Part shown: piece by piece, positions 1-62,911 of the stretch
Numbering within the stretch: position 1 is the first letter of the stretch
Layout: each line of letters begins with the position of its first letter
Program-made: the position numbers and the translations under genes
IMG/VR virus record: IMGVR_UViG_3300045988_079349
Reading direction: 5' to 3' (one strand)
DNA length: 62,911 nt
Origin: a virus
Notes under the pieces: generated by a model
What the model saw: the letters and a program-made list of their open reading frames with translations, nothing else
The model's database searches: none
What the model was told of the DNA's origin: nothing

Positions 1-84
1 CCGGCGCGAGCCCGTGGCTGTAGCTGTAGGAGCCGTAGTTCGCAGACCCATCGCCGTAGACACCGCAAACGAGGTTCGAGGCCC
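1..84 (-). repeat. DGR variable repeat VR2
   Basis: ccggcgcgagcccgtggctgtagctgtagg... is about 84 nt collinear with the TR at 60135-60233. All roughly 20 mismatches fall where the TR has T on the plus strand (A on the coding minus strand). The GC-rich 3' block GGGCTCGCGCCGG is identical to the one in the TR (IMH-like). Confidence 0.75.
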
Positions 85-448
85 AATTATCCTTTTCGGG
101 ACTTCCCCAAGGGGTAACCAACCAGAACGAATTCTTGATATGAGGAGTCAGAATATGATTGTACTTTCGGTATTCATCGAAAGTAAGGGGCGCGACAGTA
201 GTATTTAGTGTGCCGTACCCTTTATATCCATCCATTGCGGTGAGATCGACATCACGGGCGATAGCCTTGATACCGGTATTTTTAAACCAAGACTCAATGG
301 TCTTCCGCGAACCACTCTCTTTATAGTTATTGGAGTCTCCAAAAACAGAATAAATTTCTACCTCAAGGGCAATCACGAAGGGATTACCATTAATTTCGTC
401 AAGAACGAGGCACTTTACTCCATTTACAGTAATAGTTTCACCAATCAT
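1..448 (-). CDS. DGR target protein 2 (C-terminal C-type-lectin-fold carrying VR2); 3' end runs off the window start
   Basis: Minus-strand ATG near 446-448 (MIGETITVNGVKCLVLDEINGNPF...) reads without any stop to position 1. The C-terminus ...WLVTPWGSPEKDNWASNLVCGVYGDGSANYGSYSYSHGLAP aligns codon-for-codon with VR1 and with the AAC-rich TR. It is absent from the ORF track only because no stop lies inside the window. Confidence 0.7.
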   Translation of the reverse strand, partial: MIGETITVNGVKCLVLDEINGNPFVIALEVEIYSVFGDSNNYKESGSRKTIESWFKNTGIKAIARDVDLTAMDGYKGYGTLNTTVAPLTFDEYRKYNHILTPHIKNSFWLVTPWGSPEKDNWASNLVCGVYGDGSANYGSYSYSHGLAP

Positions 449-464
449 GTTATTTCTTCCTTTC

Positions 465-650
465 TTAATTAGCAAATTCTTCAACCATGCGGAATAACAT
501 TTCAACTTCATCATCAGTTATATTTTCTAGGAAAATTCCATATTTGCGGCAGATCTTAGCTTGTAGGTCAAAGTCATCTTGCGCTTCTGGGGTTTTAGCA
601 AGTTCTCTTGCCGCTAACTCGAAGGAGCCTGTATAGATAAGAAATGACAT
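465..650 (-). CDS. hypothetical small protein (61 aa)
   Basis: ORF track; immediately upstream of target 2 in an apparent operon. Confidence 0.45.
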   Translation of the reverse strand: MSFLIYTGSFELAARELAKTPEAQDDFDLQAKICRKYGIFLENITDDEVEMLFRMVEEFAN

Positions 651-652
651 AT

Positions 653-1090
653 TTATTTCCTCTTCTCTATAGAGTCGAATTCGTGAATTAGAATGGCTCC
701 ATCAGAGATCTTTTCTGCGCAAGTAATGTGTTTGATTTCATATTTACTTTCATCGGGGCAATAAATAATATGCCCACTTTTCAGCAAAGAAAGAAAGTCA
801 CTTTGATAATAGATATTGCCTCCGTGCTCGTTGCAAACTTTGAGACAAATTTTATATCCTTTATCAACAGAGTAAAGTTCATCCACATCATTATTTACTT
901 CGCATAGCCGCCAAGTCGGATCTCCATTATTTATACTAATTCCGAGAACCGGGATAGGACTATAAGTTTCTTGGATAGCAAAGAATTTAGCTCTTTTGAG
1001 CTGATCAGTGTCAGAAAAATCGAGGAACTCACAAATTTTTACAGTAGAGTTCTTATATCCTTTTGTCTCAACTAGCTTACTAATCTCCAT
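653..1090 (-). CDS. hypothetical protein (145 aa)
   Basis: ORF track; its stop abuts the start of the next gene. Confidence 0.5.
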   Translation of the reverse strand: MEISKLVETKGYKNSTVKICEFLDFSDTDQLKRAKFFAIQETYSPIPVLGISINNGDPTWRLCEVNNDVDELYSVDKGYKICLKVCNEHGGNIYYQSDFLSLLKSGHIIYCPDESKYEIKHITCAEKISDGAILIHEFDSIEKRK

Positions 1091-1139
1091 GACTTTACTT
1101 CCTTTCTTACTTTCTATATATATTATATAATATTTTTAT

Positions 1140-1180
1140 AAAAAAATAAAGACTCCCTTAAAAGGGAGTCTTTATTTACT
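1140..1180. terminator. bidirectional intrinsic terminator
   Basis: Perfect hairpin AGACTCCCTT-aa-AAGGGAGTCT flanked by an A-run on one side and a T-run on the other; lies 3' of the minus gene 1176..1694. Confidence 0.55.
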
Positions 1181-1694
1181 CAAGGCTAATGCCATATCCA
1201 TCTTGGATAAATGACCCTTCTGGAATATAGATATTATATTCTGTAGACCAAGAGCCAAACAAAACATTTAGGACGGGATTTTTAAAGCGGACAGTGTTTT
1301 CTGTTGCATATGGAGCGTCGGAAGTTTCTTGAATGTAAGTTTTATCTGCTTTAATAGACTTTGAAGTGATGCCTTTATCCGTTTGATATAGGAACGAATA
1401 GCAAAGTCCATCTTCTGAACTAAAGTTATCACTTAGTGCGATAATATCATAGGTTGCGATAGTTTCTGCTGAATAGGTTTCGGGGTTTGCACATTCAATG
1501 ATGAATACGCATACTACGAGTGATAGAAATGTTAGAAATATAGAGCCAAACATGGAAAAGAGTGAGCATACTATATACTCGATAATGCTGTCACAACCTG
1601 CGAGCAAAAAGATGAGCAGCATAATACAGAAAGCAATAGGTAGAATAATAGGTAGCATTACATTAACCTCCTTTATATATAAATATAATACCAT
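1176..1694 (-). CDS. hypothetical membrane protein (N-terminal TM helices)
   Basis: ORF track; strongly hydrophobic N-terminal half (LPIILPIAFCIMLLIFLLAGC...). Confidence 0.5.
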   Translation of the reverse strand: MVLYLYIKEVNVMLPIILPIAFCIMLLIFLLAGCDSIIEYIVCSLFSMFGSIFLTFLSLVVCVFIIECANPETYSAETIATYDIIALSDNFSSEDGLCYSFLYQTDKGITSKSIKADKTYIQETSDAPYATENTVRFKNPVLNVLFGSWSTEYNIYIPEGSFIQDGYGISLE

Positions 1695-1897
1695 ATAAAA
1701 TATACAATTTCAAATGCGGGAGGGCATACAACGAATCGTCATAATTTCTCACGGATGCGGGAAAATTTTAGGCAAGAAAATTGCCAGTCCGCAGTTGTTA
1801 TATTGTTTATTTTTTTAGAAAAAAGTTTAACAAATTTTAGGACAAAGCAGAAAAATTATGGTATAATAAAAGTGAAATATAGTAGAGAGGTGATAAT

Positions 1898-2041
1898 ATG
1901 AATTATTCGACTGTTTCTGTTAGATTAACAGAGGAAGAAAAAAAGACTTTAGAAGAGTTTGCGAAGGATAGAGATTTAACTATGTCGCAAGTAATTAGAA
2001 AAGCAGTAAAAGAATATATAGAAAACCATTCGAACGACTAA
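1898..2041 (+). CDS. ribbon-helix-helix (CopG/Arc-like) DNA-binding protein, 47 aa
   Basis: MNYSTVSVRLTEEEKKTLEEFAKDRDLTMSQVIRKAVKEYIENHSND; GAGAGGTG RBS; TGgTATAAT extended -10 about 35 nt upstream. Confidence 0.6.
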   Translation: MNYSTVSVRLTEEEKKTLEEFAKDRDLTMSQVIRKAVKEYIENHSND

Positions 2042-2057
2042 AGGAGACGAAAACAAA

Positions 2058-2276
2058 ATGACTAATAATTATAAGGTTTTTACTTTGAAGTTAGCTAGAA
2101 AGCTATGTGAGTTGGGATTTAAGGTTGTTGGAACAGCACCAAATGCTTAGAAACCTTGGTTAAATGTTTATCTTTTTGAAGATACTTAGGAATTAAGAGA
2201 AGCGATTGAGAAATATAAGGGACAAAGTTCGCTATTGGAGGATGATTGCCATGGCAGACAAAAGAAGAAGTCCTAA
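2058..2276 (+). CDS. small phage protein (DUF5659-like) read through two in-frame TAG codons
   Basis: AAGGAGA RBS then ATG. MTNNYKVFTLKLARKLCELGFKVVGTAPNA[TAG]KPWLNVYLFEDT[TAG]ELREAIEKYKGQSS...KKS then TAA. The family resemblance continues past both TAGs. Confidence 0.5.
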
Positions 2277-2427
2277 TTAGCGAACAGTAAGTCATATTCA
2301 TAAAGAGCCTTGTAATACTAATAATATATATGCTAGAATTAATAAGGATGCTTTATTTGCGGCGAGAAGAGAACTTAGTGATGGTGAGTTTTCTTTATGG
2401 ATATTTTTTGCTAGTTAGTCAGAGAAG

Positions 2428-2640
2428 TTGACAGATTATGATTTTGGCCCTACTATTATTGAGAGGGAGTTGGGTATAAAGAAAGCTAAATATACAAATG
2501 CAATAGAAGGATTGGTAGAAAAAGGGTATTTGATTCCTCTTGAGAAGAAGGGGTATTACGATTTTTACGAAGTTCCTAAAATTATTGACGAGGATAAATA
2601 TAATTATGTCGCTCCTAACGGAGAAAAATTTTCGTTTTAA
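2428..2640 (+). CDS. winged-helix DNA-binding protein (replication-initiator/RepA_N-like); N-terminus may extend upstream through TAG codons
   Basis: ORF track (TTG start). The upstream in-frame stretch KDALFAARRELSDGEFSLWIFFAS[TAG]SEKLTDYD... looks like the start of a Rep_N/wHTH domain but has no canonical start codon. Confidence 0.4.
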   Translation: MTDYDFGPTIIERELGIKKAKYTNAIEGLVEKGYLIPLEKKGYYDFYEVPKIIDEDKYNYVAPNGEKFSF

Positions 2641-2649
2641 TTTTCATGT

Positions 2650-2875
2650 ATTTCTGAGAATACCATGAATTTCATAGTATTGTGAGAAACCTATGAAATC
2701 ATGTATTTGTTGGAAAGCTATGAAAATTTCATAGTATTCTGACAATACTATGATTTTAATTGAAAGATTTATTTCATGGTATTCCAACAATACTATGACA
2801 TGGTTTTCTGACAATACCATGAAAGTAAATAAAAATCCATTTCATGGTATTCTGACAATACCATAAATATAACAT
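2650..2875. promoter_or_regulatory. array of at least four ~27-bp palindromic operator-like sites (TTCATGGTATTCTGACAATACCATGAA and variants)
   Basis: Inverted-repeat half-sites CATGGTATT/AATACCATG (variant CATAGTATT) recur at about 2655, 2715, 2775, 2800 and 2838, between the wHTH gene and the small gene at 2955. Confidence 0.55.
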
Positions 2876-2954
2876 ATATATAAGATAACAAAGAAAAGAT
2901 AACAGCGACTTTTTCATGTATTTGTGAGAAAGCGATGGATAGAGGAGAATAATC

Positions 2955-3104
2955 ATGGAAAATTTTCAAAAGTGGAAGGATATTCAAGGAAGTATAGATG
3001 GGACGATGGGAGCAAATGATTTAGAAAATCGAATTGAAAAGCTGGAAGAAGGTTTTAGAAAAATCGAATCAAAAATTAAAGGGAAAAGTCAAGAAGAAGA
3101 GTAA
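2955..3104 (+). CDS. small coiled-coil protein (~49 aa)
   Basis: AGGAGA RBS; MENFQKWKDIQGSIDGTMGANDLENRIEKLEEGFRKIESKIKGKSQEEE. Confidence 0.45.
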   Translation: MENFQKWKDIQGSIDGTMGANDLENRIEKLEEGFRKIESKIKGKSQEEE

Positions 3105-3390
3105 TGGGTAGGGTAAGAGAGATTAATAGAGGTAGAGGAAAAGGGATTATTGAATCTATATGAGGATTCGAGTTAGATTACAAGCGAAGCCATAAGAAAG
3201 TGGATAGACTATAGGGAGAATATAAGTAAAATTGGAGAAAATTAGAAGAATAGTAGAGAAAATTGGAGAAATAGTAGAGTTGGGTGCCGATCGGGTCTAG
3301 GTACAACCATCACAACACTCGTCAAAACGATCGTAAACCTAGGCTTCCGCGATTCTTCTACTTCTTTCCTCTTGTTTAATAGCAATAAAA

Positions 3391-3415
3391 AAAGAGAGGT
3401 ATCTCTACCTCTCTT
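3391..3415 (-). terminator. intrinsic terminator for gene 3416..3889
   Basis: Hairpin AGAGAGGTA-tct-CTACCTCTCT followed on the minus strand by TTTTTTT. Confidence 0.55.
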
Positions 3416-3889
3416 TTATCTAAGCCCTCTCAAGAACTTAGCTACCACATCTTCATCATTGTTGCTCTTGATGGAAACGGAGACCGATTCATTTCGCATC
3501 TCCTGAATCGCCTTCTCAATTATCTTATCAAGCTCTTCCTCTGTCGCTGCAAGTGCATCATTGATATTATTCATCCCGACAATTCGGGCAGAAATACGAG
3601 CAGTCTCAGTGATAGCCTCTGCATATTTATTGATAGTATCAGCATCCCACTCAGGGTGAGAAGGAGCATAAATAAGAACTGCAAGCTGTCCGATATGCTC
3701 TGCATCAAGATGCTCATCATCAACAGCATTTAGAAAGTCGCACTCAATTTCATCCAAAGCTTGCTGACGAGCCTTCCGAACCTGATTCTGCTTATTAAAG
3801 ACATTTAGAGCATCAGTAAACTCCTTAGCAATATCGTCGAGAGACGCACCGCCATCAAGAGCACATTTAATCATATTAGTATAATCCAT
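3416..3889 (-). CDS. hypothetical acidic protein (157 aa)
   Basis: ORF track; A/G-rich RBS; promoter immediately upstream. Confidence 0.55.
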   Translation of the reverse strand: MDYTNMIKCALDGGASLDDIAKEFTDALNVFNKQNQVRKARQQALDEIECDFLNAVDDEHLDAEHIGQLAVLIYAPSHPEWDADTINKYAEAITETARISARIVGMNNINDALAATEEELDKIIEKAIQEMRNESVSVSIKSNNDEDVVAKFLRGLR

Positions 3890-3902
3890 GGAATATATTC
3901 CT

Positions 3903-3960
3903 CTTTTCTTTCCTTTTATATTTATATTATATAATATTATTTTATAAATTGCAACCGATC
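3903..3960 (-). promoter_or_regulatory. sigma70-like promoter (TTGCAA-17-TATAAT) for gene 3416..3889
   Basis: Reverse complement reads TTGCAAtttataaaataatattaTATAAT. Confidence 0.5.
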
Positions 3961-4600
3961 GGTCCTAGCTTAAAGATCTTTTATTCTAAAATAACTTCTC
4001 TGATTGAGGCATCGACTAGAAAATTCTTAGCTAGAGAATAAGTCTTTTTAATTGTATCTATAAAAGTATAGAAAGGGTGAACATCAAGAAGATTTGCTGA
4101 AAATGAGGCAAATTTTGCTAATTTTTAAGTAATTTTATTAGAAAAATGTGCGTTTTTGCTAGATTTTTAGAGAATTTTCGCTATATTAAGAGAAAAACAA
4201 GAGGAAAAACCTGCGGACCGATCGGTTTACCTAGCTAAAAGTAGAATTTTCTAGCTATTTTTATTATAAAATCTCGTTATTCCGATCGGCGCCGCGAAAA
4301 AATCTCTCGCTGGTATTTGTTTTTCATAGCAACATCTTTGCTATTGTTAGCTGTATAGGGGATAATGTTAGTCTTATGAACACTTGACAATTTTAAATTT
4401 TTTTATTATAAAAAATGGACGAGAAAGCCGCTATTGCTGGACCGATCGGGATAAGATAGAAAACCGATCGGGTTATAATATAATTTTGGGAGATTCTAGA
4501 CTAAGTTGCGTTATGGCCAACTTGCTATGAAAATTTTGCGCTATGGTCCGATCGGGGAAATTCGGGCCGAGTCGCCCGCGACCGGCCCGCCCGCATATTG
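3950..4600. other. ~650-bp AT-rich noncoding region with seven CCGATCGG palindromes and TTTTGCTA-like iterons; candidate replication origin or regulatory hub
   Basis: CCGATCGG occurs at about 3297, 3955, 4217, 4283, 4441, 4465 and 4548. Repeats such as aattttgctaat, gtttttgctagat and aattttcgctata occur at roughly helical spacing. No ORF longer than 60 aa. Confidence 0.35.
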
Positions 4601-4634
4601 GGATAAAAAAACCACCCCATTTCTGGGGTGGTTC
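4600..4634 (-). terminator. intrinsic terminator
   Basis: Minus strand reads CCACCCCAGAAATGGGGTGG followed by TTTTTTT. Confidence 0.6.
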
Positions 4635-4637
4635 TTG

Positions 4638-4990
4638 TTAGCTTAGAATAACCGGGTATGCTTTGCGGATAATGACTGTTACCATGCGCGGGGGCGTGTT
4701 ACAGAGAAAACGGTCATTCCTGATAAAATGTCCAATTCCCATATTCTGCCACAAAGTCCGGTTCAAGTCCTCATACCGCAAAGTATTATACTTAGATAGC
4801 CGGATATACCAATCATAGGTAAAAGCACTATCCGCAGGCATGGTATAATCTCTTGCCCGTTTATAGTTTCTCGTATGCTCGGCGGCTCGTCTTGCAAGGT
4901 CGTTTGTCGTGCCAATCTTGAGAATATAGCGTCCCTTTACGTCTACATAATGTCCGACGTATAGAAACTCCTTCTCCCGTGTCTGCGTGC
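4638..4990 (-). CDS. GIY-YIG / T5orf172-like domain protein; start codon unclear (possible pseudogene or non-canonical initiation)
   Basis: ...EKEFLYVGHYVDVKGRYILKIGTTNDLARRAAEHTRNY... in frame with the track ORF 4638..4841. No ATG, GTG or TTG lies in frame upstream of the motif before a TAA at about 5045. Confidence 0.4.
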
Positions 4991-5044
4991 TAACTATGAG
5001 ATACCTCTTTTCCGGTAGGGCCGGGGTAGGCCAGCCCTACCCCG

Positions 5045-5362
5045 TTATTTCTTAGGCTTCCGCTTTTGGACGAGCGTTAGCTCGAAACTGTCCCCACCGA
5101 TAGAAAACGCAATTTGGCGTTCCTTGTTTGTTATAGCAAGGTCAACAATCGAAAATTGACTGTTTTTCTCCAAAAACTCCGCCAACTCTGCGATTATGCC
5201 GCCTTTAGTTGCGTTTGGTTTGCGTTGCCGTGGTGTAAACTTGTAGGCGGTAGGGGTTTTCCTTGTGCCAGCGTGGGCGAATTTCTGCGCGATTTTCGCT
5301 TTATCGGGCGATAAATCGTATTGCGTTTTTTCGCCAGCTTCCACCGCCTTGTCATAGGCCAA
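5045..5362 (-). CDS. hypothetical basic protein (105 aa)
   Basis: ORF track. Confidence 0.5.
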   Translation of the reverse strand: MAYDKAVEAGEKTQYDLSPDKAKIAQKFAHAGTRKTPTAYKFTPRQRKPNATKGGIIAELAEFLEKNSQFSIVDLAITNKERQIAFSIGGDSFELTLVQKRKPKK

Positions 5363-5499
5363 TAGCTCCGCCTCCTCCTCTGGTGTCAGTTGGAGAGGCT
5401 TATATCTCGATAACCTCTCGGCGTCAGTGATACGGCTCGATATAGTCTCACCCCCTAAGATAGAGTAGGGCGGGGATTTTCGCCCCGCCCTATACGGGG

Positions 5500-5901
5500 T
5501 TACGCCATCTTAAAGAGAGACTTGCCCTTCTTCTCCTGACAGGTCACACGGCCGTCCAGCTTGAGCATCCGCACAAGGGCGGCGGCCTTCTGAGTGGAGA
5601 AAGCGGCCAGAGAGGGCACAGACTTGAAAATGTCGGTACAGGTCACGCCGTCGGTGTCATCGGGCAGGCCGGCCAGATACTCCATAATCTGCTCCTTCAG
5701 GCTCTCGTTCTCCTGCTGGGTCGGGGTCAGCTTCTTGTCACCGCCGGAGCTATTCTTCTTCCGCAACAGCTCCAGCTCATGGTCAATGACGGTCATGGCA
5801 ATCTCCATGGTTGTGCCATGCTTCACCTCCTCACCAGCCAAGAGGGCCTTAATGTCCTCGAAACGCTGGGCCTTAGTGATACGGATTTTCTTCTCGCTCA
5901 T
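5500..5901 (-). CDS. hypothetical protein (133 aa)
   Basis: ORF track; transcribed from the tandem promoter array upstream. Confidence 0.5.
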   Translation of the reverse strand: MSEKKIRITKAQRFEDIKALLAGEEVKHGTTMEIAMTVIDHELELLRKKNSSGGDKKLTPTQQENESLKEQIMEYLAGLPDDTDGVTCTDIFKSVPSLAAFSTQKAAALVRMLKLDGRVTCQEKKGKSLFKMA

Positions 5902-5934
5902 GGTAATACATCCTTTCTGGTTTTTAGGACTGTC

Positions 5935-6260
5935 CTTGTCCTTTGATTATATTGTACCACACTATCGGGAGTTTGTCAAGAGGTTTTTCAAACTTTTTTC
6001 AAGAGCTTTTGCCCTTTACTTGTTTGCCCTCTCTCGTTCCCCTTATAGTGTAACACACTTTGGAGAGTTTGTCAAGCCCTTTTTTATTCACTTTTCAAGG
6101 TTCCTTGCCTTGTTTTCTGTACTTATTATAGCACACTCACAAGGGCTTGTCAAGAGGTTTTTTGAAAGATTTTTGAAAGTTCGCTGTCGCTGTCTACCGT
6201 TCGTCTCTCTCACTTTCTGTACTTATTGTACCACACCACAAAGCGGATTTCAATTGTGAG
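5935..6260 (-). promoter_or_regulatory. tandem array of three (plus one degenerate) sigma70 promoters with extended -10, carried on ~85-bp direct repeats
   Basis: Minus-strand reads: TTGACAaactcccgatagtgtgGTACAAT; TTGACAaactctccaaagtgtgtTACACT; TTGACAagcccttgtgagtgtgcTATAAT. The plus-strand ORF 5594..6259 is an artefact of this repeat. Confidence 0.6.
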
Positions 6261-6424
6261 GTCCTCCAAAAGAACGTGATTTTGGGATAGGGTTTTTGTG
6301 CAAAATGTTGCACAAAACGGAATCAAATTTTTTGTGCAACATTTACAAGGAAAAAATCGGGTCGCGCCGCCCATGCGCGACCCGCCAAAATATAAAACAA
6401 AAAAAGAATGCCGAAGCCCTCTTT

Positions 6425-6606
6425 TTATCCGAAAAGGCAGTTATCTAAAAAGTCGAACAGGTGTTCATCCTCGGCGGGGATGGATACCAGTATATCCCCG
6501 TTTTCATCGGGTTCATCATGGCTCCATCCCATACGCTTGATGATTTCAAGCGCCGTGAAAACGGCATCGGGACAAAGGGAAGAAGTATATACAATTCTTG
6601 TTTGCA
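6425..6606 (-). CDS. hypothetical small protein (~60 aa, MQTRIVYTSSLCPDAVF...)
   Basis: AGAAAGAGGG RBS then ATG; shorter than the track ORF 6425..6709. Confidence 0.4.
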
Positions 6607-6608
6607 TA

Positions 6609-6758
6609 TTTAACCCTCTTTCTTTGAGTAGAACTGGTCGGCATAAAACTGCATTTCTTTCTGCGTTACCTTGGAAAGCATGGCCTTGATGGTAAATACA
6701 TCTGGGCACGTCCGCTCAAGTAGGAAGCGAATAGCCTTATTCTTTAATCCCTGAAACA
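6609..6758 (-). CDS. hypothetical small protein (~49 aa, MFQGLKNKAIRFLLERT...)
   Basis: GAAGGAGAAATAAGAA RBS then ATG; its stop lies 2 nt before the next start. Confidence 0.4.
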
Positions 6759-6789
6759 TTTCTTATTTCTCCTTCTACCGGGCGGGGCA

Positions 6790-7614
6790 TTAAGCCCCGA
6801 CCCGGATTGTCGGAATCTGCCGCAAACTTGCGGAAAGCTGACGCTGAAAATCTGTCATGGGCGGAAACTCCCGCTTGTTCTCATACAGGGCCTTTCTCAT
6901 GGGCTTATGCTGGCGCATACAGTACCACATGATTTCCGCCTCAATCAGAACATCTTCCAGTCCCGTGTGGCTTTCCTCAAAATCAGTGTTGCCGGAGATA
7001 AACCGCCACACGATTTCCGCAGTCTTGCGGGGAACGCCATTAGCCTGCACATACCCGTGTTCCTCACAGAATTTCTTATAGGTGGGCATCTGGCAAATGA
7101 CATCTTGCGTCATTTTCATAATGTCCCAAATTTCCACGCTGTCAAATGGGAACCAATACCGGAATTTGGAACAAGTGACCCAACGCTGAGTGACCCGAAG
7201 GGCGTTATCATCGAAGCGGGCATTATATGCGGCGACCTCCTTAATGCCGTACCGCTCGATAGTGTCCAGCATGGCCTGACGGATTTCATAGGTAGTAGCC
7301 ATCTTGCGACTGCCAGCCCGCAATTCCTCTACATACCGGGGGATTTTCCAGTTATAGTAGGCCGTCCGCATGAGATCCCGTTCATCGTTGAAAATGTCCC
7401 GATTTACAAAACTTGCGGTTTCGTAAATATTGCCCTTGGTGTCTACGACCGCCCAGCCGCAATCATACACCAAAACATTTGACATATCCATACGGACACG
7501 CTCCGGGGTAATGATTTCCCCATCCTCCCCGATTTCAGCGGGGACAGTCTCGGTTAATGTGTTGGCGGTTTCTGTATCGACCACCAGCACATAATGTCGG
7601 CGTTTATCAATCAT
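6790..7614 (-). CDS. DEDDh-family 3'-5' exonuclease (DnaQ-like)
   Basis: Exo I YVLVVDTETAN, Exo II AYNARFDDNAL, Exo III HTGLEDVLIEAEIMWY; 274 aa with no TAG. Confidence 0.8.
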   Translation of the reverse strand: MIDKRRHYVLVVDTETANTLTETVPAEIGEDGEIITPERVRMDMSNVLVYDCGWAVVDTKGNIYETASFVNRDIFNDERDLMRTAYYNWKIPRYVEELRAGSRKMATTYEIRQAMLDTIERYGIKEVAAYNARFDDNALRVTQRWVTCSKFRYWFPFDSVEIWDIMKMTQDVICQMPTYKKFCEEHGYVQANGVPRKTAEIVWRFISGNTDFEESHTGLEDVLIEAEIMWYCMRQHKPMRKALYENKREFPPMTDFQRQLSASLRQIPTIRVGA

Positions 7615-7639
7615 AATCTATCAAGTCCTTTCTCCTCTT

Positions 7640-7870
7640 GATGGTATTATTATAGCATATTTTATGCTTGGTGTCAAGAGGAATTTTATATTTTTTTTCT
7701 CCGTTGAAAAAGGCGTCGCGATAACCTCTCTCACAAAAGGGACTCTTTACCCTACTCTGGAGAACTTTTTCCTTTCCTCCTGACATGATAATAATACCAT
7801 AATTTTGGGATAACTTCAAGATGGGATTTTGCACAAGATTTTCACTTGAAAATTGTGCAACATCACAACA
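7640..7870 (-). promoter_or_regulatory. proximal promoter (TTGACA-17-TATAAT) plus upstream operator/promoter module
   Basis: Minus reads TTGCACAA-N16-TTGTGCAA then TTGAAG-17-TGgTATTAT. This module is almost identical to the one at 9195-9290. Confidence 0.55.
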
Positions 7871-7876
7871 GAAAAA

Positions 7877-7955
7877 AATGCGGCCCGCGGCGTTCAAGCG
7901 CGGGCCGCTCAAGTTATGAAAAAAATAAAAGCGGGGTTTTCCCCGCTTTTATTTA
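7877..7955. terminator. GC-rich palindrome (GCGGCCCGCGgcgttcaaGCGCGGGCCGC) followed by a bidirectional terminator hairpin (AAAAGCGGGGttttCCCCGCTTTT)
   Basis: Perfect stems; the second hairpin is flanked by A-runs and T-runs. Confidence 0.5.
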
Positions 7956-8144
7956 ATCCCTATGAATTACGGTCTTGAAAATGCTCCTAAGGATGCAAAT
8001 GATAATCCAGATGCCGAAAGTGATTTTCCACGAGAAGGTGAGGGCAAACGCCCAACAGATGAGCCAGATCAGCAGGGCCGTGCCGAAGAAAGAAACCACA
8101 CAGGTGACAAGAACTATAAGGGCGGCAACGAGAAAAGCAAACAT
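7953..8144 (-). CDS. small two-TM membrane protein (63 aa)
   Basis: ORF track; AGGAAGGAGA RBS; hydrophobic throughout. Confidence 0.5.
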   Translation of the reverse strand: MFAFLVAALIVLVTCVVSFFGTALLIWLICWAFALTFSWKITFGIWIIICILRSIFKTVIHRD

Positions 8145-8153
8145 TTTTGAAAC

Positions 8154-8324
8154 ATCTCCTTCCTATCGGGAACGCCTTAAATGGCGTTCCCGACTTTAAA
8201 GCACTTGGCCGAAGGCGACCAAAGAGAACCGGCCTTGCGCTTGGCGTCAGAACGGGCGCGGTCAACATCCTTGCCCACACCCACGAACACATGGCCCGCC
8301 GCAGTCTTAAAGTAGAAATTCATC
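8154..8324 (-). CDS. hypothetical small protein (~56 aa, MMNFYFKTAAGHVFVGVGKDVDRARSDAKRKAGS...)
   Basis: AAAGGAAG RBS then ATGATG. A perfect hairpin GGGAACGCCttaaatGGCGTTCCC spans its stop. Preferred over the track ORF 7987..8292, which has no RBS. Confidence 0.35.
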
Positions 8325-8459
8325 ATAGTAAAGCTTCCTTTCTTTTATGAGGGTTATCCCCTCTTGATGATTAAATTATACCACAATGCGGTGAGATTGT
8401 CAAGAACTTTTTTACGTATTTTCCAGATATGGGGCGGGGATTTCACCCGCCCCTTTTAT

Positions 8460-8924
8460 TTAGTCCAGATTGTTGATATATTCAATAATGTTTGTAGTTT
8501 GGGGGTCTACGGTATCCCCTAAATGCCAGCCGTTTCTAATTTTGCCGTTATCATCAAAGAGGATAAACGGCGGTTCATAGAAACTACGGAATACACATTT
8601 AGCTTTAGTTGTTCCATACGCCACACAATGGCATTTATGGGCCGGAAATTTATGCCTTGCAAGCCATTCCTTTTTGGCGGCTGTGACTGCTTTCTTATAT
8701 TCAGGGGGGCTTTCAGGGGGCAACCATGTAATAACTCGAACCTCCCACCCGTTACTAATTGCGTTTAGAAGCGCATTTCGGAGGGCGTTCATATCCCACA
8801 TGGGGGCGGCGTCTCGGAATGGGCTGGGGTCTCCATCGCGGAGTTTTTCAAGCCAGTTGGGGACTGCGTATAGATCTGCAATTGTCCCGTCCATATCAAA
8901 GCAGAGCATTTTTTTAGTTATCAT
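8460..8924 (-). CDS. HAD-superfamily 5'(3')-deoxyribonucleotidase-like protein
   Basis: N-terminal HAD motif I LCFDMDGTIADLY; NT5C-like size and layout. Confidence 0.6.
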   Translation of the reverse strand: MITKKMLCFDMDGTIADLYAVPNWLEKLRDGDPSPFRDAAPMWDMNALRNALLNAISNGWEVRVITWLPPESPPEYKKAVTAAKKEWLARHKFPAHKCHCVAYGTTKAKCVFRSFYEPPFILFDDNGKIRNGWHLGDTVDPQTTNIIEYINNLD

Positions 8925-8954
8925 ATATATATAACCTCCTTTTGTTTTATTATA

Positions 8955-9179
8955 CTACCTGTTGCCTATCTTGTCAACAAGTTTTTCAAAGAAATTTTTA
9001 TGCCGATATACCTTATAAGGCATTGACGTATAATCCACATAAATTAGAGGGTCGCGCAAAAGAATAGCTTGCATATAGACCCCATAATTCTCTGTGGTGG
9101 TAGTACCACCAAATTGGCGGCGGTAGATTTCAGCCACAGTTAAACACTCATTAGGCCGAATAAACTTTGAAGGTTTCAT
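8955..9179 (-). CDS. hypothetical protein (74 aa)
   Basis: ORF track; AAGGAGGG RBS. Confidence 0.5.
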   Translation of the reverse strand: MKPSKFIRPNECLTVAEIYRRQFGGTTTTENYGVYMQAILLRDPLIYVDYTSMPYKVYRHKNFFEKLVDKIGNR

Positions 9180-9194
9180 TTAGTGTCCCTCCTT

Positions 9195-9330
9195 CTTTCT
9201 GTACTAATAATACCATAATTTAAGGATAATTGCAAGATGACATTTTGCACAAGATTTCAAGTCAAAAATTGTGCAGAACTTACAAACAAGAAAACTCGGC
9301 GCGCTGTGAGCGTCAGCGCGCCGTCGAAAT
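9195..9330 (-). promoter_or_regulatory. operator/promoter module (second copy) plus GC-rich palindrome
   Basis: Minus reads TTCTGCACAA-N16-TTGTGCAA then TTGCAA-17-TGgTATTAT. Upstream palindrome CGGCGCGCTGtgagcgtCAGCGCGCCG. Confidence 0.5.
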
Positions 9331-9362
9331 TTTGGTATAAAAAAAGAGGGCCGAAGCCCTCT

Positions 9363-9821
9363 TTAATTTTCTGCAAATTGAGCTAGAAATTGCGCAGAAA
9401 GTCGAACCATATCATGCGCTGATTCTTTATCGTTTTTATAGCAAATAAAGCCGATTACCTCACCTTCTGCAATAATAGGAGTAACAAACAACGATTTTCC
9501 CTTCCATTCAGTACCCCAATTACGAATATTGAACCATTCATCCGGGGTCTTTGACATTCCGAAGGGGCGAGGGCCGCACAAAAGACTTGAATTATCAAAA
9601 ACCGACGCTAAAATGCCGTTAATGCTTAAAACTTTTTGAATATGTGCGGCCTGAGGAGCAAAAGAAGATAGTAGGGAATATTTCTTGAAAACCACCCCGC
9701 CATCTTCAATAAAGATTTCTAGCGGGTCGCCTTCCCGAATATTCATATTCCGACGAATTTCCTTAGGAATTACTACCCGGCCGAGATCATCAATGCGCCG
9801 CACAATGCCAGTTGCTTTCAT
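9363..9821 (-). CDS. SpoVT/AbrB-family transcriptional regulator (AbrB swapped-hairpin N-domain plus GAF-like C-domain)
   Basis: MKATGIVRRIDDLGRVVIPKEIRRNMNIREGDPLEIF matches AbrB/SpoVT. The likely start is this ATG rather than the track's TTG at 9842. Terminator AGAGGGCcgaaGCCCTCT plus T-run at 9343-9362. Confidence 0.7.
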   Translation of the reverse strand: MKATGIVRRIDDLGRVVIPKEIRRNMNIREGDPLEIFIEDGGVVFKKYSLLSSFAPQAAHIQKVLSINGILASVFDNSSLLCGPRPFGMSKTPDEWFNIRNWGTEWKGKSLFVTPIIAEGEVIGFICYKNDKESAHDMVRLSAQFLAQFAEN

Positions 9822-9872
9822 TTTTTTTATTAGAGAGGGCAAGGCTATTGCTTGCCCTCTCTACCTCCTTCC

Positions 9873-10268
9873 TTAAAACTCCTTGCGCAGTTCCTCAAGC
9901 ATGGCTGTTAAGGTGTTCATATCTCCACCCATTTCTAATTTGACGCACATGAGCCGGGTCTGCTCGTTAATCCATGTGTTAATCTCTGCGATTTCATCAT
10001 CCATTTTTTCCTTGGCCGGAGTATAAATGCCGCAAGTGCAGGTCTGGATGACATTCTCGCAATATCTGGAAGTCTTATAGCCCTTAGCCTGCATTTCCGC
10101 CTGGATAGTATCGCCCAGCTCATTGGCCGACTTGACGATAGCCTCCTTAAAAGCCTCCAGCGCGTCGAACTCTGGCTGATACCTCTCCCGGATAGCCGCC
10201 TCCTTACAGGCAGAAATCTTGCGAACCTCGTCACGAACATATTCTTCAATTCTCTTAGTAACACGCAT
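9873..10268 (-). CDS. hypothetical protein (131 aa)
   Basis: ORF track. Confidence 0.5.
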   Translation of the reverse strand: MRVTKRIEEYVRDEVRKISACKEAAIRERYQPEFDALEAFKEAIVKSANELGDTIQAEMQAKGYKTSRYCENVIQTCTCGIYTPAKEKMDDEIAEINTWINEQTRLMCVKLEMGGDMNTLTAMLEELRKEF

Positions 10269-10339
10269 TTCTAAAAACTCCCTTTCTGTTTTAATTTGAG
10301 AGGTTTTACTCGTTTCCCCTCTTTACATTTAATAGTATA

Positions 10340-10460
10340 GCAGATTTCGGGAGAAGTGTCAATCGTCAAAATGCACAACATTTGCAAACATATTTTGTTG
10401 AAACTGCTGATCCAGAAAAAATCGGACCGCGCCCATCCTGCGCGGTCCGCCCGCGAAAAA
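10340..10460 (-). promoter_or_regulatory. operator/promoter module with GC-rich palindrome
   Basis: Minus reads CAGTTTCAACAAaatATG, then TTTGCAAATGTTGTGCA, then TTGACA-17-TATACT. Upstream palindrome GGACCGCGCccatcctGCGCGGTCC. Confidence 0.45.
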
Positions 10461-10495
10461 AGACAAAAAGAAATGCCCCGAAAGGGGCAAATCTT

Positions 10496-10852
10496 TTAAA
10501 AATTTCCCTCTACATTGTCGCTACAAACCTCCCACCACATATCTTCATCCAGCAGGCCCAGCTCTTCAAGCCACCTGCAAAGTTCCTCTGCCTTTTTGGA
10601 AAGTGAAACCAGATGAACCATGCAATCCTGATCCCGGAAAACAAATATCTTGTCCTTTTCTTCGGTTTCCACTCCCTTCGGGACGGGTTCATTCCCATAG
10701 GCTTCGCCGCATTTCTGCATAAGCAGGCCCCGGTCAGTACCTACAATCTCCAGAAAATCGCCCTCGTTAATTCCGAGAGACTGGCGCACCTCCTTGGGGA
10801 TAACCACGCGTCCCAGATCATCCATCCTCCGAGTGATGCCGATAACTTTCAT
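10496..10852 (-). CDS. AbrB/MazE-family DNA-binding protein (118 aa)
   Basis: MKVIGITRRMDDLGRVVIPKEVRQSLGINEGDFLEIV. Confidence 0.7.
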   Translation of the reverse strand: MKVIGITRRMDDLGRVVIPKEVRQSLGINEGDFLEIVGTDRGLLMQKCGEAYGNEPVPKGVETEEKDKIFVFRDQDCMVHLVSLSKKAEELCRWLEELGLLDEDMWWEVCSDNVEGNF

Positions 10853-10914
10853 CTTTATACTTCCTTTCTAAATTTTATGGTAGGCGCCTAGTTGCCCAGG
10901 CGCCTTTATCCAGT

Positions 10915-11235
10915 TTACAGCATAGACAGAAGGGCGTCAATGTCAACCTCACTGGATACGCGGTCGGCCTCCTCGTCAAAGACTGCCTTCAAAATGTCGG
11001 CCGCATCATCTGGAGTACAGGCATCCTCAAGCAAGAACTTCCCCAGAGATTGAACCAAAGCTAAATCAGCCGAATGGCGGTCTACCGTACGCATCGCCAT
11101 ATGAAGGGCAATCAGGCCATCCTTATCCTCCTGGGTCATCTTAGGCAGAGTAGTCATAATATGCTTCCTTTCTGGTTTATAGAGTTTTCCTTCTCTTGAT
11201 AGTGTTATTATATCATAAAGGGCTAGGTTTGTCAA
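10915..11235 (-). CDS. hypothetical protein (106 aa)
   Basis: ORF track; promoter TTGACAaacctagccctttatgatataaTAACAC-like upstream. Confidence 0.5.
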   Translation of the reverse strand: MTNLALYDIITLSREGKLYKPERKHIMTTLPKMTQEDKDGLIALHMAMRTVDRHSADLALVQSLGKFLLEDACTPDDAADILKAVFDEEADRVSSEVDIDALLSML

Positions 11236-11241
11236 TACCCT

Positions 11242-11385
11242 TTACATCGGAGTATTTATAATATATCCGAACATTGCGATTTCAGCCGTGAAGAATATAG
11301 CAAGCCAGAAATGCTCTTTTACCAGAGCCACTACATACTGGATCGTTAGGCAAATGGCAAGAATGATTATGATAAAAGTTGTCAT
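11242..11385 (-). CDS. small membrane peptide (~47 aa, MTTFIIIILAICLTIQYVVALVKEHFWLAIFF...)
   Basis: ATAGGAGAAACAAAT RBS then ATG; below the 60-aa track cutoff. Confidence 0.35.
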   Translation of the reverse strand: MTTFIIIILAICLTIQYVVALVKEHFWLAIFFTAEIAMFGYIINTPM

Positions 11386-11412
11386 ATTTGTTTCTCCTAT
11401 GGTGGAGAGGGA

Positions 11413-11652
11413 TTACACCCTCTCCACCTCGATAATTTCCATGTCGAAATCTTCCCAGCAGGCCCCAAGGAGCATATCATGCCGCAGGTCGTTTTCGCTT
11501 TCGTAGTCCATATCCTCCAGAATATCCTGCCAGTTATCGGGATTATATTGCTTTTTCAGCCAGTCCCAGCCCGCGCCACGAGCTAACCGCAGATCATCAG
11601 ATACACAGATAATCTTCTCACGATTATCAGCCATAACCACATAGCTTTTCAT
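11413..11652 (-). CDS. hypothetical acidic protein (79 aa)
   Basis: ORF track. Confidence 0.5.
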   Translation of the reverse strand: MKSYVVMADNREKIICVSDDLRLARGAGWDWLKKQYNPDNWQDILEDMDYESENDLRHDMLLGACWEDFDMEIIEVERV

Positions 11653-11898
11653 TTTCTTTTACTCCCTTTCTTGAGGGCTTTTGTTCTCCCCTCTTGATGG
11701 TCTAAGTATACCAGAACGGGAGGGGAAAGTCAAGCGATTTTGGGAAATTTCCTCTCGTCAATTTCACCAATAAACTGATCCAAAAATTGTGCAAATTGCC
11801 TCTTGACAAAAAATTCCGGCCGCTGCGCTCATGCGCGGCCGGCTGAACAATATATTTTGAATTGGAAAAGAAATTCCTCCCATTTTGGGAGGAAAATC

Positions 11899-12096
11899 TC
11901 AATCTACATATTCTCGATTTAAAACTTTTACAACCTCTTCAGGTTTACGTCGAGACCGGAAAAGAGCATCTTCATAGGAATAACCAGAGATATTGTCGGT
12001 CGAGCCATTTTCAAGCAAAATCTCAAATTCATACATATCTCTCAACTTCCTTTCTTTTGATAACTTAATTTTAACATAAGAATTTCGGGAAGTCAA
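11899..12096 (-). CDS. hypothetical protein (65 aa)
   Basis: ORF track only. Confidence 0.35.
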   Translation of the reverse strand: MTSRNSYVKIKLSKERKLRDMYEFEILLENGSTDNISGYSYEDALFRSRRKPEEVVKVLNREYVD

Positions 12097-12329
12097 TCGG
12101 TACTTTCAACAATTTTCATTCCATTTGCTTGTATAATTCGCATAGCTTCTTCAAGAGAAGTATTGTCAACGGAGCCACAGTCGATACAAATATATTTTCT
12201 GCCATCCTTTACCATAGTAGTGAAATAATATTCTTGACCAGAAACAAGGCCCATCTACTCTCGTAGTCTTACGGGAATCATGATGCGCCCACTTGAATCC
12301 AATTTCCTTGAGAAAGTAGTTTCTTGCAT
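12093..12329 (-). CDS. AbrB/MazE-like swapped-hairpin protein containing one in-frame TAG (78 aa)
   Basis: MQETTFSRKLDSSGRIMIPVRLRE[TAG]MGLVSGQEYYFTTMVKDGRKYICIDCGSVDNTSLEEAMRIIQANGMKIVESTD. The AbrB-domain alignment (RKVDELGRVVIPIELRRTLGI...) runs straight across the TAG. Confidence 0.55.
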
Positions 12330-12581
12330 TTTGATAAATAAATTCTAGTGACCTAGGTTCGTGCGAAAAACGACTCCATCACGGGAATCGCCGATTTGTA
12401 ACAATCGGAGGGAATAATTACCACTCGCAAGGCATTTTCTGGCAGAACTGAGCCATAGGACAATTCTTACAAGAATCCTAGTTCAAACAGAACTCCAGAA
12501 TGACCGCAAGAGCTTTCAGCACTTCTAAGGTTATTAGAAAACTCCTTTCTTTGTTTTTCTATATATATTATAGAATATTTT

Positions 12582-12616
12582 TTTAAAAAAAGCAAGGGCT
12601 GACTTATGCCAGCCCC
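12582..12616 (-). terminator. intrinsic terminator for gene 12710..12961
   Basis: Minus reads GGGCTGGCATAAGTCAGCCC followed by TTGCTTTTTTT. Confidence 0.5.
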
Positions 12617-12709
12617 AGCCTCTGCAACCAGACAAGGTGATATTTCCCCAATCTTACCAAAACTGTTCCATATCCCTTATTAGTCCAAACGGTGGAACCA
12701 ATAGGATAT

Positions 12710-12961
12710 TCACGCGGAAGTCTCTCGATAGTCATTGATAATCCCCTTTTCTGTAAAGAATCCGACAAGATGTTCTGCTGCACTGGACTTATGCGGAGTT
12801 ATCAACAACCACGCACCGCGAAGATTATCAATAGTCGATAAAGACCAGTCCGCGCCCATCTGACTAATTAAGCACTCGAAACTTGCTCGATCCTCAAGAG
12901 AGTTAAACGAAACTACATATTTTCCCATGCGGAAATCGACCTCCATAGAATTTTTTATCAT
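12710..12961 (-). CDS. hypothetical protein (83 aa)
   Basis: ORF track. Confidence 0.45.
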   Translation of the reverse strand: MIKNSMEVDFRMGKYVVSFNSLEDRASFECLISQMGADWSLSTIDNLRGAWLLITPHKSSAAEHLVGFFTEKGIINDYRETSA

Positions 12962-13000
12962 GGGGAGTGGAAGTCATAGACCTCCACTCCCGCAGGTTTC

Positions 13001-13240
13001 TTATGCGTTAATGTAGATATTAACGCCACCTTCTTCTCTCATTTCAATCTCAGTCACCTGCTTCTTGAACAGGGCGCTGAGGTCATCGCCATAAAAGTCA
13101 CCGCCGAGCTGGAGCTTCCATTCCTTGTCAAACCGGAAATGTGCGCCGGTATTGCTGTCGATTACCTGAATAGCCGCATCCTCTTCCAGACAGAAAGAGT
13201 ATTGCCGGAACAAAATCACAACGTCTTTGAAGCACACCAT
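13001..13240 (-). CDS. hypothetical protein (79 aa)
   Basis: ORF track; promoter TTGACA-17-TGgTATATT upstream at about 13290-13330. Confidence 0.5.
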   Translation of the reverse strand: MVCFKDVVILFRQYSFCLEEDAAIQVIDSNTGAHFRFDKEWKLQLGGDFYGDDLSALFKKQVTEIEMREEGGVNIYINA

Positions 13241-13339
13241 TTCTTTTACTTCCTTTCAAATTCTTTTTGTGGTCTGTCTCTCTGGACAAGTATAATATAC
13301 CATACCCACAAAGGAATGTCAAGCGATTTCGGGAGAAAA

Positions 13340-13441
13340 ATTCTCGGCAGATTGCACAAACTTTTGGCCATATAATTGTTGAAACTGCCGAACAAACAAA
13401 AATTCGGGCCGCGGCGCACGCTGGCGGCCCGGCGAAAAGTC
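13340..13441 (-). promoter_or_regulatory. operator/promoter module with GC-rich palindrome
   Basis: Minus reads CAGTTTCAACAAttATATG, then TTTGTGCAA, then TTGACA-17-TGgTATATT. Palindrome CGGGCCGCGGcgcacgCTGGCGGCCCG. Confidence 0.45.
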
Positions 13442-13640
13442 AATATGGGAAAGTGCACAAAAATATCCGGCAATCTTTGTGCAGATTACCGGATAGAATA
13501 TTAAAACATCACAGTAAAGAAGTTATACTCACTATGCTGTGGATTTGGATAGCTGTTATCTGCTACTATGTCAGCCCAGCTCAAAGCAATCCAGAGAAGG
13601 AGAGCGGCGCAAAGGCCGCCTCCTATATACCGTAGCACTC

Positions 13641-14027
13641 TCATACCGCAGGCTCCTTCCCCAGAAGGTCATACCGTCCAGGGATTTCGGCATTAAGCCT
13701 ATCCCATTCTTTGGCAGTTACCCTGTCATACTCATTATAATAGTTATCCCGAATGATATAAAGCTGTTCTGTGGTGTCCTTATCCAGAGCGGCCTTATAC
13801 TCGTCAAGAGAGGCAGGACGAGTGTGAAGCTTGCTGTTGATATACCGTGCATTGATAAAGGCCCAATGTGGCATGACGGCCTTAGAGATAGCATTAAAAG
13901 CGTCTAAGTCAAGGATGATACCATCATCCACAGCGGCCGCCTTCACATTCATGGAGTAACGGAGAACACGCACGAACTCAGGCTTATTAAAGGTGGGATT
14001 GGTGTAATACTTGATGAAGTTAGACAT
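13641..14027 (-). CDS. hypothetical protein (128 aa)
   Basis: ORF track. Confidence 0.5.
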   Translation of the reverse strand: MSNFIKYYTNPTFNKPEFVRVLRYSMNVKAAAVDDGIILDLDAFNAISKAVMPHWAFINARYINSKLHTRPASLDEYKAALDKDTTEQLYIIRDNYYNEYDRVTAKEWDRLNAEIPGRYDLLGKEPAV

Positions 14028-14082
14028 ATCTTTTATCCTTTCTCCCCGTATAGCCGTTAGGTCAGCTTCTTGTGGTATATGG

Positions 14083-14232
14083 TTACTTGATAGCTTCGCC
14101 GGTAGACAGGTCTACAATCCAATAGTCAGGATTGACAAGCTCATGGTCTACTCTCCATCTTGCGTGTGCAAAAGTAGACGGCTCATAGTATCGCATTTTG
14201 TCACCCACTAAAACCTGCAACTGATACCTCAT
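14083..14232 (-). CDS. hypothetical small protein (~49 aa, MRYQLQVLVGDKMRYYEPSTFAHARW...)
   Basis: AGAAAGAAGG RBS then an internal ATG of the track ORF 14083..14346. Confidence 0.4.
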   Translation of the reverse strand: MRYQLQVLVGDKMRYYEPSTFAHARWRVDHELVNPDYWIVDLSTGEAIK

Positions 14233-14303
14233 AATACAGCCTTCTTTCTTTTGATTATTATAACCCTGCCTTGCCTTGGGTTTTGCAAGGCAGGGTTTAT
14301 AAA

Positions 14304-14681
14304 CTACTGCTGATTGAGTTCTTTTTGCTGGTCTTTCGTTGCCCAATCAAGAGAGGTTCTGACCGTCGGACGCTTGCGGTATTGCTCCGCCTCTGCCTCT
14401 GTGCCGCCTTTAGCTAAAGCGTAGGCTTTCCAGTCTATCGCTCCTTTAGCGGTAGTCTCTTTATAGACCACCGCATGAACGGCGCCCTTTATCTGGACTG
14501 TGCCGTACAGATAAGAGGTCTTATCCGTGGTCTTGAACTCTTTCCCCAAACGGGTGAAAAGCTCTTTCGCTTTGGCCTTGGCCGCTTTCTCTGCAACCTC
14601 TGCCGCCGCTACTGCTTGCTTAGCGGCTAAGTACTCCATGATGACCTTCCTATCATCATTAGTAAAATCAATCTTTTTCAT
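14304..14681 (-). CDS. hypothetical Ala/Lys-rich protein (125 aa)
   Basis: ORF track; promoter TTGACA..TGaTACAAT at about 14725-14765. Confidence 0.5.
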   Translation of the reverse strand: MKKIDFTNDDRKVIMEYLAAKQAVAAAEVAEKAAKAKAKELFTRLGKEFKTTDKTSYLYGTVQIKGAVHAVVYKETTAKGAIDWKAYALAKGGTEAEAEQYRKRPTVRTSLDWATKDQQKELNQQ

Positions 14682-14849
14682 CTTTTTTACTCCCTTTTTT
14701 TTTGTGGTGTGGTTCTCTTGTGTTCTGCCTGTATTGTATCAAGTCTTTTAAGACTTGTCAATACTTTTTTTTGAAAAATTTTTAATTTTCAAGGTTCAGG
14801 GGTTTTGCCCTTGTCCTAACTGGACAAGTCCAGTTTACACCCATTGACC

Positions 14850-14945
14850 CCATTTGTCAACAGTTTTTTTGCACAAGATCCGCATTGTCCTGTTGTGCAG
14901 TTTGCACAAGTCTTGTCTTTACGCGCGTGCGCGTGTTCCTTTAGG
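14850..14945 (-). promoter_or_regulatory. cluster of TTGTGCAA/TTGCACAA operator boxes plus GC-rich palindrome
   Basis: ttttttgcacaagatccgcattgtcctgttgtgcagtttgcacaag followed by cgcgcgtgcgcg. Confidence 0.4.
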
Positions 14946-15317
14946 GCGTGGCTTTTTACTTTCATGCTTTAATGAGTGAAAGAGGCTGACTACACTTCAG
15001 CACTTTACCATGTGAAAGGGGAGGGTGTATTTTGGGAAAAACTGGAAATTTTTTCGCAAATTCGTTCTGCCACGCCATTTCAAAATCCAAATCGTACTTT
15101 CAATCTCAATAACGGAAAAAAGATGAAAGGCTAAATTTAACCTTTCATCTTTTTTCCACAACTAGGGCAAAAATTATATTCTCCTGCTTCATCATAGGTA
15201 ACTAATAAATCGCCATCTTCCTTATAACACGAATGAGTGAATCCGCAATTTAAACACAAAGAATATAAGGCTCCATTCCCCTTAAATTTTATAATAAGCC
15301 ATTTTCCATTCTATCCC

Positions 15318-15755
15318 TTAATGGTATAATTGATATTTTCTGCCAATCTTATCAATCTCCTCAGCTTCCATTGGCCTAAATCCAATACAAGTGAGAGTCC
15401 CTTCAGGACTCTCTTTTTCCAGCTCTGTCCTGCAAGCATCGTAAATCAAAAAGTAATCTTTATACTCCTCCATACCGAGCTCTTTAGCTGCTTCGACCGC
15501 CCGCAATAAATCATCTTTATTCTTCGCGCGGCAAACAACTTTAGTCTCTGCCCCCGTTATCCAATCATGGAATAAGTCTGTATCGAGACTTATATCCATA
15601 TGATACATAATGCCATCTCTTTCCCGAACCACTTCTTTGCTTCCCCAAAGAATCTTTTCCAAAAGAAAAGCAATAGAAGCATGGGAAACTTGCGCAGCTA
15701 GCTTACCCGGAGACATATTTAAATCTTTTCTAGCTATAATTAACTGTTTATACAT
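15318..15755 (-). CDS. pth2: peptidyl-tRNA hydrolase, PTH2 family
   Basis: LIIARKDLNMSPGKLAAQVSHASIAFL matches the PTH2 signature (vVRtDLkMgkGKiaAQcsHA). Confidence 0.65.
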   Translation of the reverse strand: MYKQLIIARKDLNMSPGKLAAQVSHASIAFLLEKILWGSKEVVRERDGIMYHMDISLDTDLFHDWITGAETKVVCRAKNKDDLLRAVEAAKELGMEEYKDYFLIYDACRTELEKESPEGTLTCIGFRPMEAEEIDKIGRKYQLYH

Positions 15756-16504
15756 TCTTTACCTGCTTTCAAAAATGCTCTAAAATTCTGGGAATTGCGG
15801 TCAGGAATTGCAAAATAAATATTTGGAATATTATAATTGCGAGCTGCGCCTATGAGCAAGGTTGCGACCGTATACGGATCTTGCATAAAAACTCCACAAC
15901 CCCAGGCTCCCGCGACTAGATTTTCCACACCGTTTTCCTCAGCAATCTGATACATAAAGTGAATTCGATTTTCAAGAACTCTATCATTCTCGCTTTTACT
16001 CACACTCTGGTATCTATGCGCCGTTCGGAAATTCGGGGCCGCGCAAGTTATAACATCTGCTTCCTTTTGTTTGTTATTCCGCTCGAATACTACACTAGGA
16101 GAATACAGCGCTCTATTCAAGTATAAAGCCTTATTTAACCTCTGCCGATTCCATGCGTAATACGTCCCATCAAAAGCAAGAAGAATAGGGTAAAGATTGG
16201 ATTCATGACACAGAGCCTCTTCTTGCGCAGGACTACCTTCTAGGAAGAAACCACCAGGACTTTTATAACTGGCATAGTTAAGAATTGCTGTTCTACCATT
16301 GTCAGATAAGTTGAATAGACAAGATACGCTATCCATATCTGTTAGAGTAAAAGCTGGTTTCTGATTGCCGGATTCATGCTGTGTAAAAGAATCTGGACTA
16401 TATACATATGTGCGCTCGATAGATAATTTAGTGTTTGCGGCAAGTCTAGTTTTAATATCTTCATAATGAGCTCGTGCCTTGATTGCGCGCTCCTGTTTTG
16501 TCAT
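15740..16504 (-). CDS. macro-domain / bacterial PARG-like protein (TIGR02452/DUF2263 family)
   Basis: NYASYKSPGGFFLEGSPAQEEALCHESNLYPIL and LVAGAWGCGVFMQDP match the DUF2263 PARG-like signature motifs. Confidence 0.6.
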   Translation of the reverse strand: MTKQERAIKARAHYEDIKTRLAANTKLSIERTYVYSPDSFTQHESGNQKPAFTLTDMDSVSCLFNLSDNGRTAILNYASYKSPGGFFLEGSPAQEEALCHESNLYPILLAFDGTYYAWNRQRLNKALYLNRALYSPSVVFERNNKQKEADVITCAAPNFRTAHRYQSVSKSENDRVLENRIHFMYQIAEENGVENLVAGAWGCGVFMQDPYTVATLLIGAARNYNIPNIYFAIPDRNSQNFRAFLKAGKECINS

Positions 16505-16703
16505 CGCGGCCTCCTTTTATAAAAATGCCGTTGGGCAAAATTAAATAATTGTCTTATTTTATTTTTCAAATAAAGTGTGTTGAGTTTTTAATTCCTCGAT
16601 CTTCTACTTTAACTCTTTGTTTTCTTTTATTACTTTTGCATATTCGCATGAATCATCGCATCTAATTGGATCATACTATTGATGCAATCTAAGATAACAA
16701 TAA

Positions 16704-17063
16704 TCAATGCATGGGTTCATATTTACACCCCTTTATTCTACAATCTAGTAAACACTGTCCTGTAGCTCCATCACAGGGAATTGCATCAGGGTAATCCTCA
16801 AAATAAGACGAAGCTAATAGGACTTCATACCCGAGTTCTCGCAATATTCTTTCTGCGATATATCTATTCCTCAGCTTTACCCATTCTTCTCTATTTATTT
16901 TTGTTTCTCTGTATATTTCTCTGGATTTCTCCATATCTACTGTTATGCTGCCATCAATATTAGTCTTAAATGTTGAATCCTGTGTACGATAAAATTCTCG
17001 AAAAGGATTTTCAATATGAAGAACCTCTCTAGCATAATTATCAAAATCTTCTGAGAATTTCAT
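16704..17063 (-). CDS. hypothetical protein (ATG overlaps the folD stop as TAATGA)
   Basis: Track ORF 16704..17096; the more likely start is MKFSEDFDNY at about 17063. Confidence 0.5.
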   Translation of the reverse strand: MKFSEDFDNYAREVLHIENPFREFYRTQDSTFKTNIDGSITVDMEKSREIYRETKINREEWVKLRNRYIAERILRELGYEVLLASSYFEDYPDAIPCDGATGQCLLDCRIKGCKYEPMH

Positions 17064-17854
17064 TATCTTCGCGCCTGTTTCGCTAACTATAAGCAATTTT
17101 TCATCAACCCCAATCTAGTCAATAATCCCACCCCTCCGGGCACAGGAGTTGACCACACTTCATTTCTCTTTGCAATATCTTCAAGTTCAACAAAATCGCC
17201 TTGAATAAAATTCGCCTAATTTCTACGAATACCAACATCAACAACAATAGCGTGAGGGCAAGCCTCTCTTGTCAAAGTAAAATCTCCAACTGCGGATACT
17301 ACTAAATCTGCTATTCTTGCTAAATAAAGCTTCGCATTTACATTTGTTTTACTGTGACAGATAGATACAGTCATATTTCTCGCCAACAACTCTTTCGCCA
17401 TTGGCTTACCAACTATATTACTTCTACCTAATATTAAAGCACTTTTACCTTCATACTTAAAACCACAGTCATCAAGATAGTCTACTATTCCTCTTACCGT
17501 TGCCGGTAAAACAAGAGTAGAAGAAGTTAAACCGTCGCAGTCTTTTATCGTAGGAATTACATCAATAGAAAAAGAACTCAATGAATCTCTTAGTGGCATT
17601 TGTGCTATAATACAATCAGTATCTATACTATTTATGTAATTATTTAAATCTGCGGGAGTCCAGTGTTCTGGAACTTTAATCACGCTTACTGGCCATCCTA
17701 ATTCATCAAAGTCGTCTACTTTTTTCTATATATAAATCTAATTTCCGGCATCCCCGTTAGTTGCATCAATTATGGTCAATGATGGCTTGACATCGGACTG
17801 CCGCAATTCATCTTTCTATTGTTTAAAATATTCTTTTATGTTAATCTATTGCAT
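17063..17854 (-). CDS. folD: FolD-like bifunctional methylene-THF dehydrogenase/cyclohydrolase, translated through 6 in-frame TAG codons
   Basis: Joins the track ORF 17216..17683 to both of its flanks through TAG. N-terminus ...TIIDATNGDAGN[TAG]IYI[TAG]KKVDDFDELG...CIIAQMPL; core GRSNIVGKPMAKELL...VVDVGIRRN[TAG]ANF...; C-terminus ...TPVPGGVGLLT. Confidence 0.75.
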
Positions 17855-18179
17855 CTGGTTCTAGCCCCCATGGATCATCAGTATCATAATCAATCATATC
17901 ATAGAATGATATTTTGTTATTAGGCGTTATTTCTAAAACCTAATGTGGGATACAACATATTTCATAATCAGAATCTCTATCTAAATTATATGAAGCATAA
18001 ATATGCAAAGCCGTTGGTCTTGCATTATTGATATTTTGAACATCCCATAAGTCAACAGTGTTTTTATGTCCAAGTATGTCTGTTAGAACTTCTGGCTATA
18101 CTGCTATGCTTATAATTAAAATGTTAAAGTAATACTATGCTCGTTTTGGTAATTCAGAATAGGGTGTATCGAAAAACAT
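17841..18179 (-). CDS. hypothetical protein (112 aa) with 3 in-frame TAG codons
   Basis: GGAGG RBS then ATG; MFFDTPYSELPKRA[TAG]YYFN...IPH[TAG]VLEITPNNKISFYDMIDYDTDDPWGLEPDAID then TAA. Confidence 0.4.
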
Positions 18180-18209
18180 GATGGCGAAGCCTCCTATCTT
18201 ATTTCTATA

Positions 18210-18250
18210 ATTATATTATATCATTTTTAAATAAATTGGTCAAATTTTAT
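18210..18250 (-). promoter_or_regulatory. sigma70 promoter (TTGACC-17-TATAAT) driving the minus-strand operon; lies in a divergent promoter region
   Basis: Minus reads TTGACCaatttatttaaaaatgaTATAAT, about 25 nt upstream of the GGAGG RBS. Confidence 0.55.
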
Positions 18251-18294
18251 TATTTATTTGTAAAGTTTTGTCAAATATAATAGGAGATGATAGA

Positions 18295-19008
18295 ATGAAG
18301 AAAACACATTGTATTTATATGCATAAAAACAAGATTAATGGGAAAATTTATGTTGGTCAAACATTTTAGGATAATCCTAATGCTAGATGGCAAAACGGGC
18401 ATGGATATATAAAACAGCCAAAGTTTTTTTCAGATATTATAAAATACGGATGGATAAATTTTGAACATATTATTTTAGAAGAAAACTTAACGCAATAGGA
18501 GGCGAATGAAAGAGAAAATTTTTGGATTCAATATTTTGATAGTTGTAAAAATGGGTATAATACAATTTCAGAGAATAATAGATCAGAGGTATAGAAAAAA
18601 ACAACAAATAGCCTTATTGTATGCTTAAATACAAATAAATCATATAAAACATTAAAAGAAGCGTCTTTGGATACCGGAGTTGATCCATCTGCAATTTCAA
18701 GATGTTATGGAGGATAGCGTAAAAGTGCAGGAATAATAAATGGTGTTCCTGGGTTTTGGATTTTAACAACATCGGATAAAAGCCTTATTAATAAAATAAA
18801 AAATAATTATAATGATGCTATAAGAAAGATAGTTTGTGTTGAGACTTCTAGAATTTTTAATTCTTTAGATGAGGTAATAGAATATTGTGGATTGCCAGTA
18901 TCTTCTTCAAATAGAGCAAGATTAAAAAGTATTTTAAAATATAAGACAAATTCTTCTTTTGGGCGAGATAAAGAGTTAAATATAAAATTACATTGGAGTT
19001 ATCTATAA
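18295..19008 (+). CDS. GIY-YIG homing endonuclease (I-TevI-like, with NUMOD DNA-binding repeats); 4 in-frame TAG codons
   Basis: MKKTHCIYMHKNKINGKIYVGQTF[TAG]DNPNARW...FEHIILEENLTQ[TAG]EANERENFWIQYFDS...; NUMOD-like IVCLNTNKSYKTLKEASLDTGV and IVCVETSRIFNSLDEVIEYCGLP; TAA stop. Confidence 0.7.
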
Positions 19009-19040
19009 TTTGTAATAAGATTTGACAATCTAGTTTTTTT

Positions 19041-20126
19041 TTGTTATTATATGAGTATAAAAAGGAGATGAACCAGTATATGATAAAATTAGACTATACG
19101 ATTGAATCTCCCGAAGAGCGCAAGGCGCTTGTCGAAAAAATAATCGCAGAAAATCCTGATTTAACTCCAGGTTATTTAGAAGTATTAGCAGATTATTTAG
19201 TTCTATGTATGGAGAAACAAGAGAAGAAAGAGAAGAATATATTGACTGATAACCGAATGGCTACCGTCAATAAACGAGAATGTTCTTTTGAGGGACTCGC
19301 TTCATAGATGGAAAATGGCGAGGATGGCATTTATGGTTTAATGTCAGATAATAAAAATGTTATATTTTAGCCAAAGATTTCTATTACACAAAAAGATTTA
19401 GATTCTATACCATGTTTAAAATAGTTAAGAGAAACCATTAATGCTTGGGAAGGTGCCTTGAAACGCGCCGCGGGAACGAAACAAGCCTATATGATGAAAA
19501 AAGCATTAATAGAAATGCGAAAAGATTAGTATATTATTAAATAGGCATATCAAAAGCCTATAGTTCCTTGTAAGCTAACAAGAAATACGAGAACACATAT
19601 ACCTCTTGATGATGAAAGTTATCTTAATGGATAGGAAGTAGTCGTTAAAGGTATTTCCTTAATGAATCCAAATGTAGTTTCTGCTATTTTATGCAATTAT
19701 TCAAAATTAAAAGAAGATAGTTATGATTAGTTCGATGGAGATACATGGTATCTAATTCAAGCATTTGAAGAGATATGCGATAAAGCTCTTGAGGATTTTC
19801 CAATCTATTTACGAATTGTTGAGTTAAAAATTGATAAAAAGCAGAATAATGAGATATAGGAAATATTGAGTGAAGAGTTTGGAAAAACATATAGCGTGGA
19901 ATATATCTCTAGTTTATGGAGAAATAAAATTCCTAAATTAATTGCCGAAGCTGCTTTAGAGGATTTTTTATATTGGTAGTATAAAAATAGAAATTACCCA
20001 ATGAAAAAATGTTCTAAATGTGGGCAATTAAAGCCAGCCCATAATCAATTCTTTTCAAAAAATAAGACAAGTAAAGATGGATTATATTCAATCTGTAAAC
20101 ACTGTCGTAATAAGAAAAGGGGTTGA
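19041..20126 (+). CDS. hypothetical protein (~361 aa) with a C-terminal zinc ribbon; about 12 in-frame TAG codons
   Basis: Extends the track ORF 19041..19307 through TAGs to a TGA; C-terminus CSKCGQLKP...SICKHCRNKKRG. Confidence 0.5.
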
Positions 20127-20131
20127 TTATA

Positions 20132-21304
20132 GTGAGTCATTATTGTAAAAAATGTGGTAAGACTATGGATGATACATAGTTTTATACATCAAAGAATATA
20201 GAAAAATATCCTCCAGATGGAAAGATGGATATTTGTAAAAAGTGTCTTACTATGCACGTAGATAATTGGGATCCAGAAACTTATAAATGGATTTTATAGG
20301 AAATTGATGTTCCATATATCAAAGAAGAGTGGAATGGCTTATTGGAGAGGTATGGAAAAGATCCAAAGAAGGTTACTGGATTAACCATTATTGGACGCTA
20401 TTTATCCAAAATGAAATTAAAACAATGGAATAAGTATACTTGGGCAGATACAGAGGCACTAGAGAAGGATTCAACCGAGAAAAAAGTTCTTAATATGAAA
20501 GCTCAAGGATTTACAGAGGATGAAATTCAAGAGCAATTAGCTATTGATAGAACTCCACCAAAACCGAAAGAATTGGAAGATGTTTAGGCTCCAGTTGGAA
20601 CTCCAGAATATCAAGATCCAGAAGAGGAAGAAGACGACTTTAGTGATTAGCTAACAGAAGAAGATAAATTAATGCTTCGTCTTAAATGGGGTCGAGGCTA
20701 TTCTTGGGAAGAAAGAGTAAGAATGGAGTAGCTCTATAAAGATATGATGAGTTCATATGATATTTAGGGAGCTGGACATAAAGATACTCTTATTATGGTA
20801 TGCAAGACTAGTTTAAAAGCAAATTAGTTAATTGATGCTGGAGATATTGATGGCTTTTAGAAAATGTAGAAGGCCTATGATAGCTTAATGAAAAGTGGAA
20901 AGTTCACTGCCGCCTAGAATAAAGGAGAATCCGGCGAATTTGTTGATTCTATTGGTGAGTTAGTAGCATTATGCGAGAAAGAAGGGTTTATTCCTAGATA
21001 TTATACTGATGGGCCATAGGATAAAGTAGATAGAACTCTTTAGGATTTGTAGCAATATACGCATACTCTAGTTACAGAAGAAATGAATCTTGGTAATATG
21101 ATTGAAGCTTCTTTGAGAGAAATCGTGAAAGATAAAGAGCGCGAAGCCAATATTGATGTTGAAGATAGTGATGAGGATGAAGATTTATTTAATTATGAAC
21201 ATCCAGAACTGACAGAAGAAGATTATCAAGAGTATGAGGATATGAAAGAATCTGAAAGAGATAAAGATGAAGAAATGTTAAATAGCATACTAAAGGAGGT
21301 TTAA
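20132..21304 (+). CDS. hypothetical protein (~390 aa): N-terminal zinc ribbon, acidic C-terminal tail; positional candidate for the small terminase/packaging protein
   Basis: GTG start; CKKCGKTMDD...CKKC; in frame with the track fragments 20342..20587 and 21083..21304; about 17 TAGs. Confidence 0.4.
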
Positions 21305-21306
21305 TA

Positions 21307-23052
21307 ATGGCGCTAAAAGATTTATTAAACCTCTCGAACAATAATAAAAAAATTGGACTCTCAGAAGAAAGAGTTCGAGCTATAATTCCAGTTGCAAGAT
21401 AGTATGTAGCATTTTGGAGAGAGTATCCAGATATGTTTATTGATTTCTTGTAGACTGGTGGAGATGAAACTAGGAAAAAAGAAATTAACTTTTATTTTTA
21501 CTAGAGAGTTTTCTTGCGGGCCGCCATGCGATATAAGTATGTATACATGGTATTCCCCCGTGCTTATTCTAAATCATTTCTTTCTGTAATGGTGCTTATG
21601 TGTAGATGTATTTTATATCCTGGATGTAAGTTATTCATTACTTCTGGGGGAAAAGAACAAGCTGCGGGAATTGCTAAAGAAAAAGTCTAGGAAATATGTA
21701 ATGCAATCCCTGCACTCCAAAGAGAAATTGATTGGAGACGAGGCAAGACGCAGGAAGGAAAAGATTATTGTAAATATATCTTCAAAAACGGTTCCTACTT
21801 TGATAACGTAGCAGCTAGAGAATCCTCTCGTGGTAAACGTAGACATGGAGGACTTATTGAGGAGTGTGTCGGCGTAGATGGAGATATTCTAAACGAAGTT
21901 TTAATTCCTTTGATGAACGTTGATAGAAGATGTTTAGATGGCTCTGTTCATGAAGAAGAAACACTTAATAAATCCTAGATTTATGTTACTACTGCGGGAT
22001 GGAAGAATACATTCCCTTATAATAAACTTATTACTCTCCTTGTGCGCATGATATTAGAACCAGAAAAGAGTATTGTTATGGGCGGAACATGGAGAATTCC
22101 TGTGTTAGTAGGATTGCAATCCCGCAATTTCGTATAGGAACTAAAATAGGACGGTACTTTTAATGAAGCTTCATTCGATAGAGAGTATGAATCTAAGTGG
22201 AGTGGAACTGTTGAAGATGCTTTCTTTAATGGAGATGCTTTTGATAGAAGTAGAAAACTCCTTTAGCCTGAATATGAATCGTCTGGAAGATCTTCTGCAC
22301 AGGCTTATTATGTTCTTTCTGTTGATGTAGGTAGAAAGAAATGTCAATCTGTTGTTTGTGTCTTTAAGGTAACTCCTTAGTCACAAGGACCTGCTATAAA
22401 GTCTTTGGTAAATATATATACTATGGACGATGAACATTTTGAAGATTAGGCAATTAAGTTAAAGAGATTATATTATAATTATAAGGCTAAGATTATTGTA
22501 ATCGACGGTAATGGCCTTGGCGCCGGATTGATGGATTATATGGTTAAACCTTAGATAGTACCTGATACCAATGAAGTTTTTCCTGACTTTGGTGTAGCTA
22601 ATGATGAAGATGGTGAGTATAAGCGGTTTAGGACAGAAAACACAGAATATGATGCCATCTATGAAATTAAGGCTAACGCTCCTATTAATACCGAGGCGCA
22701 TAGTAATGTTTAGACACAATTAAGAGCGGGAAAACTTAGATTTTTGATTGATGAAAAAGTTGCAAGAAATAAATTGCTTGGTACTAAAAAAGGTTAGGCT
22801 ATGAAACCAGAAGAACGGGCAGAATATTTAAAACCGTTCACTTTAACTTCTATATTAAGAGAAGAAATGCTGAATTTGCGAGAAGAAAATGAAGGCGTGA
22901 ATATTATTTTGAAACAAGCAAATAAATCCGTGCCTAAAGATAAATTCTCTGCGCTTGAATATGGGCTGTATTATATTAAATAGGAAGAAGATAGTAAACG
23001 CAAGCGTAAAAGTAGAAGATTTTCAGACTTTATGTTTATGAGCGAGGTGTGA
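21307..23052 (+). CDS. terL: terminase large subunit (~581 aa); about 14 in-frame TAG codons
   Basis: AAGGAGG RBS; an ATPase region with a Walker-A-like PRAYSKSFL motif and a C-terminal RNaseH-like nuclease motif IVIDGNGLGAGLMD; in frame with track 22801..22983. Confidence 0.7.
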
Positions 23053-23054
23053 GT

Positions 23055-23411
23055 ATGAAAGCTAGTCGTGGAGAAATTAAAATTCATGAAATACTAGAGC
23101 AAAATGGCATAAACTTTAAAGAAGAGTATGAATTTCCTGGGTTAAAAGCGCCAAGCGGTAGACCACTTCGTTTTGATTTTGCTGTTTTTGATGATGATGG
23201 AAATCTTGATTTTTTAATTGAATATCAAGGAAAATAGCACTATTAGGCTGTAAGTAAATTTGGTGGAAATAGAGGGTTATATCAATAGAAATATAATGAT
23301 AATCAAAAGCGTAGATTTTGTGCCTTAAAAGGAATTACGCTTATAGAAGTTCCCTATACCGAGGAAAATATCATCTCTTATGATTACTTAATGAGCAAGG
23401 CTGGATACTGA
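23055..23411 (+). CDS. PD-(D/E)xK (Vsr/DUF559-like) endonuclease; 3 TAGs
   Basis: RPLRFDFAV...LDFLIEYQGK[TAG]HY gives the D...E.K catalytic core; start overlaps the terL stop. Confidence 0.5.
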
Positions 23412-23428
23412 ATCCGGGAGGTGATATT

Positions 23429-25057
23429 TTGTTAAAGAGTAGACAAGAAAGTATTAGAGCCAAAGGTTTTGATTTATTAAATCAAGACGTTACTCGCTAT
23501 TAGCAGCAAGAGGAAGAAGATGACTTAGATTATAAGAGCATTGATTATGCTAAGATGCGGGTGGGGCTTCGCTCGGTAGATGATGCGCTTATTAATCTAG
23601 GTACATATAAGAAAATAAATAGAAATTATGGAGATAAGAAGTTCGTATTAAATGCTATTTATAAGCATGATTATAGAACTCTAAGAGAAATCTCTAATTA
23701 TTTCTATGAAAGTAGCGGTATATATTACAGATTATGTAAATACCTAGCTTTCTTATACAGATTTGATTGGTATATAACCCCATATATCGTAAGCGCGCAG
23801 AAAGATAAGGAGAAGTTATTAAAAGACTTTTCTAAAGTATTGCTTTATCTTGATAAATCTAATATAAAGAGAATGTTTGGTAATATATCATTAGATATCA
23901 TCAAAGAAGGGGCATATTATGGTATAATTGTTGACTTCGGAGATAGGTTTGCCATTTAGAAGCTACCTGCTTCATATTGTCGCAATAGATATTTCCAAGG
24001 CCCTAATCCTATTGTTGAATTAAATCTTGAGTTTTTTGATGTTTATTTCCCAAACCCACAGTATAAGGTTCAGATATTAAAGATTTTTCCTCAAGATATA
24101 TAGAAGGCTTATATTCTTTATAAGTAGGGGAAATTAAAGGGAGATTACCCGGGGAGTACAACTGTTTGGTATCCTCTAGATCCTAGTGTTTCAGTTAAGT
24201 TTAGCTTAAACGATAATGAATTTCCCTTTCTTGCGGGAGTTATTCCTTCTATTATTGATTTGGATTAGGCGCAAGAATTGGATCGTCAAAAAACAATGTA
24301 GCAACTATTGAAAATCATCATTTAGAAGTTGCCTCTTGATAAGAATGGTGATTTAATTTTTGACGTTGATGAAGCCAGAGATATTCATAATAACGCAGTT
24401 GCAATGCTTAAAAGAGCTATTGGAGTAGATGTATTGACAACTTTTGCGGATATTGAAAAAATTGATACAAAAGACAATAACTCCAATACAACAACCGACG
24501 ATTTGGAAAAGGTTGAACGTACAGTTTACAACAATTCAGGTGTAACTCATAATTTGTTTAATGCCGATGGAAATATTGCTGTAACAAATTCTATATTGAC
24601 TGATGAATCTAGCGTTAGAGATATACCTCTCATGTTTACAGAATTACTAAATAGAGTGGTAGAAAAATTCAATCGCAAGAATCATTATGAATTTAGAGCT
24701 GAGATGTTAGAAACAACATAGTTTAATTATAAAGAATTATCAAAGTTGTATAAAGAACACGCTCAGTTAGGATATTCTAAGATGTTGCCACAAATCGCTT
24801 TAGGGCATTCTCAATCAAGCATTTTAGCTACATTAACGTTTGAGAATGAAGTATTGAACTTGGCGGAGATTATGATTCCTCCTATGAGTTCTAATACCAG
24901 AAGCGGAAAAGATTTGGGTAATAATAATTAGTCATCTAATACTAATTCTTAGAATAAATAGACAAGTTCAACTAACAATAATGGAGCCGGAAGGCCAAAG
25001 AAGGAAGATGGCGAAAAGTCTGATAAGACAATAGCTAATCAAGAAAGTTCGTCATAA
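23429..25057 (+). CDS. portal protein (putative, ~542 aa); about 13 TAGs
   Basis: GGGAGGTGA RBS then TTG; gene order terL-nuclease-this-scaffold-capsid; in frame with track fragments 23555..23959, 24329..24721 and 24746..24931. Confidence 0.5.
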
Positions 25058-25071
25058 AGGAGGGATTGAAC

Positions 25072-26325
25072 TTGCATATTAGTGTTCCTATTTTAAACAC
25101 AATGGAATATATTTAGAACACTTAGATTTCTCCTCTAGTTAGCAAAGGCGTTTGTAAAGTTTGTTATGTCGGTCAACAGCCAAACCGCAATCATACAGTG
25201 ATTACTAAGGAAGTAGCTGTAGAGATGGGGCGTAAATTGCCGGGAAGTCCTATTGTTGGCTATTTTAATCAAGAGACAAAGGATTTTGAAGGTCACAATA
25301 GAGCGATTGATATTAAAGACGGCAAGTTTGCTATTGTTGATGTAACAAGACCTTATGGATTTGTTCCAGATAACGCTAATGTATGGTTTTAGAAGTTCAA
25401 TGATGAAGGTGTAGAAAGAGAATATCTAGTTACTGATGTATATATTTGGACTGGTGTTTATCCAGAATCTAAGAGAATTTTAGAAAATGGAAACAACCAT
25501 TCTATGGAATTAAATGAAAAAAATCAGTCAGGATTTTGGACAAAAGATGAAAAAACAAATGAAAGAATCTTTATCTACAATGAAGCATTGATTGAGAAAT
25601 TATGTGTTCTCGGAGAAAATGTTGAGCCTTGTTTCGAGGGAGCTCAATTTAGTTCTCAATTTTCTTTAGAGGGTAATCAAGAGTTTTAGAAACTTAAAAC
25701 TATGGTATACTCTATGATGGATCAATTAAAAGAAACTTTTAATAAAGGAGGCTCTCAAGAACCTATGGATAATGAGAATAAAGCACTTACCGAATTCGAG
25801 AAAAATAATCCTAATCCAGAGGATAAAAACAAGGAGAAAGAAAATTCTTCTGGAACTCCTGCCCCTGAGAAAGAGGGAAAAGAGGATAAGGATAAGAAAG
25901 GCAAGTATAATCTCGAAGATGTAACTGAATATACAGAGTTGCTTGCTAAATTTAATGAATTAGAGAGTAAATATTCTGCTCTTGAGCAAGAGAAGAATAC
26001 TCTAGATACCGAAGTTGCTGAATTGAAAGAGTTTAAGCTCAAAGCTGAACGTCAAAATAAGCAACAAATGATTGATAGTTTCTATATGCTTAGCGATGAT
26101 GATAAGAAAGACGTCGTGGAGCATATTGACACTTATTCTTTAGATGATATTGAAGCTAAGTTATCTATTCTTTGTGTTAGAAATAAGGTAAACTTTAACC
26201 TTGAGGATAAACATGAAGAGGATGATAAGACCCCAAAAGGACTTTTCAATTTGGAGCATCCAGAGACAGATAATGTTCCTGATTGGGTAAAAGCAATTCG
26301 TGAGACTGCTAAGAGCAGTATTTAA
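25072..26325 (+). CDS. head scaffolding protein (possible protease-scaffold fusion), ~417 aa
   Basis: C-terminal coiled coil ELLAKFNELESKYSALEQEKNTLDTEVAELKEFKLKAERQNKQQ; position before the capsid gene; 5 TAGs in the N-terminal half. Confidence 0.5.
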
Positions 26326-26338
26326 GGAGGATTAAAGA

Positions 26339-27028
26339 ATGGCTAAGAGTTCTAAAAGATTAGGTAATGCTACTTTTGTCCAATATGGATATGGTCAAGT
26401 AGAACCAAACCATCTTTCCGCTCCAAGAAATGGTCAGGTATATGCTCAGCTTCCTGCTGCTAGCACAATCACCCTTCTTGAGAATGGTCAATTCGTAAAG
26501 TATGACTATGCTAAGGGTGTATGTGATTTTAGCACAGAGGCTACTTCTGGTGCTTGGATGATGGTATTCAATGAGGTAAAAATTTATAGAGATCGTGAGA
26601 CTGATGCCGATTTTGCTATGATTAAAGATAACTATAACGCTCGTGTTTATAGCCCAATCGGACAGACCGTTTCTACACTCGCTACCATTAATGACTATAC
26701 TGGTGAAGCTGTACGTGAAGGTAGTAACGTAGCATATAAAAAGAATATGGAAACATTTACTTATCCAGCTTTGATGCCAGAAGGAACTAAAATGGTTCCA
26801 CGTGTAATTAAGATTAGTATTGGTGATATTTGGACAACTAATACTATTAAGGCTGATGCCGGTTCACTTGCTGTTGGAGATCGTTTAAAGATTGGTACTG
26901 ATGGTTATTTAACCGAGGATACTGAATCTTCTGCTAAGGGTGGAGATTTAGATCCTATCTTTACAGTAGTAAAAGTATACACCATGCCCGATCTTCAACC
27001 CGGTGTAAAAGTACAGCGTGTAGGTTAA
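26339..27028 (+). CDS. TAG-free structural protein (229 aa), possibly head decoration/auxiliary capsid protein
   Basis: ORF track; lies between the scaffold and capsid genes. Confidence 0.45.
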   Translation: MAKSSKRLGNATFVQYGYGQVEPNHLSAPRNGQVYAQLPAASTITLLENGQFVKYDYAKGVCDFSTEATSGAWMMVFNEVKIYRDRETDADFAMIKDNYNARVYSPIGQTVSTLATINDYTGEAVREGSNVAYKKNMETFTYPALMPEGTKMVPRVIKISIGDIWTTNTIKADAGSLAVGDRLKIGTDGYLTEDTESSAKGGDLDPIFTVVKVYTMPDLQPGVKVQRVG

Positions 27029-27047
27029 TTGGAAGGAGTGAAGAAGA

Positions 27048-28100
27048 ATGTTAGATAAAGCTAATTTACTTAGTTTAATGAAGACTGTCGCCAATGCAAA
27101 TCCTTCTGGTACCTATAGCTATCAAGGAGAATCCTTTAGCTACGACGCTTTGAACACCACTTTGCGCAATGAGTTAAATGAGCTTGTTGGCACAGATGAA
27201 CTTTATAGAGAAAATAAACATACTCTATTCTCTTTAATTGAGCAAACTATGGATGAAGTTGTTCCTAATCGTTTACTCAATTCTTATGGCAATTTTGCCG
27301 AGATTAGAACTTTCGGACAGGGAGATAAACCTGTATTTACTCGTAGAACTGGACTTACCCGTGCTAAGCAATTCATCACTCGTGTGGGACTTGCTGGCGT
27401 ATACGAGACCTTTAAGCTCGGTTCTGAGAGCTTCGAAGTTGGTACAAGTGCTATCGGCGGAGCTGCTCGTATCGGATTCGAGGAGTTCCTCGACGGAAGA
27501 GTAAACTTCGCAGAACTTACTCAGATTGTAACTGAGGGTATGCAAGAGCTTATTTATAGAGAGATTGCTCAAGCTCTTATGGGTTCTATTAATCAGCTTC
27601 CCGCGGCAAACCGTTGTGCCGTTGCTGGTTTTGATGAAGCTACTATGGATTATCTTGTAAATACTGCTAGTGCTTATGGTCAGCCCACTATTTACTGTAC
27701 TCGTGAGTTTGCAGTAAAGATGATTCCAGACAACGAGGCTTGGATTTCTGATAACATGAGAGATCAGTATTGGGGAACTGGATACCTTGCTAACTACAAG
27801 GGAACTAGAGTGGTAATTCTACCTCAAACCCTTGAGGATGAGACTAACTCTAGAAAGATGATTGACCCTGGTTATGCTTGGGTTATCCCCGGTGGAGCAG
27901 ATACTCGTCCTGTTAAAGTTGCTTTTGAGGGTACTACTCACGTGCGCGAGCGCGATGATAACGACGACTGGTCTCGTGATATTCAGGTTTACCGCAAGGT
28001 CGGAGTTGGCGTAATGATGGCAAATAACATTTTCTCTTACGTTGATACTGAACTTCAAGGTGAGCTTGATAATACTAACCCAAATCCAAATAATGGTTAA
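27048..28100 (+). CDS. major capsid protein (putative HK97-fold), 350 aa, TAG-free
   Basis: ORF track; position after the scaffold gene; strong terminator immediately downstream. Confidence 0.6.
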   Translation: MLDKANLLSLMKTVANANPSGTYSYQGESFSYDALNTTLRNELNELVGTDELYRENKHTLFSLIEQTMDEVVPNRLLNSYGNFAEIRTFGQGDKPVFTRRTGLTRAKQFITRVGLAGVYETFKLGSESFEVGTSAIGGAARIGFEEFLDGRVNFAELTQIVTEGMQELIYREIAQALMGSINQLPAANRCAVAGFDEATMDYLVNTASAYGQPTIYCTREFAVKMIPDNEAWISDNMRDQYWGTGYLANYKGTRVVILPQTLEDETNSRKMIDPGYAWVIPGGADTRPVKVAFEGTTHVRERDDNDDWSRDIQVYRKVGVGVMMANNIFSYVDTELQGELDNTNPNPNNG

Positions 28101-28102
28101 TT

Positions 28103-28140
28103 AAAAGGGGATAGGGAAATATCCCTATCCCCTTTATTTA
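28103..28140 (+). terminator. intrinsic terminator after the capsid gene
   Basis: AGGGGATAGGGAaatATCCCTATCCCCT followed by TTATTTA. Confidence 0.6.
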
Positions 28141-28161
28141 TTGAGAAAAAGGAGATATAAT

Positions 28162-28698
28162 ATGAAAGATAAGTGTATTGTTTATAATAAAAGTGCGGGC
28201 CGCGCGGTATATAAACTGCCTGAGCTTGGTGTACGTCGTATGTTCTATCCAGGTGAGCATAAAGAGATTAGTGTATCTGAGCTTGAAAAGTTGGTTCAAA
28301 CACCCGGAGGCCGCAAGCTGATTTATAATTATCTATTAATTGATGATAAAGAAATTATTGAATATCTTATTAATGGGAAAGTTGAACCAGAATATTGGTT
28401 AAAAGAGAAAGATATTGATTCGTGGATGCAGTCATGCTCTTTGGATGAATTCAAGGATGCTCTTGATTTTGCCCCTGATGGGACAAAAGATTTGATTAAG
28501 GCTCACGCGGTTTCTCTTCCTTTGAATGATATTTCAAAGCGAGATGCGATAGAAAAACAATTAGGTTTTAACGTTACTAAAGCGTTGGAATTAACCGCGG
28601 ACGAAGGAAAAAATTCTAAAAATGAGGTTAAGCCTGTTAGAAGAGCATCGGTTGCAAGTGATGATACTCCAAAGCGTAGAGTAACTATATCCGAGTAA
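28162..28698 (+). CDS. hypothetical protein (178 aa from the internal ATG), TAG-free
   Basis: Track ORF 28141..28698; AAAAAGGAGATATAAT RBS before MKDKCIVYNK. Confidence 0.5.
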   Translation: MKDKCIVYNKSAGRAVYKLPELGVRRMFYPGEHKEISVSELEKLVQTPGGRKLIYNYLLIDDKEIIEYLINGKVEPEYWLKEKDIDSWMQSCSLDEFKDALDFAPDGTKDLIKAHAVSLPLNDISKRDAIEKQLGFNVTKALELTADEGKNSKNEVKPVRRASVASDDTPKRRVTISE

Positions 28699-28717
28699 GA
28701 TAAGGGAGGTTATAGCC

Positions 28718-29254
28718 ATGGATAATAAGTATCCAATTTAGGGCGATCCTACCCTTTTTGAAGAAGTGTACGATAGATTTTTTGGTAAAATTACTGATGA
28801 TATGTATATGGAATGGACTAAGGAAGATACCGAGAAAGATTTGTATAATATTTTAATGGATGCGCTCCCAGGGTTTGAATTTCCTAGATTTCCATTATAT
28901 AGTTTTACCAATGTTGAGATAGCTAGTGAAGAGACTGGGACGGTTGCTGTTCCAGCCTTTTCCGCACATTTAACAACTGAAGAAATAAACATTCTTGCAT
29001 TATTGATGTATAATACTTGGTTATAGCGTTAGGTAGCATCAATAGAGTAGACGAGAATGAAATATTCTGGTACAGATTTTAAAATGACTTCTTAGGCTAA
29101 TCATTTAGCAAAATTGATAGAGCTAAAGAAGGAAGCTGAGCGTCAAAGCCACCATATGCAACGTCTTTATAAAAGAAGAAAACTAATTGATAATGAAGGG
29201 TCTTATAAGTCGAATTGGTCTACTCTTAGAGAAACGAGTGTTTTTGATGGATAA
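28718..29254 (+). CDS. hypothetical head-tail connector-region protein (~178 aa), 6 TAGs
   Basis: GGGAGG RBS; in frame with track 28766..29026. Confidence 0.45.
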
Positions 29255-29558
29255 ATATGAAATTGATTTTCCATTAGATACTAGAGAGCAAGACTTAAAG
29301 AGGCTAATCAATTAGTTATGGAAGTTAATACCAATGAAGGAAAACGATGAAGACTGGATAAATCATTTAAATACTATGATAGAGGAAATTAGTGGTTTGG
29401 TTAGGATATATAAAGATAAAGTCGAAGGTCTTATCTTATTATCTAAATTAGAAGGTTTAACTTCAAGTGTATGTAAAGAAGATTTTATGATTTATCGAAA
29501 AACAGTCTTTAGATGTATAGATTTATTGGCATAGGTAATAAAAGATGACGAATCTTGA
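29247..29558 (+). CDS. hypothetical protein (~103 aa), 2 TAGs
   Basis: Start overlaps the previous stop (ATGGATAA); in frame with track 29334..29534. Confidence 0.4.
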
Positions 29559-30537
29559 ATTAATGAGGAAAAGACTCGAGTGGCAAGGCGGCGTTCGGCA
29601 AGAAGATAGAATGATAAAGGATAAATGGCGCACTCTTCAAAAAGCGTTATAGTATTCTTATCAAAGTTGTTCAGTTTAGATGGTACAAAAATCATCTTAG
29701 GTATTAGATGCATCTTTAGATGCTATTGATAATGAAATGGGTATTTATCCTATATATAGAGCGCTTATTAATCCCGATAAAGTAAAACAAGATTATGATG
29801 ATAAGATAATTTCAATAGATCATATGGCAAAATATGAACCGGGAGATGTCTTTGAGTGGAAAAGAACTGGGACTTATTGGATTATCTATTTAGAAGAAAT
29901 AACCGAGGATGCTTACTTTAGAGGAGAAATAAGACGTTGTAGATATAAGATTAAATTTAAAGATTAGGATGGAAAATGGTGTGAAACATGGGCGGCAATT
30001 AGAGGGCCAGTTGAAACTTAGATAGAATCTATTCAGAAAAATCAAGAGAGATTAGATAAACCTAATTTAAGTTTAAATATCCTCATGCCAAGAAATGAGA
30101 AAACAATTCATGCTTTTGATAGATATAAAGAATTTCTATTTGCGGGACGGTGCTGGAAAGTCTAGGCTCCAGACGATATTAGCATGAGAAATGTTATTGA
30201 AGTCAATGCAGAAGAGGACTATATCAATAGAGATACAGACGATATTGAGAATAGTATGAAAGATGGATTAGTTTTTGAGCCTGTTGATCCTACTCCAGAA
30301 AGTGGAATATTAGGTGAAACTTTCATTAAGCCCTTAATAAAAGAGACTTATTCTGTTGAAGAACCTAATGGAACTTGGTCAATACTAGAAAAAGATTTCC
30401 CTGTAACTTTATGTCCGAATGGAAATAAAGCAGTAGATTTAGTATGGAATAAATCTACTCATGGTCAATTCACTCTAATATGGGAAAAAGAAAATATTAC
30501 GCTAGAAAAAGTTATTGTGGTAGAGTCTTTGTTCTAA
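29545..30537 (+). CDS. hypothetical structural protein (~330 aa), about 7 TAGs
   Basis: In frame with the track ORFs 29737..29967 and 30184..30537. Confidence 0.5.
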
Positions 30538-30549
30538 GGGGTGAAATTA

Positions 30550-31086
30550 ATGAAAAAGAATACCTATGAATATCCTAAATCTAGTTTATTGGGAATTTAG
30601 AAAGACGCTTCATTGATTATGGAGAGGATACTTTCTAATTAGAATGTTTTAAAGTTATTAGCTTATAATACTAGAGATTGGAAAAGTAAACCTGCGGTTA
30701 CCGGAGATATGATAAAGGAAATGATTGAAACATAGCAAATTTCTCCTGTGCCTAAAATTAAAGTAGATAGGCCAGAAAAATCATATTTGCGATTAATTTA
30801 TGGTACGATGGTTAGAAATTCTACTAATCCTGAATATAGAGATAATACCTTTGGAATAGATATTATATGTCATTATGATAATTGGGATTTAGGAGATTAT
30901 GATTTGCGTCCTTATAGGATAGCCGGAGAGATAGATTCAATGTTGGATAAAACTCATTTAACTGGGATAGGAGAACTTGAATTTGTATCCGCTGTTCCGT
31001 ATATTTATGATGAAGAGTTTGCCGGTTTGTCTCTTACCTATCTTGCAATTCGTGGTAATGAGGATAAGGTAAATCCACTTGTCTGA
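30550..31086 (+). CDS. hypothetical protein (~178 aa), 4 TAGs
   Basis: Ends with the track ORF 30748..31086. Confidence 0.45.
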
Positions 31087-31102
31087 TTATAGATTAGCTT
31101 TA

Positions 31103-31828
31103 ATGGCTGGGATTGATATTCCCATTCCTGAATTACAACTTATTATTCATGTTCCCACCATTAAAGAAATAGCTCTTATAGGCGAGACAAAATTTTTTAT
31201 GGCAGTTCAATATCTTTGTTTAGACAAAGAATCATTAATATAGGACGAAATTCTTTCATCATCCTTAACTAATTTTCAAGTATTGATGAAGGTGTTAGAA
31301 CAATCTTAGGATAAGGATAAGAAAGATGCAATTATCATGCTTCTTACGTTATTATTTCCTGACTATATACCACTATTTACGAGAAATTCTATTATTTTAA
31401 CAAAATAGAATGAAAAGCAACCTATTTTGATAGATGATAATAACTTTGATATTTTCCAAGATACATTAAAAGAGGTCTTATGTGTAAATAGCATATTTCA
31501 AGGTAATAATGTTATCTATAATCCTGCGAATGATAGAGCAAAAGAAATAGCAGAGAAGTTAATGCGGGGACGTCGTAAAGTAGCGGAAATAAAGAATAAG
31601 GGAAATAATGAAAGTGTTTTAACACGTTATGTATCTATCCTAACAGTTGGATCTTAGACAATGAGCTTGGAGGATTGCCTTAATCTCAATATGTTTTAGA
31701 TATTTGACTTGATGGAAAGATATAATGCATTTATTGAATGGGATGTTGATCTGCGGATTCGTCTTGCAGGCGGCAAACCGGATAAACCAGTTGAATCATG
31801 GATGCGAGATATACATCCTAAAAATTAA
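31103..31828 (+). CDS. hypothetical protein (~241 aa), about 8 TAGs
   Basis: In frame with track 31427..31657. Confidence 0.4.
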
Positions 31829-31842
31829 GGAGGAATTAGCTC

Positions 31843-33237
31843 ATGCGTTTTGGTATTCGTGAGATTTGCGATGTAGTGCTTCGTGCGAAGAGTTATCAAA
31901 CCCTTGGTAATCGTAAGTTCTACAAAAATGAACCAGTTTTATATTTCGACACTTTAAGAACCTCTACTCTTGAGGGTGCTGCAACAACAGTATATGCGCA
32001 GGGCGGACGTGGATATTCTAGATTGATTGCTTGGGAAGGTGAGCGTACTCTAACCTTTACAATGGAAGATGCTCTACTTTCTCCAGAAAGCTTCTCTATT
32101 CTTTCTGGTGCTGGCCTACTTGATGCAACAAAAGAAGCTCCTATCTATGTTCACCAGACTTCTCAGATTGAAGTTGAGACTGCCAATACTATTATTGTTC
32201 CAGACAAGGCTTGCTGGAATGGATTTACTGACCATGATAATGAAATGTATCACCGTTCTGCCGACATCTTTGTGATGGTGTTAGGCGATGATGGTCAAGT
32301 TAATGCCGAGCCTTGTATTCCTGTTTCTGTAAGTTACACAGAAGATGGCAAAACAACTTTAACTTGTTATTCTCATGCTGGCGTACTTCCTGCGGGAACC
32401 ATTGTTTTAGTTGACTACTATGTAAAGCGTACCGGTGGAGCACAGATGATTGAAATTACTGCTGATAAGTTTGGTGGTAACTATTATCTTGAGGCTTCAA
32501 CTCTATTCCGTCGTGAGAGCGATGGCGTAGATATGCCTGCTGAATTTATTATTCCTAACTGTAAAGTTCAGAGTAACTTCACATTCAGTATGGCAGCTAA
32601 CGGAGATCCTTCTACCTTTACCTTTACAATGGACGCTTTCCCTGATTACACCAAGTTCGACCAAACCCATAAGGTATTGGCTGCAATTCAAGTAATCACT
32701 GATGAAAGCGGTGAAACCGAGGAAACTCGTGAGCCATGCTCTGAGAATGTAGGTACTTATGAGAGCGAAGCTGCTGATGTGACTGTAAGTTTCGTATCTA
32801 ATAGTGCTACAGCCGCAGAGCTTGATGTTACTGGTAGTGTAACAGGAAAGGCTTATGACACTGAGACTTATGGCGATACTATAGCAGAAGCTGCTCAGAT
32901 CAGCCTGCAAATCCCAGTAGAGAGTGATAGTACCCAATATAATGTGGTAACTACAAACCCAGCTTATGAGAGATACTTCTCTACAGACCCAGGAATTGAA
33001 GGTAATACAAAGACTCAAACCGTTAGCGGCGAAGAGTTAGCTCAAGGATTGCTTGTAATTCTTACTAGCGAAGATCAGGCAACTCCTATTACCGCAAAGA
33101 TTAATAAGATTAATGGTGATTTTGAAAAGACTTATACCATTAATAACAAACTTAGCTTTGCTACATCTGCCGCAGCAAAAGCTAAGACTAGCACCCGCAA
33201 TAAGTTAGTCTCTGTCACCGAGGATGACGGAATTTAA
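31843..33237 (+). CDS. major tail (tube) protein with an Ig-like C-terminal extension (464 aa), TAG-free
   Basis: ORF track; AAGGAGG RBS; lies upstream of the chaperone and tape measure genes; strong terminator after it. Confidence 0.5.
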   Translation: MRFGIREICDVVLRAKSYQTLGNRKFYKNEPVLYFDTLRTSTLEGAATTVYAQGGRGYSRLIAWEGERTLTFTMEDALLSPESFSILSGAGLLDATKEAPIYVHQTSQIEVETANTIIVPDKACWNGFTDHDNEMYHRSADIFVMVLGDDGQVNAEPCIPVSVSYTEDGKTTLTCYSHAGVLPAGTIVLVDYYVKRTGGAQMIEITADKFGGNYYLEASTLFRRESDGVDMPAEFIIPNCKVQSNFTFSMAANGDPSTFTFTMDAFPDYTKFDQTHKVLAAIQVITDESGETEETREPCSENVGTYESEAADVTVSFVSNSATAAELDVTGSVTGKAYDTETYGDTIAEAAQISLQIPVESDSTQYNVVTTNPAYERYFSTDPGIEGNTKTQTVSGEELAQGLLVILTSEDQATPITAKINKINGDFEKTYTINNKLSFATSAAAKAKTSTRNKLVSVTEDDGI

Positions 33238-33239
33238 TC

Positions 33240-33276
33240 TAAAGGGAGGACTTAATGTCCTCCCTTTTTCTTTTTA
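33240..33276 (+). terminator. intrinsic terminator
   Basis: AAGGGAGGACttaaTGTCCTCCCTT followed by TTTCTTTTT. Confidence 0.6.
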
Positions 33277-33293
33277 TAAGGAGTAATTGGAGT

Positions 33294-34730
33294 TATGGAT
33301 ATTGATATTTATGATTATGTTTAGCGTTGGTCTATTAACTATATTGTATATCACAGTAGCCATTTGAGAGAATATGGCGACGTAGAATCAGCGAATACCT
33401 TATTCAGCGCATAGTATCAATAGGCAGTAAATAAAGCATAGACCGCGGGAATTGAGGCTTAGATCTCCTCAATTCAAGAATAGATGCAGCTAAAAGCGCC
33501 TTCCGCAGCCAGTGGATTAAAGATTCTAAGTGATCTAGAGATAGGAACCCTATTAGACTCTACTCTTGATTAGATTGCCGCCGGTATTAATGAGGGTATT
33601 GAATTAGCTGGTGGATAGGTAGATTTTGAAAACTATAATACTATATTGCAATAGGTTGGAAGCTTTAATAACTTGTTATCAACTGGTACACCGGAAATAT
33701 AGAGAGTGAATGATTTCTTTAGGTTACTTATATCAGCTTTAACGAAAGCGAATATGATAAATGTTAATGTTCTTGATGCTTTAACATAGATTGGAAGATA
33801 GCTAATAGGAACTAGCTTTTAGATAGATTAGGCATAGCAAAGTTATGTTATGGCTGTTGGCAAAGGAGATATAAATATCGCAAAAGATGTAATAGATTCT
33901 TTAAACAGGGCTGTTACTCGTTTAAGTGAATAGGGATCAGTAAACTCTCGTTCTTTTGCTAATACTATTGCTTATATATTTAGAAGGGTTATTGGAAATT
34001 AGATTAGTTAGGCGATAGTTGCAGAGGGTATATCAATAGGAGTTAATACCGCGGATAGTATATTAGATAAGGTAATCGCGCAATCTGGTGGAAAATTGCG
34101 ATGGGTTGATAAAGGATAGAATAATGTCTCTAAGTCTAAAGGTACTACAAATATATTTAATAATGATACCTTTAGTTTGCAAGTAACCAAGGGCAATCAG
34201 ACTTTTAATATAGAGATAGGGACAAATGTAAATGCAAGATGGCAAAATAAGAAAATGTCTTAGAATAAAATTTCTGCTTCTTCAAGTATGAATGTTGGAG
34301 AATATTTTTCTGGTTAGCCAGAGAAGTATCTTGCTTATAATATGATTGCTCATAGATATACTGGAGCTGATTTTGAAGAATCGTTTAATAATATACGGGC
34401 TTCTGTTGCAGCGTCCTTCTTTAATTAGTGGATTCAGTCTAGTGAGTTTAGTTCATAGAAGGGTCATTTAGGATAGTTTATTATAGTTAATGGTAGAGTA
34501 TTTTCAATCTAGCGAATTATTAATAATATCTGTGATGATATTGTTAGAAATAGTGCTCATGAAGTGGTTTCTATTGGTGGAGAAGGCGCTCTGGGTAATA
34601 AGTGGTATGGCAATTCTGGAGCAAACATATTAGATGCAATCACCCGTAGTAATATAGTCAATGGAGTTATAAATAAATTAACTATTGCAGCAACTTTAAA
34701 TAATAATATACTATCTAAATACGCATATTA
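33294..34730 (+). CDS. hypothetical Gln-rich protein (~478 aa) with about 40 in-frame TAG codons
   Basis: Single frame from ATG to TAA with TAG as the only internal stop; lies between the tube and chaperone genes. Confidence 0.45.
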
Positions 34731-34794
34731 AACTTGACAATAGTTAATTTTTCTAGTATAATAAAAATATAAATGAGATAAAGGAGATTTTACA

Positions 34795-35325
34795 ATGACT
34801 TTTAAAGATTTGGGGCTTGAGCCTAAAGTTAAATATACAGAAGTAAAGGTTGGAGCAGATAAGATTTTGTCTGTGGCTAATTATCTTCCTATTGCTGATA
34901 AAACAAATCTTATTATGTTTGTCACTGATTTATCAATAGATGAGGCAACTGGCTGTTTTAGTCCAGTTAGAGTGGAGACCTATTTTGCTATTGCTATATG
35001 CAGATGGTATGGCGGAATTACTTTTGAGCCAGAAGATGTGCATGAAAATATCGCAAAAACCTATGACACTCTTGAGACAAACAGTGTAATTGATGCAATT
35101 CGTGATATTATTCCGGTGGAGGAACTATCTTTTATTGAGGATTTAGTTAAGGATACTATAAGCGATATTTCAAGATATAATAGTTCTGCGGCCGGCATTA
35201 TTCAGATGATGAATAAAAATGCTTCTGGTCTTGATACATATATTACTGATATGCTAGAAAAGATTAAGAATGGTGAAAATCTTGAAACACTATCAGTAAT
35301 TAAAGATGTGGTTGGAAAAGATTAA
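34795..35325 (+). CDS. tail assembly chaperone candidate (176 aa), TAG-free
   Basis: ORF track; immediately precedes the tape measure gene; terminator-like hairpin at about 35375-35410. Confidence 0.4.
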   Translation: MTFKDLGLEPKVKYTEVKVGADKILSVANYLPIADKTNLIMFVTDLSIDEATGCFSPVRVETYFAIAICRWYGGITFEPEDVHENIAKTYDTLETNSVIDAIRDIIPVEELSFIEDLVKDTISDISRYNSSAAGIIQMMNKNASGLDTYITDMLEKIKNGENLETLSVIKDVVGKD

Positions 35326-35435
35326 TAAATCTAATAAAATTTACAAATTAGATAGAGAATTAAAAGGCTCTTGAGAAGATATAATTCTCAAGAGCCTTAT
35401 TTGTTTTATCGTAGAGATAAAGGAGGAAAAGGACT

Positions 35436-38400
35436 GTGGCTAATAAAAGATTAAACTATTAGATTGGGTTTACCGCTGATACTACTGAACTTTATAGAGC
35501 AGTAAATGATGCCGTTAAAGCATTAAATAGTATTGGTTCAGGCCAAAAATCTTTTTTAGGTTTAGATAGTGCTACTCAATAGGCAAGAGAACTTTAGACA
35601 ATTTTAACCTCTGCTTTTAATGAAAATACTGGGAAATTAGATCTAACTACATTTGCTAAAAGTTTAGAGAGAAGTGGAAAAAGTTTAAATGACTATGGAC
35701 GTAGCTTAACAAGTATTGGTCCAGCAGGATAGGAAGCTTTTTCATAGGTAGTTAAAGCTATATCTTCTGCTGAACTTCCATTAGTAAGAACGAGTAAATT
35801 ATTCGATCAGCTATGGATAACAATGAAAAATACTGTTCGTTGGCAAGTTACCTCAACTGCTTTAAATAGTTTTGTTGGTACTCTTGAAACCGCCTATGGT
35901 TATGCAAAAGATTTAAATGAATCTTTAACAAACATTCGTATAGTTACTGAAAATTCTGCGGAAGATATGGCTCTATTCGCGGAATAGGCAAATAAAGCTG
36001 CTAAAGCATTAAGTACAACTACTGTAGACTATACTGATGCAGCTCTAATTTATTATCAATAGGGTCTTACTGAGTAGGAAGTTTTAGATAGAACTGAAAC
36101 TACTATAAAAATGGCGAACGCCGCAGGTGTTAGTGCCTAGACTGCATCTGATCAGTTAACTGCGGTATGGAATAACTTTTATGATGGAAGTAAAAGTCTT
36201 GAGTATTATGCAGATGTCATGGTTCGCTTAGGTGCGGATACTGCATCAAGCTCTGATGAAATTTCAGAAGGTATCTAGCAGTTCGCCGCAGTTGCAGAGA
36301 CAGTAGGTTTGAGTTATGAGTATGCAGCATCTGCATTAGCAACTGTTACTGCTACAACTCGTGAATCTGCGAATACTGTAGGTACTGCATTTAGAACATT
36401 ATTTGCACGTATTCAGGGCTTAAATCTTGGCGAAACACTTGATGATGGAACTACTTTAAATAAATACTCTTAGGCTCTTGATAAAGTTGGAATTAACATC
36501 TTTGATGTTAATGGAGAAATTAAAACCATGGATACTCTATTAGATGAAATGGGAGAGAAATGGGAAACTTTATCTAATGATCAATAGATTGCATTAGCAT
36601 AGACTGTAGCTGGAGTACGTCAATATACCCGCCTTATTGCTCTCATGGATAACTGGGATTTCTTCTAGGAAAATCTAGAGAGTGCGTATGGCGCTAGTGG
36701 TTCTTTACAGGAGCAGGCTGATATTTATGCTGAATCTTGGGAAGCAGCTAGAGATAGAGTAAGAGCATCTGCGGAAGATATTTATGATAGTATTATAAAT
36801 CCTGAATTATTTATAAGTGCTGATAACATAGCTTCTCCATTCTTATCTGGAATTGCAGATATTGTTGATGGAATGGGTGGATTAAATGGTATTTTATTAA
36901 CCACTGGTACATTAATCACTTCAGTTTATGGGGATAAGATTGCCAATTCAATGAGAAATATGGCAACAAATATTAGTATTATTACTGGAGTAGAAGCTGA
37001 ACGAGCTAGAGTATTATAGTCTAATGCTGTTGATATATTGAAAAATTTAGAATCTACTTATGCCGCAGGCGACGCAGAAGCATATAGATTAAATATTATG
37101 TATCGTTAGGCAGAAGTGTAGGGGGCTATTAATTCAAAATATGATTCGATGACTATTGAGCAGAGGAAATAGTTATAGTCACAATAGCAGTAGTTAGATA
37201 TACTTAGAGATGAAAATTTAATTATTGCTGACACTATAGGAAAACTATAGCAATCAGCTACGGAAAAATTTGGTTCAATTTTCATTAATATCCCTCAAGG
37301 CTCAGAAGGTTGGCAGGATCAGTTAAAAGCAGAAATAGATTAGTGGAACAAAAAAGCTAAAAAGACATATCGGATCAATTTAGAAATTAATCCTGACACA
37401 ACTGTTGAAACTGTTTTTAGTAATATTTCTAAATAGCTTGATTCATTAGCAAAAAAACATGCTAGTTTACGACTTATTTCTAATTAGTTTTAGAATTTAG
37501 ACGCTACAAGTGAGAAGTATGAATAGAATTTAAAAGAATTAATTGCTACCTACTCTAATTTAGGTACTTCAAATAAGACGGTCTAGGAGATGGAGTCTTA
37601 TTTAAAACGTCTTGGAACCCAAGCAGATAATACAGAAAGTCAAATTAAAGAATTGGGTAATGTCCTTTCTTAGCTTGGAGTAAATAAAAATAATATAAAT
37701 TCTTATATTGATACTTTGATGAATTTGCATTTATAGCTGCAAAGAGGAGAAATTACTTAGGAAGCATATAACAATGCTGTTTAGCGAGTTGTAACTAATA
37801 TTAATAACCTTAATTCTTCTTCTAAAGATTGGGCTAGTGGAATAGTATAGGCTGGAAATGCTATATCATCTCTTTTAATGGCGGTTAATGGCATCAATAG
37901 TATTGGTAGGGTTTTTTCCGATGAGGATATGACCTCTGGAGAAAGATTTATTACAATTCTAACTGGATTAAGTATGATTATTCCATCTGTTACTTCCGCT
38001 ATGAAATTCCTTAATCAAGAAAAAGCGATTTCTGTAGCGGTTACAGGAACAGAAGTTACTGTAACTGGAAGTAGTATAGCTGCAAATTTAGCTAGAACCG
38101 CTGCAAATAAAATTTTAGCAGTTTCTGAGGGAGAAGTGGCTACTGCGACTTAGGTAAGTAATGCAGCTATGGCAGCAAGATTGATTATGTTAGCTCCATA
38201 TGTAGCACTTATTGCAGCATTAGTAGGTGGAATCTACTTAGCAGTAAAAGCATACAATGCTGACGCGGACGCTGCGAAGCGAGCTGCCGAAGCTGCGGAA
38301 GAGACGCAACAGGCTGTAGAAGATGCTACTTCAGCGTATGAGGAATTAAAATAGACTATTTCGGATTATAGCGAAGCCCTTGATAGCATTAATGAGCTAG

Positions 38401-41400
38401 AAAAAGGAACAGAAGAATTTGCAGAATAGATAGAAGACGCTAACAAAAAAGCTAAAGAATTAATTGAAACATATAAATTGTTTGGGCAATATAGTTATGG
38501 TTCAAACGGATAGATAGTATTTGATGAAGGAGTACTAGAGAATCTTTAGGAGCAATAGGCTAGTAATCTTAGTTCATTAGAAAGCGCCAATTATTAGACA
38601 TAGATAACTGCGTCTAATGCAAATTTGAAAGCTTTGGCTACTAGTACGATTAGAGAAACTGGACTAACCTATGGTTACTCTTATCAAGATCGTTCTGGAA
38701 ACGAGTAGGAGATGCAGCGTCTCATTTCTCATGATATGTTAGATGAATTAGCTAATAATTATTATGAGTTAATGAGCGAGGCTTCTGACGGATTTGTAAC
38801 TCTTGAGAGTGGAATTTAGCTTTCTGTCGACGCAGTTGCAGATGCGAAGGATGCATTAGAGGAATATGCCGATGCCGCAAAATCGGCGGCAGAAGAAACA
38901 GAATACTTTGCTAGCTAGATTTTAACTAATTATGTTGGACAAAATTATGAAGGTACAATAGATAGCAATGAAGATTTAATTCGATAGGCTGCAAGTAATC
39001 AAGTAGGTAATACTCAACTTTCTTCTGGAAAAACTGTAGATGAAGCATTGGCAGAAATTAATGCTGCAAATGCCAATAATGCTACTATTAAAGATTTGCT
39101 AAGAGAACTATATAATACGGATTATATGTTCTTAACCGATGAAAGATTGGGTAAGGAATACGCGGAAAAAGTTCTTGGATGGGATACTGCCTCTATTGGT
39201 TATTCTGGAGGATGGGGAAAAGGAACTCTTTCAAATGCCGCTACTGGCGAATCTGTAGAAATGACAGACTAGGCTATGCGCATTGCTTTATAGAATCTAC
39301 TTATGTAGGAGAAAATTTTAAAGCAGTATGCAGACGAAATAGAAAATAATGCTGAAGGAGCTATTGATATAGATTCTTACATTTAGGAGTTAAATGAAGA
39401 TATTAATAATATCAATACTCAATTTGGAGAGGAATTTGGTACAGCATATGCTCAAGCCTTAGCAAATGAAGGAGATATAGATTTTGTTAATTTATTAGAA
39501 CAATCTTTTTCTCCTGAATAGGTAGAAGAGCTAAAAACTAAGGTTAGTTCTGGATTGTTAGATATTCCTTAGGAGTTTCTTGATGCTTTAACTTCTTCAA
39601 TAGAAGATTATGACGCCAGTAATTATTGGGCTAATTAGCTTGAGACAAGTAAGAAAAATGCGGCAGAAATTGGTAGTATCCTTTCTTCTTACCAAAATGA
39701 AGAGGAATTAGATGAGGATTAGCTAGCCTTCTTAGATGAATTGATGGCTAAATATGAAGATTTATCTAATTTACAAGCCACAAATTAGCATGACTATCTT
39801 GAAAGATTAAGAGAGATACAAGAACAAGAAGAAAAAACGTATCTTACTGGATTAGAGGATTCTGCTAATTAGCAAAGAGAGGATATTTAGCAATTAGAAT
39901 CAGAAATAGCAAGATTAGAAGATGCTGGATATGCTCCACTAGATTTAATAGAGGAATTACAATAGAAATTATAGAAGCTTGCAGACACAGAGTATAAAAT
40001 TTAGATTGCTCTCGATACGGATTTAGCTTCTGATATTGATTAGGCATTCGGGTTAGCCAATGAAATAGAATAGCTTAAAGGATATTTGGAAGATGGCCTT
40101 GAAATAACATATGATAGAGCCTAGGAAATAATAGCGGCTGGCTATGGCGCTATGCTTACTAATGCAAGAGAAACGGCAGATAGTACTATTGAGTTAAATA
40201 GAGAAGTTGTTAATAATTTTATTGATGGTAAATAGTAGGAAATAGAAGCTGATAGATTAGCAAGAATAAAGTAGTTAGAAACTGAGAGAGAAGCATTAGT
40301 CGCTAAGCGAGATTCTCTTTATGCTGGATTAGAAGCTTTAAAATCTGGGCTTAAAGCAGAGGATGCGGCCTCTAAAGCTGCGGCACTTGCACAAGCAGCT
40401 ATTTATAAAGCTGATGCCGATTCAAAAGAAATTACAGCTGAAAAAAAGGCTGACGCAGAAGATTTAGCCAATGAAGAAATTGCTAATGATGCCGCCGCTT
40501 TAGTCGATGCTTTGGGAATAATGCATGAAACTGATGCAGAAAATTCTCAATAGGCGTATGATGATATTGAAACTGCGGCGAATCAAAGTGGAGCATCATA
40601 GGTTAGCGTTTGGAATTAGGTTTAGTTAGCAGCAGTTAAAGCATCGTAGGCAATAAAAGCTGCTTATAGCGGGCAGGAAAGTACTTATGATCCCGTGCTA
40701 TTTGAAGGACAGGATAATGTCTCCGTGGGGGCGACCAGTTCACAAACTGCTGATAATACATATGTATTTTCTAAAGCAGATGTTTAGACATTAACTGATG
40801 AAATCCTTAATGCCGCTTAGAATAATATCGAAGTATTAAATAGCGCTACAGAGCAAGCTATTGATGAAATATAGTTAGAATTGAATTCTGTTAATGCTTA
40901 GATCGGTTCTGTAGATGCTGGAATTGCGGCACTAAAAAGCGCTAATTTATCTTTAGATAAAACATAGGCTAACTTAGGTAGTGGTTCTGGCGGAGATAAC
41001 GAAGGTACAAAATATGATGCCGAGGATGAAAAAACTCTTGAAGATATAGAAGATAGATACCATGAAATAACTCGTGAGATTGAGAATTAGAATGATTTAT
41101 TGGATGATATTGGTAATAATATAGATAGAGCATATGGAGCGAAGAAATTATAGGCTTATTAGAAAGAGCTTCAAGAGTTAGAAAAACAGCAAGCTAATTA
41201 TAATAAGATGCTTGATGAGGCTGAGACTTATCTTGAGAAAGATAGATCAGAACTTCAAGGATTATTTAACAATTCTCTTATTTTTGATGAAAATGGAGAA
41301 ATTGAAGGTTATCAAGACGTTCTTCAATCTATTATTGATGATTACAATAATAACTTCTTAACCGATTATAATGCTTTCTTATTGATGTTTAGTAGTCTTA

Positions 41401-44234
41401 CTAAAGATGAATAGGAAGCTAGATAGGCGGAATATGATAGTTGGCAATTACAAAAAGAAGTTGCTGATGAATTATTCTAGGCTCGTTAGGACGCTTTAGC
41501 TCAATATGAAGAAACTCTCGATAAGATTCAAGATGTAAAAGATGAGCAAGAAGAGCTAGAAAGAAATATTGCAGATAATAGATTAAATTAGATTGAATAT
41601 AAACTTGAAGTTGCGATAGATATAAAAGATGCTAAAGATGCGGTTAATGAGCTAACAAGACAAATAGCAGAATCTTTTGGTGATGAGCTAACTCATGGAA
41701 TGGAAGTCGCTCGTATTGATAAAAACAGTATGAACGAGAACATTGAAATCATCAAGAGCTATGAAGAAGCCCTTAAAAGTTATCAGGAAGAATTAGCTAA
41801 TGCCACAGATGCGACTAATATTGATGAGATTGTAAGTAAGTTATCTGACTTACAAGGTAAAATGATTTCTACCGCAGAGGCTTTGCTTGATTGGGTAGAA
41901 GGTCTTGAAGAAATGCTACCAGATGCATTAGATGCCGCGTCAGAAAGATTTGCTGCTTTTACTGATTAGCTTGATCATAATGAATCTGTTCTAGGGCTCA
42001 TCAAAGAATTATATGCTCTTTAGGGAGTTACATATAAGACCGAAGAAGGATTTGAATAGCTTCAAGAAGTAAGCGAAGAAACTATGAAGGCTTAGGTCGC
42101 CAATGCATAGCTGAATAAACAATGGTATGACGGAATCCGTCAAGAACTATTGGAAGCTCAAGCTGCATTAGATGCATTAGGCGGAGATGAAACCGATCCT
42201 GCATATGATGGTTTAAAAGCTAATAGAGATGCTCTACTAGAAGAATTTAATGAAGCACAAGAGGCTATGTTAAGTTCCGCGCAAGCTGCTATGGAGACTG
42301 CTTAGGAGATGTATACTCAAGCTATTGAAAGAGCAGTATATGAATTTGGATAGGCTGTTTCTGGTGGAGTAGGATTAGATCTACTACAAGACAAATTCGA
42401 TCATTATATCGAACAAGAGGATAGATATTTAGATAAAGTAAATGAGGCGTATGAGGTATCTTCTTGGTATAATAAACTACAACAAGATATTGATAAAGCT
42501 ACTAACTCTAAGATGAAAGATTAGTTAAAGTAGCTGCAAGAGGAAATTGATATACGTAGAGAGAATAATACCTTATCTGAGTACGATTTAGAAATTCTCG
42601 AAGCTAAGTATAATGTTCTTTAGGCTTAGATGGCACTTGAAGATGCTCAAAATGCAAAGAATCAACTTAGATTAGTAAGAGATAGTCAAGGTAACTGGAA
42701 TTATCAATACACCGCAGATGCGAGCTAGATAGCAGATGCAGAGCAGAATTTACTTGATGCGGAGAACGAATGGTATAATATAGCAAAGCAACAGGTAGAG
42801 GATGTTACAGGAGAGATTATTTCTACTTGGCAAGAGTGTCAAGATAAGATAAAAGAAATCTATTCTGATATGACCTTGACTGATGAAGAAAGATCTGCTC
42901 GCGCGCAAGAAATTTATTCTTATTATACGCAGAAGGTTAAGGACTTAGAGAGCGAAAAACAGATCGCTATTTAGGATATGACCGAAGCCGGCAATAAAGC
43001 CTTAATTGATATGGCTATTGTTGCGGGAGATGAGGTAAGTGACTTAACTGGAATTACAAGTCAAGAAATTCAAGATATTATAGCTAATTCCGGCTCTAGC
43101 ATTATTGATTTGTTGCTATCAGATAATGAGTAGATTCAAGATATAGTAGGAAGTAATACAAAACTTATTGACCTATTTGATAACGTATTTGCGAAAGACT
43201 TAGCGAATATGACCGCTAATGCCGGCAACTTTGAAGAGTTTTTATCTAATGCAATGGATGAAGCTAGCGGAGCGATGGAGGATTATCAAACTACTGTTTC
43301 TGGAGTAGCCGATTAGACTGGAACAAGTCTTGATGATTTAAAAGATTATATCGACGATGTTTCAACTTCTACTGATTTGTGTTCTGAGGCTGGATCAAAA
43401 GCTGTTACTTAGATGTTAGAATAGATAAGCACTATTCAAGATTTAAGTCAAGAGTATTTAGATATGGCCGATTCAGTCAGAGAATATGTAAGATCACTTG
43501 AAGAAGCCGCTAGAGCTGCTGGTAACACAATAGAAAGCGCAGGAAGTATAGATAAAGATGACTTGCCTTCTTCTGATTCAAGTCAATCTTCTGATACTGA
43601 TAAAGGTAGCTCAGGCGATAGTGGTAGTGGATCTTCCAGTAGTGGAACTGGAGGAGGTAATGGAATCCCCGAAGTAGGAGATGAAGTTATTTATACTGGT
43701 GGAACTTACTATCATGATTCTTATGGCACTGATCCTGCTGGTAGACGCGGTCCAGGTAAAAAGGTTAGAATAACAAACATAGCTAAGGGTAGACCTTATC
43801 CAATCCATGTACAGTCCAATAATTCCGCTTATGGATGGCTAAAAGAAAGTTAGATAAGTGGCTTCGATACTGGAGGATATACTGGAGAATTTGATAATGC
43901 TAAATTAGCTTTCTTACATGAAAAAGAGTTAGTTTTAAATCAAGAGGATACGAAAAATATCTTGGCGGCGGTCTCTGCTATGAGAGCCTTTGGACCTAGT
44001 TTTATAGCCTCTATTGAGAAAACTCTTGACGGGAACGCACTATCTATTTCTAGTATTATGGCATCTAGATTGGGAACTAATACCTAGATTGCGCCGACAG
44101 ATAATGTGGTTTAGCCAAATATAAATATTGAGCGAGTTGAATTCCCCAATGCGACATCTTCTGATGAAATTCAAGATGCTATTCGTAGTTTGGCGGATGA
44201 TGCTACTCAATGGGCGAATAGAAGAAAAGAATAA
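35436..44234 (+). CDS. tail tape measure protein, ~2,932 aa, with roughly 100 in-frame TAG codons
   Basis: AAAGGAGG RBS then GTG. One frame stays open to a TAA when TAG is read as sense. It joins the track ORFs 37878..38153, 38169..38354, 39048..39272, 41208..41414, 41700..41969 and 43464..43853, all in the same phase. Long Ala/Glu-rich coiled coils, a hydrophobic segment (38169..38354) and a C-terminal SH3-like domain. Confidence 0.8.
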
Positions 44235-44285
44235 TAGGGGAGATTTTCTCCCCTATTATTCCCTATGAGTAAAAGGAGGAAGAAT

Positions 44286-47200
44286 ATGAATACAGCTTCT
44301 GAATCTATTTTTTAGACAATAGATATTCTTGTTGATAAAGCACTATCAAAATTAACTTATGATAAAACTGTTTCAGCAGAGATCAATAGTATCGTTAATC
44401 TTGATACTGGAGAATATAAAGTTAAATATTCTGGTAATATAGTATCTGCTTTTTCTGATGATGTAAAAAAGCAATATAAAGTAGGAGATACTGTATACGT
44501 TACCATACCTCAAGATGACTTGTCAGCAAGGAAAAGAATAGTATGTAAAACAAGTGAATAGTCGCTATCATACGGAGAGATGCTATCTTTATCTAATTCA
44601 ATAATAGAGAAAAGCCCAACCTTTGATACCATGTATGAATATGATAAAAACGCGGAAAGGAGCGTTGTAGCTGGAGCGCCTGCCGATAGTGATCTAAGTC
44701 AATAGATTATTTATGATGGTATTGAAGAGGGTTATCATGGATTATTCCAACAATACGCAAACAATAATGAACTTATTAGAATCAAGGCTTCTTTCTTGAC
44801 CACCTTCCACTGTGAGCATACAAAAGGAAATTATGGTTTAGATATATAGTTTTTCACAAAAAGTGGAGATATAGTTTCTTACAAACTAGATCTAAGCTCT
44901 TTTAATGGAGATCCATATCGCTTTTAGGTCTATAGCCCGCAATCTGTAGTCATAAAAACTCAAAAGAATTATTTAACTGGACTTAAACAGATTAAATTAT
45001 TTGAAGAAAACTTTGTCTATGATCGTTATGTAGAATCTGGTGTAGTTACAGATAAAGAGAATAGAACTGTACCTAATATTTTTGTAAAGGATATAGAGAT
45101 TCAGTTTGTTGAATAGAAAGATTTAACTGATAATTTATATTACTTAGATATATCAACCCCGCGAGGAAACTCATTCACTAACGAGATCTCTTCTCTTGAT
45201 TTGGTTGGTAGATTGATTTATTAGGGCGATAATATTATGGACGAAGAAACCTGTGAATGTAAATGGTTTGAGAGGGATGTAAGCGTTTTACTAGGGAGCG
45301 ATTTGTATGACAAAAATGCTGGGGTAGGATGGGCTCCCGTCACAGCGTCCGAGAGCAATACGCTGACACTTAATGCTGAATAGGTTGAGTATCAAAAGTA
45401 GTATAAATTGATCGTTGTATATAATGATAGCGTGACATTAAGCGCAGAAACAACGATTTATAACTTAACAAGTGACTATAGTTTTGAGTTAGATCAAACT
45501 ACGGTTGGTGAAGATATTATCATTCAAATTTAGAACAATGTAGATGATACTGTTTTAATTGGAGATTGGTATATGCTTTATCCAGATGGAAGTTATACCG
45601 CAGTAGGGTTAAAACAAAATTCTATCACTGTAACTAATTTACTGCTATATTCTTCTGTTACTTTTGTTTGCGGCGTTTATAATAAAGAGTATAGCTAGAT
45701 TATTTGTGTATTAGAACATCTTGTCACAAATAGTTCTTCCGAGGAAGATGTTACAATCACTTATAATGGAGAAGATACCTTTAGATATGATGCAAACGGA
45801 GATATAACAATAGAAGATGCTGAGAAGGAACGAACTCTTTAGGTTGTTTTAACTTGGAAAGATGGAGTTGGAACTTCTTATAAGGTTGAATGGATTGGCC
45901 CAGATGGGAAAAATATCACTAATTCAAGATATAATCCTAGTGAATCTATGATAGAAAATCTTTGGGTTGACAATAGCAATATTTTACATTATACTATTAA
46001 ATAGAAGTATAAAGTTAATTTTAATAATAATACTATCTTAGTTCGTATAGTTACTATGGATGAATAGAGATACTCTTTCTAGAAAGAGATTTTATTCTTA
46101 AAAGATGGAGATTAGGGTACTAATGGTACGACCTATGTTACTGCAATTCGTCCTTTTGATGAAAGTACCGGCCTAAAACTTTCTGGTTTGGTTCCCCTTA
46201 TCTATAGAGATGACTCATGGCAAAATACTTTACCTTTAAGATGTTATGTATATAAAGATGGAGAGCTAATTAACGACAATGGAAGCTATACATTAACCTA
46301 TAAGTGGACAGGGGTTAATGTTAATATTAGGGATAGTGCCTTGGATGACCGCAAGATAATTAGTGGAGATAATCAACTAGTGTCTACTCCTATTGGTGGT
46401 TATGTGAAGGTATAGGTTACTATTAATGATAATAAGAATAATAGAACTTATGATATTTATAGTAATTATCCTATTGATGTCGCTGTTGATTTTTCTGATC
46501 AAGAAATAGAGAGTATTGATATTAGCTCTATTCCTTCTTATATTAAATATACTGCTTCTGGAGTAAATCCCTAGTTCTATAGTAATAATATTGAATTTAT
46601 TGTCAACAAAGTTGATTAGAGCAAGAATATTACTTCTATTGTAGAAGAAATATTAACAATAGAAGAATAGGATGGTCTTTACTATTTAGAACCGGCTTCT
46701 AGCTTTATTTTTGAAGATAATAGTATTGCATTGTTAAAGTGTGAATATGAGGGAAAATGTATTTATCATCCAATTATCTTGTATCTTGACACCTATGGAA
46801 ATGAATTAATTAATGGGTGGGATGGTACATAGCTTGAAATTGATGAAGAAAATGGTCAGTATATTTTGGCACCATAGATAGGCGCAGGAGAAAAAGATAG
46901 CTTTAATCGTTTTACTGGTGTAGTAATGGGGAAAGATAGTGTCTAGTCTAAAATTGGTTTGTATGGATATAAAGCAGGAGTTAATACCTTTGGTCTAATG
47001 GAAGATGGTACAGCCTTCTTTGGATCCAAAACTGGTGGTGGGTAGATTATTATTGATGGTACCTCTGCCGAAATTTATGGAGGAGGAAATTCTTCTGGTG
47101 AAGGTGGAGACGCATCCAATGGAATGACTATTACACTAGCAGATCTTAAAGCTGATGGCTCTACAGAGGCTATTAAAATCGGTGGCGGTGTTTTCACAGT

Positions 47201-48206
47201 AAAGTATAATGGTACTGTAAATGCGGCCAATGCTGAAATTTCAGGAACTATTTATGCTTCTTCCGGCAAGATAGGTGGTACAAAAACTGGGTCTAATGGT
47301 TGGACTATTGAAACCAATAGACTGTATAGCGGTTCTGGTTCAACAAGAGTCGAATTGAATAGCCAGTCGCCTACTAATACATCTACACCTACAAATAATA
47401 ATGATTTTGCTATGTGGGCTGGTAGTGCAACTGCTTCAAGCGCTAAGTTTTCTGTCTCTAAAGGTGGATTAATTACTGCTAAATAGGGAAATATTGGAGG
47501 ATGGATTCTTTCTTCTAATAAACTTACTAGCGATAATTACAGAACCGGTATAGCAAGTTCAGGAACTTATCGTTTCTGGGCTGGAGCTAGTTCTAGCAGC
47601 ACAGCAGATAGACCTGTTTTCTCTGGTTCTTCTTATTTTTATGTTACCAGTTCAGGTGAGATGTAGTGTAAAAATGCAACGATTAATGGCTCTATTTATG
47701 CAGACGATGGCGAAATCGGCGGGTGGACTATTAGTCCAAGTAGAATCTCTGGAGGCGGAACCACTCTATATTCAAATGGTAGGATTGTATGTGAGGATTT
47801 TGAATCTGATAACGTAGATATTAGTGGAGATATTAATGCGACTACTTTAACCTGTGATAATGGCGAAATCGGCGGGTGGACTATTAGTGAAGATGGATTA
47901 GAGAATGGTACTACAAGATTGTTTAACGGCTTAGTATAGACAGAATAGGTACAAATATATTATAATGATCATGGTCGCTGGAATACTTATCTTGGATTTT
48001 TAGGATATGTACCAGGTAGAGATGATGATGGTGTTACTGACAATATTGGTATTAGGACACTTGATTAGGGATAGAGTATTATTCTTTAGTCTGCAAGAAA
48101 TATAGCTTTAAATGCTGAGGGAGCAGGTATCTGGGTAAATGCAGAAAATTTCAACATGAATGTACCAAAATCTGGATAGAAAGGTATTTATGCCTAGTTT
48201 GCATAA
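44286..48206 (+). CDS. large tail protein (~1,306 aa; distal tail/tail-associated protein with repeated GEIGGWTIS-type motifs), about 60 TAGs
   Basis: In frame with track 46188..46415 and 47124..47486; repeats KIGGTKTGSNGWTIE, GEIGGWTISPS, GEIGGWTISED. Confidence 0.55.
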
Positions 48207-48219
48207 GGAGTGATTATAT

Positions 48220-48960
48220 ATGGGTTCTGTAACCTTACACTCTCCCTCTTATTCTAGTGTTGGATAGAGATATGCTTCAATAAGTTGTACTGCGGTAGGA
48301 TGGGTATATCCAAGCGATTCTGGAACAACCACAACCGGAGATAGTAAAAATGGTTCTAGAACTACTATCTCTTATAGTAATACAGTATGGAGTTGGAGTT
48401 TTAGTGATGGAGGAACTTCTAGCTCTAAAGAACCAACTCATACCTTTACTGGTTTAACTGCGGGCAGGGCAAATACGGTAAGAGGGACGTTGAGTGCTAG
48501 ATGCACAAAAACCACTACTGTAACTAGATGGTCTACCCATAGAGAAGAGGTAGGAAAAGACGAGGAAGGAAATCCAATTTATGAAGATGTAACAACAACA
48601 ACTGGTCCGACTACATCTAGGACAACAGTTAGCTTGGGGTCTGCATCAGATAGTGTAACTGTATATACACAACCAACTGGTTTTTCTTTTGGGTGTAGCC
48701 CGGGAGATTATATAGCAGATTATGCCACCGCAGCTAACTGGAATGAATTAGCCGATTAGGTTGGTAAATATAAAAGTTGGCGCAATCAATCAAGTTAGTA
48801 TTCTTCATATGATTATTTGAAAGTTTCAAGTGGAGATTGGATAACCGCAAGCATTTATAATTCTATGGCATCTGCCTGCGGGACTTCAAGAGTTACTGCG
48901 GATGAAACCTTGATTAGTGCAGCATTATTTGAAGCATTGGCGGATGCGGTTTCGCCATAA
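48220..48960 (+). CDS. hypothetical tail protein (~246 aa), 3 TAGs
   Basis: In frame with track 48490..48759. Confidence 0.45.
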
Positions 48961-48980
48961 GAGAAAAAGGAGTTTTAATT

Positions 48981-49286
48981 ATGAAAATGTCAAACAAGGA
49001 TATTTTAGAAATAACCGAGGGATTAAGTAATATAGTTCAAGATCAATCATGCCTTCCCGCAAGTGTGTCATATTCGGTGATAAGAAATTTAAAAATTCTT
49101 TCTTCTATTGCTGAGGATATTTATAATGAGCGCAAGAAAATTATTGAAAGGTATGGAGAACAAGTAGACGATATTACTTATTCAATCCCAGAAGAGAAAA
49201 GAGACGCGGCGAATAAAGAACTAAATAACTTATTAGCTGTAAATACTAGCGTTCCATTAGCTACCTTTTCTATTGATATTTTGTAG
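48981..49286 (+). CDS. hypothetical protein (101 aa), TAG-free
   Basis: ORF track; terminator follows. Confidence 0.5.
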   Translation: MKMSNKDILEITEGLSNIVQDQSCLPASVSYSVIRNLKILSSIAEDIYNERKKIIERYGEQVDDITYSIPEEKRDAANKELNNLLAVNTSVPLATFSIDIL

Positions 49287-49337
49287 GGATATGATATTCC
49301 TTTAAAGGTTATGAATATTCTATACTTTATGGTGGAG

Positions 49338-49378
49338 GCTGACGAGGAATAAAACTCGTCAGCCTTTTGGCCAATTAT
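49338..49378 (+). terminator. intrinsic terminator
   Basis: AGGCTGACGAGgaataaaaCTCGTCAGCCT followed by TTTGG. Confidence 0.55.
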
Positions 49379-49437
49379 CTTTATTAATGATATAAGATTT
49401 TTTAAATATCTTAGATGAGAAAAAGGAGGCGTTAACT

Positions 49438-52227
49438 ATGCCAATTAGTATTTACCCGCCTACTCTGTAGAGCACATAGCCAGCGTTTCTAGCCAGTGTG
49501 AATGTATATCAAATCTATTTTACCTTACAGTCAATTACATCTTTTAATGATATAGGACATATATAGGTAAGAATAGTGCGTTAGTCGAATAATAAAAGCA
49601 TTGTTAATACAAATCAATACCCAGATGGGACAATCTATAAAGCACCCTCTGCTATTGGTTCCCTGGGCAATTAGTATTTTGTATCAATCAATAAAAATGA
49701 ATTGTTCGAATCTTGGTAGCCAGGGTATTTATATAAAGTGCAGATGCGCTTTGGAATTAATCCTATGTATACCTCGGTAGATGAATTTGCAACATGGAAA
49801 CAATAGCAAATAGATGAAGGAGCTTTCTCTGAATGGTCTACTGTAATGGTAATTAAAGCGATAGATACTCCGACTATTATTATAGAAAACGACGAGGCAA
49901 AGCGAGAAGATGTTATATCTACAGAACGAGTAGAAGCAACTTTAACACCGCTATTTATTGGCAGTTACAAGATTGAATCTAGTAGTAATGAATTATTGGA
50001 TAAATATAAATTTGATTTATACAAAGGTTCTTCGTAGGATCTCAGTGATTTAATCGAAAGCTCTGGGTGGATCTAGCATAATGGCTCTATTAATAATACA
50101 GATACTCATAGATTTAAAACAGTATTAACTAATAGTGAAGATTATACTGTTGTGTACTCTATTATTACCGTCAATGGTTATGAGGGAGAGTCTGATTAGT
50201 ATAATTTTTCTGTTAGTCGAACTTATCTAGGTGATTTAGAAGGAGTATCTATAAGAGTTGAAGATAGCGATATATATTGCAAAGAGAATGGTTGTATAAA
50301 GATTTTTTGCACAGCAAAAGATGGATTAAGTGGAAGTTATGTAATAACTAGAAGTTCAGAGAAAGATAATTATTAGATATGGGAAGATTTGAAGTATCTT
50401 AAATTTTCTAATTAGGTTTTGAACGATTCACTAATCTATACCGATTTTATTATTGAAAGCGGAATTAGATACAAATACGCTATATAGCAAGAGAACTCCG
50501 CAGGATTGCGGACTTCCTAGGTATATGAAACCTCTAACCAAGGTCGTAGTGTTGATTTTGAGCACAGCTATATTTATAGAGATGGAGTATAGTTAAAACT
50601 ATCACTCAATCAAACCTTATCCAGCTTTAAACATACCACTTTAAGAAGTAAATAGGATACTTTAGGAGATAAATACCCTCATTTAATTTAGAATGGTAAT
50701 GCTTACTATGCAGAATTTCCTATTTCTGGTTTGATTAGTTTTTAGATGGATGAATATTAGACATTCTTCTCTCTAGATGATGATGGCCTTTATTATAATG
50801 GCAAACTTGCAATCCCAGAAGATAAGTTTACTATCAAAAATGTGGTTAGAGGAAAATGTCAAGAGAGATAGACAACTCATTCAGAAGTCTCAACTAATGA
50901 GAGTAAATTATCTATTTCAACTGATTTAACAGATGATAATGTTTTCATTGAAAGAGCTTTTAGAGAAAAGGTAGAAGAATTTTTAAATGATTTTAACTAT
51001 AAATTATTTAAGTCTCCAACCGAAGGGAATATAGTTATAGGCTTGCTTAATATTTCTTTGACTCCGAATAATACGGTCGGCCGCATGCTCTATTCTTTTT
51101 CTGCTACGGCATATGAAGTATTAGAGAACACCATAGAAAATTTAAATGAAGTTAATATAATTGATATTGGTGAATTTGAGAGTTTAGCAAGCGAAGATAG
51201 AATAAATTCCTTTGGGCAGATAAGCGGAATTTATGGTCGAAATATAGACTTATACGCAAAGATAAGAGAATAGGAAGAGGTTAGCATAGGTGGAGGGTAT
51301 AAACTAAACTTAGTTTAGGTTACTGATATCCTAGTTGAACAATACCCAAAGATAGATCTAACCGCGTAGCTACTAGAATTAGAAGCTCTTAGAGCGGAAG
51401 CCGCAGGTAATGAAGAAGATACTTCTGAGTATGATAGATAGATTGAGGAATGTGAAAATTTAATTCTTGCTCTTGATGGGCCTGAATCTGCGACTATTGA
51501 AATTAATGTTAATGGTTCAAGGATCTTAGTTGCACCAGGTAGAATGTATCATTTAAGTGAGAATGTTAATTCTCTATCTCTATCTGCATCAACAGTTCCT
51601 ATTATTGTGAATTATGTTTGTCAGTTAAATTAGGTTGAAGATGTTTCAGTGGGAGTTGTTTCTGCTATTGATGCTTCTCGTATTTGGGGTTAGATTTCTG
51701 GAATATTTACAGGAACAGATGGTGTTTTAAAGTTTTATAACTATGATTATAAGAATAGTGACACATATCGCATATTTAGTAATGTTCCTGCGAATATGGA
51801 AAAATTTCTAGTTAGGGATAAACAAGGAGATATTATTGTTGATAATACGACTTTTAATCTATATAAAACGGTAAATATCTACGAGATAATAAAAGAAGAG
51901 ACACAAAAGCAAGTTGAGCTTATATATAATACACACTTTGAATTAAGTAGCGATGGACAGCTAACAGACGGAGAGATTTATTACACTTTTAGTGATATTA
52001 CTTTGTTCGATATAGAAGCAGACGAAGGAACTACTATTCTTCTTAGCTCAAATGCTGATGGAAGTAATCCTATTACTGTAAAAATCGGTCCCACAGGGAG
52101 ATATACACTTAACCCATTGGATAATATGATTAAATATATCGCTCTAGAAAGCGCTCAATTCTGTGTAATAAACTATAAGTGTTTAACAAATCAAATGCGT
52201 ATGAAGGTGGAATAGTATTATGTTTGA
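49438..52227 (+). CDS. large tail/baseplate structural protein (~929 aa), about 45 TAGs
   Basis: In frame with track 49846..50037, 51043..51273 and 51796..52215. Confidence 0.5.
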
Positions 52228-54124
52228 TTATTTAAACGATATGGAATTTCTTACTGCCCTTGATAAGTTAAACATTAAAACCCATTATGCGAAAATTATT
52301 TTGCTTTCTTTCGATGAAAAACCTATTAGAGAGATACAAGGTCGCATAACAGCAGGAAGTTTAAGTGTTAATGGTTCATCTTCAGTGCGCAGAACAATTA
52401 GTTTAACTATGCTAGCCGATGGAAATAATAGCGATATAGAGAATATAGATAACGAGATTTCGATAAACAAAAAGGTTAAAGTGTTTGTTGGATATAATAA
52501 CCCCTTAAGATCTTATTCTAGTTATGGAGATATAATTTGGTTTCCTTGCGGACTATTTGTCTTGTCTAATGCATCAATAGCAAGATCGACTTCTGGATGG
52601 ACAATTTCTATAAATGGAAAAGATAAGATGTGTTTATTAGATGGAACTGCGGGAGGTACCTTTCCAGGTTCTATTACCCTCCATGAAAGTTACATATAGA
52701 AGAATGATGGAGATATAGAGATTGTATATCCGACCATATTCCAGATTATATATGAAGCGGTAAACCACTGGGGAGGGGAAGCTATAGAGAATATAATTAT
52801 TACAGATATAGAGGAAACCTGTAAAATGTTGGTTAAGTATATTGGTGACAAACCAGTATATTTTAGTAATAATTATGAGAGTATGGATTTCTCTCCCAGC
52901 TCAGACTTCCCGCATATGGTAAGCTATGGATAGGATGCTGGATATAAAGAAACAGAATTTACATATCCCGGTGAATTGATTTTAGATGCTGGTGATACTG
53001 TAACTGCATTACTAGATAAGATAGTGGATGTTCTTGGAAATTTTGAATATTTCTATGATATAAACGGTCGTTTTATCTTTTAGGAGATAAAGAACTATCT
53101 TAATACTGGAAGCCCTTTAACTGAACTTACGCCAGCAAACTATGTAAAGAGTTATAATAATGCTAAATTCTTATATTCTTTAACCGAGCTTGATACCACG
53201 ACTGCGATAACCCGCAGTCCAAAGTTTGATAATATTAAAAATGATTTTTATGTTTGGGGTAAAAGAAAAACTACATCTGATGTAGAAGTGGACATTAGAT
53301 ACCATTTAGCTATTGATACCAAACCTATTATAGATTTGGCTGGGTATTATATGTGGGCTATTAGTGATAAAGAAACTGGACTAATAGTAAGATATGATTT
53401 TAATAATATAGCTAGTGATTACTCTGTATCTGGATATGAAACAAAATTAATCGGGTCTCCATGTGATGAGTGGCGAGAAGAGCTGTACCGTAGAGCATTA
53501 AATGCGCAGGTAACTAATAGCGTATATGATAACTACTATGATTCCGAATTAATCGCGGAATGGCGTAATTTATATGATCCATTGAATGAGAAATGGGATG
53601 AATACGATCATTGGAACCCTGATGTTTTTAACAATCCAGAAAATTTGAACTATTGGTTAGATTTTATAGATACGGGTTCAGAGATGGGAAAATATTCAAT
53701 AAATGAAATAGGCAGAAGGACTAAAGTGGTTAATGGTTCTGATATAACTTCCGTATATAATATGGAAGCCCCTGATATTATTTTTATTGAAGGACTTGAT
53801 TAGGACTTGATAGCAGAATATCGAGGGATAGGTTAGAGATTTTTTGTTCTTACTTCTGAATACTATGATTTATTTTCAATAAGCTCTACTAATGCGAGTT
53901 GTTTTGATAAGATTAGAGAAATGTTGTATTAGAATTTAAATTATAATACAACCATATCTATTACTTGCTTACCAAAGTATTATATGGAGCCAAATAATAT
54001 TCTCTATATTGAAGATAAAGATAGCGGCATTAGTGGAAATTACTAGATAACTCAGTTTACTTTGCCTCTTGCTTATAATGGAACTATGAGCATTACTGCA
54101 ACGGAAGTATTAACGAGAGTATAA
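52220..54124 (+). CDS. baseplate/tail hub-like protein (~634 aa), about 12 TAGs
   Basis: In frame with track 52220..52699 and 53288..53803; C-terminal LYIEDKDSGISGNY.ITQFTL resembles baseplate proteins. Confidence 0.5.
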
Positions 54125-54140
54125 GGAGGAGTAGGAGATA

Positions 54141-54731
54141 ATGCCAACTGTTGGTCAAGTATATTATAATGTAATAGATAATAACAGTGGTAGCTACGTC
54201 TCTAGTGGGTAGAATATATTTAGTGATATTATTGCCTAGGTAGGAGCCTCTCAATTTAATAAAGTTGGGGTATAGGCTCCTGCCGGCACAAAAATAGTTA
54301 TGAATGAATCAAAGACTATTATGGTTGGTAGAACTGGAATATATGAACTAGATGATGACATAGCTATTACTAATATGTATTTTATTAGACCTAGAAAGTA
54401 TGAAAAAGATGAAGAAGCCTCCTAGTAGGCGATTGAGTAGGGAACTGAAGGAATGTAGGCTGCGGATAAAAAACGAGCAGACGATTTGGAACAATTTTAT
54501 AAAGAAAATCCAGTTATGCCAGACCCGGATACAGATCCAGAGGGATATAGAGCTTACTGGGATTCATATAATAATATTTAGACTACCTATATAGAGGCTT
54601 ATTAGACAGCATTAAGTTTGTATAATTAGGGTGTAAACGGTATATATGTGTTACCCAATCCTGATAATATTGATGCTCCAGAGAACTATTAGGATTTGTA
54701 TAATGTTATTATTGATTTTATCTATGTATAA
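54141..54731 (+). CDS. hypothetical tail protein (~196 aa), about 14 TAGs
   Basis: GGAGGAG RBS then ATG. Confidence 0.45.
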
Positions 54732-54745
54732 GGAGGTGTCAAACT

Positions 54746-56656
54746 ATGGAAAGTTTCTATGGAGGACCTAAAGGTAGAGATTTTGATATTAAGGAAATCT
54801 TTACTAGCAAATATTAGATGGATAGAGATTTATCAAAGGGTTGGACATCTTCTATCTTCCCAGGTGATCTCGTTGTTGTATCATATGGTTTGCCAAGCGA
54901 TACAAACTATGATATTTATAAGAATGAAGATTTATAGAATTATGGGAAAAGCTATAACTCTACTCTTTGGCAAAAATGTTATAATGATAAAGATGGAAGC
55001 GGATCTGCGGGTGGCCTATACTATAAGATGATAGCTTCCATGACTGGTAATACACCAAGAATTAGCTTAAATGACACAGAAGTCTTGGATGCAGATGAAG
55101 ATCCAAACGTGGTTTGGGATAATACCGATCTAGATAGACTTTGGCTTACTTTTCAGTTACCATAGAGTTAGAATATCTAGTTAGGAGAGACTACTATTCT
55201 GGATTGTAATGAACTTCCAGAAGCGTCTTTAGACACGACCGATATAAATAATCCTAGCTTAAAGTTGTCCTTACCGCAATCTTAGGTAATTAATACTGCA
55301 TTAGTAGAATTATTAGATGTAGGTGAAAATCCAAGAGTATCTTTAGAAGTTTCAGGAGATTATTCTATCAACAAACCGGCAATTAAGTTTTATCTACCTG
55401 TATCTTAGTCATTATAGGAAGGTATTACTACAACTTTAGATGCTAATGAAAAACCTAGATTTGAAATAAATTTTGATGATATAAACAATCCAATTATTAA
55501 TTTCTTCTTGCCTCAAAGTTAGGTGATGGGAGATCCAGAAACTACGGTAGTGGGACCCGAGGAGAATCCATCTGTAGTAATGGATGATTCGAATATTAAT
55601 GCGCCAGTATTGAAATTTAGTTTACCAGAAGCGGTTAAATTTTACTATGGCGAGTTACTAGGCGAGAGAACAGAAGGAACTTACGAAGAAACTAATGATT
55701 CTTTTGTGGATTATAATGTTGGTGATTATTACATTAATGCACCAACCGGTTTTATTTATAAAGTAATCAATAAAACTGGAACCACTTGTACTTTTTAGTA
55801 TATAGCTTGTATTTAGTCTCCTCTTCCTACTATAGAAGTTACAGAATTAAAGCCATATACAGATAAAGGTTCTGAGTTTGAGCCGACAATTCCTACGGTT
55901 ACAAGGGAGTTTACTAACGAAGAACAAACTGCCTGGAAGCTAGTTTTTGGGCTGCCATCCGCGGTTAAATACACTACTTCATTTGCTTTTGTTGGAATTG
56001 ACGAAACTGGCTCTGTATCCAATGAAATTACAGCAGATGACACTATAAATATTGATTTTAAGATTCCTAGAGGATCAAAATTATACTCTGGAACTTAGAT
56101 TTCTGATTCAACAACATCTACTGTTATTGAGGGTGCGAAAGCTGGAGATTTATATTTAAATACAGAAACCGGAGATATATATGAATTAAATTCTTCTGGT
56201 ATATGGGAGAAAAATTCCGGCAATTTAAAAGGCCCTGTTGGCGAGGCTCTTAATATCGTTAAGAGCTACACAATAAATGAGACAGACACGCTAAAAGATT
56301 CTTTATAGAATGGTGTAGATTATATTGAAGAAAACTATGATGGAGAAATTAGCGCGTAGGATATTTTCTCTATTACGTGGGTAGAATATGAAACTAACCA
56401 AGAAACTTCTTACTGGTATTATAAAGCCGCAGATGGAGTGTGGGGAAGAGTCTAGCTAACTGGCGGTATTTCTAACCTTATTGATAATAGTTATAATAGT
56501 GAAGATGGTGGAGAAGTAACAAATAAAACTTACAGTATTCACTATATTAATAGCTTAATAGGTGGAACTATTACAAATAAGGATAGATAGACATATTCTG
56601 CAACATAGATTGAAGAATTACTATCTTGGGGAAGTTTTAGTGATTTAATACCTTAA
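54746..56656 (+). CDS. tail fibre / receptor-binding protein candidate (~636 aa) with repeated LP(Q)SQ beta-strand motifs, about 22 TAGs
   Basis: In frame with track 55523..55798; repeats FQLP[TAG]S[TAG]N, LSLPQS[TAG]V, FFLPQS[TAG]V. Confidence 0.5.
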
Positions 56657-56689
56657 TTTATATTTAGAGAGTATAAAGGAGGGCCTAAA

Positions 56690-57472
56690 ATGGCTTTATT
56701 TAAGATTTTTAAAGGCGCAGAAGAGGATCTTAATGATGTACCTCTTCATGAAGGATACGCCTATTTCTGCGAGGACACAGGAAATTTATTTATTGATGTA
56801 AGTAATATAGAGGGCGAACGTCTACAGGTCAATGCCTATGCTGCTCAAGTTTTAAAGAATAATGTTACTGAAATTGATATTGACGACATTTTTCTTAAAA
56901 ATATGACTGCTACTGTAGCGTAGGGTGGAACTGGACATGATACATTAACTGTTAATGCTTTGCTAGTAGGAAATGGAACAGAAGCATTAAAAATGATTGA
57001 AATTGCAGCCGGCAGTTTAGTAATCGGAAATGCGGAAAATGGTGTGGCTGGTTTACAAGGTGCTGGTGCTTTATACGCGATTACTGCGGGTGCACCTACA
57101 TTTGGTACACTTCCAATCTAGGTTGGAGGAACTGGAGGCACGACAGCCGCGCGAGCCAGAACTAATTTGGATGTATATAGCAAGTCAGAAACAGATAACC
57201 AAATTACTGGTAGCACATCTGTAGCTTATACAACCACTCTTGCCGCGGCATCATGGGTATTGAACGGAGATATGTATACATAGACATACTCTAATACTGC
57301 TTTAACTTGCGGAAAAGCGGGAAATGTGCCACCTATCATTACTTATACTTCTAATTTAGAGGAATATAGTAAAATTGATCATGCTGATGCAACTGTAGGA
57401 TCTGGAATCACTTTCTACACAAAAGATAAACCAGAAAGCGATATTGCTATTGTTATTATTGATGTAAAATAA
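56690..57472 (+). CDS. tail fibre protein (~260 aa), 4 TAGs
   Basis: Track 56690..56923 extended through TAGs; motif GGTGHDTLTVNALLVGNGT. Confidence 0.5.
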
Positions 57473-57512
57473 AAAAAAATAGGGAGAACCTTTTAATTAA
57501 GGTTCTCCCTAT
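57473..57512. terminator. bidirectional intrinsic terminator
   Basis: AAAAAAAAATAGGGAGAACCttttaattaaGGTTCTCCCTATTTTTTTTA. Confidence 0.6.
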
Positions 57513-57517
57513 TTTTT

Positions 57518-57976
57518 TTATTCCTCGCAAGGAGGTCTACTGTATAAGTGATAATGCGGTTTTTCTTCTCCAAACCATTTCCATCTAAGGTAATCATCTA
57601 ACACTATTGCTAAAAGGCTCAAGAAGAACCATGCAATAGAGAAGGGCAAGCAAATCTGCCCCATAAAGTTAAGTGGAATGTTAGAATAATCCCAAATACC
57701 TAAACCTAGTCTTATATTTAAAACTAATCCAAAAATTAATTCTAAAGCAGTTATAATTAAAGATCCTTTTACTCCTTGAGTTAAGATAGATTCTTCCCAA
57801 AGAATATTCTCATTCATTAGTCCAATTAATAGAAAGCATAAGCCACCTAGCAAAAACATAGACCAATGACAAACTCCAAGGCTAATAAAAGTTTTATAGA
57901 GGAACTCTATACTGTAATATAGAGTTCCTCCTACTACGAATAGAATTATATTTTTATTCGCTGTCTGTGTCTTCAT
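57518..57976 (-). CDS. integral membrane protein (4 predicted TM helices), TAG-free
   Basis: ORF track. Confidence 0.55.
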   Translation of the reverse strand: MKTQTANKNIILFVVGGTLYYSIEFLYKTFISLGVCHWSMFLLGGLCFLLIGLMNENILWEESILTQGVKGSLIITALELIFGLVLNIRLGLGIWDYSNIPLNFMGQICLPFSIAWFFLSLLAIVLDDYLRWKWFGEEKPHYHLYSRPPCEE

Positions 57977-58616
57977 AACTCAATTCAATAGCTTTTAATT
58001 CATCTATTGAATTAGCTCCAAATATCTAGGTTTTATATTCTTGCATTAAGTGGTATTTTGGATATACCGCATTAGAAATAGCTAAACTTAGAGCGGATAA
58101 TTGCTCTAAAGTCCATGGTACACACTCTTCGTGTCGAGCGTGCCACTCAAGCGTAGGATTTTCTACTTCAGCAGCTACAGCCACCTAGAATTGATTGAGA
58201 TTTAAGCTAATCTCAGATTGGTCCTCCTACGTAATTCCATATTCTTTTCCATCGACCCAAGTTAACGGGTGGGTAGCAAGATACTCTGCGAATAGTTTCT
58301 TGTTTTCCTCTTGTTTATCATATTTTGCCTAATCTAAATCAGCGATGAAAGTACCATCTTCTTGATTATACTTTGAATAGTTAGGAATGACGTTTGATGG
58401 AATTGTTTCCAACTCTAATACTGTAACAGCATTAGGTTGATTTAATACATCGGCTTTGACTAGAGTGTAATGAGTATCACTATCTGAGCCGATAACCCCA
58501 GTTCCCTCTTCTTCCTCGCAGGCAACGACAATACCATTTGAGGATTGCAGTTTAATGTAACGTGCTTCTGAAAGAATATCAACTACTATATTCTCTCTAT
58601 TTAATAGAATATACAT
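57954..58616 (-). CDS. hypothetical protein (~220 aa) with 4 in-frame TAGs
   Basis: Track ORF 58329..58616 continues through the TAG at 58329 to a TAA at about 57954. Confidence 0.4.
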
Positions 58617-58768
58617 TACTTTATTTCAACTCCTTTGAATAATGAACGAAAATAATTGTCCATGTCCTGAATTATATAAAAGCAAGTTCCTTTAGAAATA
58701 TGCGCCCTCCAGCCCTAATAAGATTTCTAAACTTCTTCAGTTGAAATTTTATTATCTAACCATAAAGC

Positions 58769-59833
58769 CTACATTTTCTTTAGTTTTCTGCGCTGATGAG
58801 CTACTTTTTTCTTGAAAGGAAGTTGTATTATATGATTAGTTTCTGTGAGATGAAAATTCCACTTTAAATATTTAAAAGGAGCGTGGCGTTCGCCATCTGC
58901 GTGAATAGGAGAAATTCTAGTGATAGTAGTTTTCTTCTTATTCATCTTTAATCCTTGTTTATTTAAGCGAATTTCTATTTGTTTCTCACATTCGGCCAAG
59001 TATTTACTGTCATTATGGAGCAAGTATAAATCATCCATATAACGACCATAATACTTAATATGTAACTCTTCTTTTATGAAGTGGTCAATTTCGTTCAATG
59101 CTAGCAATGCGAATAATTGTGACGTTTGACTTCCTAATCCCAGGCTCTTTCTTTCATATTCATAATACTTACGACCAGGCTAGAAATGAGTAACATTAAC
59201 TCTTTCATACTTGTGTCGCTTACTTGTGTAATATATTTTACCGGGTATAGGTGAAGTGTCTTTTGTTAGCTTAAAAGAAAATGTATCTATCAAGTAACAA
59301 CATAACTAATAAACAAGTTTATCTTTTATTAGCCGTTTAGCTGCTTTCTTTAAAGATTCATGGTCAATAGAATCAAAATATTTCTGTATATCAATTCTTA
59401 ATCCATAAAAATCTTTTCCTAACCCATACTCTTTATGAGCCTATTGGAGATGTTTCTTAACTCTTTCCAGAGCGAAGTCTATTCCCTTTCCTTTTAGGGT
59501 TGCACAATTATCATAGATAAATCTAGGAGTTAATTCTGGTAGCAAAACTTGTTCACATAACGCATTTTGTACCAGTCTGTCGTTGATATGACACGCTCTT
59601 ATATCTCTTGGTTTGCCTCGTTCGATTATCGAAAAACAACTAAACACAAGCTGTTCGTATTCACACGCTCGCAGGTCAGCTTCTGTTTTTAAAATTGTTT
59701 CTATCCTATTCTCTCCAAAATTAATTGTACTATCTTTCCATCGAACGTTTCGACATACCTTATAAGACGCCTCATACATAGCGTCAAAACTACAAAAACG
59801 CTCGAAAGCAGTATCTTGTTTTATTTCAGACAT
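58769..59833 (-). CDS. DGR reverse transcriptase (~354 aa) containing 2 internal in-frame TAG codons and a TAG stop
   Basis: Track ORFs 59441..59833 and 58769..59107 are in the same phase; the gap between them is open except for TAGs at 59441 and about 59180. Motifs PRDIRACHINDRLVQNALC, SQLFALLALNEIDHF (DGR-type motif 4) and YGRYMDDLYLL (YxDD). Confidence 0.8.
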
Positions 59834-60134
59834 ACTTTCTCCTTATCATGTAGCTATAGTGGTAGCTACTCGAGCTCCACGTCTACAGTCTTACTTTATC
59901 CACTTTTTCAGTGAAATGGTTAAGTTCTCCTTAGATGAAAAGGCAGATCTACCTATAGTATATTATTCGATAGTTGTAGAGCAAAGCTCTTTAATGGTCT
60001 CTCAATCTCTTCCCCACATAAAGTGAGTGCAATCCAGAGTAAACCTTAATTAGATGGATAATAATATACTCCGGGGTACTATTTAGGCGTTGCTCGTTTG
60101 CGCTGCTCCGCAGCTTAACTCGCAACATGATAGC

Positions 60135-60233
60135 TCCATCTAATCCGGCGCGAGCCCGTTGCTGTTGTTGTAGTTGTTGTTGTTCGCAGATCCATCGTTG
60201 TTGACATTGCAAACGTTGTTCGAGTTGTTGTAG
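60135..60233 (-). repeat. DGR template repeat (TR)
   Basis: The minus sense is Asn-codon (AAC) rich: ...NYNNSNNVCNVNNDGSANNNNYNNSNGLAP. It matches VR1 and VR2 except at its adenines. It lies between the avd-like gene and the RT. Confidence 0.8.
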
Positions 60234-60430
60234 TTACGGGACCGAAAGATACAGAACTTAACCGTAGAAAAATATTATCGACCTCTCCTATATCTCTTAG
60301 GAGCTGAATATCTATGCTCTGTTATAAGTTTATCTCTATTTTTTCTATCTTGGATTGACTCTTTTACTCTCTTTGTCAATCTAGCTAGATGTTCAAAAGA
60401 GCGTCTTTTCTTTTTGCTGTTCTGAGCATA

Positions 60431-60769
60431 CTAATAAATACATAGGTCGATTTGTCGAAATATACTATCACAATATTCTAGTGCTTTATTATGATAGTCA
60501 TTTCTCTTTGCAAGGGTTTCTTTGTCTTTCAAGTTTATCTTACATGCCTCATAACAGCAAGCATGTAAGCCCTTTCCGCACTTAATTATATCGTACCCGA
60601 ACGCTTGAAGAGGTTGACCCTCTCCAAGCAGTCCAGGCTTACAAATTTGTTTTCCATCCTTATCATATTCTCTAGGACGAGTTAAGACTAAAATATATCC
60701 CATTAAGTCGCGTGCTTTATAAAGACAATCTTGCTTTGATATGTGTCTATCTTTTACTTTTACAGACAT
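60431..60769 (-). CDS. putative accessory variability determinant (Avd-like), 112 aa
   Basis: ORF track; size and position (target - this gene - TR - RT) fit the canonical DGR layout. Sequence similarity to Avd is not recognisable by eye. Confidence 0.45.
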   Translation of the reverse strand: MSVKVKDRHISKQDCLYKARDLMGYILVLTRPREYDKDGKQICKPGLLGEGQPLQAFGYDIIKCGKGLHACCYEACKINLKDKETLAKRNDYHNKALEYCDSIFRQIDLCIY

Positions 60770-60850
60770 TTAAAATCTCCCTCACTTGAATATATAAAAT
60801 TTTAGTTGGACAATTTAATCTTAACTGTCCCGAATTGTTATTTTATTGTG

Positions 60851-62618
60851 TTATCCGATAACGAAAGCCGGCGCGAGCCCGCAGCTGCTGTAGTAGCCGT
60901 AGGTGTCCGCAGACCCATCGATGCCGACAAGGCAAACGTAGCTCGAGGTGTTGTAGTAACGGGACCTCTCCCATTGATACGCATATGAGCTAGTTGGATT
61001 ACCGTTTGCATCTCCTAAGTACATAACCCTTCTAGAGTTGCTTGTGTAGTAACTATACGCAGCATTATAACCTTGAGTACACTCTGCTTTAGAGGTAGTA
61101 CTGTTTGAAGTGGAGATAGGAGAGTAAGAATCTAATCCGTATTCTCTTTCGGATAATAAGAATACTGTTTCATCATTATAGGTTACAGAACCATTTCTAG
61201 AGCTATTTGTACTAGGACAAGTACCCTTCTTTACTGTCTTAATAGAATCTTTCGCGCTACAGCGGTTATAGAAATCTTGACATAGATCTCTAGCAGTTGA
61301 TCCAATCCATACTGCATTGCTACCAAAATCTGTAGAATTAGGAAGAGCGGAGACAGCATTAAAAGCTAAAGTTCCTGTTCCATCCTAATCTGCGCCAACG
61401 CATCTCATTAATACTTGATTACCACCTAAAACAGAAGATGATAAACTTACTCTTTTAGTCTTACCTACGCAATTTTGTCGCTCTCCAGATGATGCCTTAG
61501 CGGCCCATGTTTTTAATCCAGCCCACCATTTAGCATCACCAACAGCAGTTTCAGATCCCCACTCCCAATAGCTAGCTGTTACTGTAACAGTTTTATTACT
61601 TGGAGCCGTATAGTTAGTTCCTGCTGCAACCTTGATAGTAATAGTTGTAGAAGAAATAGCTGTACTACCGTCGCCTTTAATTGTAAGAACGTTCCCACTT
61701 AAAGATAAAGTTAAGCCAGAAACGCTAGTTGGGCTATAACTAATAGCTCCATCTCCAGGACGGGTAATAGTAACTTTTACGCCTGCACTATAGTTATCTC
61801 CATCAAGAGCTACAGAAGTTGGACTTACTGTTAAAGTCCCAGCAGCTTTATTGATAGTCCAGTTTACATCAAGATTTGATGTAGTTCCATCGGCCCATCT
61901 ATAATTACTATTTAGTGTGAAAGTAGCAGTATAGGTTCCAGCGTTAGTCGCGGAAGTTGTCCCGCCAATCGTCATATAAGTGGTATTAAAGTTATTCCAA
62001 TAGGAAGCACCACTTACTGATTGGCTACTACCAGTATAGGTAAGATTATTCTTCCATGTTGGTTTCGGCACCGATTTTCTTTCAACAGTAACATTGAAAG
62101 AAGCAGACTGAGTTACTCCATTTTCTGTGTAAGAAACAGTAATTTTCTAGGTGCCAACCGCAGTTAATGACGTTGGAGAGCAACTATACCCGGTAACCGC
62201 GGATGATGTACTATCAGAATAACTTGCTGTAACTACCATTCCTGTTGTTTGGAGAGTGTCTCCATATTCATAAGTTGTCTTAGTTGGGTTAGTAGTAACC
62301 TAAATACTAAGAAGTTTATGAATAACAGTAATGTCTTGAGTGGTCTAACAAGTTTCTCCTGATTCAGAGTAAGTAATTGTTACTTTAGTAACCCCATCAG
62401 TTAAAGGGTTTGGAGTAACTTGATACCCAGTTACTTCTGCTGTTGTTACAATAACGCCGTCCATGCCGTAAGATGCGGTGACTACCATTCCCGCGGGATT
62501 AAAAGTATCACCAGCAAGATAGCTCGTTTTAGTAGGGGGAGTGGTTACTTCAATTTTTACAAGAGAAAGAGAACCTCCACCTTTTCCACCCTATTCAGCT
62601 AAAATACATTTAGGCAAA
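60851..62618 (-). CDS. DGR target protein 1: tandem Ig-like (Big_2-type) domains plus a C-terminal C-type-lectin-fold ending in VR1; contains TAG codons and an apparent +1 frameshift near 62080-62110
   Basis: GAAGGAGG RBS then TTG (about 62617). The frame A ORF runs to a TGA at about 62081. Frame B (the track ORF 61385..62071) continues through a TAG to a TAA at 60851-60853. The C-terminus reads ...GNPTSSYAYQWERSRYYNTSSYVCLVGIDGSADTYGYYSSCGSRPAFVIG. Confidence 0.65.
60868..60966 (-). repeat. DGR variable repeat VR1
   Basis: About 99 nt collinear with the TR; all roughly 20 differences fall at TR adenines; shares the GC-rich GGGCTCGCGCCGG 3' block. Confidence 0.8.
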
Positions 62619-62911
62619 TTATTTACCTCCTTCTATCTAGCTATTGTTTCAAACAAATCTAAACTACTAGATAGAAGGTCGAGGATGGAAGCGATCTTCG
62701 CTCCAGTCTTTTAGAAAGCCATAAACAATTTCCGAGAAAAAGTACACTTTTTAACAGGAAAAATACTTTTTCTTCCTAGATAACAAAAAATTGGGAAAAG
62801 GGTAAGAAACCCTTTTCCCAAAAGTGAGTATCTTACTCTTTTCAAATATACTTGAAAAAGAGTATAGATTGATTATATATGTTTGACCAAGTTCAGTAAA
62901 GTGTACTTTTT

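What the first reader, a model, noticed from the sequence alone, without database searches (positions are those of the whole stretch)
35436..44234. Exceptionally long (about 2.9k aa) tape measure protein encoded with roughly 100 TAG codons
A continuous 8.8-kb frame runs from an RBS and GTG to a TAA. It has coiled-coil and hydrophobic tape-measure character and a C-terminal SH3-like domain. It follows the tube and chaperone genes. By the usual rule of about 0.15 nm per residue this implies a tail several hundred nm long. The very high TAG load makes this protein especially dependent on suppression efficiency.
Basis: partly seen in the sequence, partly recalled or inferred. Interest (0 to 1): 0.55.

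Follow-up and report, generated by a model that had tools for sequence, protein, structure and literature searches.

The report
Recoded giant phage tape measure gene
This is one real 8.8-kb phage gene for a 2,932-residue tail "ruler" protein in which 103 TAG stop codons are read as glutamine; it is a new member of an already described group of gut phages, not a new kind of thing.

Summary
Window 35436-44234 (+) is one frame: RBS, GTG, 2,932 sense codons, TAA. It has 103 in-frame TAG and no TAA/TGA; by chance P is about 1e-77. It is a TP901-family tail tape measure protein (PF10145, TIGR01760). It has two hydrophobic segments, about 1,750 residues of proline-poor amphipathic helix, a Ser/Gly linker, an SH3b/GW-like beta-domain and a conserved C-terminal module. 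TAG = Gln is supported by homologue columns and by TAG/CAA/CAG interchange. Ten IMG/VR relatives, an NCBI MAG contig, Phass-1 and standard-code Enterococcus phages all carry one collinear gene of 2,673-3,150 codons. The interpretation therefore holds, with three corrections. First, the length is large but has precedent: phAss-1 group 3,149-3,209 aa (published 2023), Tsamsa 3,123 aa with a 440 nm tail, P23-45 5,002 aa. Second, TAG is not enriched: it is 51% of Gln codons here and 52% in the other late genes. Third, the "chaperone" is unverified. Full-length yield is r^103, so per-codon decoding must be at least about 0.98, which implies near-complete reassignment. Predicted tail: about 410-440 nm. 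Verdict: new member of a known kind, modest interest.

The parts
35421..35426 (+). Ribosome-binding site AGGAGG, 9 nt upstream of the GTG start. An in-frame TAA at 35418-35420 closes the frame just before it.
   Evidence: Read directly from the sequence.
35436..44234 (+). Tape measure protein gene: GTG start, 2,932 sense codons including 103 TAG (= Gln), TAA stop. Predicted product about 320 kDa.
35874..36782 (+). TP901-family tape measure core domain (aa 147-449; PF10145 matches aa 186-393). 93-97% identical to the closest relatives.
37947..38261 (+). Region with two hydrophobic, transmembrane-like segments (aa 838-856 and 909-942).
   Evidence: Kyte-Doolittle, 19-residue window, maxima 1.67 and 2.17.
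38271..43535 (+). Long acidic, proline-poor (0.3% Pro) amphipathic-helical ruler region (aa 946-2700). No Pfam domain, PDB homologue or internal repeat. Its first half belongs to the divergent cassette aa 451-1900 (nt 36786-41135).
43536..43670 (+). Ser/Gly-rich linker (aa 2701-2745; 22% Gly).
   Evidence: composition; sequence.
43671..43865 (+). SH3b/GW-like five-strand beta-domain (aa 2746-2810), probably a cell-wall-binding module.
43866..44231 (+). Conserved C-terminal module (aa 2811-2932) with the invariant motif D-T-G-G-Y-T-G ... L-H-x-K-E-x-V-L-N. By analogy with other siphoviruses, this is the end that sits at the tail tip.
   Evidence: invariant columns in 61 sequences. (matches the C-terminus of the Enterococcus phage tape measure protein).
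31843..33237 (+). Tail tube protein gene (464 aa, TAG-free), followed by a terminator-like hairpin at 33241-33267.
   Evidence: phrog_2729, E 4e-56. (the 463-aa protein at the same position in relative L004 carries Pfam PF27173 YomU_Tube)..
33295..34731 (+). Unassigned 478-aa gene with one of the highest TAG densities in the block (25 TAG, 5.2% of codons).
   Evidence: Conserved in L004 (480 aa, 19 TAG).
34795..35325 (+). TAG-free 176-aa gene in the position of a tail assembly chaperone (phrog_30570, function unknown). No frameshift extension. Preceded by a 12/12 sigma-70 consensus at 34734-34762.
35364..35398 (+). Terminator-like hairpin (14-bp stem, T-run) 38 nt upstream of the tape measure start.
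   Evidence: sequence.
44265..48206 (+). Downstream 1,313-aa tail protein gene (33 TAG). Collinear with the gene that follows the tape measure gene in Phass-1.
   Evidence: tblastn E 1.6e-50 to Phass-1 14718-17372.

Best explanation
The frame is a single late gene of an uncultivated siphovirus of about 130 kb. The phage has an SPbeta-like virion module and is distantly related to the phAss-1 group and to the ~140-kb Enterococcus phages; it probably infects a Gram-positive gut Firmicute. The phage reads TAG as glutamine (code 15).

The product is a TP901-family tape measure protein. By analogy with studied siphoviruses (inferred, not shown here), a few copies, probably a trimer, span the tail lumen as extended helices. 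They nucleate tube polymerisation and set tail length at about 0.14-0.15 nm per residue, which here gives about 410-440 nm. The hydrophobic segments and the C-terminal SH3b/GW-like module would act at the cell envelope when the protein is expelled at infection.

Early minus-strand genes avoid TAG, so they read the same under both codes. The tape measure gene carries TAG from codon 9 onward, so it can only be made after a phage suppressor tRNA(CUA) is active; that tRNA is encoded outside this window. Full-length yield is r^103, so TAG must be decoded almost as efficiently as an ordinary sense codon.
For: Shown here:
- One frame, non-random.
- Family membership.
- TAG = Gln. Homologues carry Q in 40% of cells at TAG columns against 4% background, and three TAG columns are nearly invariant Q: 120/120, 103/120 and 98/120. 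TAG interchanges mainly with TAG, CAA and CAG in relatives.
- One gene. A standard-code 2,673-aa tape measure gene in Enterococcus phage VRE9_3 matches aa 39-483 and 1859-2930 inside one annotated CDS, in a syntenic module. Intact code-15 frames of 2,899-3,150 codons occur in 12 relatives.
- Ruler signature. The closest relatives are 84-100% identical over aa 146-450 and 1901-2932, but only 18-35% over aa 451-1900. Total length still stays within 1%.
- Helical and hydrophobic anatomy.
- SH3b/GW-like domain.
- TAG depleted in the early block: CTA observed/expected 0.50 on the + strand.
- Yield arithmetic.

From the literature:
- The phAss-1 group has tape measure proteins of 3,149-3,209 aa with TAG->Gln and tRNA-Sup(CTA) (PMC10607447). 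The Phass-1 record annotates two tRNA-Sup-CTA genes at 62445-62610.
- Tsamsa: 3,123 aa and a 440 nm tail (PMC3903500).
- The staged code-switch model (bioRxiv 10.1101/2021.08.26.457843).
Against: - No suppressor tRNA, release factor or tRNA synthetase is in the window, so the decoding machinery is inferred from relatives.
- No particle, proteome or EM data exist for this phage. The tail length, copy number and helical-in-lumen arrangement are extrapolations.
- The middle 1,450 residues have no detectable homologue outside close relatives, and I could not model their structure.
- One close relative (L004) has two in-frame TAA codons.
- The chaperone frameshift signature usual for siphoviruses is absent.
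Confidence: 0.9

Rival explanations
1. The frame is really two or more adjacent or fused genes (for example an N-terminal core protein plus a separate C-terminal protein). They would be joined only because TAG is counted as sense or because of assembly error.
For: Relative L004 is called as 569 + 2,163 aa, with two in-frame TAA codons near the position equivalent to residue 626. The divergent middle cassette shows that the gene is recombinationally modular.
Against: The window has no TAA/TGA in 2,932 codons. Twelve other relatives are uninterrupted. The standard-code Enterococcus gene is one CDS that matches both ends. The L004 stops lie in an 84-nt patch that replaces 61 nt found in four intact relatives, and its reverse complement reads open. 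It sits in a 3.6x coverage contig. Under code 15, TAG cannot separate genes.
Confidence: 0.03
2. TAG is not glutamine here. It encodes another amino acid (such as pyrrolysine, Trp, Tyr or Leu), or the gene is a decaying pseudogene littered with stops.
For: No tRNA in the window fixes the identity. At several TAG columns the homologues prefer E, K, N or A.
Against: Q is the commonest residue at TAG columns (40% against 4% background). Three TAG columns are 82-100% Q. TAG alternates with CAA/CAG in relatives. TAG plus CAA/CAG gives a plausible 6.9% Gln. A pseudogene would also accumulate TAA/TGA and frameshifts, and none is present (P about 1e-77). The published relatives carry Gln-type tRNA-Sup(CTA).
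Confidence: 0.02
3. The TAG load is a dedicated regulatory device for this protein. The tape measure gene would be specifically enriched in TAG so that it acts as the suppression-dependent checkpoint or timer for tail assembly.
For: The first TAG is at codon 9, and yield falls as r^103. The gene holds 33% of the TAGs in the late block. The abundant virion proteins are TAG-free while this low-copy nucleator is not. A terminator-like hairpin lies just upstream.
Against: TAG share of Gln codons is 51% here and 52% in the other late genes. Its density (3.5%) is exceeded by two smaller genes at 5.2% and 5.6%. The TAGs are uniformly spread, not positioned. Relative L005 keeps a 3,099-codon gene with only 16 TAG, and the Enterococcus homologue has none, so the load is not needed for function. 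The count is what length times Gln content predicts.
Confidence: 0.15
4. The divergent middle third (aa 451-1900) is not only a spacer. It would carry an unrecognised activity, as in Thermus phage P23-45, whose tape measure protein contains an RNA polymerase.
For: No family or structure matches this region, so nothing excludes it. Precedent: PMC10770324.
Against: The composition is that of extended helix: 51% helix formers and 0.3% Pro over aa 946-2700, with widespread 3.5-3.6-residue periodicity. Close relatives replace the region with unrelated sequence of the same length. That pattern fits a length constraint and not a conserved fold or active site.
Confidence: 0.05

Closest known systems
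Tape measure proteins of phAss-1, BK046881_ctckW2 and BK025033_ct6IQ4 (proposed Phassvirus; Babkin et al. 2023, PMC10607447)
   Same: Human-gut siphovirus-type genomes of about 133-136 kb using TAG->Gln. One tape measure ORF of 3,149-3,209 aa; I counted 3,150 codons and 110 TAG in Phass-1. Same PF10145 core. Collinear head, tube, tape measure and tail genes. Capsid and tube genes TAG-free.
   Different: Only 23% identical overall and 37% in the core domain. No DNA-level similarity. The window's protein is about 220 residues shorter. This is a different, more distant lineage of the wider group.
Tape measure protein of Enterococcus phages VRE9_1-4, H1, EF1 and EF5 (~134-142 kb; phrog_34405)
   Same: One CDS of 2,673 aa that matches both the N-terminal core and the C-terminal 1,070 residues. 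Same gene order: phrog_35301, 4088, 30998, 3853 ... 2729 (tube), 30570, tape measure.
   Different: Standard genetic code (no TAG). About 260 residues shorter. About 20% identity. Extra genes (phrog_32285, phrog_29801) lie between the phrog_30570 gene and the tape measure gene.
Uncultivated IMG/VR and ENA relatives (e.g. IMGVR_UViG_3300045988_075249, 132.9 kb; ERZ1310332 NODE_1180)
   Same: Code-15 frames of 2,899-2,916 codons with about 100-113 TAG. 84-100% identity over aa 146-450 and 1901-2932.
   Different: Residues 451-1900 are replaced by sequence only 18-35% identical. None of these contigs is annotated or described.
Bacillus phage SPbeta / phi3T YomI and the SPbeta virion module
   Same: The core domain matches (tblastn E about 2e-14). 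Neighbouring genes of relatives carry SPbeta-derived Pfam families (YonD_N, YonB, YomW, YomV, YomU_Tube, YomO).
   Different: From my own knowledge, YomI is about 2,285 aa and carries lytic transglycosylase and peptidase domains; the records hit annotate it as 'lytic transglycosylase'. No catalytic domain is detectable here, only an SH3b/GW-like binding module. SPbeta uses the standard code.
Giant tape measure proteins of cultured siphoviruses: Bacillus phage Tsamsa (3,123 aa, 440 nm tail) and Thermus phage P23-45 (5,002 aa, ~800 nm tail)
   Same: They show that tape measure proteins of this size and larger exist and scale with tail length at about 0.14-0.16 nm per residue.
   Different: Standard code and unrelated lineages. 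The P23-45 protein contains an RNA polymerase domain.

Membership tests
TP901-family phage tail tape measure protein (Pfam PF10145 PhageMin_Tail / NCBIfam TIGR01760) | Core domain scoring above the curated thresholds | tested here: met
   PF10145: 101.1 bits (cut-off 33.2), full profile 1-201. TIGR01760: 135.6 bits (cut-off 28.8).
TP901-family phage tail tape measure protein (Pfam PF10145 PhageMin_Tail / NCBIfam TIGR01760) | Located in the tail module, downstream of the tube gene and upstream of distal tail genes | tested here: met
   The tube gene (phrog_2729; YomU_Tube on the L004 homologue) lies two genes upstream. The downstream 1,313-aa gene is collinear with the post-tape-measure gene of Phass-1.
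TP901-family phage tail tape measure protein (Pfam PF10145 PhageMin_Tail / NCBIfam TIGR01760) | Preceded by tail assembly chaperone genes with a programmed frameshift (G/GT type) | tested here: not met
   No extension ORF in either alternative frame, and no suitably placed slippery site. The upstream gene is phrog_30570 of unknown function. This feature is usual for siphoviruses but does not define the protein family.
TP901-family phage tail tape measure protein (Pfam PF10145 PhageMin_Tail / NCBIfam TIGR01760) | Predominantly alpha-helical, proline-poor, with internal hydrophobic segments | tested here: met
   48 of 82 windows show helix periodicity at p<=0.05. Pro is 0.8% overall. Hydrophobic segments at aa 838-856 and 909-942.
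TP901-family phage tail tape measure protein (Pfam PF10145 PhageMin_Tail / NCBIfam TIGR01760) | Protein length determines tail length | not testable with these tools
   Indirect support only: length is conserved within 1% although about 1,450 residues are replaced. EM or deletion mutants are needed.
Stop-codon-recoded (code 15, TAG->Gln) phage with staged code switch (Borges et al.) | In-frame TAG in conserved genes, with coding density restored only when TAG is sense | tested here: met
   Coverage 32% rising to 91%; 309 TAG in 27 late genes.
Stop-codon-recoded (code 15, TAG->Gln) phage with staged code switch (Borges et al.) | TAG positions correspond to Gln in homologues | tested here: met
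Stop-codon-recoded (code 15, TAG->Gln) phage with staged code switch (Borges et al.) | Phage-encoded suppressor tRNA(CUA) | tested here: inconclusive
   None in the 62.9-kb window or in the structural regions of 10 relatives' loci. Present in Phass-1, in the minus-strand replication block. The window covers only about half of a genome of about 130 kb.
Stop-codon-recoded (code 15, TAG->Gln) phage with staged code switch (Borges et al.) | Early genes compatible with the standard code, late genes recoded | tested here: met
   In the minus-strand block at 4-17 kb, TAG on the coding strand has observed/expected 0.50 and nearly all ORFs end in TAA or TGA. The late plus-strand block is recoded, apart from five abundant-protein genes.
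Proposed genus Phassvirus (phAss-1 and two relatives) | High nucleotide identity (>80%) and shared synteny with phAss-1 | tested here: not met
   No megablast match for 25 kb of the window. The tape measure proteins are 23% identical. The window belongs at most to the wider monophyletic group the authors describe, not to the genus.
Bacterial SH3b / GW cell-wall-binding domain | SH3-like five-strand barrel fold | tested here: met
Bacterial SH3b / GW cell-wall-binding domain | Sequence membership in a Pfam SH3b or GW family | tested here: not met
   Only PF13457 GW at 13.2 bits (cut-off 21), E 0.15. It resembles these domains in fold but cannot be filed as a member by sequence.
Bacterial SH3b / GW cell-wall-binding domain | Binds peptidoglycan or teichoic acid | not testable with these tools
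   Indirect: some homologues of the C-terminal module carry LysM, PG_binding_1 or CW_7 domains; whether these occupy the same position was not checked.

The most novel reading that the evidence does not exclude
TAG use in this phage is graded by how much of each protein is needed. The five genes for the most abundant virion or assembly proteins (capsid, its two neighbours, tube, and the small gene before the tape measure gene) contain 40 CAA/CAG and no TAG. Low-copy proteins such as the tape measure protein use TAG for about half of their glutamines. If so, suppressor-tRNA-limited decoding would be a built-in stoichiometry and timing device. Bulk building blocks could be made at full speed, even before the code switch is complete. 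The tail-length ruler, which nucleates tail assembly, would appear only once TAG is decoded at about 98% or better per codon. The 103-TAG gene would then be a natural, very sensitive reporter of how completely a phage can reassign a stop codon in a standard-code host.
Probability: 0.25. Interest if true: 0.5.

Novelty: new member of a known kind. Interest (0 to 1): 0.3.

Why it matters
There are three modest points.

1. Annotation. Under the standard code this gene breaks into fragments of at most 143 residues. The GenBank record of Phass-1 is annotated that way, and so is the NCBI MAG contig L005. Recognising code 15 is therefore needed to see the tail module at all.

2. Decoding efficiency. 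A run of 103 TAG codons in one essential protein puts a numerical floor on decoding. Per-codon decoding must be at least 0.978 for a 10% yield. That is far above classical amber suppression, so it argues that TAG termination is almost abolished late in infection.

3. Ruler logic. Conservation of length across a replaced ~1,450-residue cassette is clean comparative evidence for the ruler function in an uncultivated lineage. It predicts a siphovirus tail of about 410-440 nm in the gut.

None of this overturns current understanding.

Tried and rejected
- The full-length protein query to the 5.8-billion-protein search failed internally and cost one search. I used the N- and C-terminal pieces instead.
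- Megablast of the gene and of the head-to-tube block against the phage collection found nothing.
I substituted a periodicity test.
- A sequence search of PDB found nothing for the C-terminal part or the middle part.
- Literature searches for EM tail lengths of Enterococcus phages VRE9/EF1 and Enterocloster phage PMBT10 gave nothing usable. The J Gen Virol 2026 paper on homorepeats gave no benchmark either.
- No tandem or internal repeats, so the length does not come from recent duplication.
- No G/GT-type frameshift upstream.
- No tRNA in the window or in the relatives' structural loci.
- Considered and rejected: fused genes, pseudogene, a non-Gln reading of TAG, and specific TAG enrichment (see the rival explanations).

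Full report
OBSERVATION. The stretch 35436-44234 (+) is 8,799 nt, exactly 2,933 codons. It begins with GTG and ends with TAA. It contains 103 in-frame TAG and no other TAA or TGA. The frame is closed by a TAA five codons upstream of the GTG, and an AGGAGG lies 9 nt before the start, so the start assignment is unambiguous. From local base composition, the probability of 2,932 codons without TAA/TGA is about 10^-76.6. The other five frames of the same stretch hold 97-338 TAA+TGA each. Recoding applies to most of the window: ORFs of at least 100 aa cover 32% of it under the standard code and 91% when TAG is sense.

WHAT IT IS. With TAG read as Gln, the protein matches Pfam PhageMin_Tail over the whole profile (aa 186-393, E 9.6e-29). 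It also matches NCBIfam TIGR01760 tape_meas_TP901 (135.6 bits, cut-off 28.8) and eleven PHROG tape measure families, the best at E 9e-66. Several of those PHROG profiles are themselves 2,200-2,700 positions long.

ANATOMY, from N to C:
- A leader of about 145 residues.
- The TP901 core (aa 147-449).
- A helical stretch, then two hydrophobic transmembrane-like segments (aa 838-856 and 909-942).
- About 1,750 residues of acidic, proline-poor sequence (51% helix formers, 0.3% Pro).
- A Ser/Gly linker (aa 2701-2745).
- A small beta-domain (aa 2746-2810).
- A conserved C-terminal module (aa 2811-2932) with the invariant motif DTGGYTG...LHxKExVLN.
Hydrophobicity shows significant 3.5-3.6-residue periodicity in 48 of 82 windows along the protein, against 4 expected. 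The protein as a whole has 507 Asp+Glu against 228 Lys+Arg. It has no tandem or internal repeats. No further Pfam domain or PDB sequence relative was found.

TAG = GLN. I masked the TAG positions as X and aligned the first 560 residues with 120 database homologues. At the 16 masked columns, homologues have Q in 40% of cells against 4% at ordinary columns. Three of the columns are nearly invariant Q (120/120, 103/120, 98/120). At the codon level, the window's TAG columns in close relatives are mostly TAG, then CAA/CAG, then GAA. In the TAG-poor relative L005 the commonest class is CAA/CAG.

ONE GENE OR SEVERAL. Enterococcus phages VRE9_1-4, H1, EF1 and EF5 (134-142 kb, standard code) have a single annotated tape measure CDS. 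In VRE9_3 it is 8,022 nt (2,673 aa), and it matches residues 39-483 and 1859-2930 of the query, in a syntenic module. Under code 15, ten IMG/VR contigs of 96-146 kb carry uninterrupted frames of 2,899-2,988 codons with 81-113 TAG. An NCBI MAG contig has 3,099 codons with only 16 TAG, and Phass-1 has 3,150 codons with 110 TAG. The one exception is the ENA contig L004 (3.6x coverage), which has two in-frame TAA codons. They lie in an 84-nt patch that replaces 61 nt found in four intact relatives, and the reverse complement of that patch reads open. This is a local rearrangement or an assembly error, not a two-gene architecture.

RULER SIGNATURE. Against its four closest relatives, the window's protein is 93-97% identical over aa 146-450 and 84-100% over aa 1901-2932. 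Over aa 451-1900 it is only 18-35% identical, close to what unrelated helical sequence gives. Yet total lengths are 2,899-2,932. Replacement of about 1,450 residues with conservation of length is what a length-measuring spacer predicts. It argues against a hidden enzymatic domain there.

TAG LOAD. TAG makes up 3.5% of the gene's codons, against 2.1% in the rest of the late block. The reason is that the protein is Gln-rich (6.9%). TAG is 51% of TAG+CAA+CAG here and 52% (206 of 399) in the other 26 late genes, and two small genes have higher densities at 5.2% and 5.6%. The TAGs are uniformly spread, with the first at codon 9. So the count of 103 is length times composition, not special enrichment. 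Full-length yield is r^103: 1e-54 at r = 0.3, 0.5% at 0.95, 12.5% at 0.98 and 36% at 0.99. That implies near-complete reassignment and not leaky suppression. No tRNA, release factor or synthetase is in the window. In Phass-1 the tRNA-Sup-CTA genes lie in the minus-strand replication block (PMC10607447). In the window, the minus-strand block at 4-17 kb avoids TAG (observed/expected 0.50), which fits the published staged-switch model.

CONTEXT.
- The gene at 31843-33237 is the tube protein: phrog_2729, and its L004 counterpart carries YomU_Tube. It is followed by a terminator-like hairpin.
- Next comes an unassigned, very TAG-rich 478-aa gene.
- Then comes a TAG-free 176-aa gene (phrog_30570) in the chaperone position. 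It has a 12/12 sigma-70 consensus in front and a terminator-like hairpin behind, but no frameshift extension. The "chaperone" label is unverified.
- Relatives' neighbours carry SPbeta virion families (YonD_N, YonB, YomW, YomV, YomU, YomO). The phage is therefore an SPbeta-like siphovirus, probably of a Gram-positive Firmicute.

COMPARISON AND NOVELTY. Babkin et al. 2023 (PMC10607447) already described TAG->Gln phages from human gut with tape measure ORFs of 3,149-3,209 aa, and placed Enterococcus phage EF1 in the same wider group. Tsamsa has a 3,123-aa tape measure protein and a measured 440 nm tail. P23-45 has a 5,002-aa protein and a tail of about 800 nm. At 0.141-0.15 nm per residue the window's protein predicts about 410-440 nm. 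The window is not in the proposed genus Phassvirus: there is no DNA match, and the tape measure proteins are 23% identical. It is a new member of a known kind. Interest is modest (0.3). The points worth keeping are the efficiency bound, the conservation of length across a replaced cassette, and the TAG-free status of the abundant virion proteins.

Noticed in passing
window 57954-62656 (minus strand): RT 58616-59833; TR 60142-60243; VR 60865-60966; target gene 60851-62656: A complete diversity-generating retroelement. It has a reverse transcriptase (phrog_1423, E 7e-82) and a 102-nt template/variable repeat pair at 80% identity. All 20 mismatches are adenines in the template. The variable repeat lies at the C-terminus of a 601-aa Ig-repeat protein.
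   Followed up: yes
window 26339-27028, 27048-28100, 28141-28698, 31843-33237, 34795-35325: Five late genes are entirely TAG-free: the capsid-position gene phrog_4088, its two neighbours, the tube gene and the small gene before the tape measure gene. They hold 40 CAA/CAG and 0 TAG, while the other late genes use TAG for about half of their Gln codons. Under a 52% share, P is about 0.48^40, roughly 2e-13 (my arithmetic). The capsid and tube genes are also TAG-free in Phass-1. In L004 the tube gene has no TAG and the capsid gene has one. These stretches also have higher GC.
   Followed up: partly
window 36786-41135 (aa 451-1900 of the tape measure protein): This is a mosaic allele. The middle ~1,450 residues are only 18-35% identical to the four closest relatives, which are otherwise 84-100% identical over aa 146-450 and 1901-2932. 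Total length differs by at most 33 residues.
   Followed up: yes
window 33241-33267, 34734-34762, 35364-35398, 44226-44264: Terminator-like hairpins lie directly after the tube gene and directly before the tape measure gene. A perfect TTGACA-17-TATAAT lies in front of the TAG-free gene 34795-35325, which therefore looks like its own transcription unit. An 18-bp hairpin overlaps the tape measure stop codon.
   Followed up: no
L004 11690-11775 (ENA ERZ1310332 NODE_1180): An 84-nt AT-rich patch with two in-frame TAA codons replaces 61 nt found in intact relatives. Its reverse complement reads as an open frame, so it is a possible small inversion or misassembly at 3.6x coverage.
   Followed up: partly
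window 4000-17000 (mostly minus strand): This block has markedly higher GC (0.41-0.46 against about 0.33-0.36) and opposite GC skew. TAG is depleted on its coding strand (observed/expected 0.50). It includes an AbrB/antitoxin-like gene (9363-9842) and a phrog_20187 gene (6790-7614); a FolD-like gene lies just beyond it at 17063-17893. It is presumably the early, standard-code-compatible region.
   Followed up: partly
L005 9686-18985 (NCBI GCA_023665325.1, MAG labelled Acetobacter sp.): This relative has a 3,099-codon tape measure frame with only 16 TAG. With the TAG-free Enterococcus homologue and the relatives carrying 81-113 TAG, it shows graded recoding intensity within one lineage. The MAG's taxonomic label is probably a binning artefact.
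   Followed up: no
window 33295-34731: A 478-aa gene lies between the tube gene and the phrog_30570 gene. It has one of the highest TAG densities in the block (25 TAG, 5.2% of codons) and no Pfam or PHROG match. It is conserved in L004 (480 aa, 19 TAG).
   Followed up: no
window 18268-20126: A GIY-YIG homing endonuclease gene (18268-19008) and a sigma-factor-like gene with a C-terminal HNH/zinc-finger-like region (19041-20126) lie at the start of the late block, upstream of the terminase and portal genes.
   Followed up: no
homologues P0167, P0177, P0191, P0193, P0195, P0196: Some homologues of the conserved C-terminal tape measure module carry PG_binding_1, LysM or CW_7 domains. This suggests that an interchangeable peptidoglycan-binding domain lies near the tape measure C-terminus.
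   Followed up: no

What the first reader, a model, noticed from the sequence alone, without database searches (positions are those of the whole stretch)
55150..55530. Internal repeat alignment inside the fibre gene equates TAG with CAA (Gln)
The fibre gene 54746-56656 contains paralogous beta-strand repeats. Copy 1 reads TTA CCA TAG AGT TAG (L P * S *). Copies 2 and 4 read TTA CCG CAA TCT TAG and TTG CCT CAA AGT TAG (L P Q S *). The TAG at repeat position 3 in copy 1 occupies the place of CAA in the other copies. That is direct intragenic evidence that TAG decodes as glutamine. The first TAG in FolD also falls at the Q of the E. coli-type PASQIY motif, but Bacillus FolD has H there, so that evidence is weaker.
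Basis: seen in the sequence. Interest (0 to 1): 0.7.

Follow-up and report, generated by a model that had tools for sequence, protein, structure and literature searches.

The report
Amber codon read as glutamine

Summary
ORF 54746-56656 has 17 in-frame TAG and no TAA or TGA. It contains five clearly homologous 38-41-codon tandem repeats. Their "LP" motifs read TAG-AGT-TAG, CAA-TCT-TAG, GTA-TCT-TAG, CAA-AGT-TAG and GAA-GCG-GTT.

The intragenic argument alone is weak. Position 3 is a variable column (TAG/Q/V/Q/E). By the same logic, position 5 would equate TAG with Val.

The conclusion, TAG = Gln, is strongly confirmed by other evidence:
- Codon-level alignments with real CAA/CAG codons in orthologs. 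Position 5 of the repeats is a conserved Gln across 47 orthologs.
- 743 TAG columns in 29 gene families give Q 27%, E 12%, K 10%, the same profile as the known Gln codon CAG.
- In three cultured standard-code phages, every TAG column on which all three agree is Gln.

A 96-98% identical IMG/VR contig carries a tRNA with anticodon CUA outside the window. The phage is a distant relative of phAss-1 (NCBI "Caudoviricetes code 15 clade", Babkin 2023). This is a new member of a known kind, of low interest. Side observations are a diversity-generating retroelement (DGR) and a strict, clade-wide absence of TAG from the major capsid-like gene and a few other virion genes.

The parts
54746..56656 (+). 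Tail-fibre-like ORF: 636 codons, 17 in-frame TAG, ends in TAA. There are only 6 CAA/CAG codons, so Gln content is 0.9% without TAG and 3.6% with it.
   Evidence: Full-length orthologs. It lies between a tail protein gene (52220-54124, phrog_1887) and a tail-fibre gene (56690-57472, phrog_1591). The AF2 model is beta-rich and elongated. There are weak BFVD matches to tail-fibre and collagen-like proteins.
55079..55663 (+). Array of five homologous 38-41-codon repeats (U1-U5), each ending in h-x-h-x-L-P-(Q/R/V/E)-(S/A)-(Q/V). In the model each unit forms a beta-hairpin.
   Evidence: (z 6-14).
55163..55165 (+). It is paralogous to CAA at 55277-55279 (U2), GTA at 55400-55402 (U3), CAA at 55514-55516 (U4) and GAA at 55628-55630 (U5).
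   Evidence: Ortholog codons at this site: AGA 23, GCT 9, TAG 5, CAA 3, CAT 2.
55169..55171 (+). TAG at U1 position 5 (aa142). This is the conserved Gln position of the repeat. The equivalent TAGs are at 55283-55285 (aa180), 55406-55408 (aa221) and 55520-55522 (aa259).
   Evidence: Ortholog codons: aa142 TAG 22, CAA 9, CAG 2; aa180 CAA 26, CAG 2, TAG 5; aa221 CAG 19, CAA 9, TAG 4; aa259 CAA 28, TAG 5.
18268..57472 (+). Late (packaging, head, tail) gene block of 27 ORFs. It is open only if TAG is read through: 309 in-frame TAG, 0 in-frame TAA/TGA, and every ORF ends in TAA or TGA.
   Evidence: Terminase-like 21307-23052 and portal 23429-25057.
17063..17893 (-). Phage-encoded FolD homolog with 7 in-frame TAG in the longest ORF. 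One TAG aligns with Q of the ASQxY motif.
26339..28698 (+). Three consecutive late genes with no TAG at all. 27048-28100 is the major-capsid-protein homolog. 31843-33237 and 34795-35325 are also TAG-free.
   Evidence: Conserved over the clade. Capsid annotation from distant homologs.

Best explanation
The window is part of a roughly 133-kb SPbeta-like gut phage that uses genetic code 15. In its late genes, and in some others, TAG is a sense codon for glutamine. TAG makes up about half of all Gln codons there (335 TAG, 253 CAA, 81 CAG).

The fibre-like gene is one ordinary example. Its shaft contains five tandem beta-hairpin repeats with the motif L-P-(Q/R)-(S/A)-Q. The conserved Gln at motif position 5 is written TAG in four copies. 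The variable position 3 is written TAG in copy 1 and CAA in copies 2 and 4.

Decoding is most likely done by a phage-encoded amber-suppressor tRNA (anticodon CUA). This tRNA lies outside the window and would be charged with Gln by host enzymes (inferred). Following published models, the TAG-containing late genes could then be translated only once that tRNA is expressed (inferred).
For: SHOWN
1. The frame is open except for TAG. There are 0 TAA/TGA in 636 codons, P about 2e-17. The same holds for the 27 ORFs of the late block on the + strand.
2. Real CAA/CAG codons in orthologs sit opposite TAG. For 116 window TAGs in 12 gene families, the nearest ortholog with a sense codon has Gln in 79 cases (CAA 60, CAG 19). 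This 3:1 ratio equals the phage's own CAA:CAG usage and is not a mutational-neighbour pattern.
3. Across 743 TAG columns in 29 families, the other residues are Q 0.27, E 0.12, K 0.10. This matches the profile of the known Gln codon CAG (Q 0.21, E 0.12, K 0.12). It does not match the profiles of the Glu, Lys, Asn, Tyr, Leu, Ser, Trp or Arg codons used as controls. Q is enriched 9-10 fold over background.
4. Three cultured standard-code phages were compared: Enterococcus phage H1, Alicyclobacillus KKP_3916 and Geobacillus E3. Every window-TAG column on which all three agree is Gln: TerL 66, 224, 381 and g20123 265. Portal 177 and 299 are QQ. With 14 relatives that have no in-frame TAG, Q takes 46% of 69 positions, and 19 of the 28 columns that are at least 80% conserved.
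5. Counting TAG as Gln restores normal Gln content. The fibre goes from 0.9% to 3.6%.
6. Contig IMGVR_UViG_3300045988_075249 is 96-98% identical in nucleotides to the window over about 40 kb. It encodes a canonical 75-nt tRNA with anticodon CUA (L107 2409-2483; Rfam tRNA 60 bits).
7. The related phage phAss-1 was published as TAG->Gln with three tRNA-Sup-CTA genes (PMC10607447).

INFERRED
- The tRNA is charged with Gln. G73 and an unpaired 1:72 pair resemble the tRNA-Gln identity elements of E. coli (my own knowledge).
- Recoding serves temporal control of late genes (model of bioRxiv 10.1101/2021.08.26.457843).
Against: - No tRNA of any kind lies in the window itself or within 10 kb of the fibre gene in 56 relatives. 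The suppressor is therefore shown only in a near-identical contig.
- Simple sequence similarity does not assign the tRNA(CUA) to an isotype. The best matches, about 73%, are to tRNA-Trp.
- Many TAG columns are variable. Q is the plurality residue at 27%, not a majority, although this is what a true Gln codon gives in the same test.
- There is no proteomic evidence.
- The public protein database already translates these genes with Q at TAG, so protein-level alignments alone would be circular. Only the codon-level counts are independent.
Confidence: 0.9

Rival explanations
1. TAG is a sense codon for a different amino acid, such as Glu, Lys, Tyr, Trp, Ser, Leu or pyrrolysine. ARAGORN labels the tRNA 'Pyl' from its anticodon.
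For: - The tRNA(CUA) isotype is not settled by sequence similarity.
- ARAGORN prints tRNA-Pyl.
- Some relatives carry a 91-nt tRNA(CUA) with a long variable arm, the shape of Ser/Leu/Tyr tRNAs.
- In the repeat itself, TAG at position 5 is paralogous to Val.
Against: - The substitution profile of TAG matches CAG/CAA and none of the control codons for E, K, N, Y, L, S, W or R.
- Conserved TAG columns in standard-code relatives are Gln in 19 of 28 cases. E has 3, D 2, N 2, G 1 and Y 1.
- S, L, Y and W are not enriched in TAG columns (0.3-0.8 times background).
- The Pyl label reflects only the anticodon. The tRNA is an ordinary cloverleaf.
Confidence: 0.04
2. There is no dedicated decoding. The TAGs are leaky stops read through at low level by host near-cognate tRNAs, or they are true stops in decaying or fragmented genes.
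For: - No suppressor tRNA lies in the 62.9-kb window.
- Pfam and PHROG find nothing for the fibre ORF.
- The PHROG terminase matches are split into two half-length families, as if such genes were fragments.
Against: - There are 309 in-frame TAG and not one TAA or TGA in 12,874 codons of 27 consecutive ORFs.
- Essential genes (terminase 14 TAG, portal 11, the 2932-codon ORF 103) could not be made by leaky readthrough.
- Full-length orthologs are conserved across TAGs in dozens of genomes.
- A tRNA(CUA) is present in the same species.
- The split PHROGs are better explained by families built from ORFs called with the standard code.
Confidence: 0.02
3. The conclusion TAG = Gln is right, but the intragenic TAG/CAA coincidence is itself a chance match in a variable column and carries no information.
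For: - Position 3 reads TAG, Q, V, Q, E in the paralogs. In orthologs of copy 1 it reads R 23, A 10, TAG 5, Q 3, H 2.
- The sense residues opposite all TAGs in the repeat alignment are Q2, V2, E1, N1, G1, Y1.
- The two Q share ancestry and are not independent.
Against: - The family-wide motif is LP-(Q/R)-(S/A)-Q, so Q is a preferred residue at position 3. U2 has Q in 37 of 46 orthologs and U4 in 8 of 46.
- Two Q among eight residues is nominally unlikely at a 2.4-3.4% background frequency (my estimate, P about 0.03, not corrected for shared ancestry).
Confidence: 0.3

Closest known systems
Genetic code 15 (TAG->Gln) phages of gut microbiomes: crAss-like, Lak, and the Garnet/Amethyst clades. 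Sources: Yutin 2021 PMC7886860; Borges 2021 bioRxiv 10.1101/2021.08.26.457843; Peters 2022 PMC9523058, which validated the recoding by mass spectrometry.
   Same: In-frame TAG is concentrated in structural and late genes. TAG aligns with Gln in homologs. The phage encodes a tRNA(CUA). The predicted hosts use the standard code.
   Different: The lineage is different: SPbeta-like, with probable Clostridia hosts. In this window TAG also occurs in non-structural genes (FolD, reverse transcriptase). TAG is strictly excluded from the major capsid-like gene and a few neighbouring genes. No release factor or aminoacyl-tRNA synthetase gene was seen in the window.
phAss-1 / proposed Phassvirus and its wider group (Babkin et al. 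2023, PMC10607447; NCBI node 'Caudoviricetes code 15 clade')
   Same: - Homologous major capsid protein (51% aa identity) and TerL (42.5%).
- Genome size about 133-148 kb.
- A roughly 3000-codon ORF full of TAG. In phAss-1 this is annotated as the tape measure protein. Here it was not tested, and the assignment rests on size and position.
- tRNA-Sup(CTA) present.
- The capsid gene is free of TAG.
   Different: - Divergence is at genus level or deeper.
- GC is about 35% against 44.5%, closer to the paper's divergent members ctOa11 and ctUes22, which could not be compared here.
- The window's species shows one 75-nt tRNA(CUA) in the stretch seen, whereas phAss-1 has three.
- The fibre gene studied here is not one that the paper describes.
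Standard-code SPbeta-like phages of Bacillota (Enterococcus phages H1 and EF1, Geobacillus virus E3, Alicyclobacillus phage KKP_3916)
   Same: The packaging and head gene order is syntenic. TerL is 48-50% identical.
   Different: They have no in-frame TAG. They serve here as the independent reference showing Gln at conserved TAG columns.
Classical amber suppressor tRNA-Gln(CUA), supE of E. coli (own knowledge)
   Same: A tRNA with anticodon CUA that inserts Gln at UAG. The phage tRNA has G73 and an unpaired 1:72 position, as tRNA-Gln does in E. coli.
   Different: In the phage this is the normal way of reading hundreds of codons, not a mutant allele. The charging enzyme is unknown.

Membership tests
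Code-15 (TAG->Gln) recoded phage | Conserved essential genes are interrupted only by in-frame TAG, and the frame is otherwise free of stops | tested here: met
   309 TAG and 0 TAA/TGA in 12,874 in-frame codons of 27 ORFs. The fibre gene has 17 TAG.
Code-15 (TAG->Gln) recoded phage | TAG positions align with Gln (real CAA/CAG) in homologs, including standard-code ones | tested here: met
   Q is enriched 9-10 fold. 79 of 116 nearest-ortholog codons are CAA/CAG. All four columns on which the three cultured phages agree are QQQ. The profile equals that of CAG.
Code-15 (TAG->Gln) recoded phage | A suppressor tRNA with anticodon CUA is encoded by the phage | tested here: met
   It is not in the window. 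It is present in a contig 96-98% identical to the window: L107 2409-2483, 75 nt, canonical cloverleaf.
Code-15 (TAG->Gln) recoded phage | The suppressor tRNA has glutamine identity | tested here: inconclusive
   G73 and a 1:72 mismatch fit tRNA-Gln. Overall similarity is ambiguous, about 73% to tRNA-Trp. No isotype-specific model was available.
Code-15 (TAG->Gln) recoded phage | TAG is not used as a terminator of recoded genes | tested here: met
   All 33 ORFs listed end in TAA (26) or TGA (7). This is partly true by construction, because the ORFs were delimited by TAA/TGA.
Code-15 (TAG->Gln) recoded phage | Gln is found at TAG sites in the proteins | not testable with these tools
   This needs virion or metaproteome LC-MS/MS, as in PMC9523058.
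phAss-1-like / SPbeta-like group ('Caudoviricetes code 15 clade') | Homologous TerL, portal and major capsid protein, and syntenic late genes | tested here: met
   Major capsid protein 51% and TerL 42.5% identical to OQ749652. Order of terminase, portal and head genes as in relatives.
phAss-1-like / SPbeta-like group ('Caudoviricetes code 15 clade') | Membership of the proposed genus Phassvirus (over 70% genome nucleotide identity) | tested here: not met
   No hit above 60% protein identity in the GenBank phage collection. GC is 35% against 44.5%.
Phage tail fibre | Located in the tail or baseplate module | tested here: met
   It lies between phrog_1887 (tail protein) and phrog_1591 (tail fibre) genes.
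Phage tail fibre | Recognisable fibre domain or fold | tested here: inconclusive
   No Pfam or PHROG hit. AF2 pLDDT 75, pTM 0.25, a beta-hairpin repeat model. PDB gives no match with E <= 0.001. BFVD gives weak matches to tail-fibre and collagen-like proteins, E down to 2e-8 but TM <= 0.14.

The most novel reading that the evidence does not exclude
In this clade TAG may not be merely a third Gln codon. It could act as a graded throttle on translation.

A small set of virion genes is kept completely free of TAG and uses CAG-rich, standard-code-compatible codons. These are the major capsid protein homolog, its two neighbours and the gene at 31843-33237. Across 20-35 recoded relatives they have 0-6 TAG among 131-476 Gln codons.

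In most other late genes, 15-55% of Gln codons are TAG. This group includes the 2932-codon ORF (probably the tape measure protein), the baseplate and fibre genes, terminase and portal.

TAG density could therefore set stoichiometry or timing through limited suppressor-tRNA capacity. I assume, without testing it, that the TAG-free genes are the most abundantly made virion proteins.
Probability: 0.3. Interest if true: 0.45.

Novelty: new member of a known kind. Interest (0 to 1): 0.2.

Why it matters
In practice, these genes must be translated with table 15, or terminase, portal, the 2932-codon ORF and the fibre gene fall into fragments. The split PHROG terminase families suggest this has already contaminated reference libraries.

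In biology, the finding adds one more lineage to the known TAG->Gln gut phages: SPbeta-like, with probable Clostridia hosts. It does not change the picture. The codon-level ortholog test used here, with control codons as calibration, is a clean way to assign a reassigned codon without circular use of pre-translated databases.

Tried and rejected
- Pfam and PHROG scans of the fibre ORF gave no hit.
- A Foldseek search of the AF2 model against the PDB found nothing significant. BFVD gave only low-TM matches to fibre and collagen-like proteins.
- Protein-level alignment to 120 database homologs shows Q at TAG columns. I rejected this as evidence because those proteins were evidently translated with code 15. 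It was replaced by codon-level counts from DNA loci.
- I tried to assign the tRNA(CUA) isotype by similarity to 79 other phage tRNAs and to E. coli tRNA-Gln. The result was ambiguous.
- I tried to walk beyond the window with the look-up of encoding contigs.
- I searched for the suppressor next to an NrdD homolog, as in phAss-1. This returned only close phAss-1 relatives. A DNA pattern from the anticodon arm succeeded instead.
- tRNA scans of the window and of 56 fibre loci found none.
- Rfam at gathering threshold on the five tRNA loci found only tRNAs and one tmRNA, and no ribozyme.
- PHROG scans of the TAG-free genes and of the left-hand small genes were mostly uninformative.
- The pyrrolysine reading was rejected, because the ARAGORN label reflects only the anticodon.
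- The idea that the class-II-shaped tRNA(CUA) of some relatives inserts Ser or Leu found no support. Q is still the top residue opposite their TAGs, and S and L are not enriched. The signal is weaker there, however (Q 0.22-0.35).

Full report
**1. The observation**

ORF 54746-56656 (+) translates to 636 codons with 17 in-frame TAG and a TAA stop.
- 55157 TTA CCA TAG AGT TAG
- 55271 TTA CCG CAA TCT TAG
- 55508 TTG CCT CAA AGT TAG

- 55394 CTA CCT GTA TCT TAG
- 55622 TTA CCA GAA GCG GTT
- two doubtful copies at 55952 and 56063

Frame 1 has no TAA or TGA in 636 codons, while the other frames have 23 and 69. From base composition, P is about 2e-17.

**2. Are the repeats homologous?**

Yes, for five units.
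- DNA repeats are diverged (72-75% identity) but in phase, with spacings of 237, 228, 123 and 114 nt.
- With TAG masked as X, the 40-residue units anchored on the LP motif (aa 112-306, nt 55079-55663) give pairwise Smith-Waterman z-scores of 6-14. None of 300 shuffles reaches the observed score. Units 6 and 7 are marginal.
- In an AlphaFold2 model (pLDDT 75, pTM 0.25), each unit is a pair of beta-strands flanking the LP-x-S-x turn.

**3. How strong is the intragenic argument?**

It is weak on its own.
- Position 3 after LP reads TAG, CAA, GTA, CAA, GAA in the five copies.
- Position 5 reads TAG, TAG, TAG, TAG, GTT.
- Position 8 reads TAG, N, TAG, G, Y.

Over all TAG-containing columns, the sense residues opposite TAG are Q2, V2, E1, N1, G1, Y1. 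The argument points in the right direction, but it could not carry the conclusion alone.

**4. Independent test in the same gene**

The fibre protein has more than 200 database homologs. Those proteins already carry Q at TAG positions, so they were evidently translated with code 15 and are circular as evidence.

I therefore fetched DNA: 51 IMG/VR loci and 5 GTDB loci. The orthologous ORFs there have 0-16 TAG. I then aligned codons. Counts at repeat position 5:

| Window residue | Ortholog codons |
|---|---|
| aa142 | TAG 22, CAA 9, CAG 2 |
| aa180 | CAA 26, CAG 2, TAG 5 |
| aa221 | CAG 19, CAA 9, TAG 4 |
| aa259 | CAA 28, TAG 5 |

Orthologs at 81% identity read LP*SQ LPQSQ LPVSQ LPQS* where the window reads LP*S* LPQS* LPVS* LPQS*. 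An ortholog with no TAG at all (L039) reads LPQSQ in copy 1.

More distant ones have AGA. The motif is therefore L-P-(Q/R)-(S/A)-Q, and position 5 is the informative one.

**5. Test across the window**

The whole + strand block 18268-57472 is open only if TAG is read through. It has 309 in-frame TAG and no TAA or TGA in 12,874 codons.

- *Tail-side families.* In 12 families, 408 TAG columns have Q at 24.2% against a 2.4% background (9.9-fold). E, R and K follow at 1.7-1.9 fold. The nearest ortholog with a sense codon opposite a window TAG has Gln in 79 of 116 cases (CAA 60, CAG 19). This is the phage's own CAA:CAG ratio of 253:81, not the pattern expected from single-base neighbours of TAG.
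- *Packaging and head families.* In 17 families obtained through the terminase, 335 TAG columns give Q 30% against 3.4%.
- *Calibration.* I ran the same statistic with known codons treated as unknown. Over all 743 columns, TAG gives Q 0.27, E 0.12, K 0.10. CAG gives Q 0.21, E 0.12, K 0.12. Codons for E, K, N, Y, L, S, W and R give quite different profiles.

**6. Standard-code references**

Three cultured phages were used: Enterococcus phage H1, Alicyclobacillus phage KKP_3916 and Geobacillus virus E3 (TerL 48-50% identical).
- At every window-TAG column where all three agree, the residue is Gln: TerL 66, 224, 381 and g20123 265.
- Portal 177 and 299 are QQ.
- With 14 relatives that have no in-frame TAG, Q takes 46% of 69 positions. 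It also takes 19 of the 28 columns that are at least 80% conserved.

One TAG aligns with Q of ASQ(T/V)Y in two bacterial structures and with N in the human enzyme. The other four aligned TAGs fall in variable positions.

**7. Mechanism**

There is no tRNA in the window or near the fibre gene in relatives. A pattern from the anticodon arm of the phAss-1 suppressors found a tRNA(CUA) on IMGVR_UViG_3300045988_075249 (L107 2409-2483).
- That contig is 96-98% identical to the window over about 40 kb.
- The tRNA is a canonical 75-nt cloverleaf with encoded CCA, G73 and a C1/U72 mismatch.
- It scores 60 bits on the Rfam tRNA model.
- Its isotype is not decided by similarity.

That it is charged with Gln is inferred from the codon evidence. 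That late genes wait for its expression is the published model and was not tested here.

**8. What is known**

The major capsid protein homolog is 51% identical to that of phage phAss-1 (OQ749652). NCBI files phAss-1 under 'Caudoviricetes code 15 clade'. Babkin et al. 2023 (PMC10607447) describe several features of that group:
- TAG->Gln recoding
- three tRNA-Sup-CTA genes
- a tape measure gene of about 3150 codons
- divergent recoded relatives with GC 33-35%
- standard-code relatives such as Enterococcus phage EF1

TAG->Gln in gut phages has been validated by mass spectrometry in crAss-like phages (PMC9523058). The window's phage is thus a new, deeper-branching member of a known kind.

**9. 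Verdict**

Novelty is low. Side observations are listed separately: a DGR at 58.6-62.7 kb, clade-wide exclusion of TAG from the capsid-like gene and a few other virion genes, and class-II-shaped tRNA(CUA) in relatives.

Noticed in passing
window 58616-62656 (minus strand): RT 58616-59833; template repeat 60142-60243; variable repeat 60865-60966 at the 3' end of gene 60851-62656: A diversity-generating retroelement (DGR). It comprises a reverse transcriptase (RVT_1) and a 102-nt template/variable repeat pair at 80% identity. Every mismatch falls at an adenine of the AAC-rich template. The target protein has Big_3 and DUF6273 domains. The RT and the target gene both contain in-frame TAG (6 each).
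   Followed up: partly
window 26339-27028, 27048-28100, 28141-28698, 31843-33237, 34795-35325: Five genes inside the recoded late block have no TAG at all: 0 of 40 Gln codons, where about 50% is expected. They also have higher GC (0.34-0.42). For four of them (not 34795-35325) the avoidance is conserved in 20-35 recoded relatives: TAG 0/335, 6/476, 4/140 and 0/131 of Gln codons, with CAG strongly preferred. One is the major capsid protein homolog. The pattern suggests that TAG is avoided in the most abundantly made virion proteins.
   Followed up: partly
L080 4235-4325, L124 7911-8001, L129 2965-3055; phAss-1 L058 12442-12532: Some relatives carry a 91-nt tRNA(CUA) with a long variable arm (class II shape, G73). 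The window's species has the 75-nt form. Gln is still the top residue opposite TAG in those lineages (0.22-0.35), and Ser and Leu are not enriched. What this tRNA is charged with remains open.
   Followed up: partly
window 21307-23052: The terminase-like protein matches two half-length PHROG families of unknown function: phrog_15503 over residues 5-218 and phrog_24618 over residues 353-578. It matches the annotated terminase family only faintly. These families were probably built from ORFs cut at TAG by standard-code gene calling.
   Followed up: no
window 17063-17893 (minus strand): A phage-encoded FolD (methylene-THF dehydrogenase/cyclohydrolase) lies just upstream of the late block. It has 7 in-frame TAG. 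It is found in only 28 of the 83 related loci fetched through the terminase.
   Followed up: partly
window 1-17000: The left part holds small genes, mostly on the minus strand and mostly readable in the standard code. Several standard-code ORFs there end in TAG. GC at 4-16 kb is 0.41-0.46, against 0.29-0.40 in the late block. PHROG hits include an antitoxin-like protein (9363-9842) and a weak match to a deoxyribonucleotidase/polynucleotide kinase-like family (8460-8924).
   Followed up: partly
L052, L053, L054 (GTDB MAG contigs of 148,971, 147,780 and 68,403 bp): Fibre orthologs occur on contigs binned into Oscillospiraceae, Eubacterium and Clostridia MAGs. The two contigs of about 148 kb are the size of a whole phage genome of this group. 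They may be phage genomes binned with the MAG rather than prophages, so host assignment from them is weak.
   Followed up: no
L080 1296-1636: A relative of this phage group encodes a full-length tmRNA (Rfam 75 bits) inside its tRNA array.
   Followed up: no

What the first reader, a model, noticed from the sequence alone, without database searches (positions are those of the whole stretch)
58769..62618. Complete diversity-generating retroelement: target (Ig-like plus C-type-lectin VR1) - Avd-like - TR - reverse transcriptase
A 99-nt TR (60135-60233) is AAC/Asn-codon rich on its coding (minus) sense. VR1 (60868-60966) sits at the extreme 3' end of a target ORF. It differs from the TR at about 20 positions, and every one of them is a TR adenine. 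The 3' GC-rich block GGGCTCGCGCCGG is shared, as an IMH would be. Downstream lies a reverse transcriptase with DGR-type motifs (SQ in motif 4, YMDD). A 112-aa ORF sits in the Avd position. The target has tandem Big_2-like Ig domains, which is typical of phage tail-fibre DGR targets.
Basis: partly seen in the sequence, partly recalled or inferred. Interest (0 to 1): 0.9.

Follow-up and report, generated by a model that had tools for sequence, protein, structure and literature searches.

The report
Two-target DGR in amber-recoded gut phage
This is a genuine, complete and apparently active diversity-generating retroelement that rewrites the tips of two phage lectin-like binding proteins, and its genes read as intact only when the TAG stop codon is translated as glutamine; it is a good example of a well-known kind of system, not a new one.

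Summary
A template repeat (TR, 60145-60243, minus strand) matches VR1 (60868-60966) with 19 mismatches. It also matches a second, remote VR2 (window 1-80) with 16 mismatches. All 35 mismatches sit at TR adenines.

Several details needed correcting:
- The TR coordinates given were 10 nt off.
- The phage reads TAG as a sense codon, most likely Gln. The RT is therefore 405 aa (58616-59833, six in-frame TAGs), and target 1 is 588 aa (60851-62617, five TAGs).
- The 'Avd-like 112-aa ORF' is really a 164-aa protein (60275-60769) that reads through a TAG.
- The Ig-like domains are Big_3, not Big_2.

Near-identical genomes from other samples differ from the window almost only inside VR1 and VR2, and only at TR-adenine sites, so the element is or recently was active. 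The 311-nt TR-RT spacer has a strongly covarying RNA structure.

DGRs with DUF6273 targets, with two targets, and with amber-interrupted RT genes have all been published. This is a new member of a known kind and of modest interest.

The parts
60851..62617 (-). Target gene 1 (T1), 588 aa. TTG start at 62617 behind the ribosome-binding site GAAGGAGG. Five in-frame TAG codons (62593, 62347, 62302, 62149, 61387). Ig-like Big_3 domains followed by a C-terminal DUF6273 / C-type-lectin-like domain.
60868..60966 (-). VR1, 99 nt. It encodes the last 32 residues before the APAFVIG tail of T1 and ends with the GC-rich block GGGCTCGCGCCGG (60868-60880).
   Evidence: 19 of 19 mismatches to the TR are at TR adenines. 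It differs from the 98.8%-identical genome L001 at 18 sites, all TR-adenine sites.
60275..60769 (-). Accessory protein (Avd-type four-helix bundle), 164 aa, pI 9.7. Codon 113 is TAG (60433-60431), read as a sense codon.
60145..60243 (-). Template repeat (TR), 99 nt, non-coding. 35 adenines, mostly in AAC codon-equivalents. Its 3' end is the GC-rich block (60145-60157).
   Evidence: The TR is identical in L001 although VR1 differs.
59834..60144 (-). TR-RT spacer, 311 nt, with a conserved RNA structure. A long-range helix pairs 60148-60134 with 59940-59929. There is a hairpin at 60126-60089 and a second hairpin at 59887-59849, just upstream of the RT ribosome-binding site.
   Evidence: Alignment of 16 relatives. 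RNAalifold predicts 36 pairs, 19 with compensatory changes. 96.3% of cells are paired against 30-50% when partners are slid, and 0 of 500 shuffles reach the observed covariation. Coordinates.
58616..59833 (-). DGR-type reverse transcriptase, 405 aa, with six in-frame TAG codons. Motifs LGLGSQTSQ and YMDD.
   Evidence: Pfam RVT_1 E 1.8e-16. phrog_1423 E 7e-82. Best PDB hit is the Bordetella phage DGR RT 8ub7_A at 8e-14. TAG positions align mostly with Gln in relatives.
2..448 (-). Target gene 2 (T2), a small stand-alone DUF6273-type protein with no in-frame TAG. Its last 33 codons are cut off by the window start. The full gene is seen in L045 (98% identical).
   Evidence: Seven of 8 family members hit DUF6273, best E 9e-11. 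hhalign to the T1 C-terminal domain gives E 4e-5.
1..80 (-). VR2, 80 nt, matching the 3' 80 nt of the TR. It lies 59 kb from the TR within the window.
   Evidence: 16 of 16 mismatches are at TR adenines. It differs from L045 at 17 sites, all TR-adenine sites, against 2 differences in the other 950 nt.

Best explanation
This is a complete diversity-generating retroelement in a large gut phage that reads TAG as glutamine, and it serves two targets.

Inferred mechanism, by analogy with Bordetella phage BPP-1. The minus-strand operon T1 - accessory protein - TR - RT is transcribed. The RT (405 aa) and the basic 164-aa Avd-type protein bind the TR RNA together with its structured 311-nt 3' spacer. 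They copy the TR into cDNA and misincorporate opposite template adenines. The cDNA then replaces VR1 at the C-terminus of the Ig-like/lectin-like protein T1. It also replaces VR2 in the small lectin-like protein T2, 59 kb away. The shared GC-rich 3' block fixes the 3' boundary. About 19 Asn-type (AAC) codons are randomised on the ligand-binding face of each protein, which would change what the phage binds.

Shown here: the anatomy, the adenine-only mismatch pattern, the folds, the covarying spacer RNA, and VR-restricted differences between near-identical genomes.

Inferred only: the cDNA chemistry, the RT-accessory protein complex, and the role of T1 and T2 in receptor binding.
For: - Adenine-specific TR/VR mismatches: 19/19 and 16/16. 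There are exactly three copies in the window, against 0 expected.
- RT: nearest to the BPP-1 DGR RT in the PDB. It carries the GxxxSQ and YMDD motifs and reaches no cut-off for group II, retron or DRT families.
- Targets: both are DUF6273 / C-type-lectin-like.
- Activity: against L001 (98.8% identical, identical TR), 18 of about 29 differences in the 5.4 kb around the cassette fall in VR1, all at TR-adenine sites. Against L045 there are 17 differences in VR2 and 2 in the other 950 nt. An independent protein, P0088, differs at 15 residues, 14 of them encoded by the VR. In a related genome the non-adenine TR variant GGACTGG is present in the TR, in VR1 and in the distant VR2.
- More than 30 related contigs carry the same adenine-only TR/VR pair.
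- TAG recoding: summed length of open frames of at least 100 codons rises from 31.7 kb to 82.2 kb. TAG positions align mainly with Gln.
- Spacer RNA covariation.
Against: - No suppressor tRNA in the window or in 14 related loci, so how TAG is decoded is not shown here.
- The accessory protein has no direct Pfam, NCBIfam or PDB sequence match. Four-helix bundles are common, and the direct profile comparison to a small Avd gave only 12.6% probability.
- No stable hairpin or cruciform lies downstream of either VR, unlike in BPP-1 (z -0.7 and -0.2).
- No reads were available, so heterogeneity within one sample is not shown.
- In two relatives (L006, L033) the RT frame is truncated by something other than TAG.
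Confidence: 0.93

Rival explanations
1. A decayed, non-functional DGR remnant. Under the standard bacterial code the RT, the target and the accessory gene are broken by stop codons, and the VR/TR differences would be fossils of past activity.
For: The code-11 ORF list shows the RT split into 130-aa and 112-aa pieces and the target into 228-aa and 57-aa pieces. No suppressor tRNA is in the window. Two relatives have RT frames truncated by non-TAG events.
Against: All interruptions are TAG, and the whole late region behaves the same way. TAG positions align with Gln in relatives, and full-length 405-414-aa RTs are restored in nearly all of them. The sequence after the accessory gene's TAG is conserved as protein. 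Genomes 98-99% identical elsewhere carry 17-18 adenine-site differences in each VR, which means recent activity.
Confidence: 0.04
2. An ordinary repeat family created by duplication or recombination between lectin-like genes. The RT would belong to an unrelated retroelement, such as a group II intron, retron or defence RT.
For: The best NCBIfam hit of the RT is group_II_RT_mat, because that library has no DGR model. PADLOC DRT models give weak hits.
Against: All those hits are far below their cut-offs (74.9 bits against 300, and so on). The PDB ranks the DGR RT first. Thirty-five of 35 mismatches at TR adenines is not expected from duplication (P about 1e-11 and 1e-9). The TR is non-coding and is conserved while the VRs vary.
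Confidence: 0.01
3. A real DGR in which only the adjacent VR1 is a live target. VR2 in the distant T2 gene would be a relic, or would be kept similar by gene conversion with VR1.
For: VR2 is 59 kb from the TR and covers only 80 of its 99 nt. T2 lies among TAG-free non-structural genes.
Against: VR2 has no non-adenine mismatch to the TR. It differs from L045 at 17 adenine sites while its flanks are 99.8% identical. In a related genome VR2 carries the same non-adenine TR variant as that genome's own TR. VR1 and VR2 differ from each other at adenine sites, so they are not converting one another.
Confidence: 0.05

Closest known systems
Bordetella phage BPP-1 DGR (mtd - avd - TR - brt), the prototype; structures 8ub7 and 4dwl
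   Same: Same gene order: target/VR, small basic four-helix accessory protein, TR, structured spacer, RT. Adenine-only mutagenesis. The VR sits at the C-terminal end of a C-type-lectin fold. A GC-rich element lies at the 3' end of VR and TR. The RT is the best PDB match.
   Different: Only about 25-30% local RT similarity, and the RT here has a roughly 60-aa insertion before motif 4. The accessory protein is 164 aa, against 122 aa for the Avd chain 8ub7_B, with a beta-hairpin insertion and a basic tail, and it does not hit the bAvd Pfam model. There are two targets. No hairpin follows the VR. The spacer is 311 nt. The target domain is DUF6273, not Mtd. The genes contain sense TAG codons.
Two-target DGRs of gut phages nd4 and nd12 (PMC10743442); related DGRs of Roseburia phage Shimadzu and Faecalibacterium phages
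   Same: These are the closest RTs in GenBank phages (35% identity to Phage nd12). One TR serves two targets, both with DUF6273 C-lectin domains. One target combines lectin and Ig-like domains. The other is a single small lectin domain flanked by short helices, like T2. VR2 is shorter than VR1.
   Different: In the nd4/nd12 'tentaclins' the lectin domain and VR are N-terminal and the Ig-like domains follow. Here the order is reversed, Ig-like first and lectin/VR last. The paper describes both target genes as parts of one DGR cassette, whereas here T2 is 59 kb away. Those records are 32.8-46.4 kb; I did not check which genetic code they use.
DGRs of Zeta and Epsilon crAss-like phages with amber-suppressed RT genes (PMC12386605, PMC11054128)
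   Same: A DGR in a large gut phage that recodes a stop codon. RT genes are interrupted by TAG. The RT has the GxxxSQ motif. Targets have C-type-lectin tips, some with Ig-like domains. Some cassettes include Avd and several VRs.
   Different: A different phage lineage. The capsid protein here is 51% identical to phage phAss-1 and 38% to Enterococcus phages, and the listed matches include no crAss-like phage. The RT is at most 35% identical to anything in the GenBank phage set.
phAss-1 group of ~133-136 kb TAG-to-Gln phages (PMC10607447)
   Same: The closest described genome type. Capsid protein 51% identical. A very long tape-measure-like ORF. TAG appears in late genes only. Related contigs are 100-148 kb.
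   Different: That paper's text contains no mention of a DGR or a reverse transcriptase. It reports three suppressor tRNAs, and none is seen in this partial window.

Membership tests
Diversity-generating retroelement (DGR) | TR/VR pair whose differences are confined to adenines of the TR | tested here: met
   TR-VR1 19/19 and TR-VR2 16/16. The same holds in more than 30 related contigs.
Diversity-generating retroelement (DGR) | Reverse transcriptase of the DGR clade (motif 4 GxxxSQ, YxDD), not group II intron or retron | tested here: met
   LGLGSQTSQ and YMDD are in the sequence. The best PDB hit is the BPP-1 DGR RT at 8e-14, against group II at 1e-7 and retron at 4e-4. All NCBIfam group II, retron and DRT models are far below cut-off. 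No formal phylogeny was made.
Diversity-generating retroelement (DGR) | VR at the 3' end of a target ORF, on a C-type-lectin (or Ig) scaffold | tested here: met
Diversity-generating retroelement (DGR) | Accessory variability determinant (Avd or HRDC) next to the TR | tested here: met
   A conserved 164-aa basic protein lies between VR1 and the TR, and its model has the Avd-type fold. See the Avd rows for sequence-level membership.
Diversity-generating retroelement (DGR) | IMH-type element: GC-rich 3' end shared by VR and TR, followed by divergent flanks; in BPP-1, also a hairpin or cruciform downstream of the VR | tested here: inconclusive
   The GC-rich 13-mer is shared and the flanks diverge right after it (VR CTTTC, TR ATTAG). 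No stable hairpin follows either VR. Function is not testable here.
Diversity-generating retroelement (DGR) | Ongoing diversification: VR varies at adenine sites while the TR and flanks stay constant | tested here: met
   Between genomes: L001 (18 sites), L045 (17 sites), P0088 (14 of 15 changed residues in the VR). Within one sample: not testable, because no reads were available.
Diversity-generating retroelement (DGR) | RT/Avd-dependent synthesis of adenine-mutagenised cDNA from TR RNA | not testable with these tools
   This needs biochemistry or in vivo assays.
Avd family (Pfam bAvd PF22296 / 23S_rRNA_IVP PF05635) | Significant match to the family profile | tested here: not met
   No Pfam, PHROG, NCBIfam or PDB sequence hit for the 164-aa protein or its family profile. 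Only a transitive chain exists: family profile to P0137 at E 4e-6, P0137 to the small Avd-like protein of L057 at E 7e-15, and that protein to bAvd at E 3.9e-5, below the cut-off.
Avd family (Pfam bAvd PF22296 / 23S_rRNA_IVP PF05635) | Four-helix-bundle fold of the Avd/S23 type; small and basic | tested here: met
Stop-codon-recoded phage (code 15, TAG to Gln) | ORFs restored genome-wide when TAG is read as sense, with TAG aligned to Gln in homologues | tested here: met
   Summed length of open frames of at least 100 codons is 31.7 kb under the standard code and 82.2 kb with TAG as sense; the longest rises from 466 to 2938 aa. Gln is by far the commonest residue opposite TAG.
Stop-codon-recoded phage (code 15, TAG to Gln) | Phage-encoded suppressor tRNA (anticodon CUA) | tested here: not met
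   No tRNA in the window or in 14 related loci. The window is only about half of a genome of about 100-150 kb, so the gene may lie elsewhere. Some recoded phages have none (PMC10607447).
Tentaclins (PMC10743442) | N-terminal C-lectin domain carrying the VR, followed by Ig-like domains ending in a conserved anchor Ig domain | tested here: not met
   T1 has the opposite order: Big_3/Ig-like domains first and DUF6273 with the VR last. It uses the same building blocks but is not a tentaclin.

The most novel reading that the evidence does not exclude
The DGR may be gated by the phage's genetic-code switch. The RT (6 TAG), the accessory protein (1 TAG) and target 1 (5 TAG) can be made only while TAG is decoded as Gln, presumably late in infection. 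The second target, T2, is TAG-free, lies 59 kb away among early or non-structural genes, and can be made at any time. Mutagenic retrohoming would then be confined to the late phase and act in trans over half a genome. T2 could be a diversified binder with a non-virion role rather than a tail protein.
Probability: 0.2. Interest if true: 0.5.

Novelty: new member of a known kind. Interest (0 to 1): 0.3.

Why it matters
The window gives a clean, well-supported worked example of how DGR finders and standard gene callers fail on recoded phages. Under code 11 the RT, the target and the accessory gene all look broken or truncated. It adds a DGR to a phage lineage related to phAss-1, for which the published description mentions none. 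It also defines a small, divergent Avd variant family: only 27 clusters at 50% identity among 1.84 billion representative proteins, and invisible to Pfam. The covarying TR-spacer RNA structure could guide biochemical reconstitution. It does not change the current understanding of how DGRs work.

Tried and rejected
- **Circular junction.** I tested whether the window is a circular genome in which T2/VR2 (window start) sits directly upstream of T1 (window end). It does not. Relatives continue past both window ends with sequence absent from the window, and T2 lies 56-59 kb from the RT on contigs of 104-146 kb. T2 continues for 33 more codons in L045.
- **Rfam.** A search of 58000-62911 at E up to 1 gave only chance-level hits.
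- **Direct sequence identification of the accessory protein.** Pfam, PHROGs, NCBIfam, and PDB searches by single sequence and by profile all found nothing. A profile-to-sequence comparison with a small Avd was weak.
- **Structure prediction of the window's own 164-aa protein.** I used the 92%-identical homologue P0001 instead.
- **Hairpin or cruciform downstream of VR1 and VR2.** Folding was no better than for shuffled sequence.
- **tRNA search.** None in the window or in 14 related loci.
- **Nucleotide search of GenBank phages.** No close relative of the locus.
- **A third VR in the window.** None found.
- **T1/T2 similarity outside the VR.** BLASTP shows none. Only profile comparison links the two domains.
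Full report
**Observation**

The region was read on both strands. The repeat finder gives the correct register: 60142/60145-60243 pairs with 60865/60868-60966, an offset of 723. It also shows a third copy at window 1-80.

In the coding (minus) sense, TR 60145-60243 differs from VR1 at 19 of 99 positions and from VR2 at 16 of 80. All 35 differences fall on TR adenines. With 35 A among 99 positions, the chance of this is about 4e-11 for VR1 and about 1e-9 for VR2. The variable positions are mostly the first two bases of AAC codon-equivalents, so no stop codon can arise. A pattern built from the non-adenine TR positions finds exactly these three sites, with none expected by chance. All three copies end in GGGCTCGCGCCGG. 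After that block the VRs read CTTTC and the TR reads ATTAG.

**The genes are readable only with TAG as a sense codon**

Under the bacterial code the RT and the target fall into fragments. Across the window, treating TAG as sense raises the summed length of open frames of at least 100 codons from 31.7 kb to 82.2 kb, and the longest frame from 466 to 2938 aa. Recoding TGA gives no such long frames (longest still 466 aa), and recoding TAA raises the total but not the longest frame (495 aa). In-frame TAGs are concentrated in the plus-strand late block (18295-57472) and in the DGR operon. The minus-strand block at 1-17000 is almost free of them.

With TAG read through, the genes are as follows:
- RT: 58616-59833, 405 aa, six TAGs.
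- T1: 60851-62617, 588 aa, TTG start behind GAAGGAGG, five TAGs.
- Accessory ORF: reads through its apparent stop to 60275, giving 164 aa.

In more than 40 related loci the accessory TAG position is Q, E or K, and the following 51 residues are conserved as protein. Across RT alignments the residue most often opposite a TAG is Gln (529 counts, against 154 for the next, Glu), and full-length RTs are restored. No tRNA gene lies in the window or in 14 related loci.

**What the parts are**

*RT.* It hits Pfam RVT_1 and phrog_1423 at E 7e-82. Its best solved-structure relative is the Bordetella phage DGR RT 8ub7_A (E 8e-14), ahead of group II intron RTs (1e-7) and retron RTs (4e-4). The alignment places LGLGSQTSQLFA on bRT's IGSLTSQLFA, and YMDD is present. 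NCBIfam group II, retron and DRT models are all far below their cut-offs, and PADLOC gives only generic RT hits. The nearest RTs in GenBank phages are 35% identical: Phage nd12, Roseburia phage Shimadzu and Faecalibacterium phages.

A profile search of 1.84 billion representative proteins finds only 27 clusters. The most distant include P0137, a 137-aa protein lying between a DUF6273 gene and an RVT_1 gene. P0137 matches the small Avd-like protein of locus L057 at E 7e-15, and that protein hits Pfam bAvd at E 3.9e-5, below the cut-off. The protein is therefore Avd-like by fold, by position and by a transitive sequence chain. It is not a member by direct profile match.

T2 is cut by the window start. 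Locus L045, 98% identical, shows 33 further codons after VR2. T2's relatives are small proteins of about 190-200 aa. Seven of 8 hit DUF6273, and their profile aligns with the T1 lectin domain at E 4e-5. In other phages a T2-like gene is directly followed by an Avd-like gene.

**Evidence of activity**

- Locus L001 is 98.8% identical to the window over 7.9 kb and has an identical TR. Eighteen of the roughly 29 differences in the 5.4 kb around the cassette fall inside VR1, all at TR-adenine positions.
- L045 differs from the window at 17 positions in VR2, all TR-adenine sites, and at 2 positions in the other 950 nt.
- An independently assembled protein, P0088, differs at 15 residues, 14 of them encoded by the VR.
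- More than 30 related contigs keep an adenine-only TR/VR pair.
- In the genome that holds L006 and L046, a non-adenine variant of the GC-rich block (GGACTGG) is present in the TR, in VR1 and in VR2 some 56 kb away. This is what copying from one TR into both VRs predicts.

**Spacer RNA**

The 311 nt between the TR and the RT are conserved. The sequence GATTAGATG directly after the TR is invariant in the 16 sequences aligned. RNAalifold predicts three elements:
- a long-range helix pairing the TR 3' end and flank (60148-60134) with 59940-59929;
- a hairpin at 60126-60089;
- a hairpin at 59887-59849.

Nineteen of 36 pairs show compensatory changes. 96% of cells are paired, against 30-50% when partners are slid, and no shuffle reaches the observed covariation. 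Rfam has no matching family. By analogy with the BPP-1 DGR RNA (my own knowledge), this is likely the RNA scaffold that the RT-accessory complex recognises and from which cDNA synthesis is primed. That step is inference.

**Context**

The window is not a whole circular genome. Relatives extend beyond both ends, and T2 and the RT are 56-59 kb apart on contigs of 104-146 kb. The capsid protein is 51% identical to that of phage phAss-1, a 136-kb TAG-to-Gln gut phage (PMC10607447). The text of that paper contains no mention of a DGR or a reverse transcriptase.

**Comparison with published work**

- Phages nd4 and nd12 have DGRs with two DUF6273 C-lectin targets: one lectin-plus-Ig 'tentaclin' and one small single-domain protein, with a shorter VR2 (PMC10743442). 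T1 here has the reverse domain order, and T2 here is remote rather than in the cassette.
- DGRs whose RT genes are interrupted by amber codons are described in Zeta crAss-like phages (PMC12386605).
- DGRs are very common in gut phages (PMC8241571).

**Verdict**

The system is a new member of a known kind. The points of some interest are the dependence of the DGR machinery on TAG read-through, the divergent 164-aa Avd variant, the remote TAG-free second target and the well-supported spacer RNA structure.

Noticed in passing
window 1-62911: The whole window uses TAG as a sense codon. The late plus-strand block 18295-57472 is full of in-frame TAGs; a 2803-aa tape-measure-like ORF at 35823-44234 has 98. 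The minus-strand block at about 1-17000 has almost none. No tRNA gene is present. The capsid protein (27048-28100) is 51% identical to that of phage phAss-1.
   Followed up: partly
window 1; loci L004, L007, L008, L014, L024, L034, L036: The window begins exactly at the last base of VR2's GC-rich block. Several related IMG/VR contigs also start or end inside or beside VR1. Assemblies seem to break at the variable repeats, which would fit within-sample heterogeneity, although a repeat-induced break is also possible.
   Followed up: partly
window 57954-58616 (-) and 57518-57976 (-): A 220-aa ORF has a start codon that overlaps the RT stop codon (TAATG). It has four in-frame TAGs and weak DUF4376 and tail-fibre (phrog_1348) matches. 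A TAG-free membrane protein (Pfam ABC_trans_CmpB) follows, then a strong bidirectional terminator at 57472-57519. The DGR operon therefore appears to continue into two more genes.
   Followed up: partly
window 55500-56500 (inside ORF 54746-56656, +): A second cluster of differences between the window and the 98.8%-identical L001: about 60 of 98 differences. It has no TR-like repeat and looks like a recombination or host-range hotspot in a tail gene.
   Followed up: no
window 2641-2940: A cluster of six or seven roughly 30-nt palindromic repeats (ATTTCATGGTATTCTGACAATACCATGAAAT). They look like iterons or operators.
   Followed up: no
window 4558-13431 and 5929-11741: Promoter-like repeats of about 57 nt containing the reverse complement of TTGACA recur through the early minus-strand region, as do GC-rich hairpin repeats (AAATTCGGGCCG...CGGCCCG, six copies). 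They are probably repeated early promoters and terminators.
   Followed up: no
window 9363-9821, 15740-16504, 17063-17887, 18295-19008: Auxiliary genes: an AbrB/MazE-type DNA-binding protein, a microbial-type poly(ADP-ribose) glycohydrolase, a FolD-like methylene-THF dehydrogenase/cyclohydrolase with 7 in-frame TAGs, and a GIY-YIG nuclease.
   Followed up: partly
loci L006 and L033: In two relatives the RT frame stops early (54 and 165 aa) for reasons other than TAG, yet their VRs are diversified. This is either assembly error or recently inactivated copies.
   Followed up: no
L057 (about 5001-5970): In a more distant phage a T2-like DUF6273 gene runs into a small Avd-like gene when TAG is read as sense. 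This shows that the T2 type of protein is the primary, cassette-adjacent DGR target elsewhere.
   Followed up: partly

What the first reader, a model, noticed from the sequence alone, without database searches (positions are those of the whole stretch)
58769..59833. The DGR reverse transcriptase and target 1 themselves require TAG read-through
The reverse transcriptase frame is interrupted by TAG at 59441 and about 59180, and its annotated end at 58769 is also a TAG. Target 1 has at least 4 in-frame TAGs. If suppression is phage-supplied and late, mutagenic homing and expression of the diversified receptor-binding protein would be gated to the late phase or to suppressor-positive cells. DGR coupled to stop-codon recoding does not seem to be a commonly described arrangement. 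Target 2 (1-448) has no TAG in its visible portion.
Basis: inference. Interest (0 to 1): 0.7.

Follow-up and report, generated by a model that had tools for sequence, protein, structure and literature searches.

The report
Amber-recoded phage retroelement, already a known kind

Summary
The DGR reverse transcriptase (RT), 59833..58616 on the minus strand, is one 405-codon frame with six in-frame TAGs: 59441, 59306, 59180, 58769, 58727 and 58715. It has no TAA or TGA until the TAA at 58616. So 58769 is an internal sense codon, not the end.

The accessory protein Avd has one TAG, placed before its fourth helix. Target 1 starts at TTG 62614 and has five TAGs, the first at codon 9.

In 27 related RTs, TAG alternates with CAA/CAG at invariant-Gln columns, including the GxxxSQ motif. 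TAG is therefore read as Gln.

A conspecific contig, 98.9% identical over window 52618-62911 with the same six RT TAGs, carries a Gln-like tRNA(CUA). Its VR1 differs from the window's at 18 sites, all at TR adenines, while the TR is identical. The TAG-bearing DGR is therefore active.

TAG count in the RT ranges from 0 to 17 across relatives and loosely follows how recoded each locus is. One relative has a TAG-free DGR locus. This fits recoding of the whole late gene module rather than a DGR-specific gate.

DGR RTs with in-frame TAGs have been reported in recoded gut phages (bioRxiv 10.1101/2023.08.07.552389; PMC12386605). Gating to the late phase remains an untested inference.

The parts
58616..59833 (-). 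DGR reverse transcriptase, 405 aa. ATG at 59833, stop TAA at 58616-58618 overlapping the next gene's ATG. LGSQTSQ motif at residues 233-239, YMDD at 265-268.
   Evidence: Pfam RVT_1 E=1.8e-16. PHROG 1423 reverse transcriptase E=7e-82. Best PDB sequence hit 8ub7_A. Full length conserved in homologues.
59441..59443 (-). In-frame TAG, RT codon 131
   Evidence: Aligns with CAA in L001 and L008, and with ATG or GCT in other relatives.
59306..59308 (-).
59180..59182 (-). In-frame TAG, RT codon 218
58769..58771 (-). In-frame TAG, RT codon 355.
   Evidence: It is CAA in L001-L003 and TAG in L006-L009, and a conserved tail follows it.
58715..58729 (-). Two further in-frame TAGs, RT codons 369 (58727-58729) and 373 (58715-58717), both at nearly invariant Gln columns
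60145..60243 (-). Template repeat (TR), 99 nt, with 35 adenines on the coding (minus) strand
60275..60769 (-). Avd-like accessory protein, 164 aa. TAG at codon 113 (60431-60433) lies between predicted helices 3 and 4.
   Evidence: AlphaFold model with pLDDT 89 has four helices. Top PDB fold hit is 2rld, E=0.04.
60851..62614 (-). Target 1, 587 aa: conserved N-terminal peptide, Big_3 Ig-like domains, C-terminal DUF6273 domain carrying VR1. TTG start. Five in-frame TAGs (62591, 62345, 62300, 62147, 61385).
60868..60966 (-). Variable repeat VR1, ending 15 nt before the Target 1 stop codon
   Evidence: 19 of 19 TR/VR1 mismatches lie at TR adenines. 18 of 18 differences from the conspecific contig lie at TR-adenine positions.
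1..514 (-). Target 2 (200 aa in relatives), cut by the window edge inside VR2 (about 1-81). No TAG and no Gln codon.
57954..58616 (-). Gene translationally coupled downstream of the RT: 220 aa, weak DUF4376 / tail-fibre similarity, 4 TAGs
57518..57976 (-). Last gene of the minus-strand unit: CmpB-like membrane protein, 152 aa, 0 TAG among only 3 Gln codons
57472..57519 (.). 20-bp hairpin with A/T runs on both sides. Likely a bidirectional terminator between the plus-strand structural genes and the minus-strand DGR unit.
62640..62911 (-). Conserved leader of the DGR unit: 12-nt inverted repeat flanking a sigma70-like promoter (62900-62872) and a hairpin plus T-run (62821-62791)

Best explanation
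The window is part of a phage of roughly 146-149 kb (inferred from relatives) that probably infects Clostridia and is distantly related to the phAss-1 group. Its late/structural module is written in genetic code 15, where TAG means Gln.

A complete, active DGR sits at the end of that module on the minus strand: Target 1 with VR1, then Avd, TR and RT, followed by a fibre-like gene and a membrane-protein gene. It is written in the same code, with five TAGs in Target 1, one in Avd and six in the RT. A second, remote target (VR2) lies at the left edge of the window.

The TAGs are decoded by a phage-encoded amber suppressor tRNA(CUA) with Gln-like identity features. By synteny with relatives this tRNA lies roughly 20 kb beyond the left edge of the window.

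Shown:
- The reading frames and their true ends.
- TAG = Gln.
- The suppressor tRNA in a conspecific contig.
- Recent adenine-specific diversification of VR1.

Inferred:
- In a standard-code host, none of the three main DGR proteins can be completed until the suppressor tRNA is active. The RT would stop at residue 130, Avd would lose helix 4, and Target 1 would stop at codon 8. The proteins needed for retrohoming can therefore only be completed after the phage's switch of genetic code.
- This dependence is most simply a by-product of recoding across the whole late module, not a device evolved for the DGR.
For: Reading frames:
- The only interruptions are TAGs. P(no TAA/TGA by chance) is about 3e-9.
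- Homologues of 387-430 aa cover the whole 405 aa, including the tail beyond 58769.

Decoding:
- In 10 codon-aligned RTs, TAG alternates with CAA/CAG at the invariant Gln columns 61, 130, 236 and 239 (GxxxSQ) and 389, and at the nearly invariant 337, 369 and 373.
- In 27 distinct RTs, 55% of residues aligned opposite TAG are Gln, against a background of 3.3%.
- Avd TAG113 and Target 1 TAG9 align with CAA in relatives.

Suppressor tRNA:
- tRNA(CUA) lies at L188 2409-2483, on IMG/VR contig 3300045988_075249. That contig's DGR region (L106) is 98.9% identical to window 52618-62911 and has the same six RT TAGs.
- The tRNA has canonical D and T arms, an unpaired 1-72 position, G73, and shares the acceptor stem GCGGA with the phage's own tRNA-Gln(UUG).

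Activity:
- All 19 TR/VR1 mismatches are at TR adenines.
- Against the conspecific contig, 18 of 114 differences in 10.3 kb fall in the 99-nt VR1, and all 18 are at TR-adenine positions. The TR is identical and the RT differs at only 2 positions.

Code pattern:
- Late module: 301 TAG against 284 CAA/CAG. DGR unit: 16 against 41.
- Sampled early-type and replication genes are mostly TAG-free.

By-product rather than gate:
- RT TAG count is 0-17 across the clade and loosely follows neighbouring genes. Only one TAG position is shared between the window and the 90-92%-identical L001-type RTs.
- L135 has a TAG-free DGR locus.

Literature: the same arrangement was reported.
Against: - The suppressor tRNA is not in the window. 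It was found on a conspecific contig and on relatives, not on this exact molecule.
- No expression-timing data exist, so dependence on a code switch rests on the assumption that the host uses the standard code and on the published model.
- TAG use is not strictly late. A FolD-like gene (7 TAG), a GIY-YIG endonuclease (4) and a sigma-factor-like gene (9) also carry TAGs. The switch may therefore come early enough that little gating results.
- The DGR unit uses TAG less often than the structural genes (28% against 51% of Gln positions). This is unexplained.
Confidence: 0.85

Rival explanations
1. The TAGs in the DGR genes are a selected timing device. They hold back RT, Avd and the diversified fibre until the phage has switched the code, confining mutagenic retrohoming to late infection or to cells with the suppressor.
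For: - Every main DGR protein is disabled early by a TAG: Target 1 at codon 9, RT at codon 131 before the core motifs, and Avd before helix 4.
- 37 of 40 IMG/VR RT loci with at least 58% identity read as intact frames under code 15. Most of these carry in-frame TAGs.
- A conserved promoter-plus-terminator leader hints at additional control of the unit.
- The general model of recoding as a regulator of late genes exists.
Against: - TAG positions are not conserved. Only codon 369 is shared between the window and the 90-92%-identical L001-type RTs.
- Counts range from 0 to 17 and loosely follow the locus-wide level of recoding.
- L135 keeps the same DGR layout with no TAG.
- The DGR unit has fewer TAGs per Gln position than the structural genes.
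- No timing data exist.
Confidence: 0.2
2. The RT is a decayed pseudogene. The TAGs are real stops and the DGR is a fossil.
For: Under table 11 the frame breaks into pieces of at most 136 codons. Three of the 40 related IMG/VR loci do carry truncated RTs (L111, L138, L145).
Against: - There are no TAA, TGA or frameshifts in 405 codons.
- Amino-acid conservation continues across every TAG.
- VR1 has diverged at 18 TR-adenine positions from a 98.9%-identical contig while the TR stayed identical.
Confidence: 0.01
3. The host itself reads TAG as sense, or supplies the suppressor, so there is no switch and no gating.
For: No tRNA was found in the 62.9-kb window. Only 13% of predicted TAG-recoded genomes in one survey had a detectable matching tRNA.
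Against: - A conspecific contig and relatives encode tRNA(CUA).
- Long runs of replication-type genes are TAG-free although they contain many CAA/CAG codons.
- Relatives are binned with Oscillospiraceae, Eubacterium and Clostridia. To my knowledge these use the standard code.
Confidence: 0.03
4. TAG encodes pyrrolysine or another residue rather than Gln. ARAGORN labels the CUA tRNA 'Pyl'.
For: ARAGORN's label.
Against: - TAG aligns with Gln 55% of the time, against 8% for Lys or Glu, and sits at invariant Gln columns.
- The tRNA has a normal GG D-loop, a GGTTCGAATCC T-arm and a 5-nt variable loop. From my own knowledge, tRNA-Pyl lacks these features.
- Its acceptor stem matches the phage tRNA-Gln.
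Confidence: 0.02
5. Suppression is partial, and the TAGs set the ratio of short to long isoforms, for example 112-aa against 164-aa Avd or 354-aa against 405-aa RT.
For: Avd TAG113 and RT TAG355 each precede a discrete C-terminal element.
Against: - These TAGs are CAA in close relatives, so no isoform site is conserved.
- Upstream TAGs in the RT would block any product first.
- A 2803-codon ORF with 98 TAGs needs near-complete suppression.
Confidence: 0.04

Closest known systems
DGRs of TAG-recoded persistent gut phages (Lou et al., bioRxiv 10.1101/2023.08.07.552389)
   Same: The RT has multiple in-frame TAGs and lies next to a recoded tail-protein target. [quoted passage not shown]
   Different: It is a different RT lineage: the RT sequence printed in that paper is unrelated at first sight. 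Here there are two targets, an Avd that also needs read-through, and a relative with a TAG-free DGR locus for comparison.
[quoted passage not shown]
   Same: Amber suppression was noted in seven RT genes. These phages also have tRNA(CTA), a GxxxSQ motif, and fibre targets with Ig-like domains and a C-terminal variable domain.
   Different: Those are Crassvirales, mostly predicted on Bacteroidota-type hosts. This phage's portal is nearest to Phass-1 and large Enterococcus phages, with Clostridia-type binning.
Bordetella phage BPP-1 DGR (mtd-avd-TR-brt)
   Same: Same gene order (target, Avd, TR, RT), adenine-specific TR-to-VR changes, and a GC-rich shared 3' end. The RT's best PDB sequence match is 8ub7_A, a 328-aa RT with IGSLTSQ and YMDD. 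From memory I take this chain to be the BPP-1 RT.
   Different: BPP-1 uses the standard code. The target domain here is DUF6273 behind Ig-like repeats, and Avd is longer (164 aa) with no sequence match to known Avd.
Phass-1 group of TAG-recoded phages of about 136 kb (PMC10607447)
   Same: Large tRNA sets that include tRNA-Sup(CTA). TAG = Gln occurs mostly in virion genes. No dedicated aminoacyl-tRNA synthetase was reported. The portal is 35% identical.
   Different: No DGR is mentioned in that paper, and the relationship is distant.
Code-switch model for recoded phages (Borges et al., bioRxiv 10.1101/2021.08.26.457843)
   Same: [quoted passage not shown]
   Different: That paper does not mention DGRs or reverse transcriptases. 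Here the most abundant virion proteins are TAG-free, while a sigma-factor-like gene and a FolD-like gene carry TAGs.

Membership tests
Diversity-generating retroelement (DGR) | Reverse transcriptase of the DGR type with an (I/L/V)GxxxSQ motif and a YxDD catalytic box | tested here: met
   LGSQTSQ at residues 233-239 and YMDD at 265-268. Pfam RVT_1 E=1.8e-16. Best PDB sequence hit 8ub7_A aligns IGSLTSQ and YMDD.
Diversity-generating retroelement (DGR) | TR/VR pair whose differences lie at TR adenines | tested here: met
   TR 60145-60243 against VR1 60868-60966: 19 of 19 mismatches at TR adenines. In VR2, all mismatches in the last ~80 nt are at adenines.
Diversity-generating retroelement (DGR) | VR at the 3' end of a protein-coding target, with a shared GC-rich end (IMH-like) | tested here: met
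   VR1 ends 15 nt before the Target 1 stop codon. The 14-nt CGGGCTCGCGCCGG is identical in TR, VR1 and VR2.
Diversity-generating retroelement (DGR) | Accessory variability determinant (Avd), a small basic four-helix-bundle protein between target and TR | tested here: inconclusive
   Position, size and basic tail fit. The model (pLDDT 89) has four long helices. The top PDB fold hit is 2rld, annotated as 'S23 ribosomal protein family', but at only E=0.04. From memory, unverified, this is the family to which Avd is related. There is no Pfam, NCBIfam, PHROG or PDB sequence match.
Diversity-generating retroelement (DGR) | Evidence of ongoing mutagenic homing | tested here: met
   Window against the 98.9%-identical contig: 18 differences in VR1, all at TR-adenine positions, with the TR identical.
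Diversity-generating retroelement (DGR) | Variable residues displayed on a C-type-lectin-like (or Ig-like) fold | not tested
   Only a Pfam DUF6273 match, E=1.5e-10, at residues 427-584 of the query used. No structure was predicted for the target.
Code-15 (TAG to Gln) recoded phage | In-frame TAGs in conserved genes that align with Gln in homologues | tested here: met
   ORF gain and longest ORF under TAG-as-sense.
Code-15 (TAG to Gln) recoded phage | Phage-encoded suppressor tRNA with a CUA anticodon | tested here: met
   Absent from the window. Present on conspecific contig 075249 (L188) and on contigs 084596, 091188 and 080502.
Code-15 (TAG to Gln) recoded phage | Standard-code host and a TAG-free gene set usable before the switch | tested here: inconclusive
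   TAG-free replication-type genes and Clostridia MAG binning. The host has not been identified directly.
Code-15 (TAG to Gln) recoded phage | Temporal switch: suppressor active only from a given stage of infection | not testable with these tools
   Needs time-resolved transcriptomics, tRNA sequencing or proteomics of an infection.

The most novel reading that the evidence does not exclude
The code switch acts as a translational lock on hypermutation. The RT stops at residue 130, Avd loses helix 4 and the fibre target stops at codon 8 unless the phage tRNA(CUA) is active. The unit also sits behind a conserved promoter-terminator leader. Mutagenic retrohoming would then be confined to the post-switch phase, when many genome copies exist. 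Lineages would tune this lock by gaining or losing TAGs, from 0 to 17 per RT.
Probability: 0.2. Interest if true: 0.5.

Novelty: new member of a known kind. Interest (0 to 1): 0.27.

Why it matters
For annotation, standard-code gene calling splits this RT into four pieces and truncates Avd and the target, so DGR finders will miss or mis-size such cassettes.

For biology, the locus gives a clean example of an amber-interrupted DGR that is demonstrably active. It comes with a natural series of relatives carrying 0 to 17 TAGs in the same RT. That series could be used to test whether stop-codon recoding really times gene expression in phages.

It does not reveal a new kind of system.

Tried and rejected
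- **GenBank phages:** no DNA-level relative was found beyond a 95-nt match. By protein, the best RT hit is 35% identical.
- **Exact-protein look-up** of a left-end gene found nothing.
- **Hunt for the suppressor tRNA:**
  - None in the window or in 9 RT loci.
  - None in the 20 kb left of the window's counterpart in contig 152426.
  - None near the 632-aa gene in 80 loci.
  - None in the tRNA array of about 27 genes in relatives, by ARAGORN or Rfam.
  - A 117-nt tRNA-like gene with a 42-44-nt insert next to the tRNA-Gln genes was considered as a suppressor. Its anticodon could not be resolved.
  - A nearby weak tRNA-Sec hit has anticodon GUA and is probably tRNA-Tyr.
  - The CUA tRNA was finally found about 6 kb past the array.
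- **Invertible promoter:** the inverted repeats around the Target 1 promoter, together with a nearby serine-recombinase gene in relatives, suggested an invertible promoter. All 30 loci examined have the same orientation, so this was dropped.
- **Circular window:** the right end does not continue Target 2's frame, and relatives continue with other genes, so the window is not a circle.
- **Avd:** no match in Pfam, NCBIfam, PHROGs or PDB sequences.
- **Literature:** the published Borges paper was not held, so the preprint was used.

Full report
**1. What is at the coordinates**

Reading the minus strand from ATG 59833 gives a single frame with TAG at codons 131, 176, 218, 355, 369 and 373. These lie at 59441, 59306, 59180, 58769, 58727 and 58715. 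The first TAA/TGA is a TAA at 58616-58618.

With the window's base composition, 405 random codons would hold about 12.5 TAA and 6.7 TGA. None occurs, and the probability of that is about 3e-9.

The supposed end at 58769 is not an end. Two more TAGs and 50 further codons follow it.

A search of 5.8 billion proteins returned 1073 homologues. The closest ones shown are mostly 385-410 aa, and those aligned cover the whole 405-aa translation. The segment after 58769 (YQGWRAH...FYIIQDMDNYFRSLFKGVEIK) is among the best conserved parts.

The stop codon overlaps the ATG of the next gene (TAATG), which suggests translational coupling.

**2. The cassette is a complete DGR**

The order on the minus strand is as follows.
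- Target 1 (62614..60851) with VR1 (60966..60868).
- An Avd-like gene (60769..60275).
- TR (60243..60145).
- RT (59833..58616).
- A 220-aa fibre-like gene and a 152-aa membrane-protein gene.
- A bidirectional terminator at 57472-57519.

All 19 TR/VR1 mismatches lie at TR adenines. A second variable repeat, VR2, sits at the extreme left of the window in a small target that runs off the edge.

The RT carries LGSQTSQ and YMDD. It matches Pfam RVT_1, and its best solved relative is 8ub7_A, a 328-aa RT with IGSLTSQ and YMDD.

The Avd-like protein has no sequence match anywhere outside this clade. A confident model (pLDDT 89) has four long helices. Its best PDB fold match is 2rld, annotated as 'S23 ribosomal protein family', but the E-value is weak at 0.04.

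**3. TAG is a sense codon for glutamine**

Treating TAG as sense raises the summed length of ORFs of at least 100 aa from 10.5k to 27.3k aa and produces ORFs up to 2937 aa. Treating TAA as sense raises the sum as much (29.0k aa), but the longest ORF is then only 494 aa.

I fetched the DNA of nine RT homologues. All have 3-13 in-frame TAGs and end in TAA or TGA. TAG alternates with CAA/CAG at the invariant Gln columns 61, 130, 236, 239 and 389, and at the nearly invariant columns 337, 369 and 373. Columns 236 and 239 belong to the GxxxSQ motif.

Across 27 distinct RTs, 55% of residues aligned opposite a TAG are Gln, against a background of 3.3%.

The Avd TAG (codon 113) is CAA in two relatives, and the 161-164-aa length is conserved. 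In the model this TAG lies just before helix 4.

Target 1's true start is TTG 62614. It sits behind a GGAGG site, and the N-terminus MPKCILAEQGGKGGGS is conserved. The TAG at codon 9 is CAA in three relatives. Target 1 therefore has five TAGs.

Target 2 has none, but it has no Gln codon of any kind, so that says nothing.

**4. Who decodes TAG**

The window holds no tRNA. By stepwise fetching of related IMG/VR contigs I first found an array of about 27 tRNAs plus a tmRNA roughly 7 kb beyond Target 2. It includes tRNA-Gln(UUG) and tRNA-Gln(CUG) but no CUA tRNA.

About 6 kb further on there is a small cluster: Ser(UGA), CUA, Leu(CAA), Cys(GCA).

The anticodon arm of the CUA tRNA occurs on contig IMGVR_UViG_3300045988_075249, and ARAGORN calls the tRNA(CUA) there. 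That contig's DGR region (L106) is 98.9% identical to window 52618-62911, and its RT has the same six TAGs.

The tRNA has ordinary D and T arms, an unpaired 1-72 position and G73. It shares its acceptor stem with the phage's own tRNA-Gln(UUG). It looks like a Gln-type amber suppressor, not tRNA-Pyl as ARAGORN labels it.

This is shown for a conspecific contig, not for this exact molecule.

**5. The TAG-bearing DGR works**

The window and contig 075249 differ at 114 positions over 10.3 kb. Eighteen of these fall in the 99-nt VR1, and all 18 are at TR-adenine positions, although only 35 of the 99 TR positions are adenines. The TR is identical and the RT differs at just two positions. This is the signature of recent mutagenic homing by an RT that contains six TAGs.

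**6. Is it a gate?**

The dependence itself is solid. Without suppression the RT ends at residue 130, Avd lacks helix 4 and Target 1 ends at codon 8. No TAG-free ORF spans the catalytic motifs.

The genome also shows the published pattern:
- Replication-type genes in and to the left of the window are largely TAG-free.
- The structural module has 301 TAG against 284 CAA/CAG.
- Terminase, portal and virion proteins were identified in that module.

Several facts argue against a device tailored to the DGR:
- TAG positions turn over fast. The window and the 90-92%-identical L001-type RTs share only codon 369.
- RT TAG counts range from 0 to 17 and loosely follow the level of recoding in neighbouring genes.
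- One relative (L135, RT 64% identical) has the same cassette layout and no TAG in eight genes.
- The DGR unit uses TAG less than the structural genes do, at 28% against 51% of Gln positions.
- TAGs also occur in a FolD-like gene, a GIY-YIG endonuclease and a sigma-factor-like gene, so the switch may not be late.

No timing data can be obtained from sequence alone.

**7. Comparison with the literature**

[quoted passage not shown] They also report VR mutation over three years.

The code-switch hypothesis comes from Borges et al., who do not mention DGRs.

By portal similarity, the phage is nearest to the TAG-recoded Phass-1 group and large Enterococcus phages. Relatives appear as 148-149-kb contigs binned with Oscillospiraceae, Eubacterium and Clostridia.

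This is therefore a new member of a described arrangement, in a lineage where it had not been pointed out.

**8. Verdict**

- The end coordinate and the novelty claim are wrong.
- Phage-supplied suppression is supported.
- Late gating is plausible as a consequence of recoding but unsupported as an adaptation.
- Interest is low to moderate.

Noticed in passing
window 62640-62911 (minus strand): The leader upstream of Target 1 is conserved even in relatives with about 61% RT identity. A 12-nt inverted repeat (AAAGTACACTTT / AAAGTGTACTTT, about 160 nt apart) flanks a sigma70-like promoter (62900-62872) and a hairpin plus T-run (62821-62791). This could be a pair of operator sites or an antitermination-type leader. 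All 30 loci examined have the same orientation, so there is no sign of inversion.
   Followed up: partly
window 26339-28698 and 31843-33237: The TAG-free genes inside the TAG-rich structural module are probably the most abundant virion proteins. They include the probable major capsid protein at 27048-28100, with 0 TAG against 13 CAA/CAG, and a virion protein at 31843-33237, with 0 against 15. Suppression may be costly or incomplete.
   Followed up: partly
window 35823-44234: A single 2803-codon ORF holds 98 in-frame TAGs. It needs near-complete suppression at every TAG to be made.
   Followed up: no
window 19022-20126: A sigma-factor-like gene (phrog_5767, E=1e-39) with 9 TAGs sits behind a near-consensus TTGACA-17-TATTAT promoter at the head of the structural module. 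If it drives late transcription, the code switch would have to come first.
   Followed up: no
window 15318-17887: This stretch holds a PTH2-type peptidyl-tRNA hydrolase (15318-15755, TAG-free), a microbial PARG-like protein (15740-16504, TAG-free) and a FolD-like dehydrogenase/cyclohydrolase with 7 TAGs (17063-17887). The hydrolase could be relevant to translation across a code switch.
   Followed up: no
L016 11300-21302 and L024 (IMGVR_UViG_3300045988_091188): The tRNA array of relatives contains a tmRNA gene (114.6 bits). It also has a twister-P1-like ribozyme hit, below the Rfam threshold (51.7 bits, E=2e-9), immediately 5' of tRNA-Ser (L016 15127-15184). A 117-nt tRNA-like gene with a 42-44-nt insert in the anticodon region (L024 4894-5010) lies next to the two tRNA-Gln genes.
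   Followed up: partly
L135 (IMGVR_UViG_3300045988_145614, 137.7 kb): A relative with the same target-Avd-TR-RT layout: RT 64% identical and no TAG in eight genes of the fetched locus. It is useful as a natural control for the effect of recoding.
   Followed up: partly
L183 and L184: An unrelated RT (26% identity to this one) has 12 in-frame TAGs against 3 CAA/CAG. This looks like a second, independent recoded lineage; no TR/VR pair was looked for there.
   Followed up: no
window 55500-56500: This is a second hot spot of differences from the conspecific contig: 64 of the 114 differences fall within about 1 kb of the fibre gene 54746-56656. It is not associated with any TR, and may reflect recombination or selection on another receptor-binding region.
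   Followed up: no
window 1-100; L109, L110 and L138 starts: The window starts inside VR2, and several IMG/VR contigs begin about 1 kb (one only 23 nt) upstream of the RT. Assemblies seem to break at the DGR repeats, so these cassettes are often split across contigs.
   Followed up: partly
L186 3873-7487: The genes just upstream of the suppressor tRNA cluster in a relative carry 3-5 TAGs each. Two of the three have weak matches to the Mtd N-terminal domain (E=3e-5 and 5e-4, both below the Pfam threshold). This hints at further fibre-like proteins outside the main structural module.
   Followed up: no
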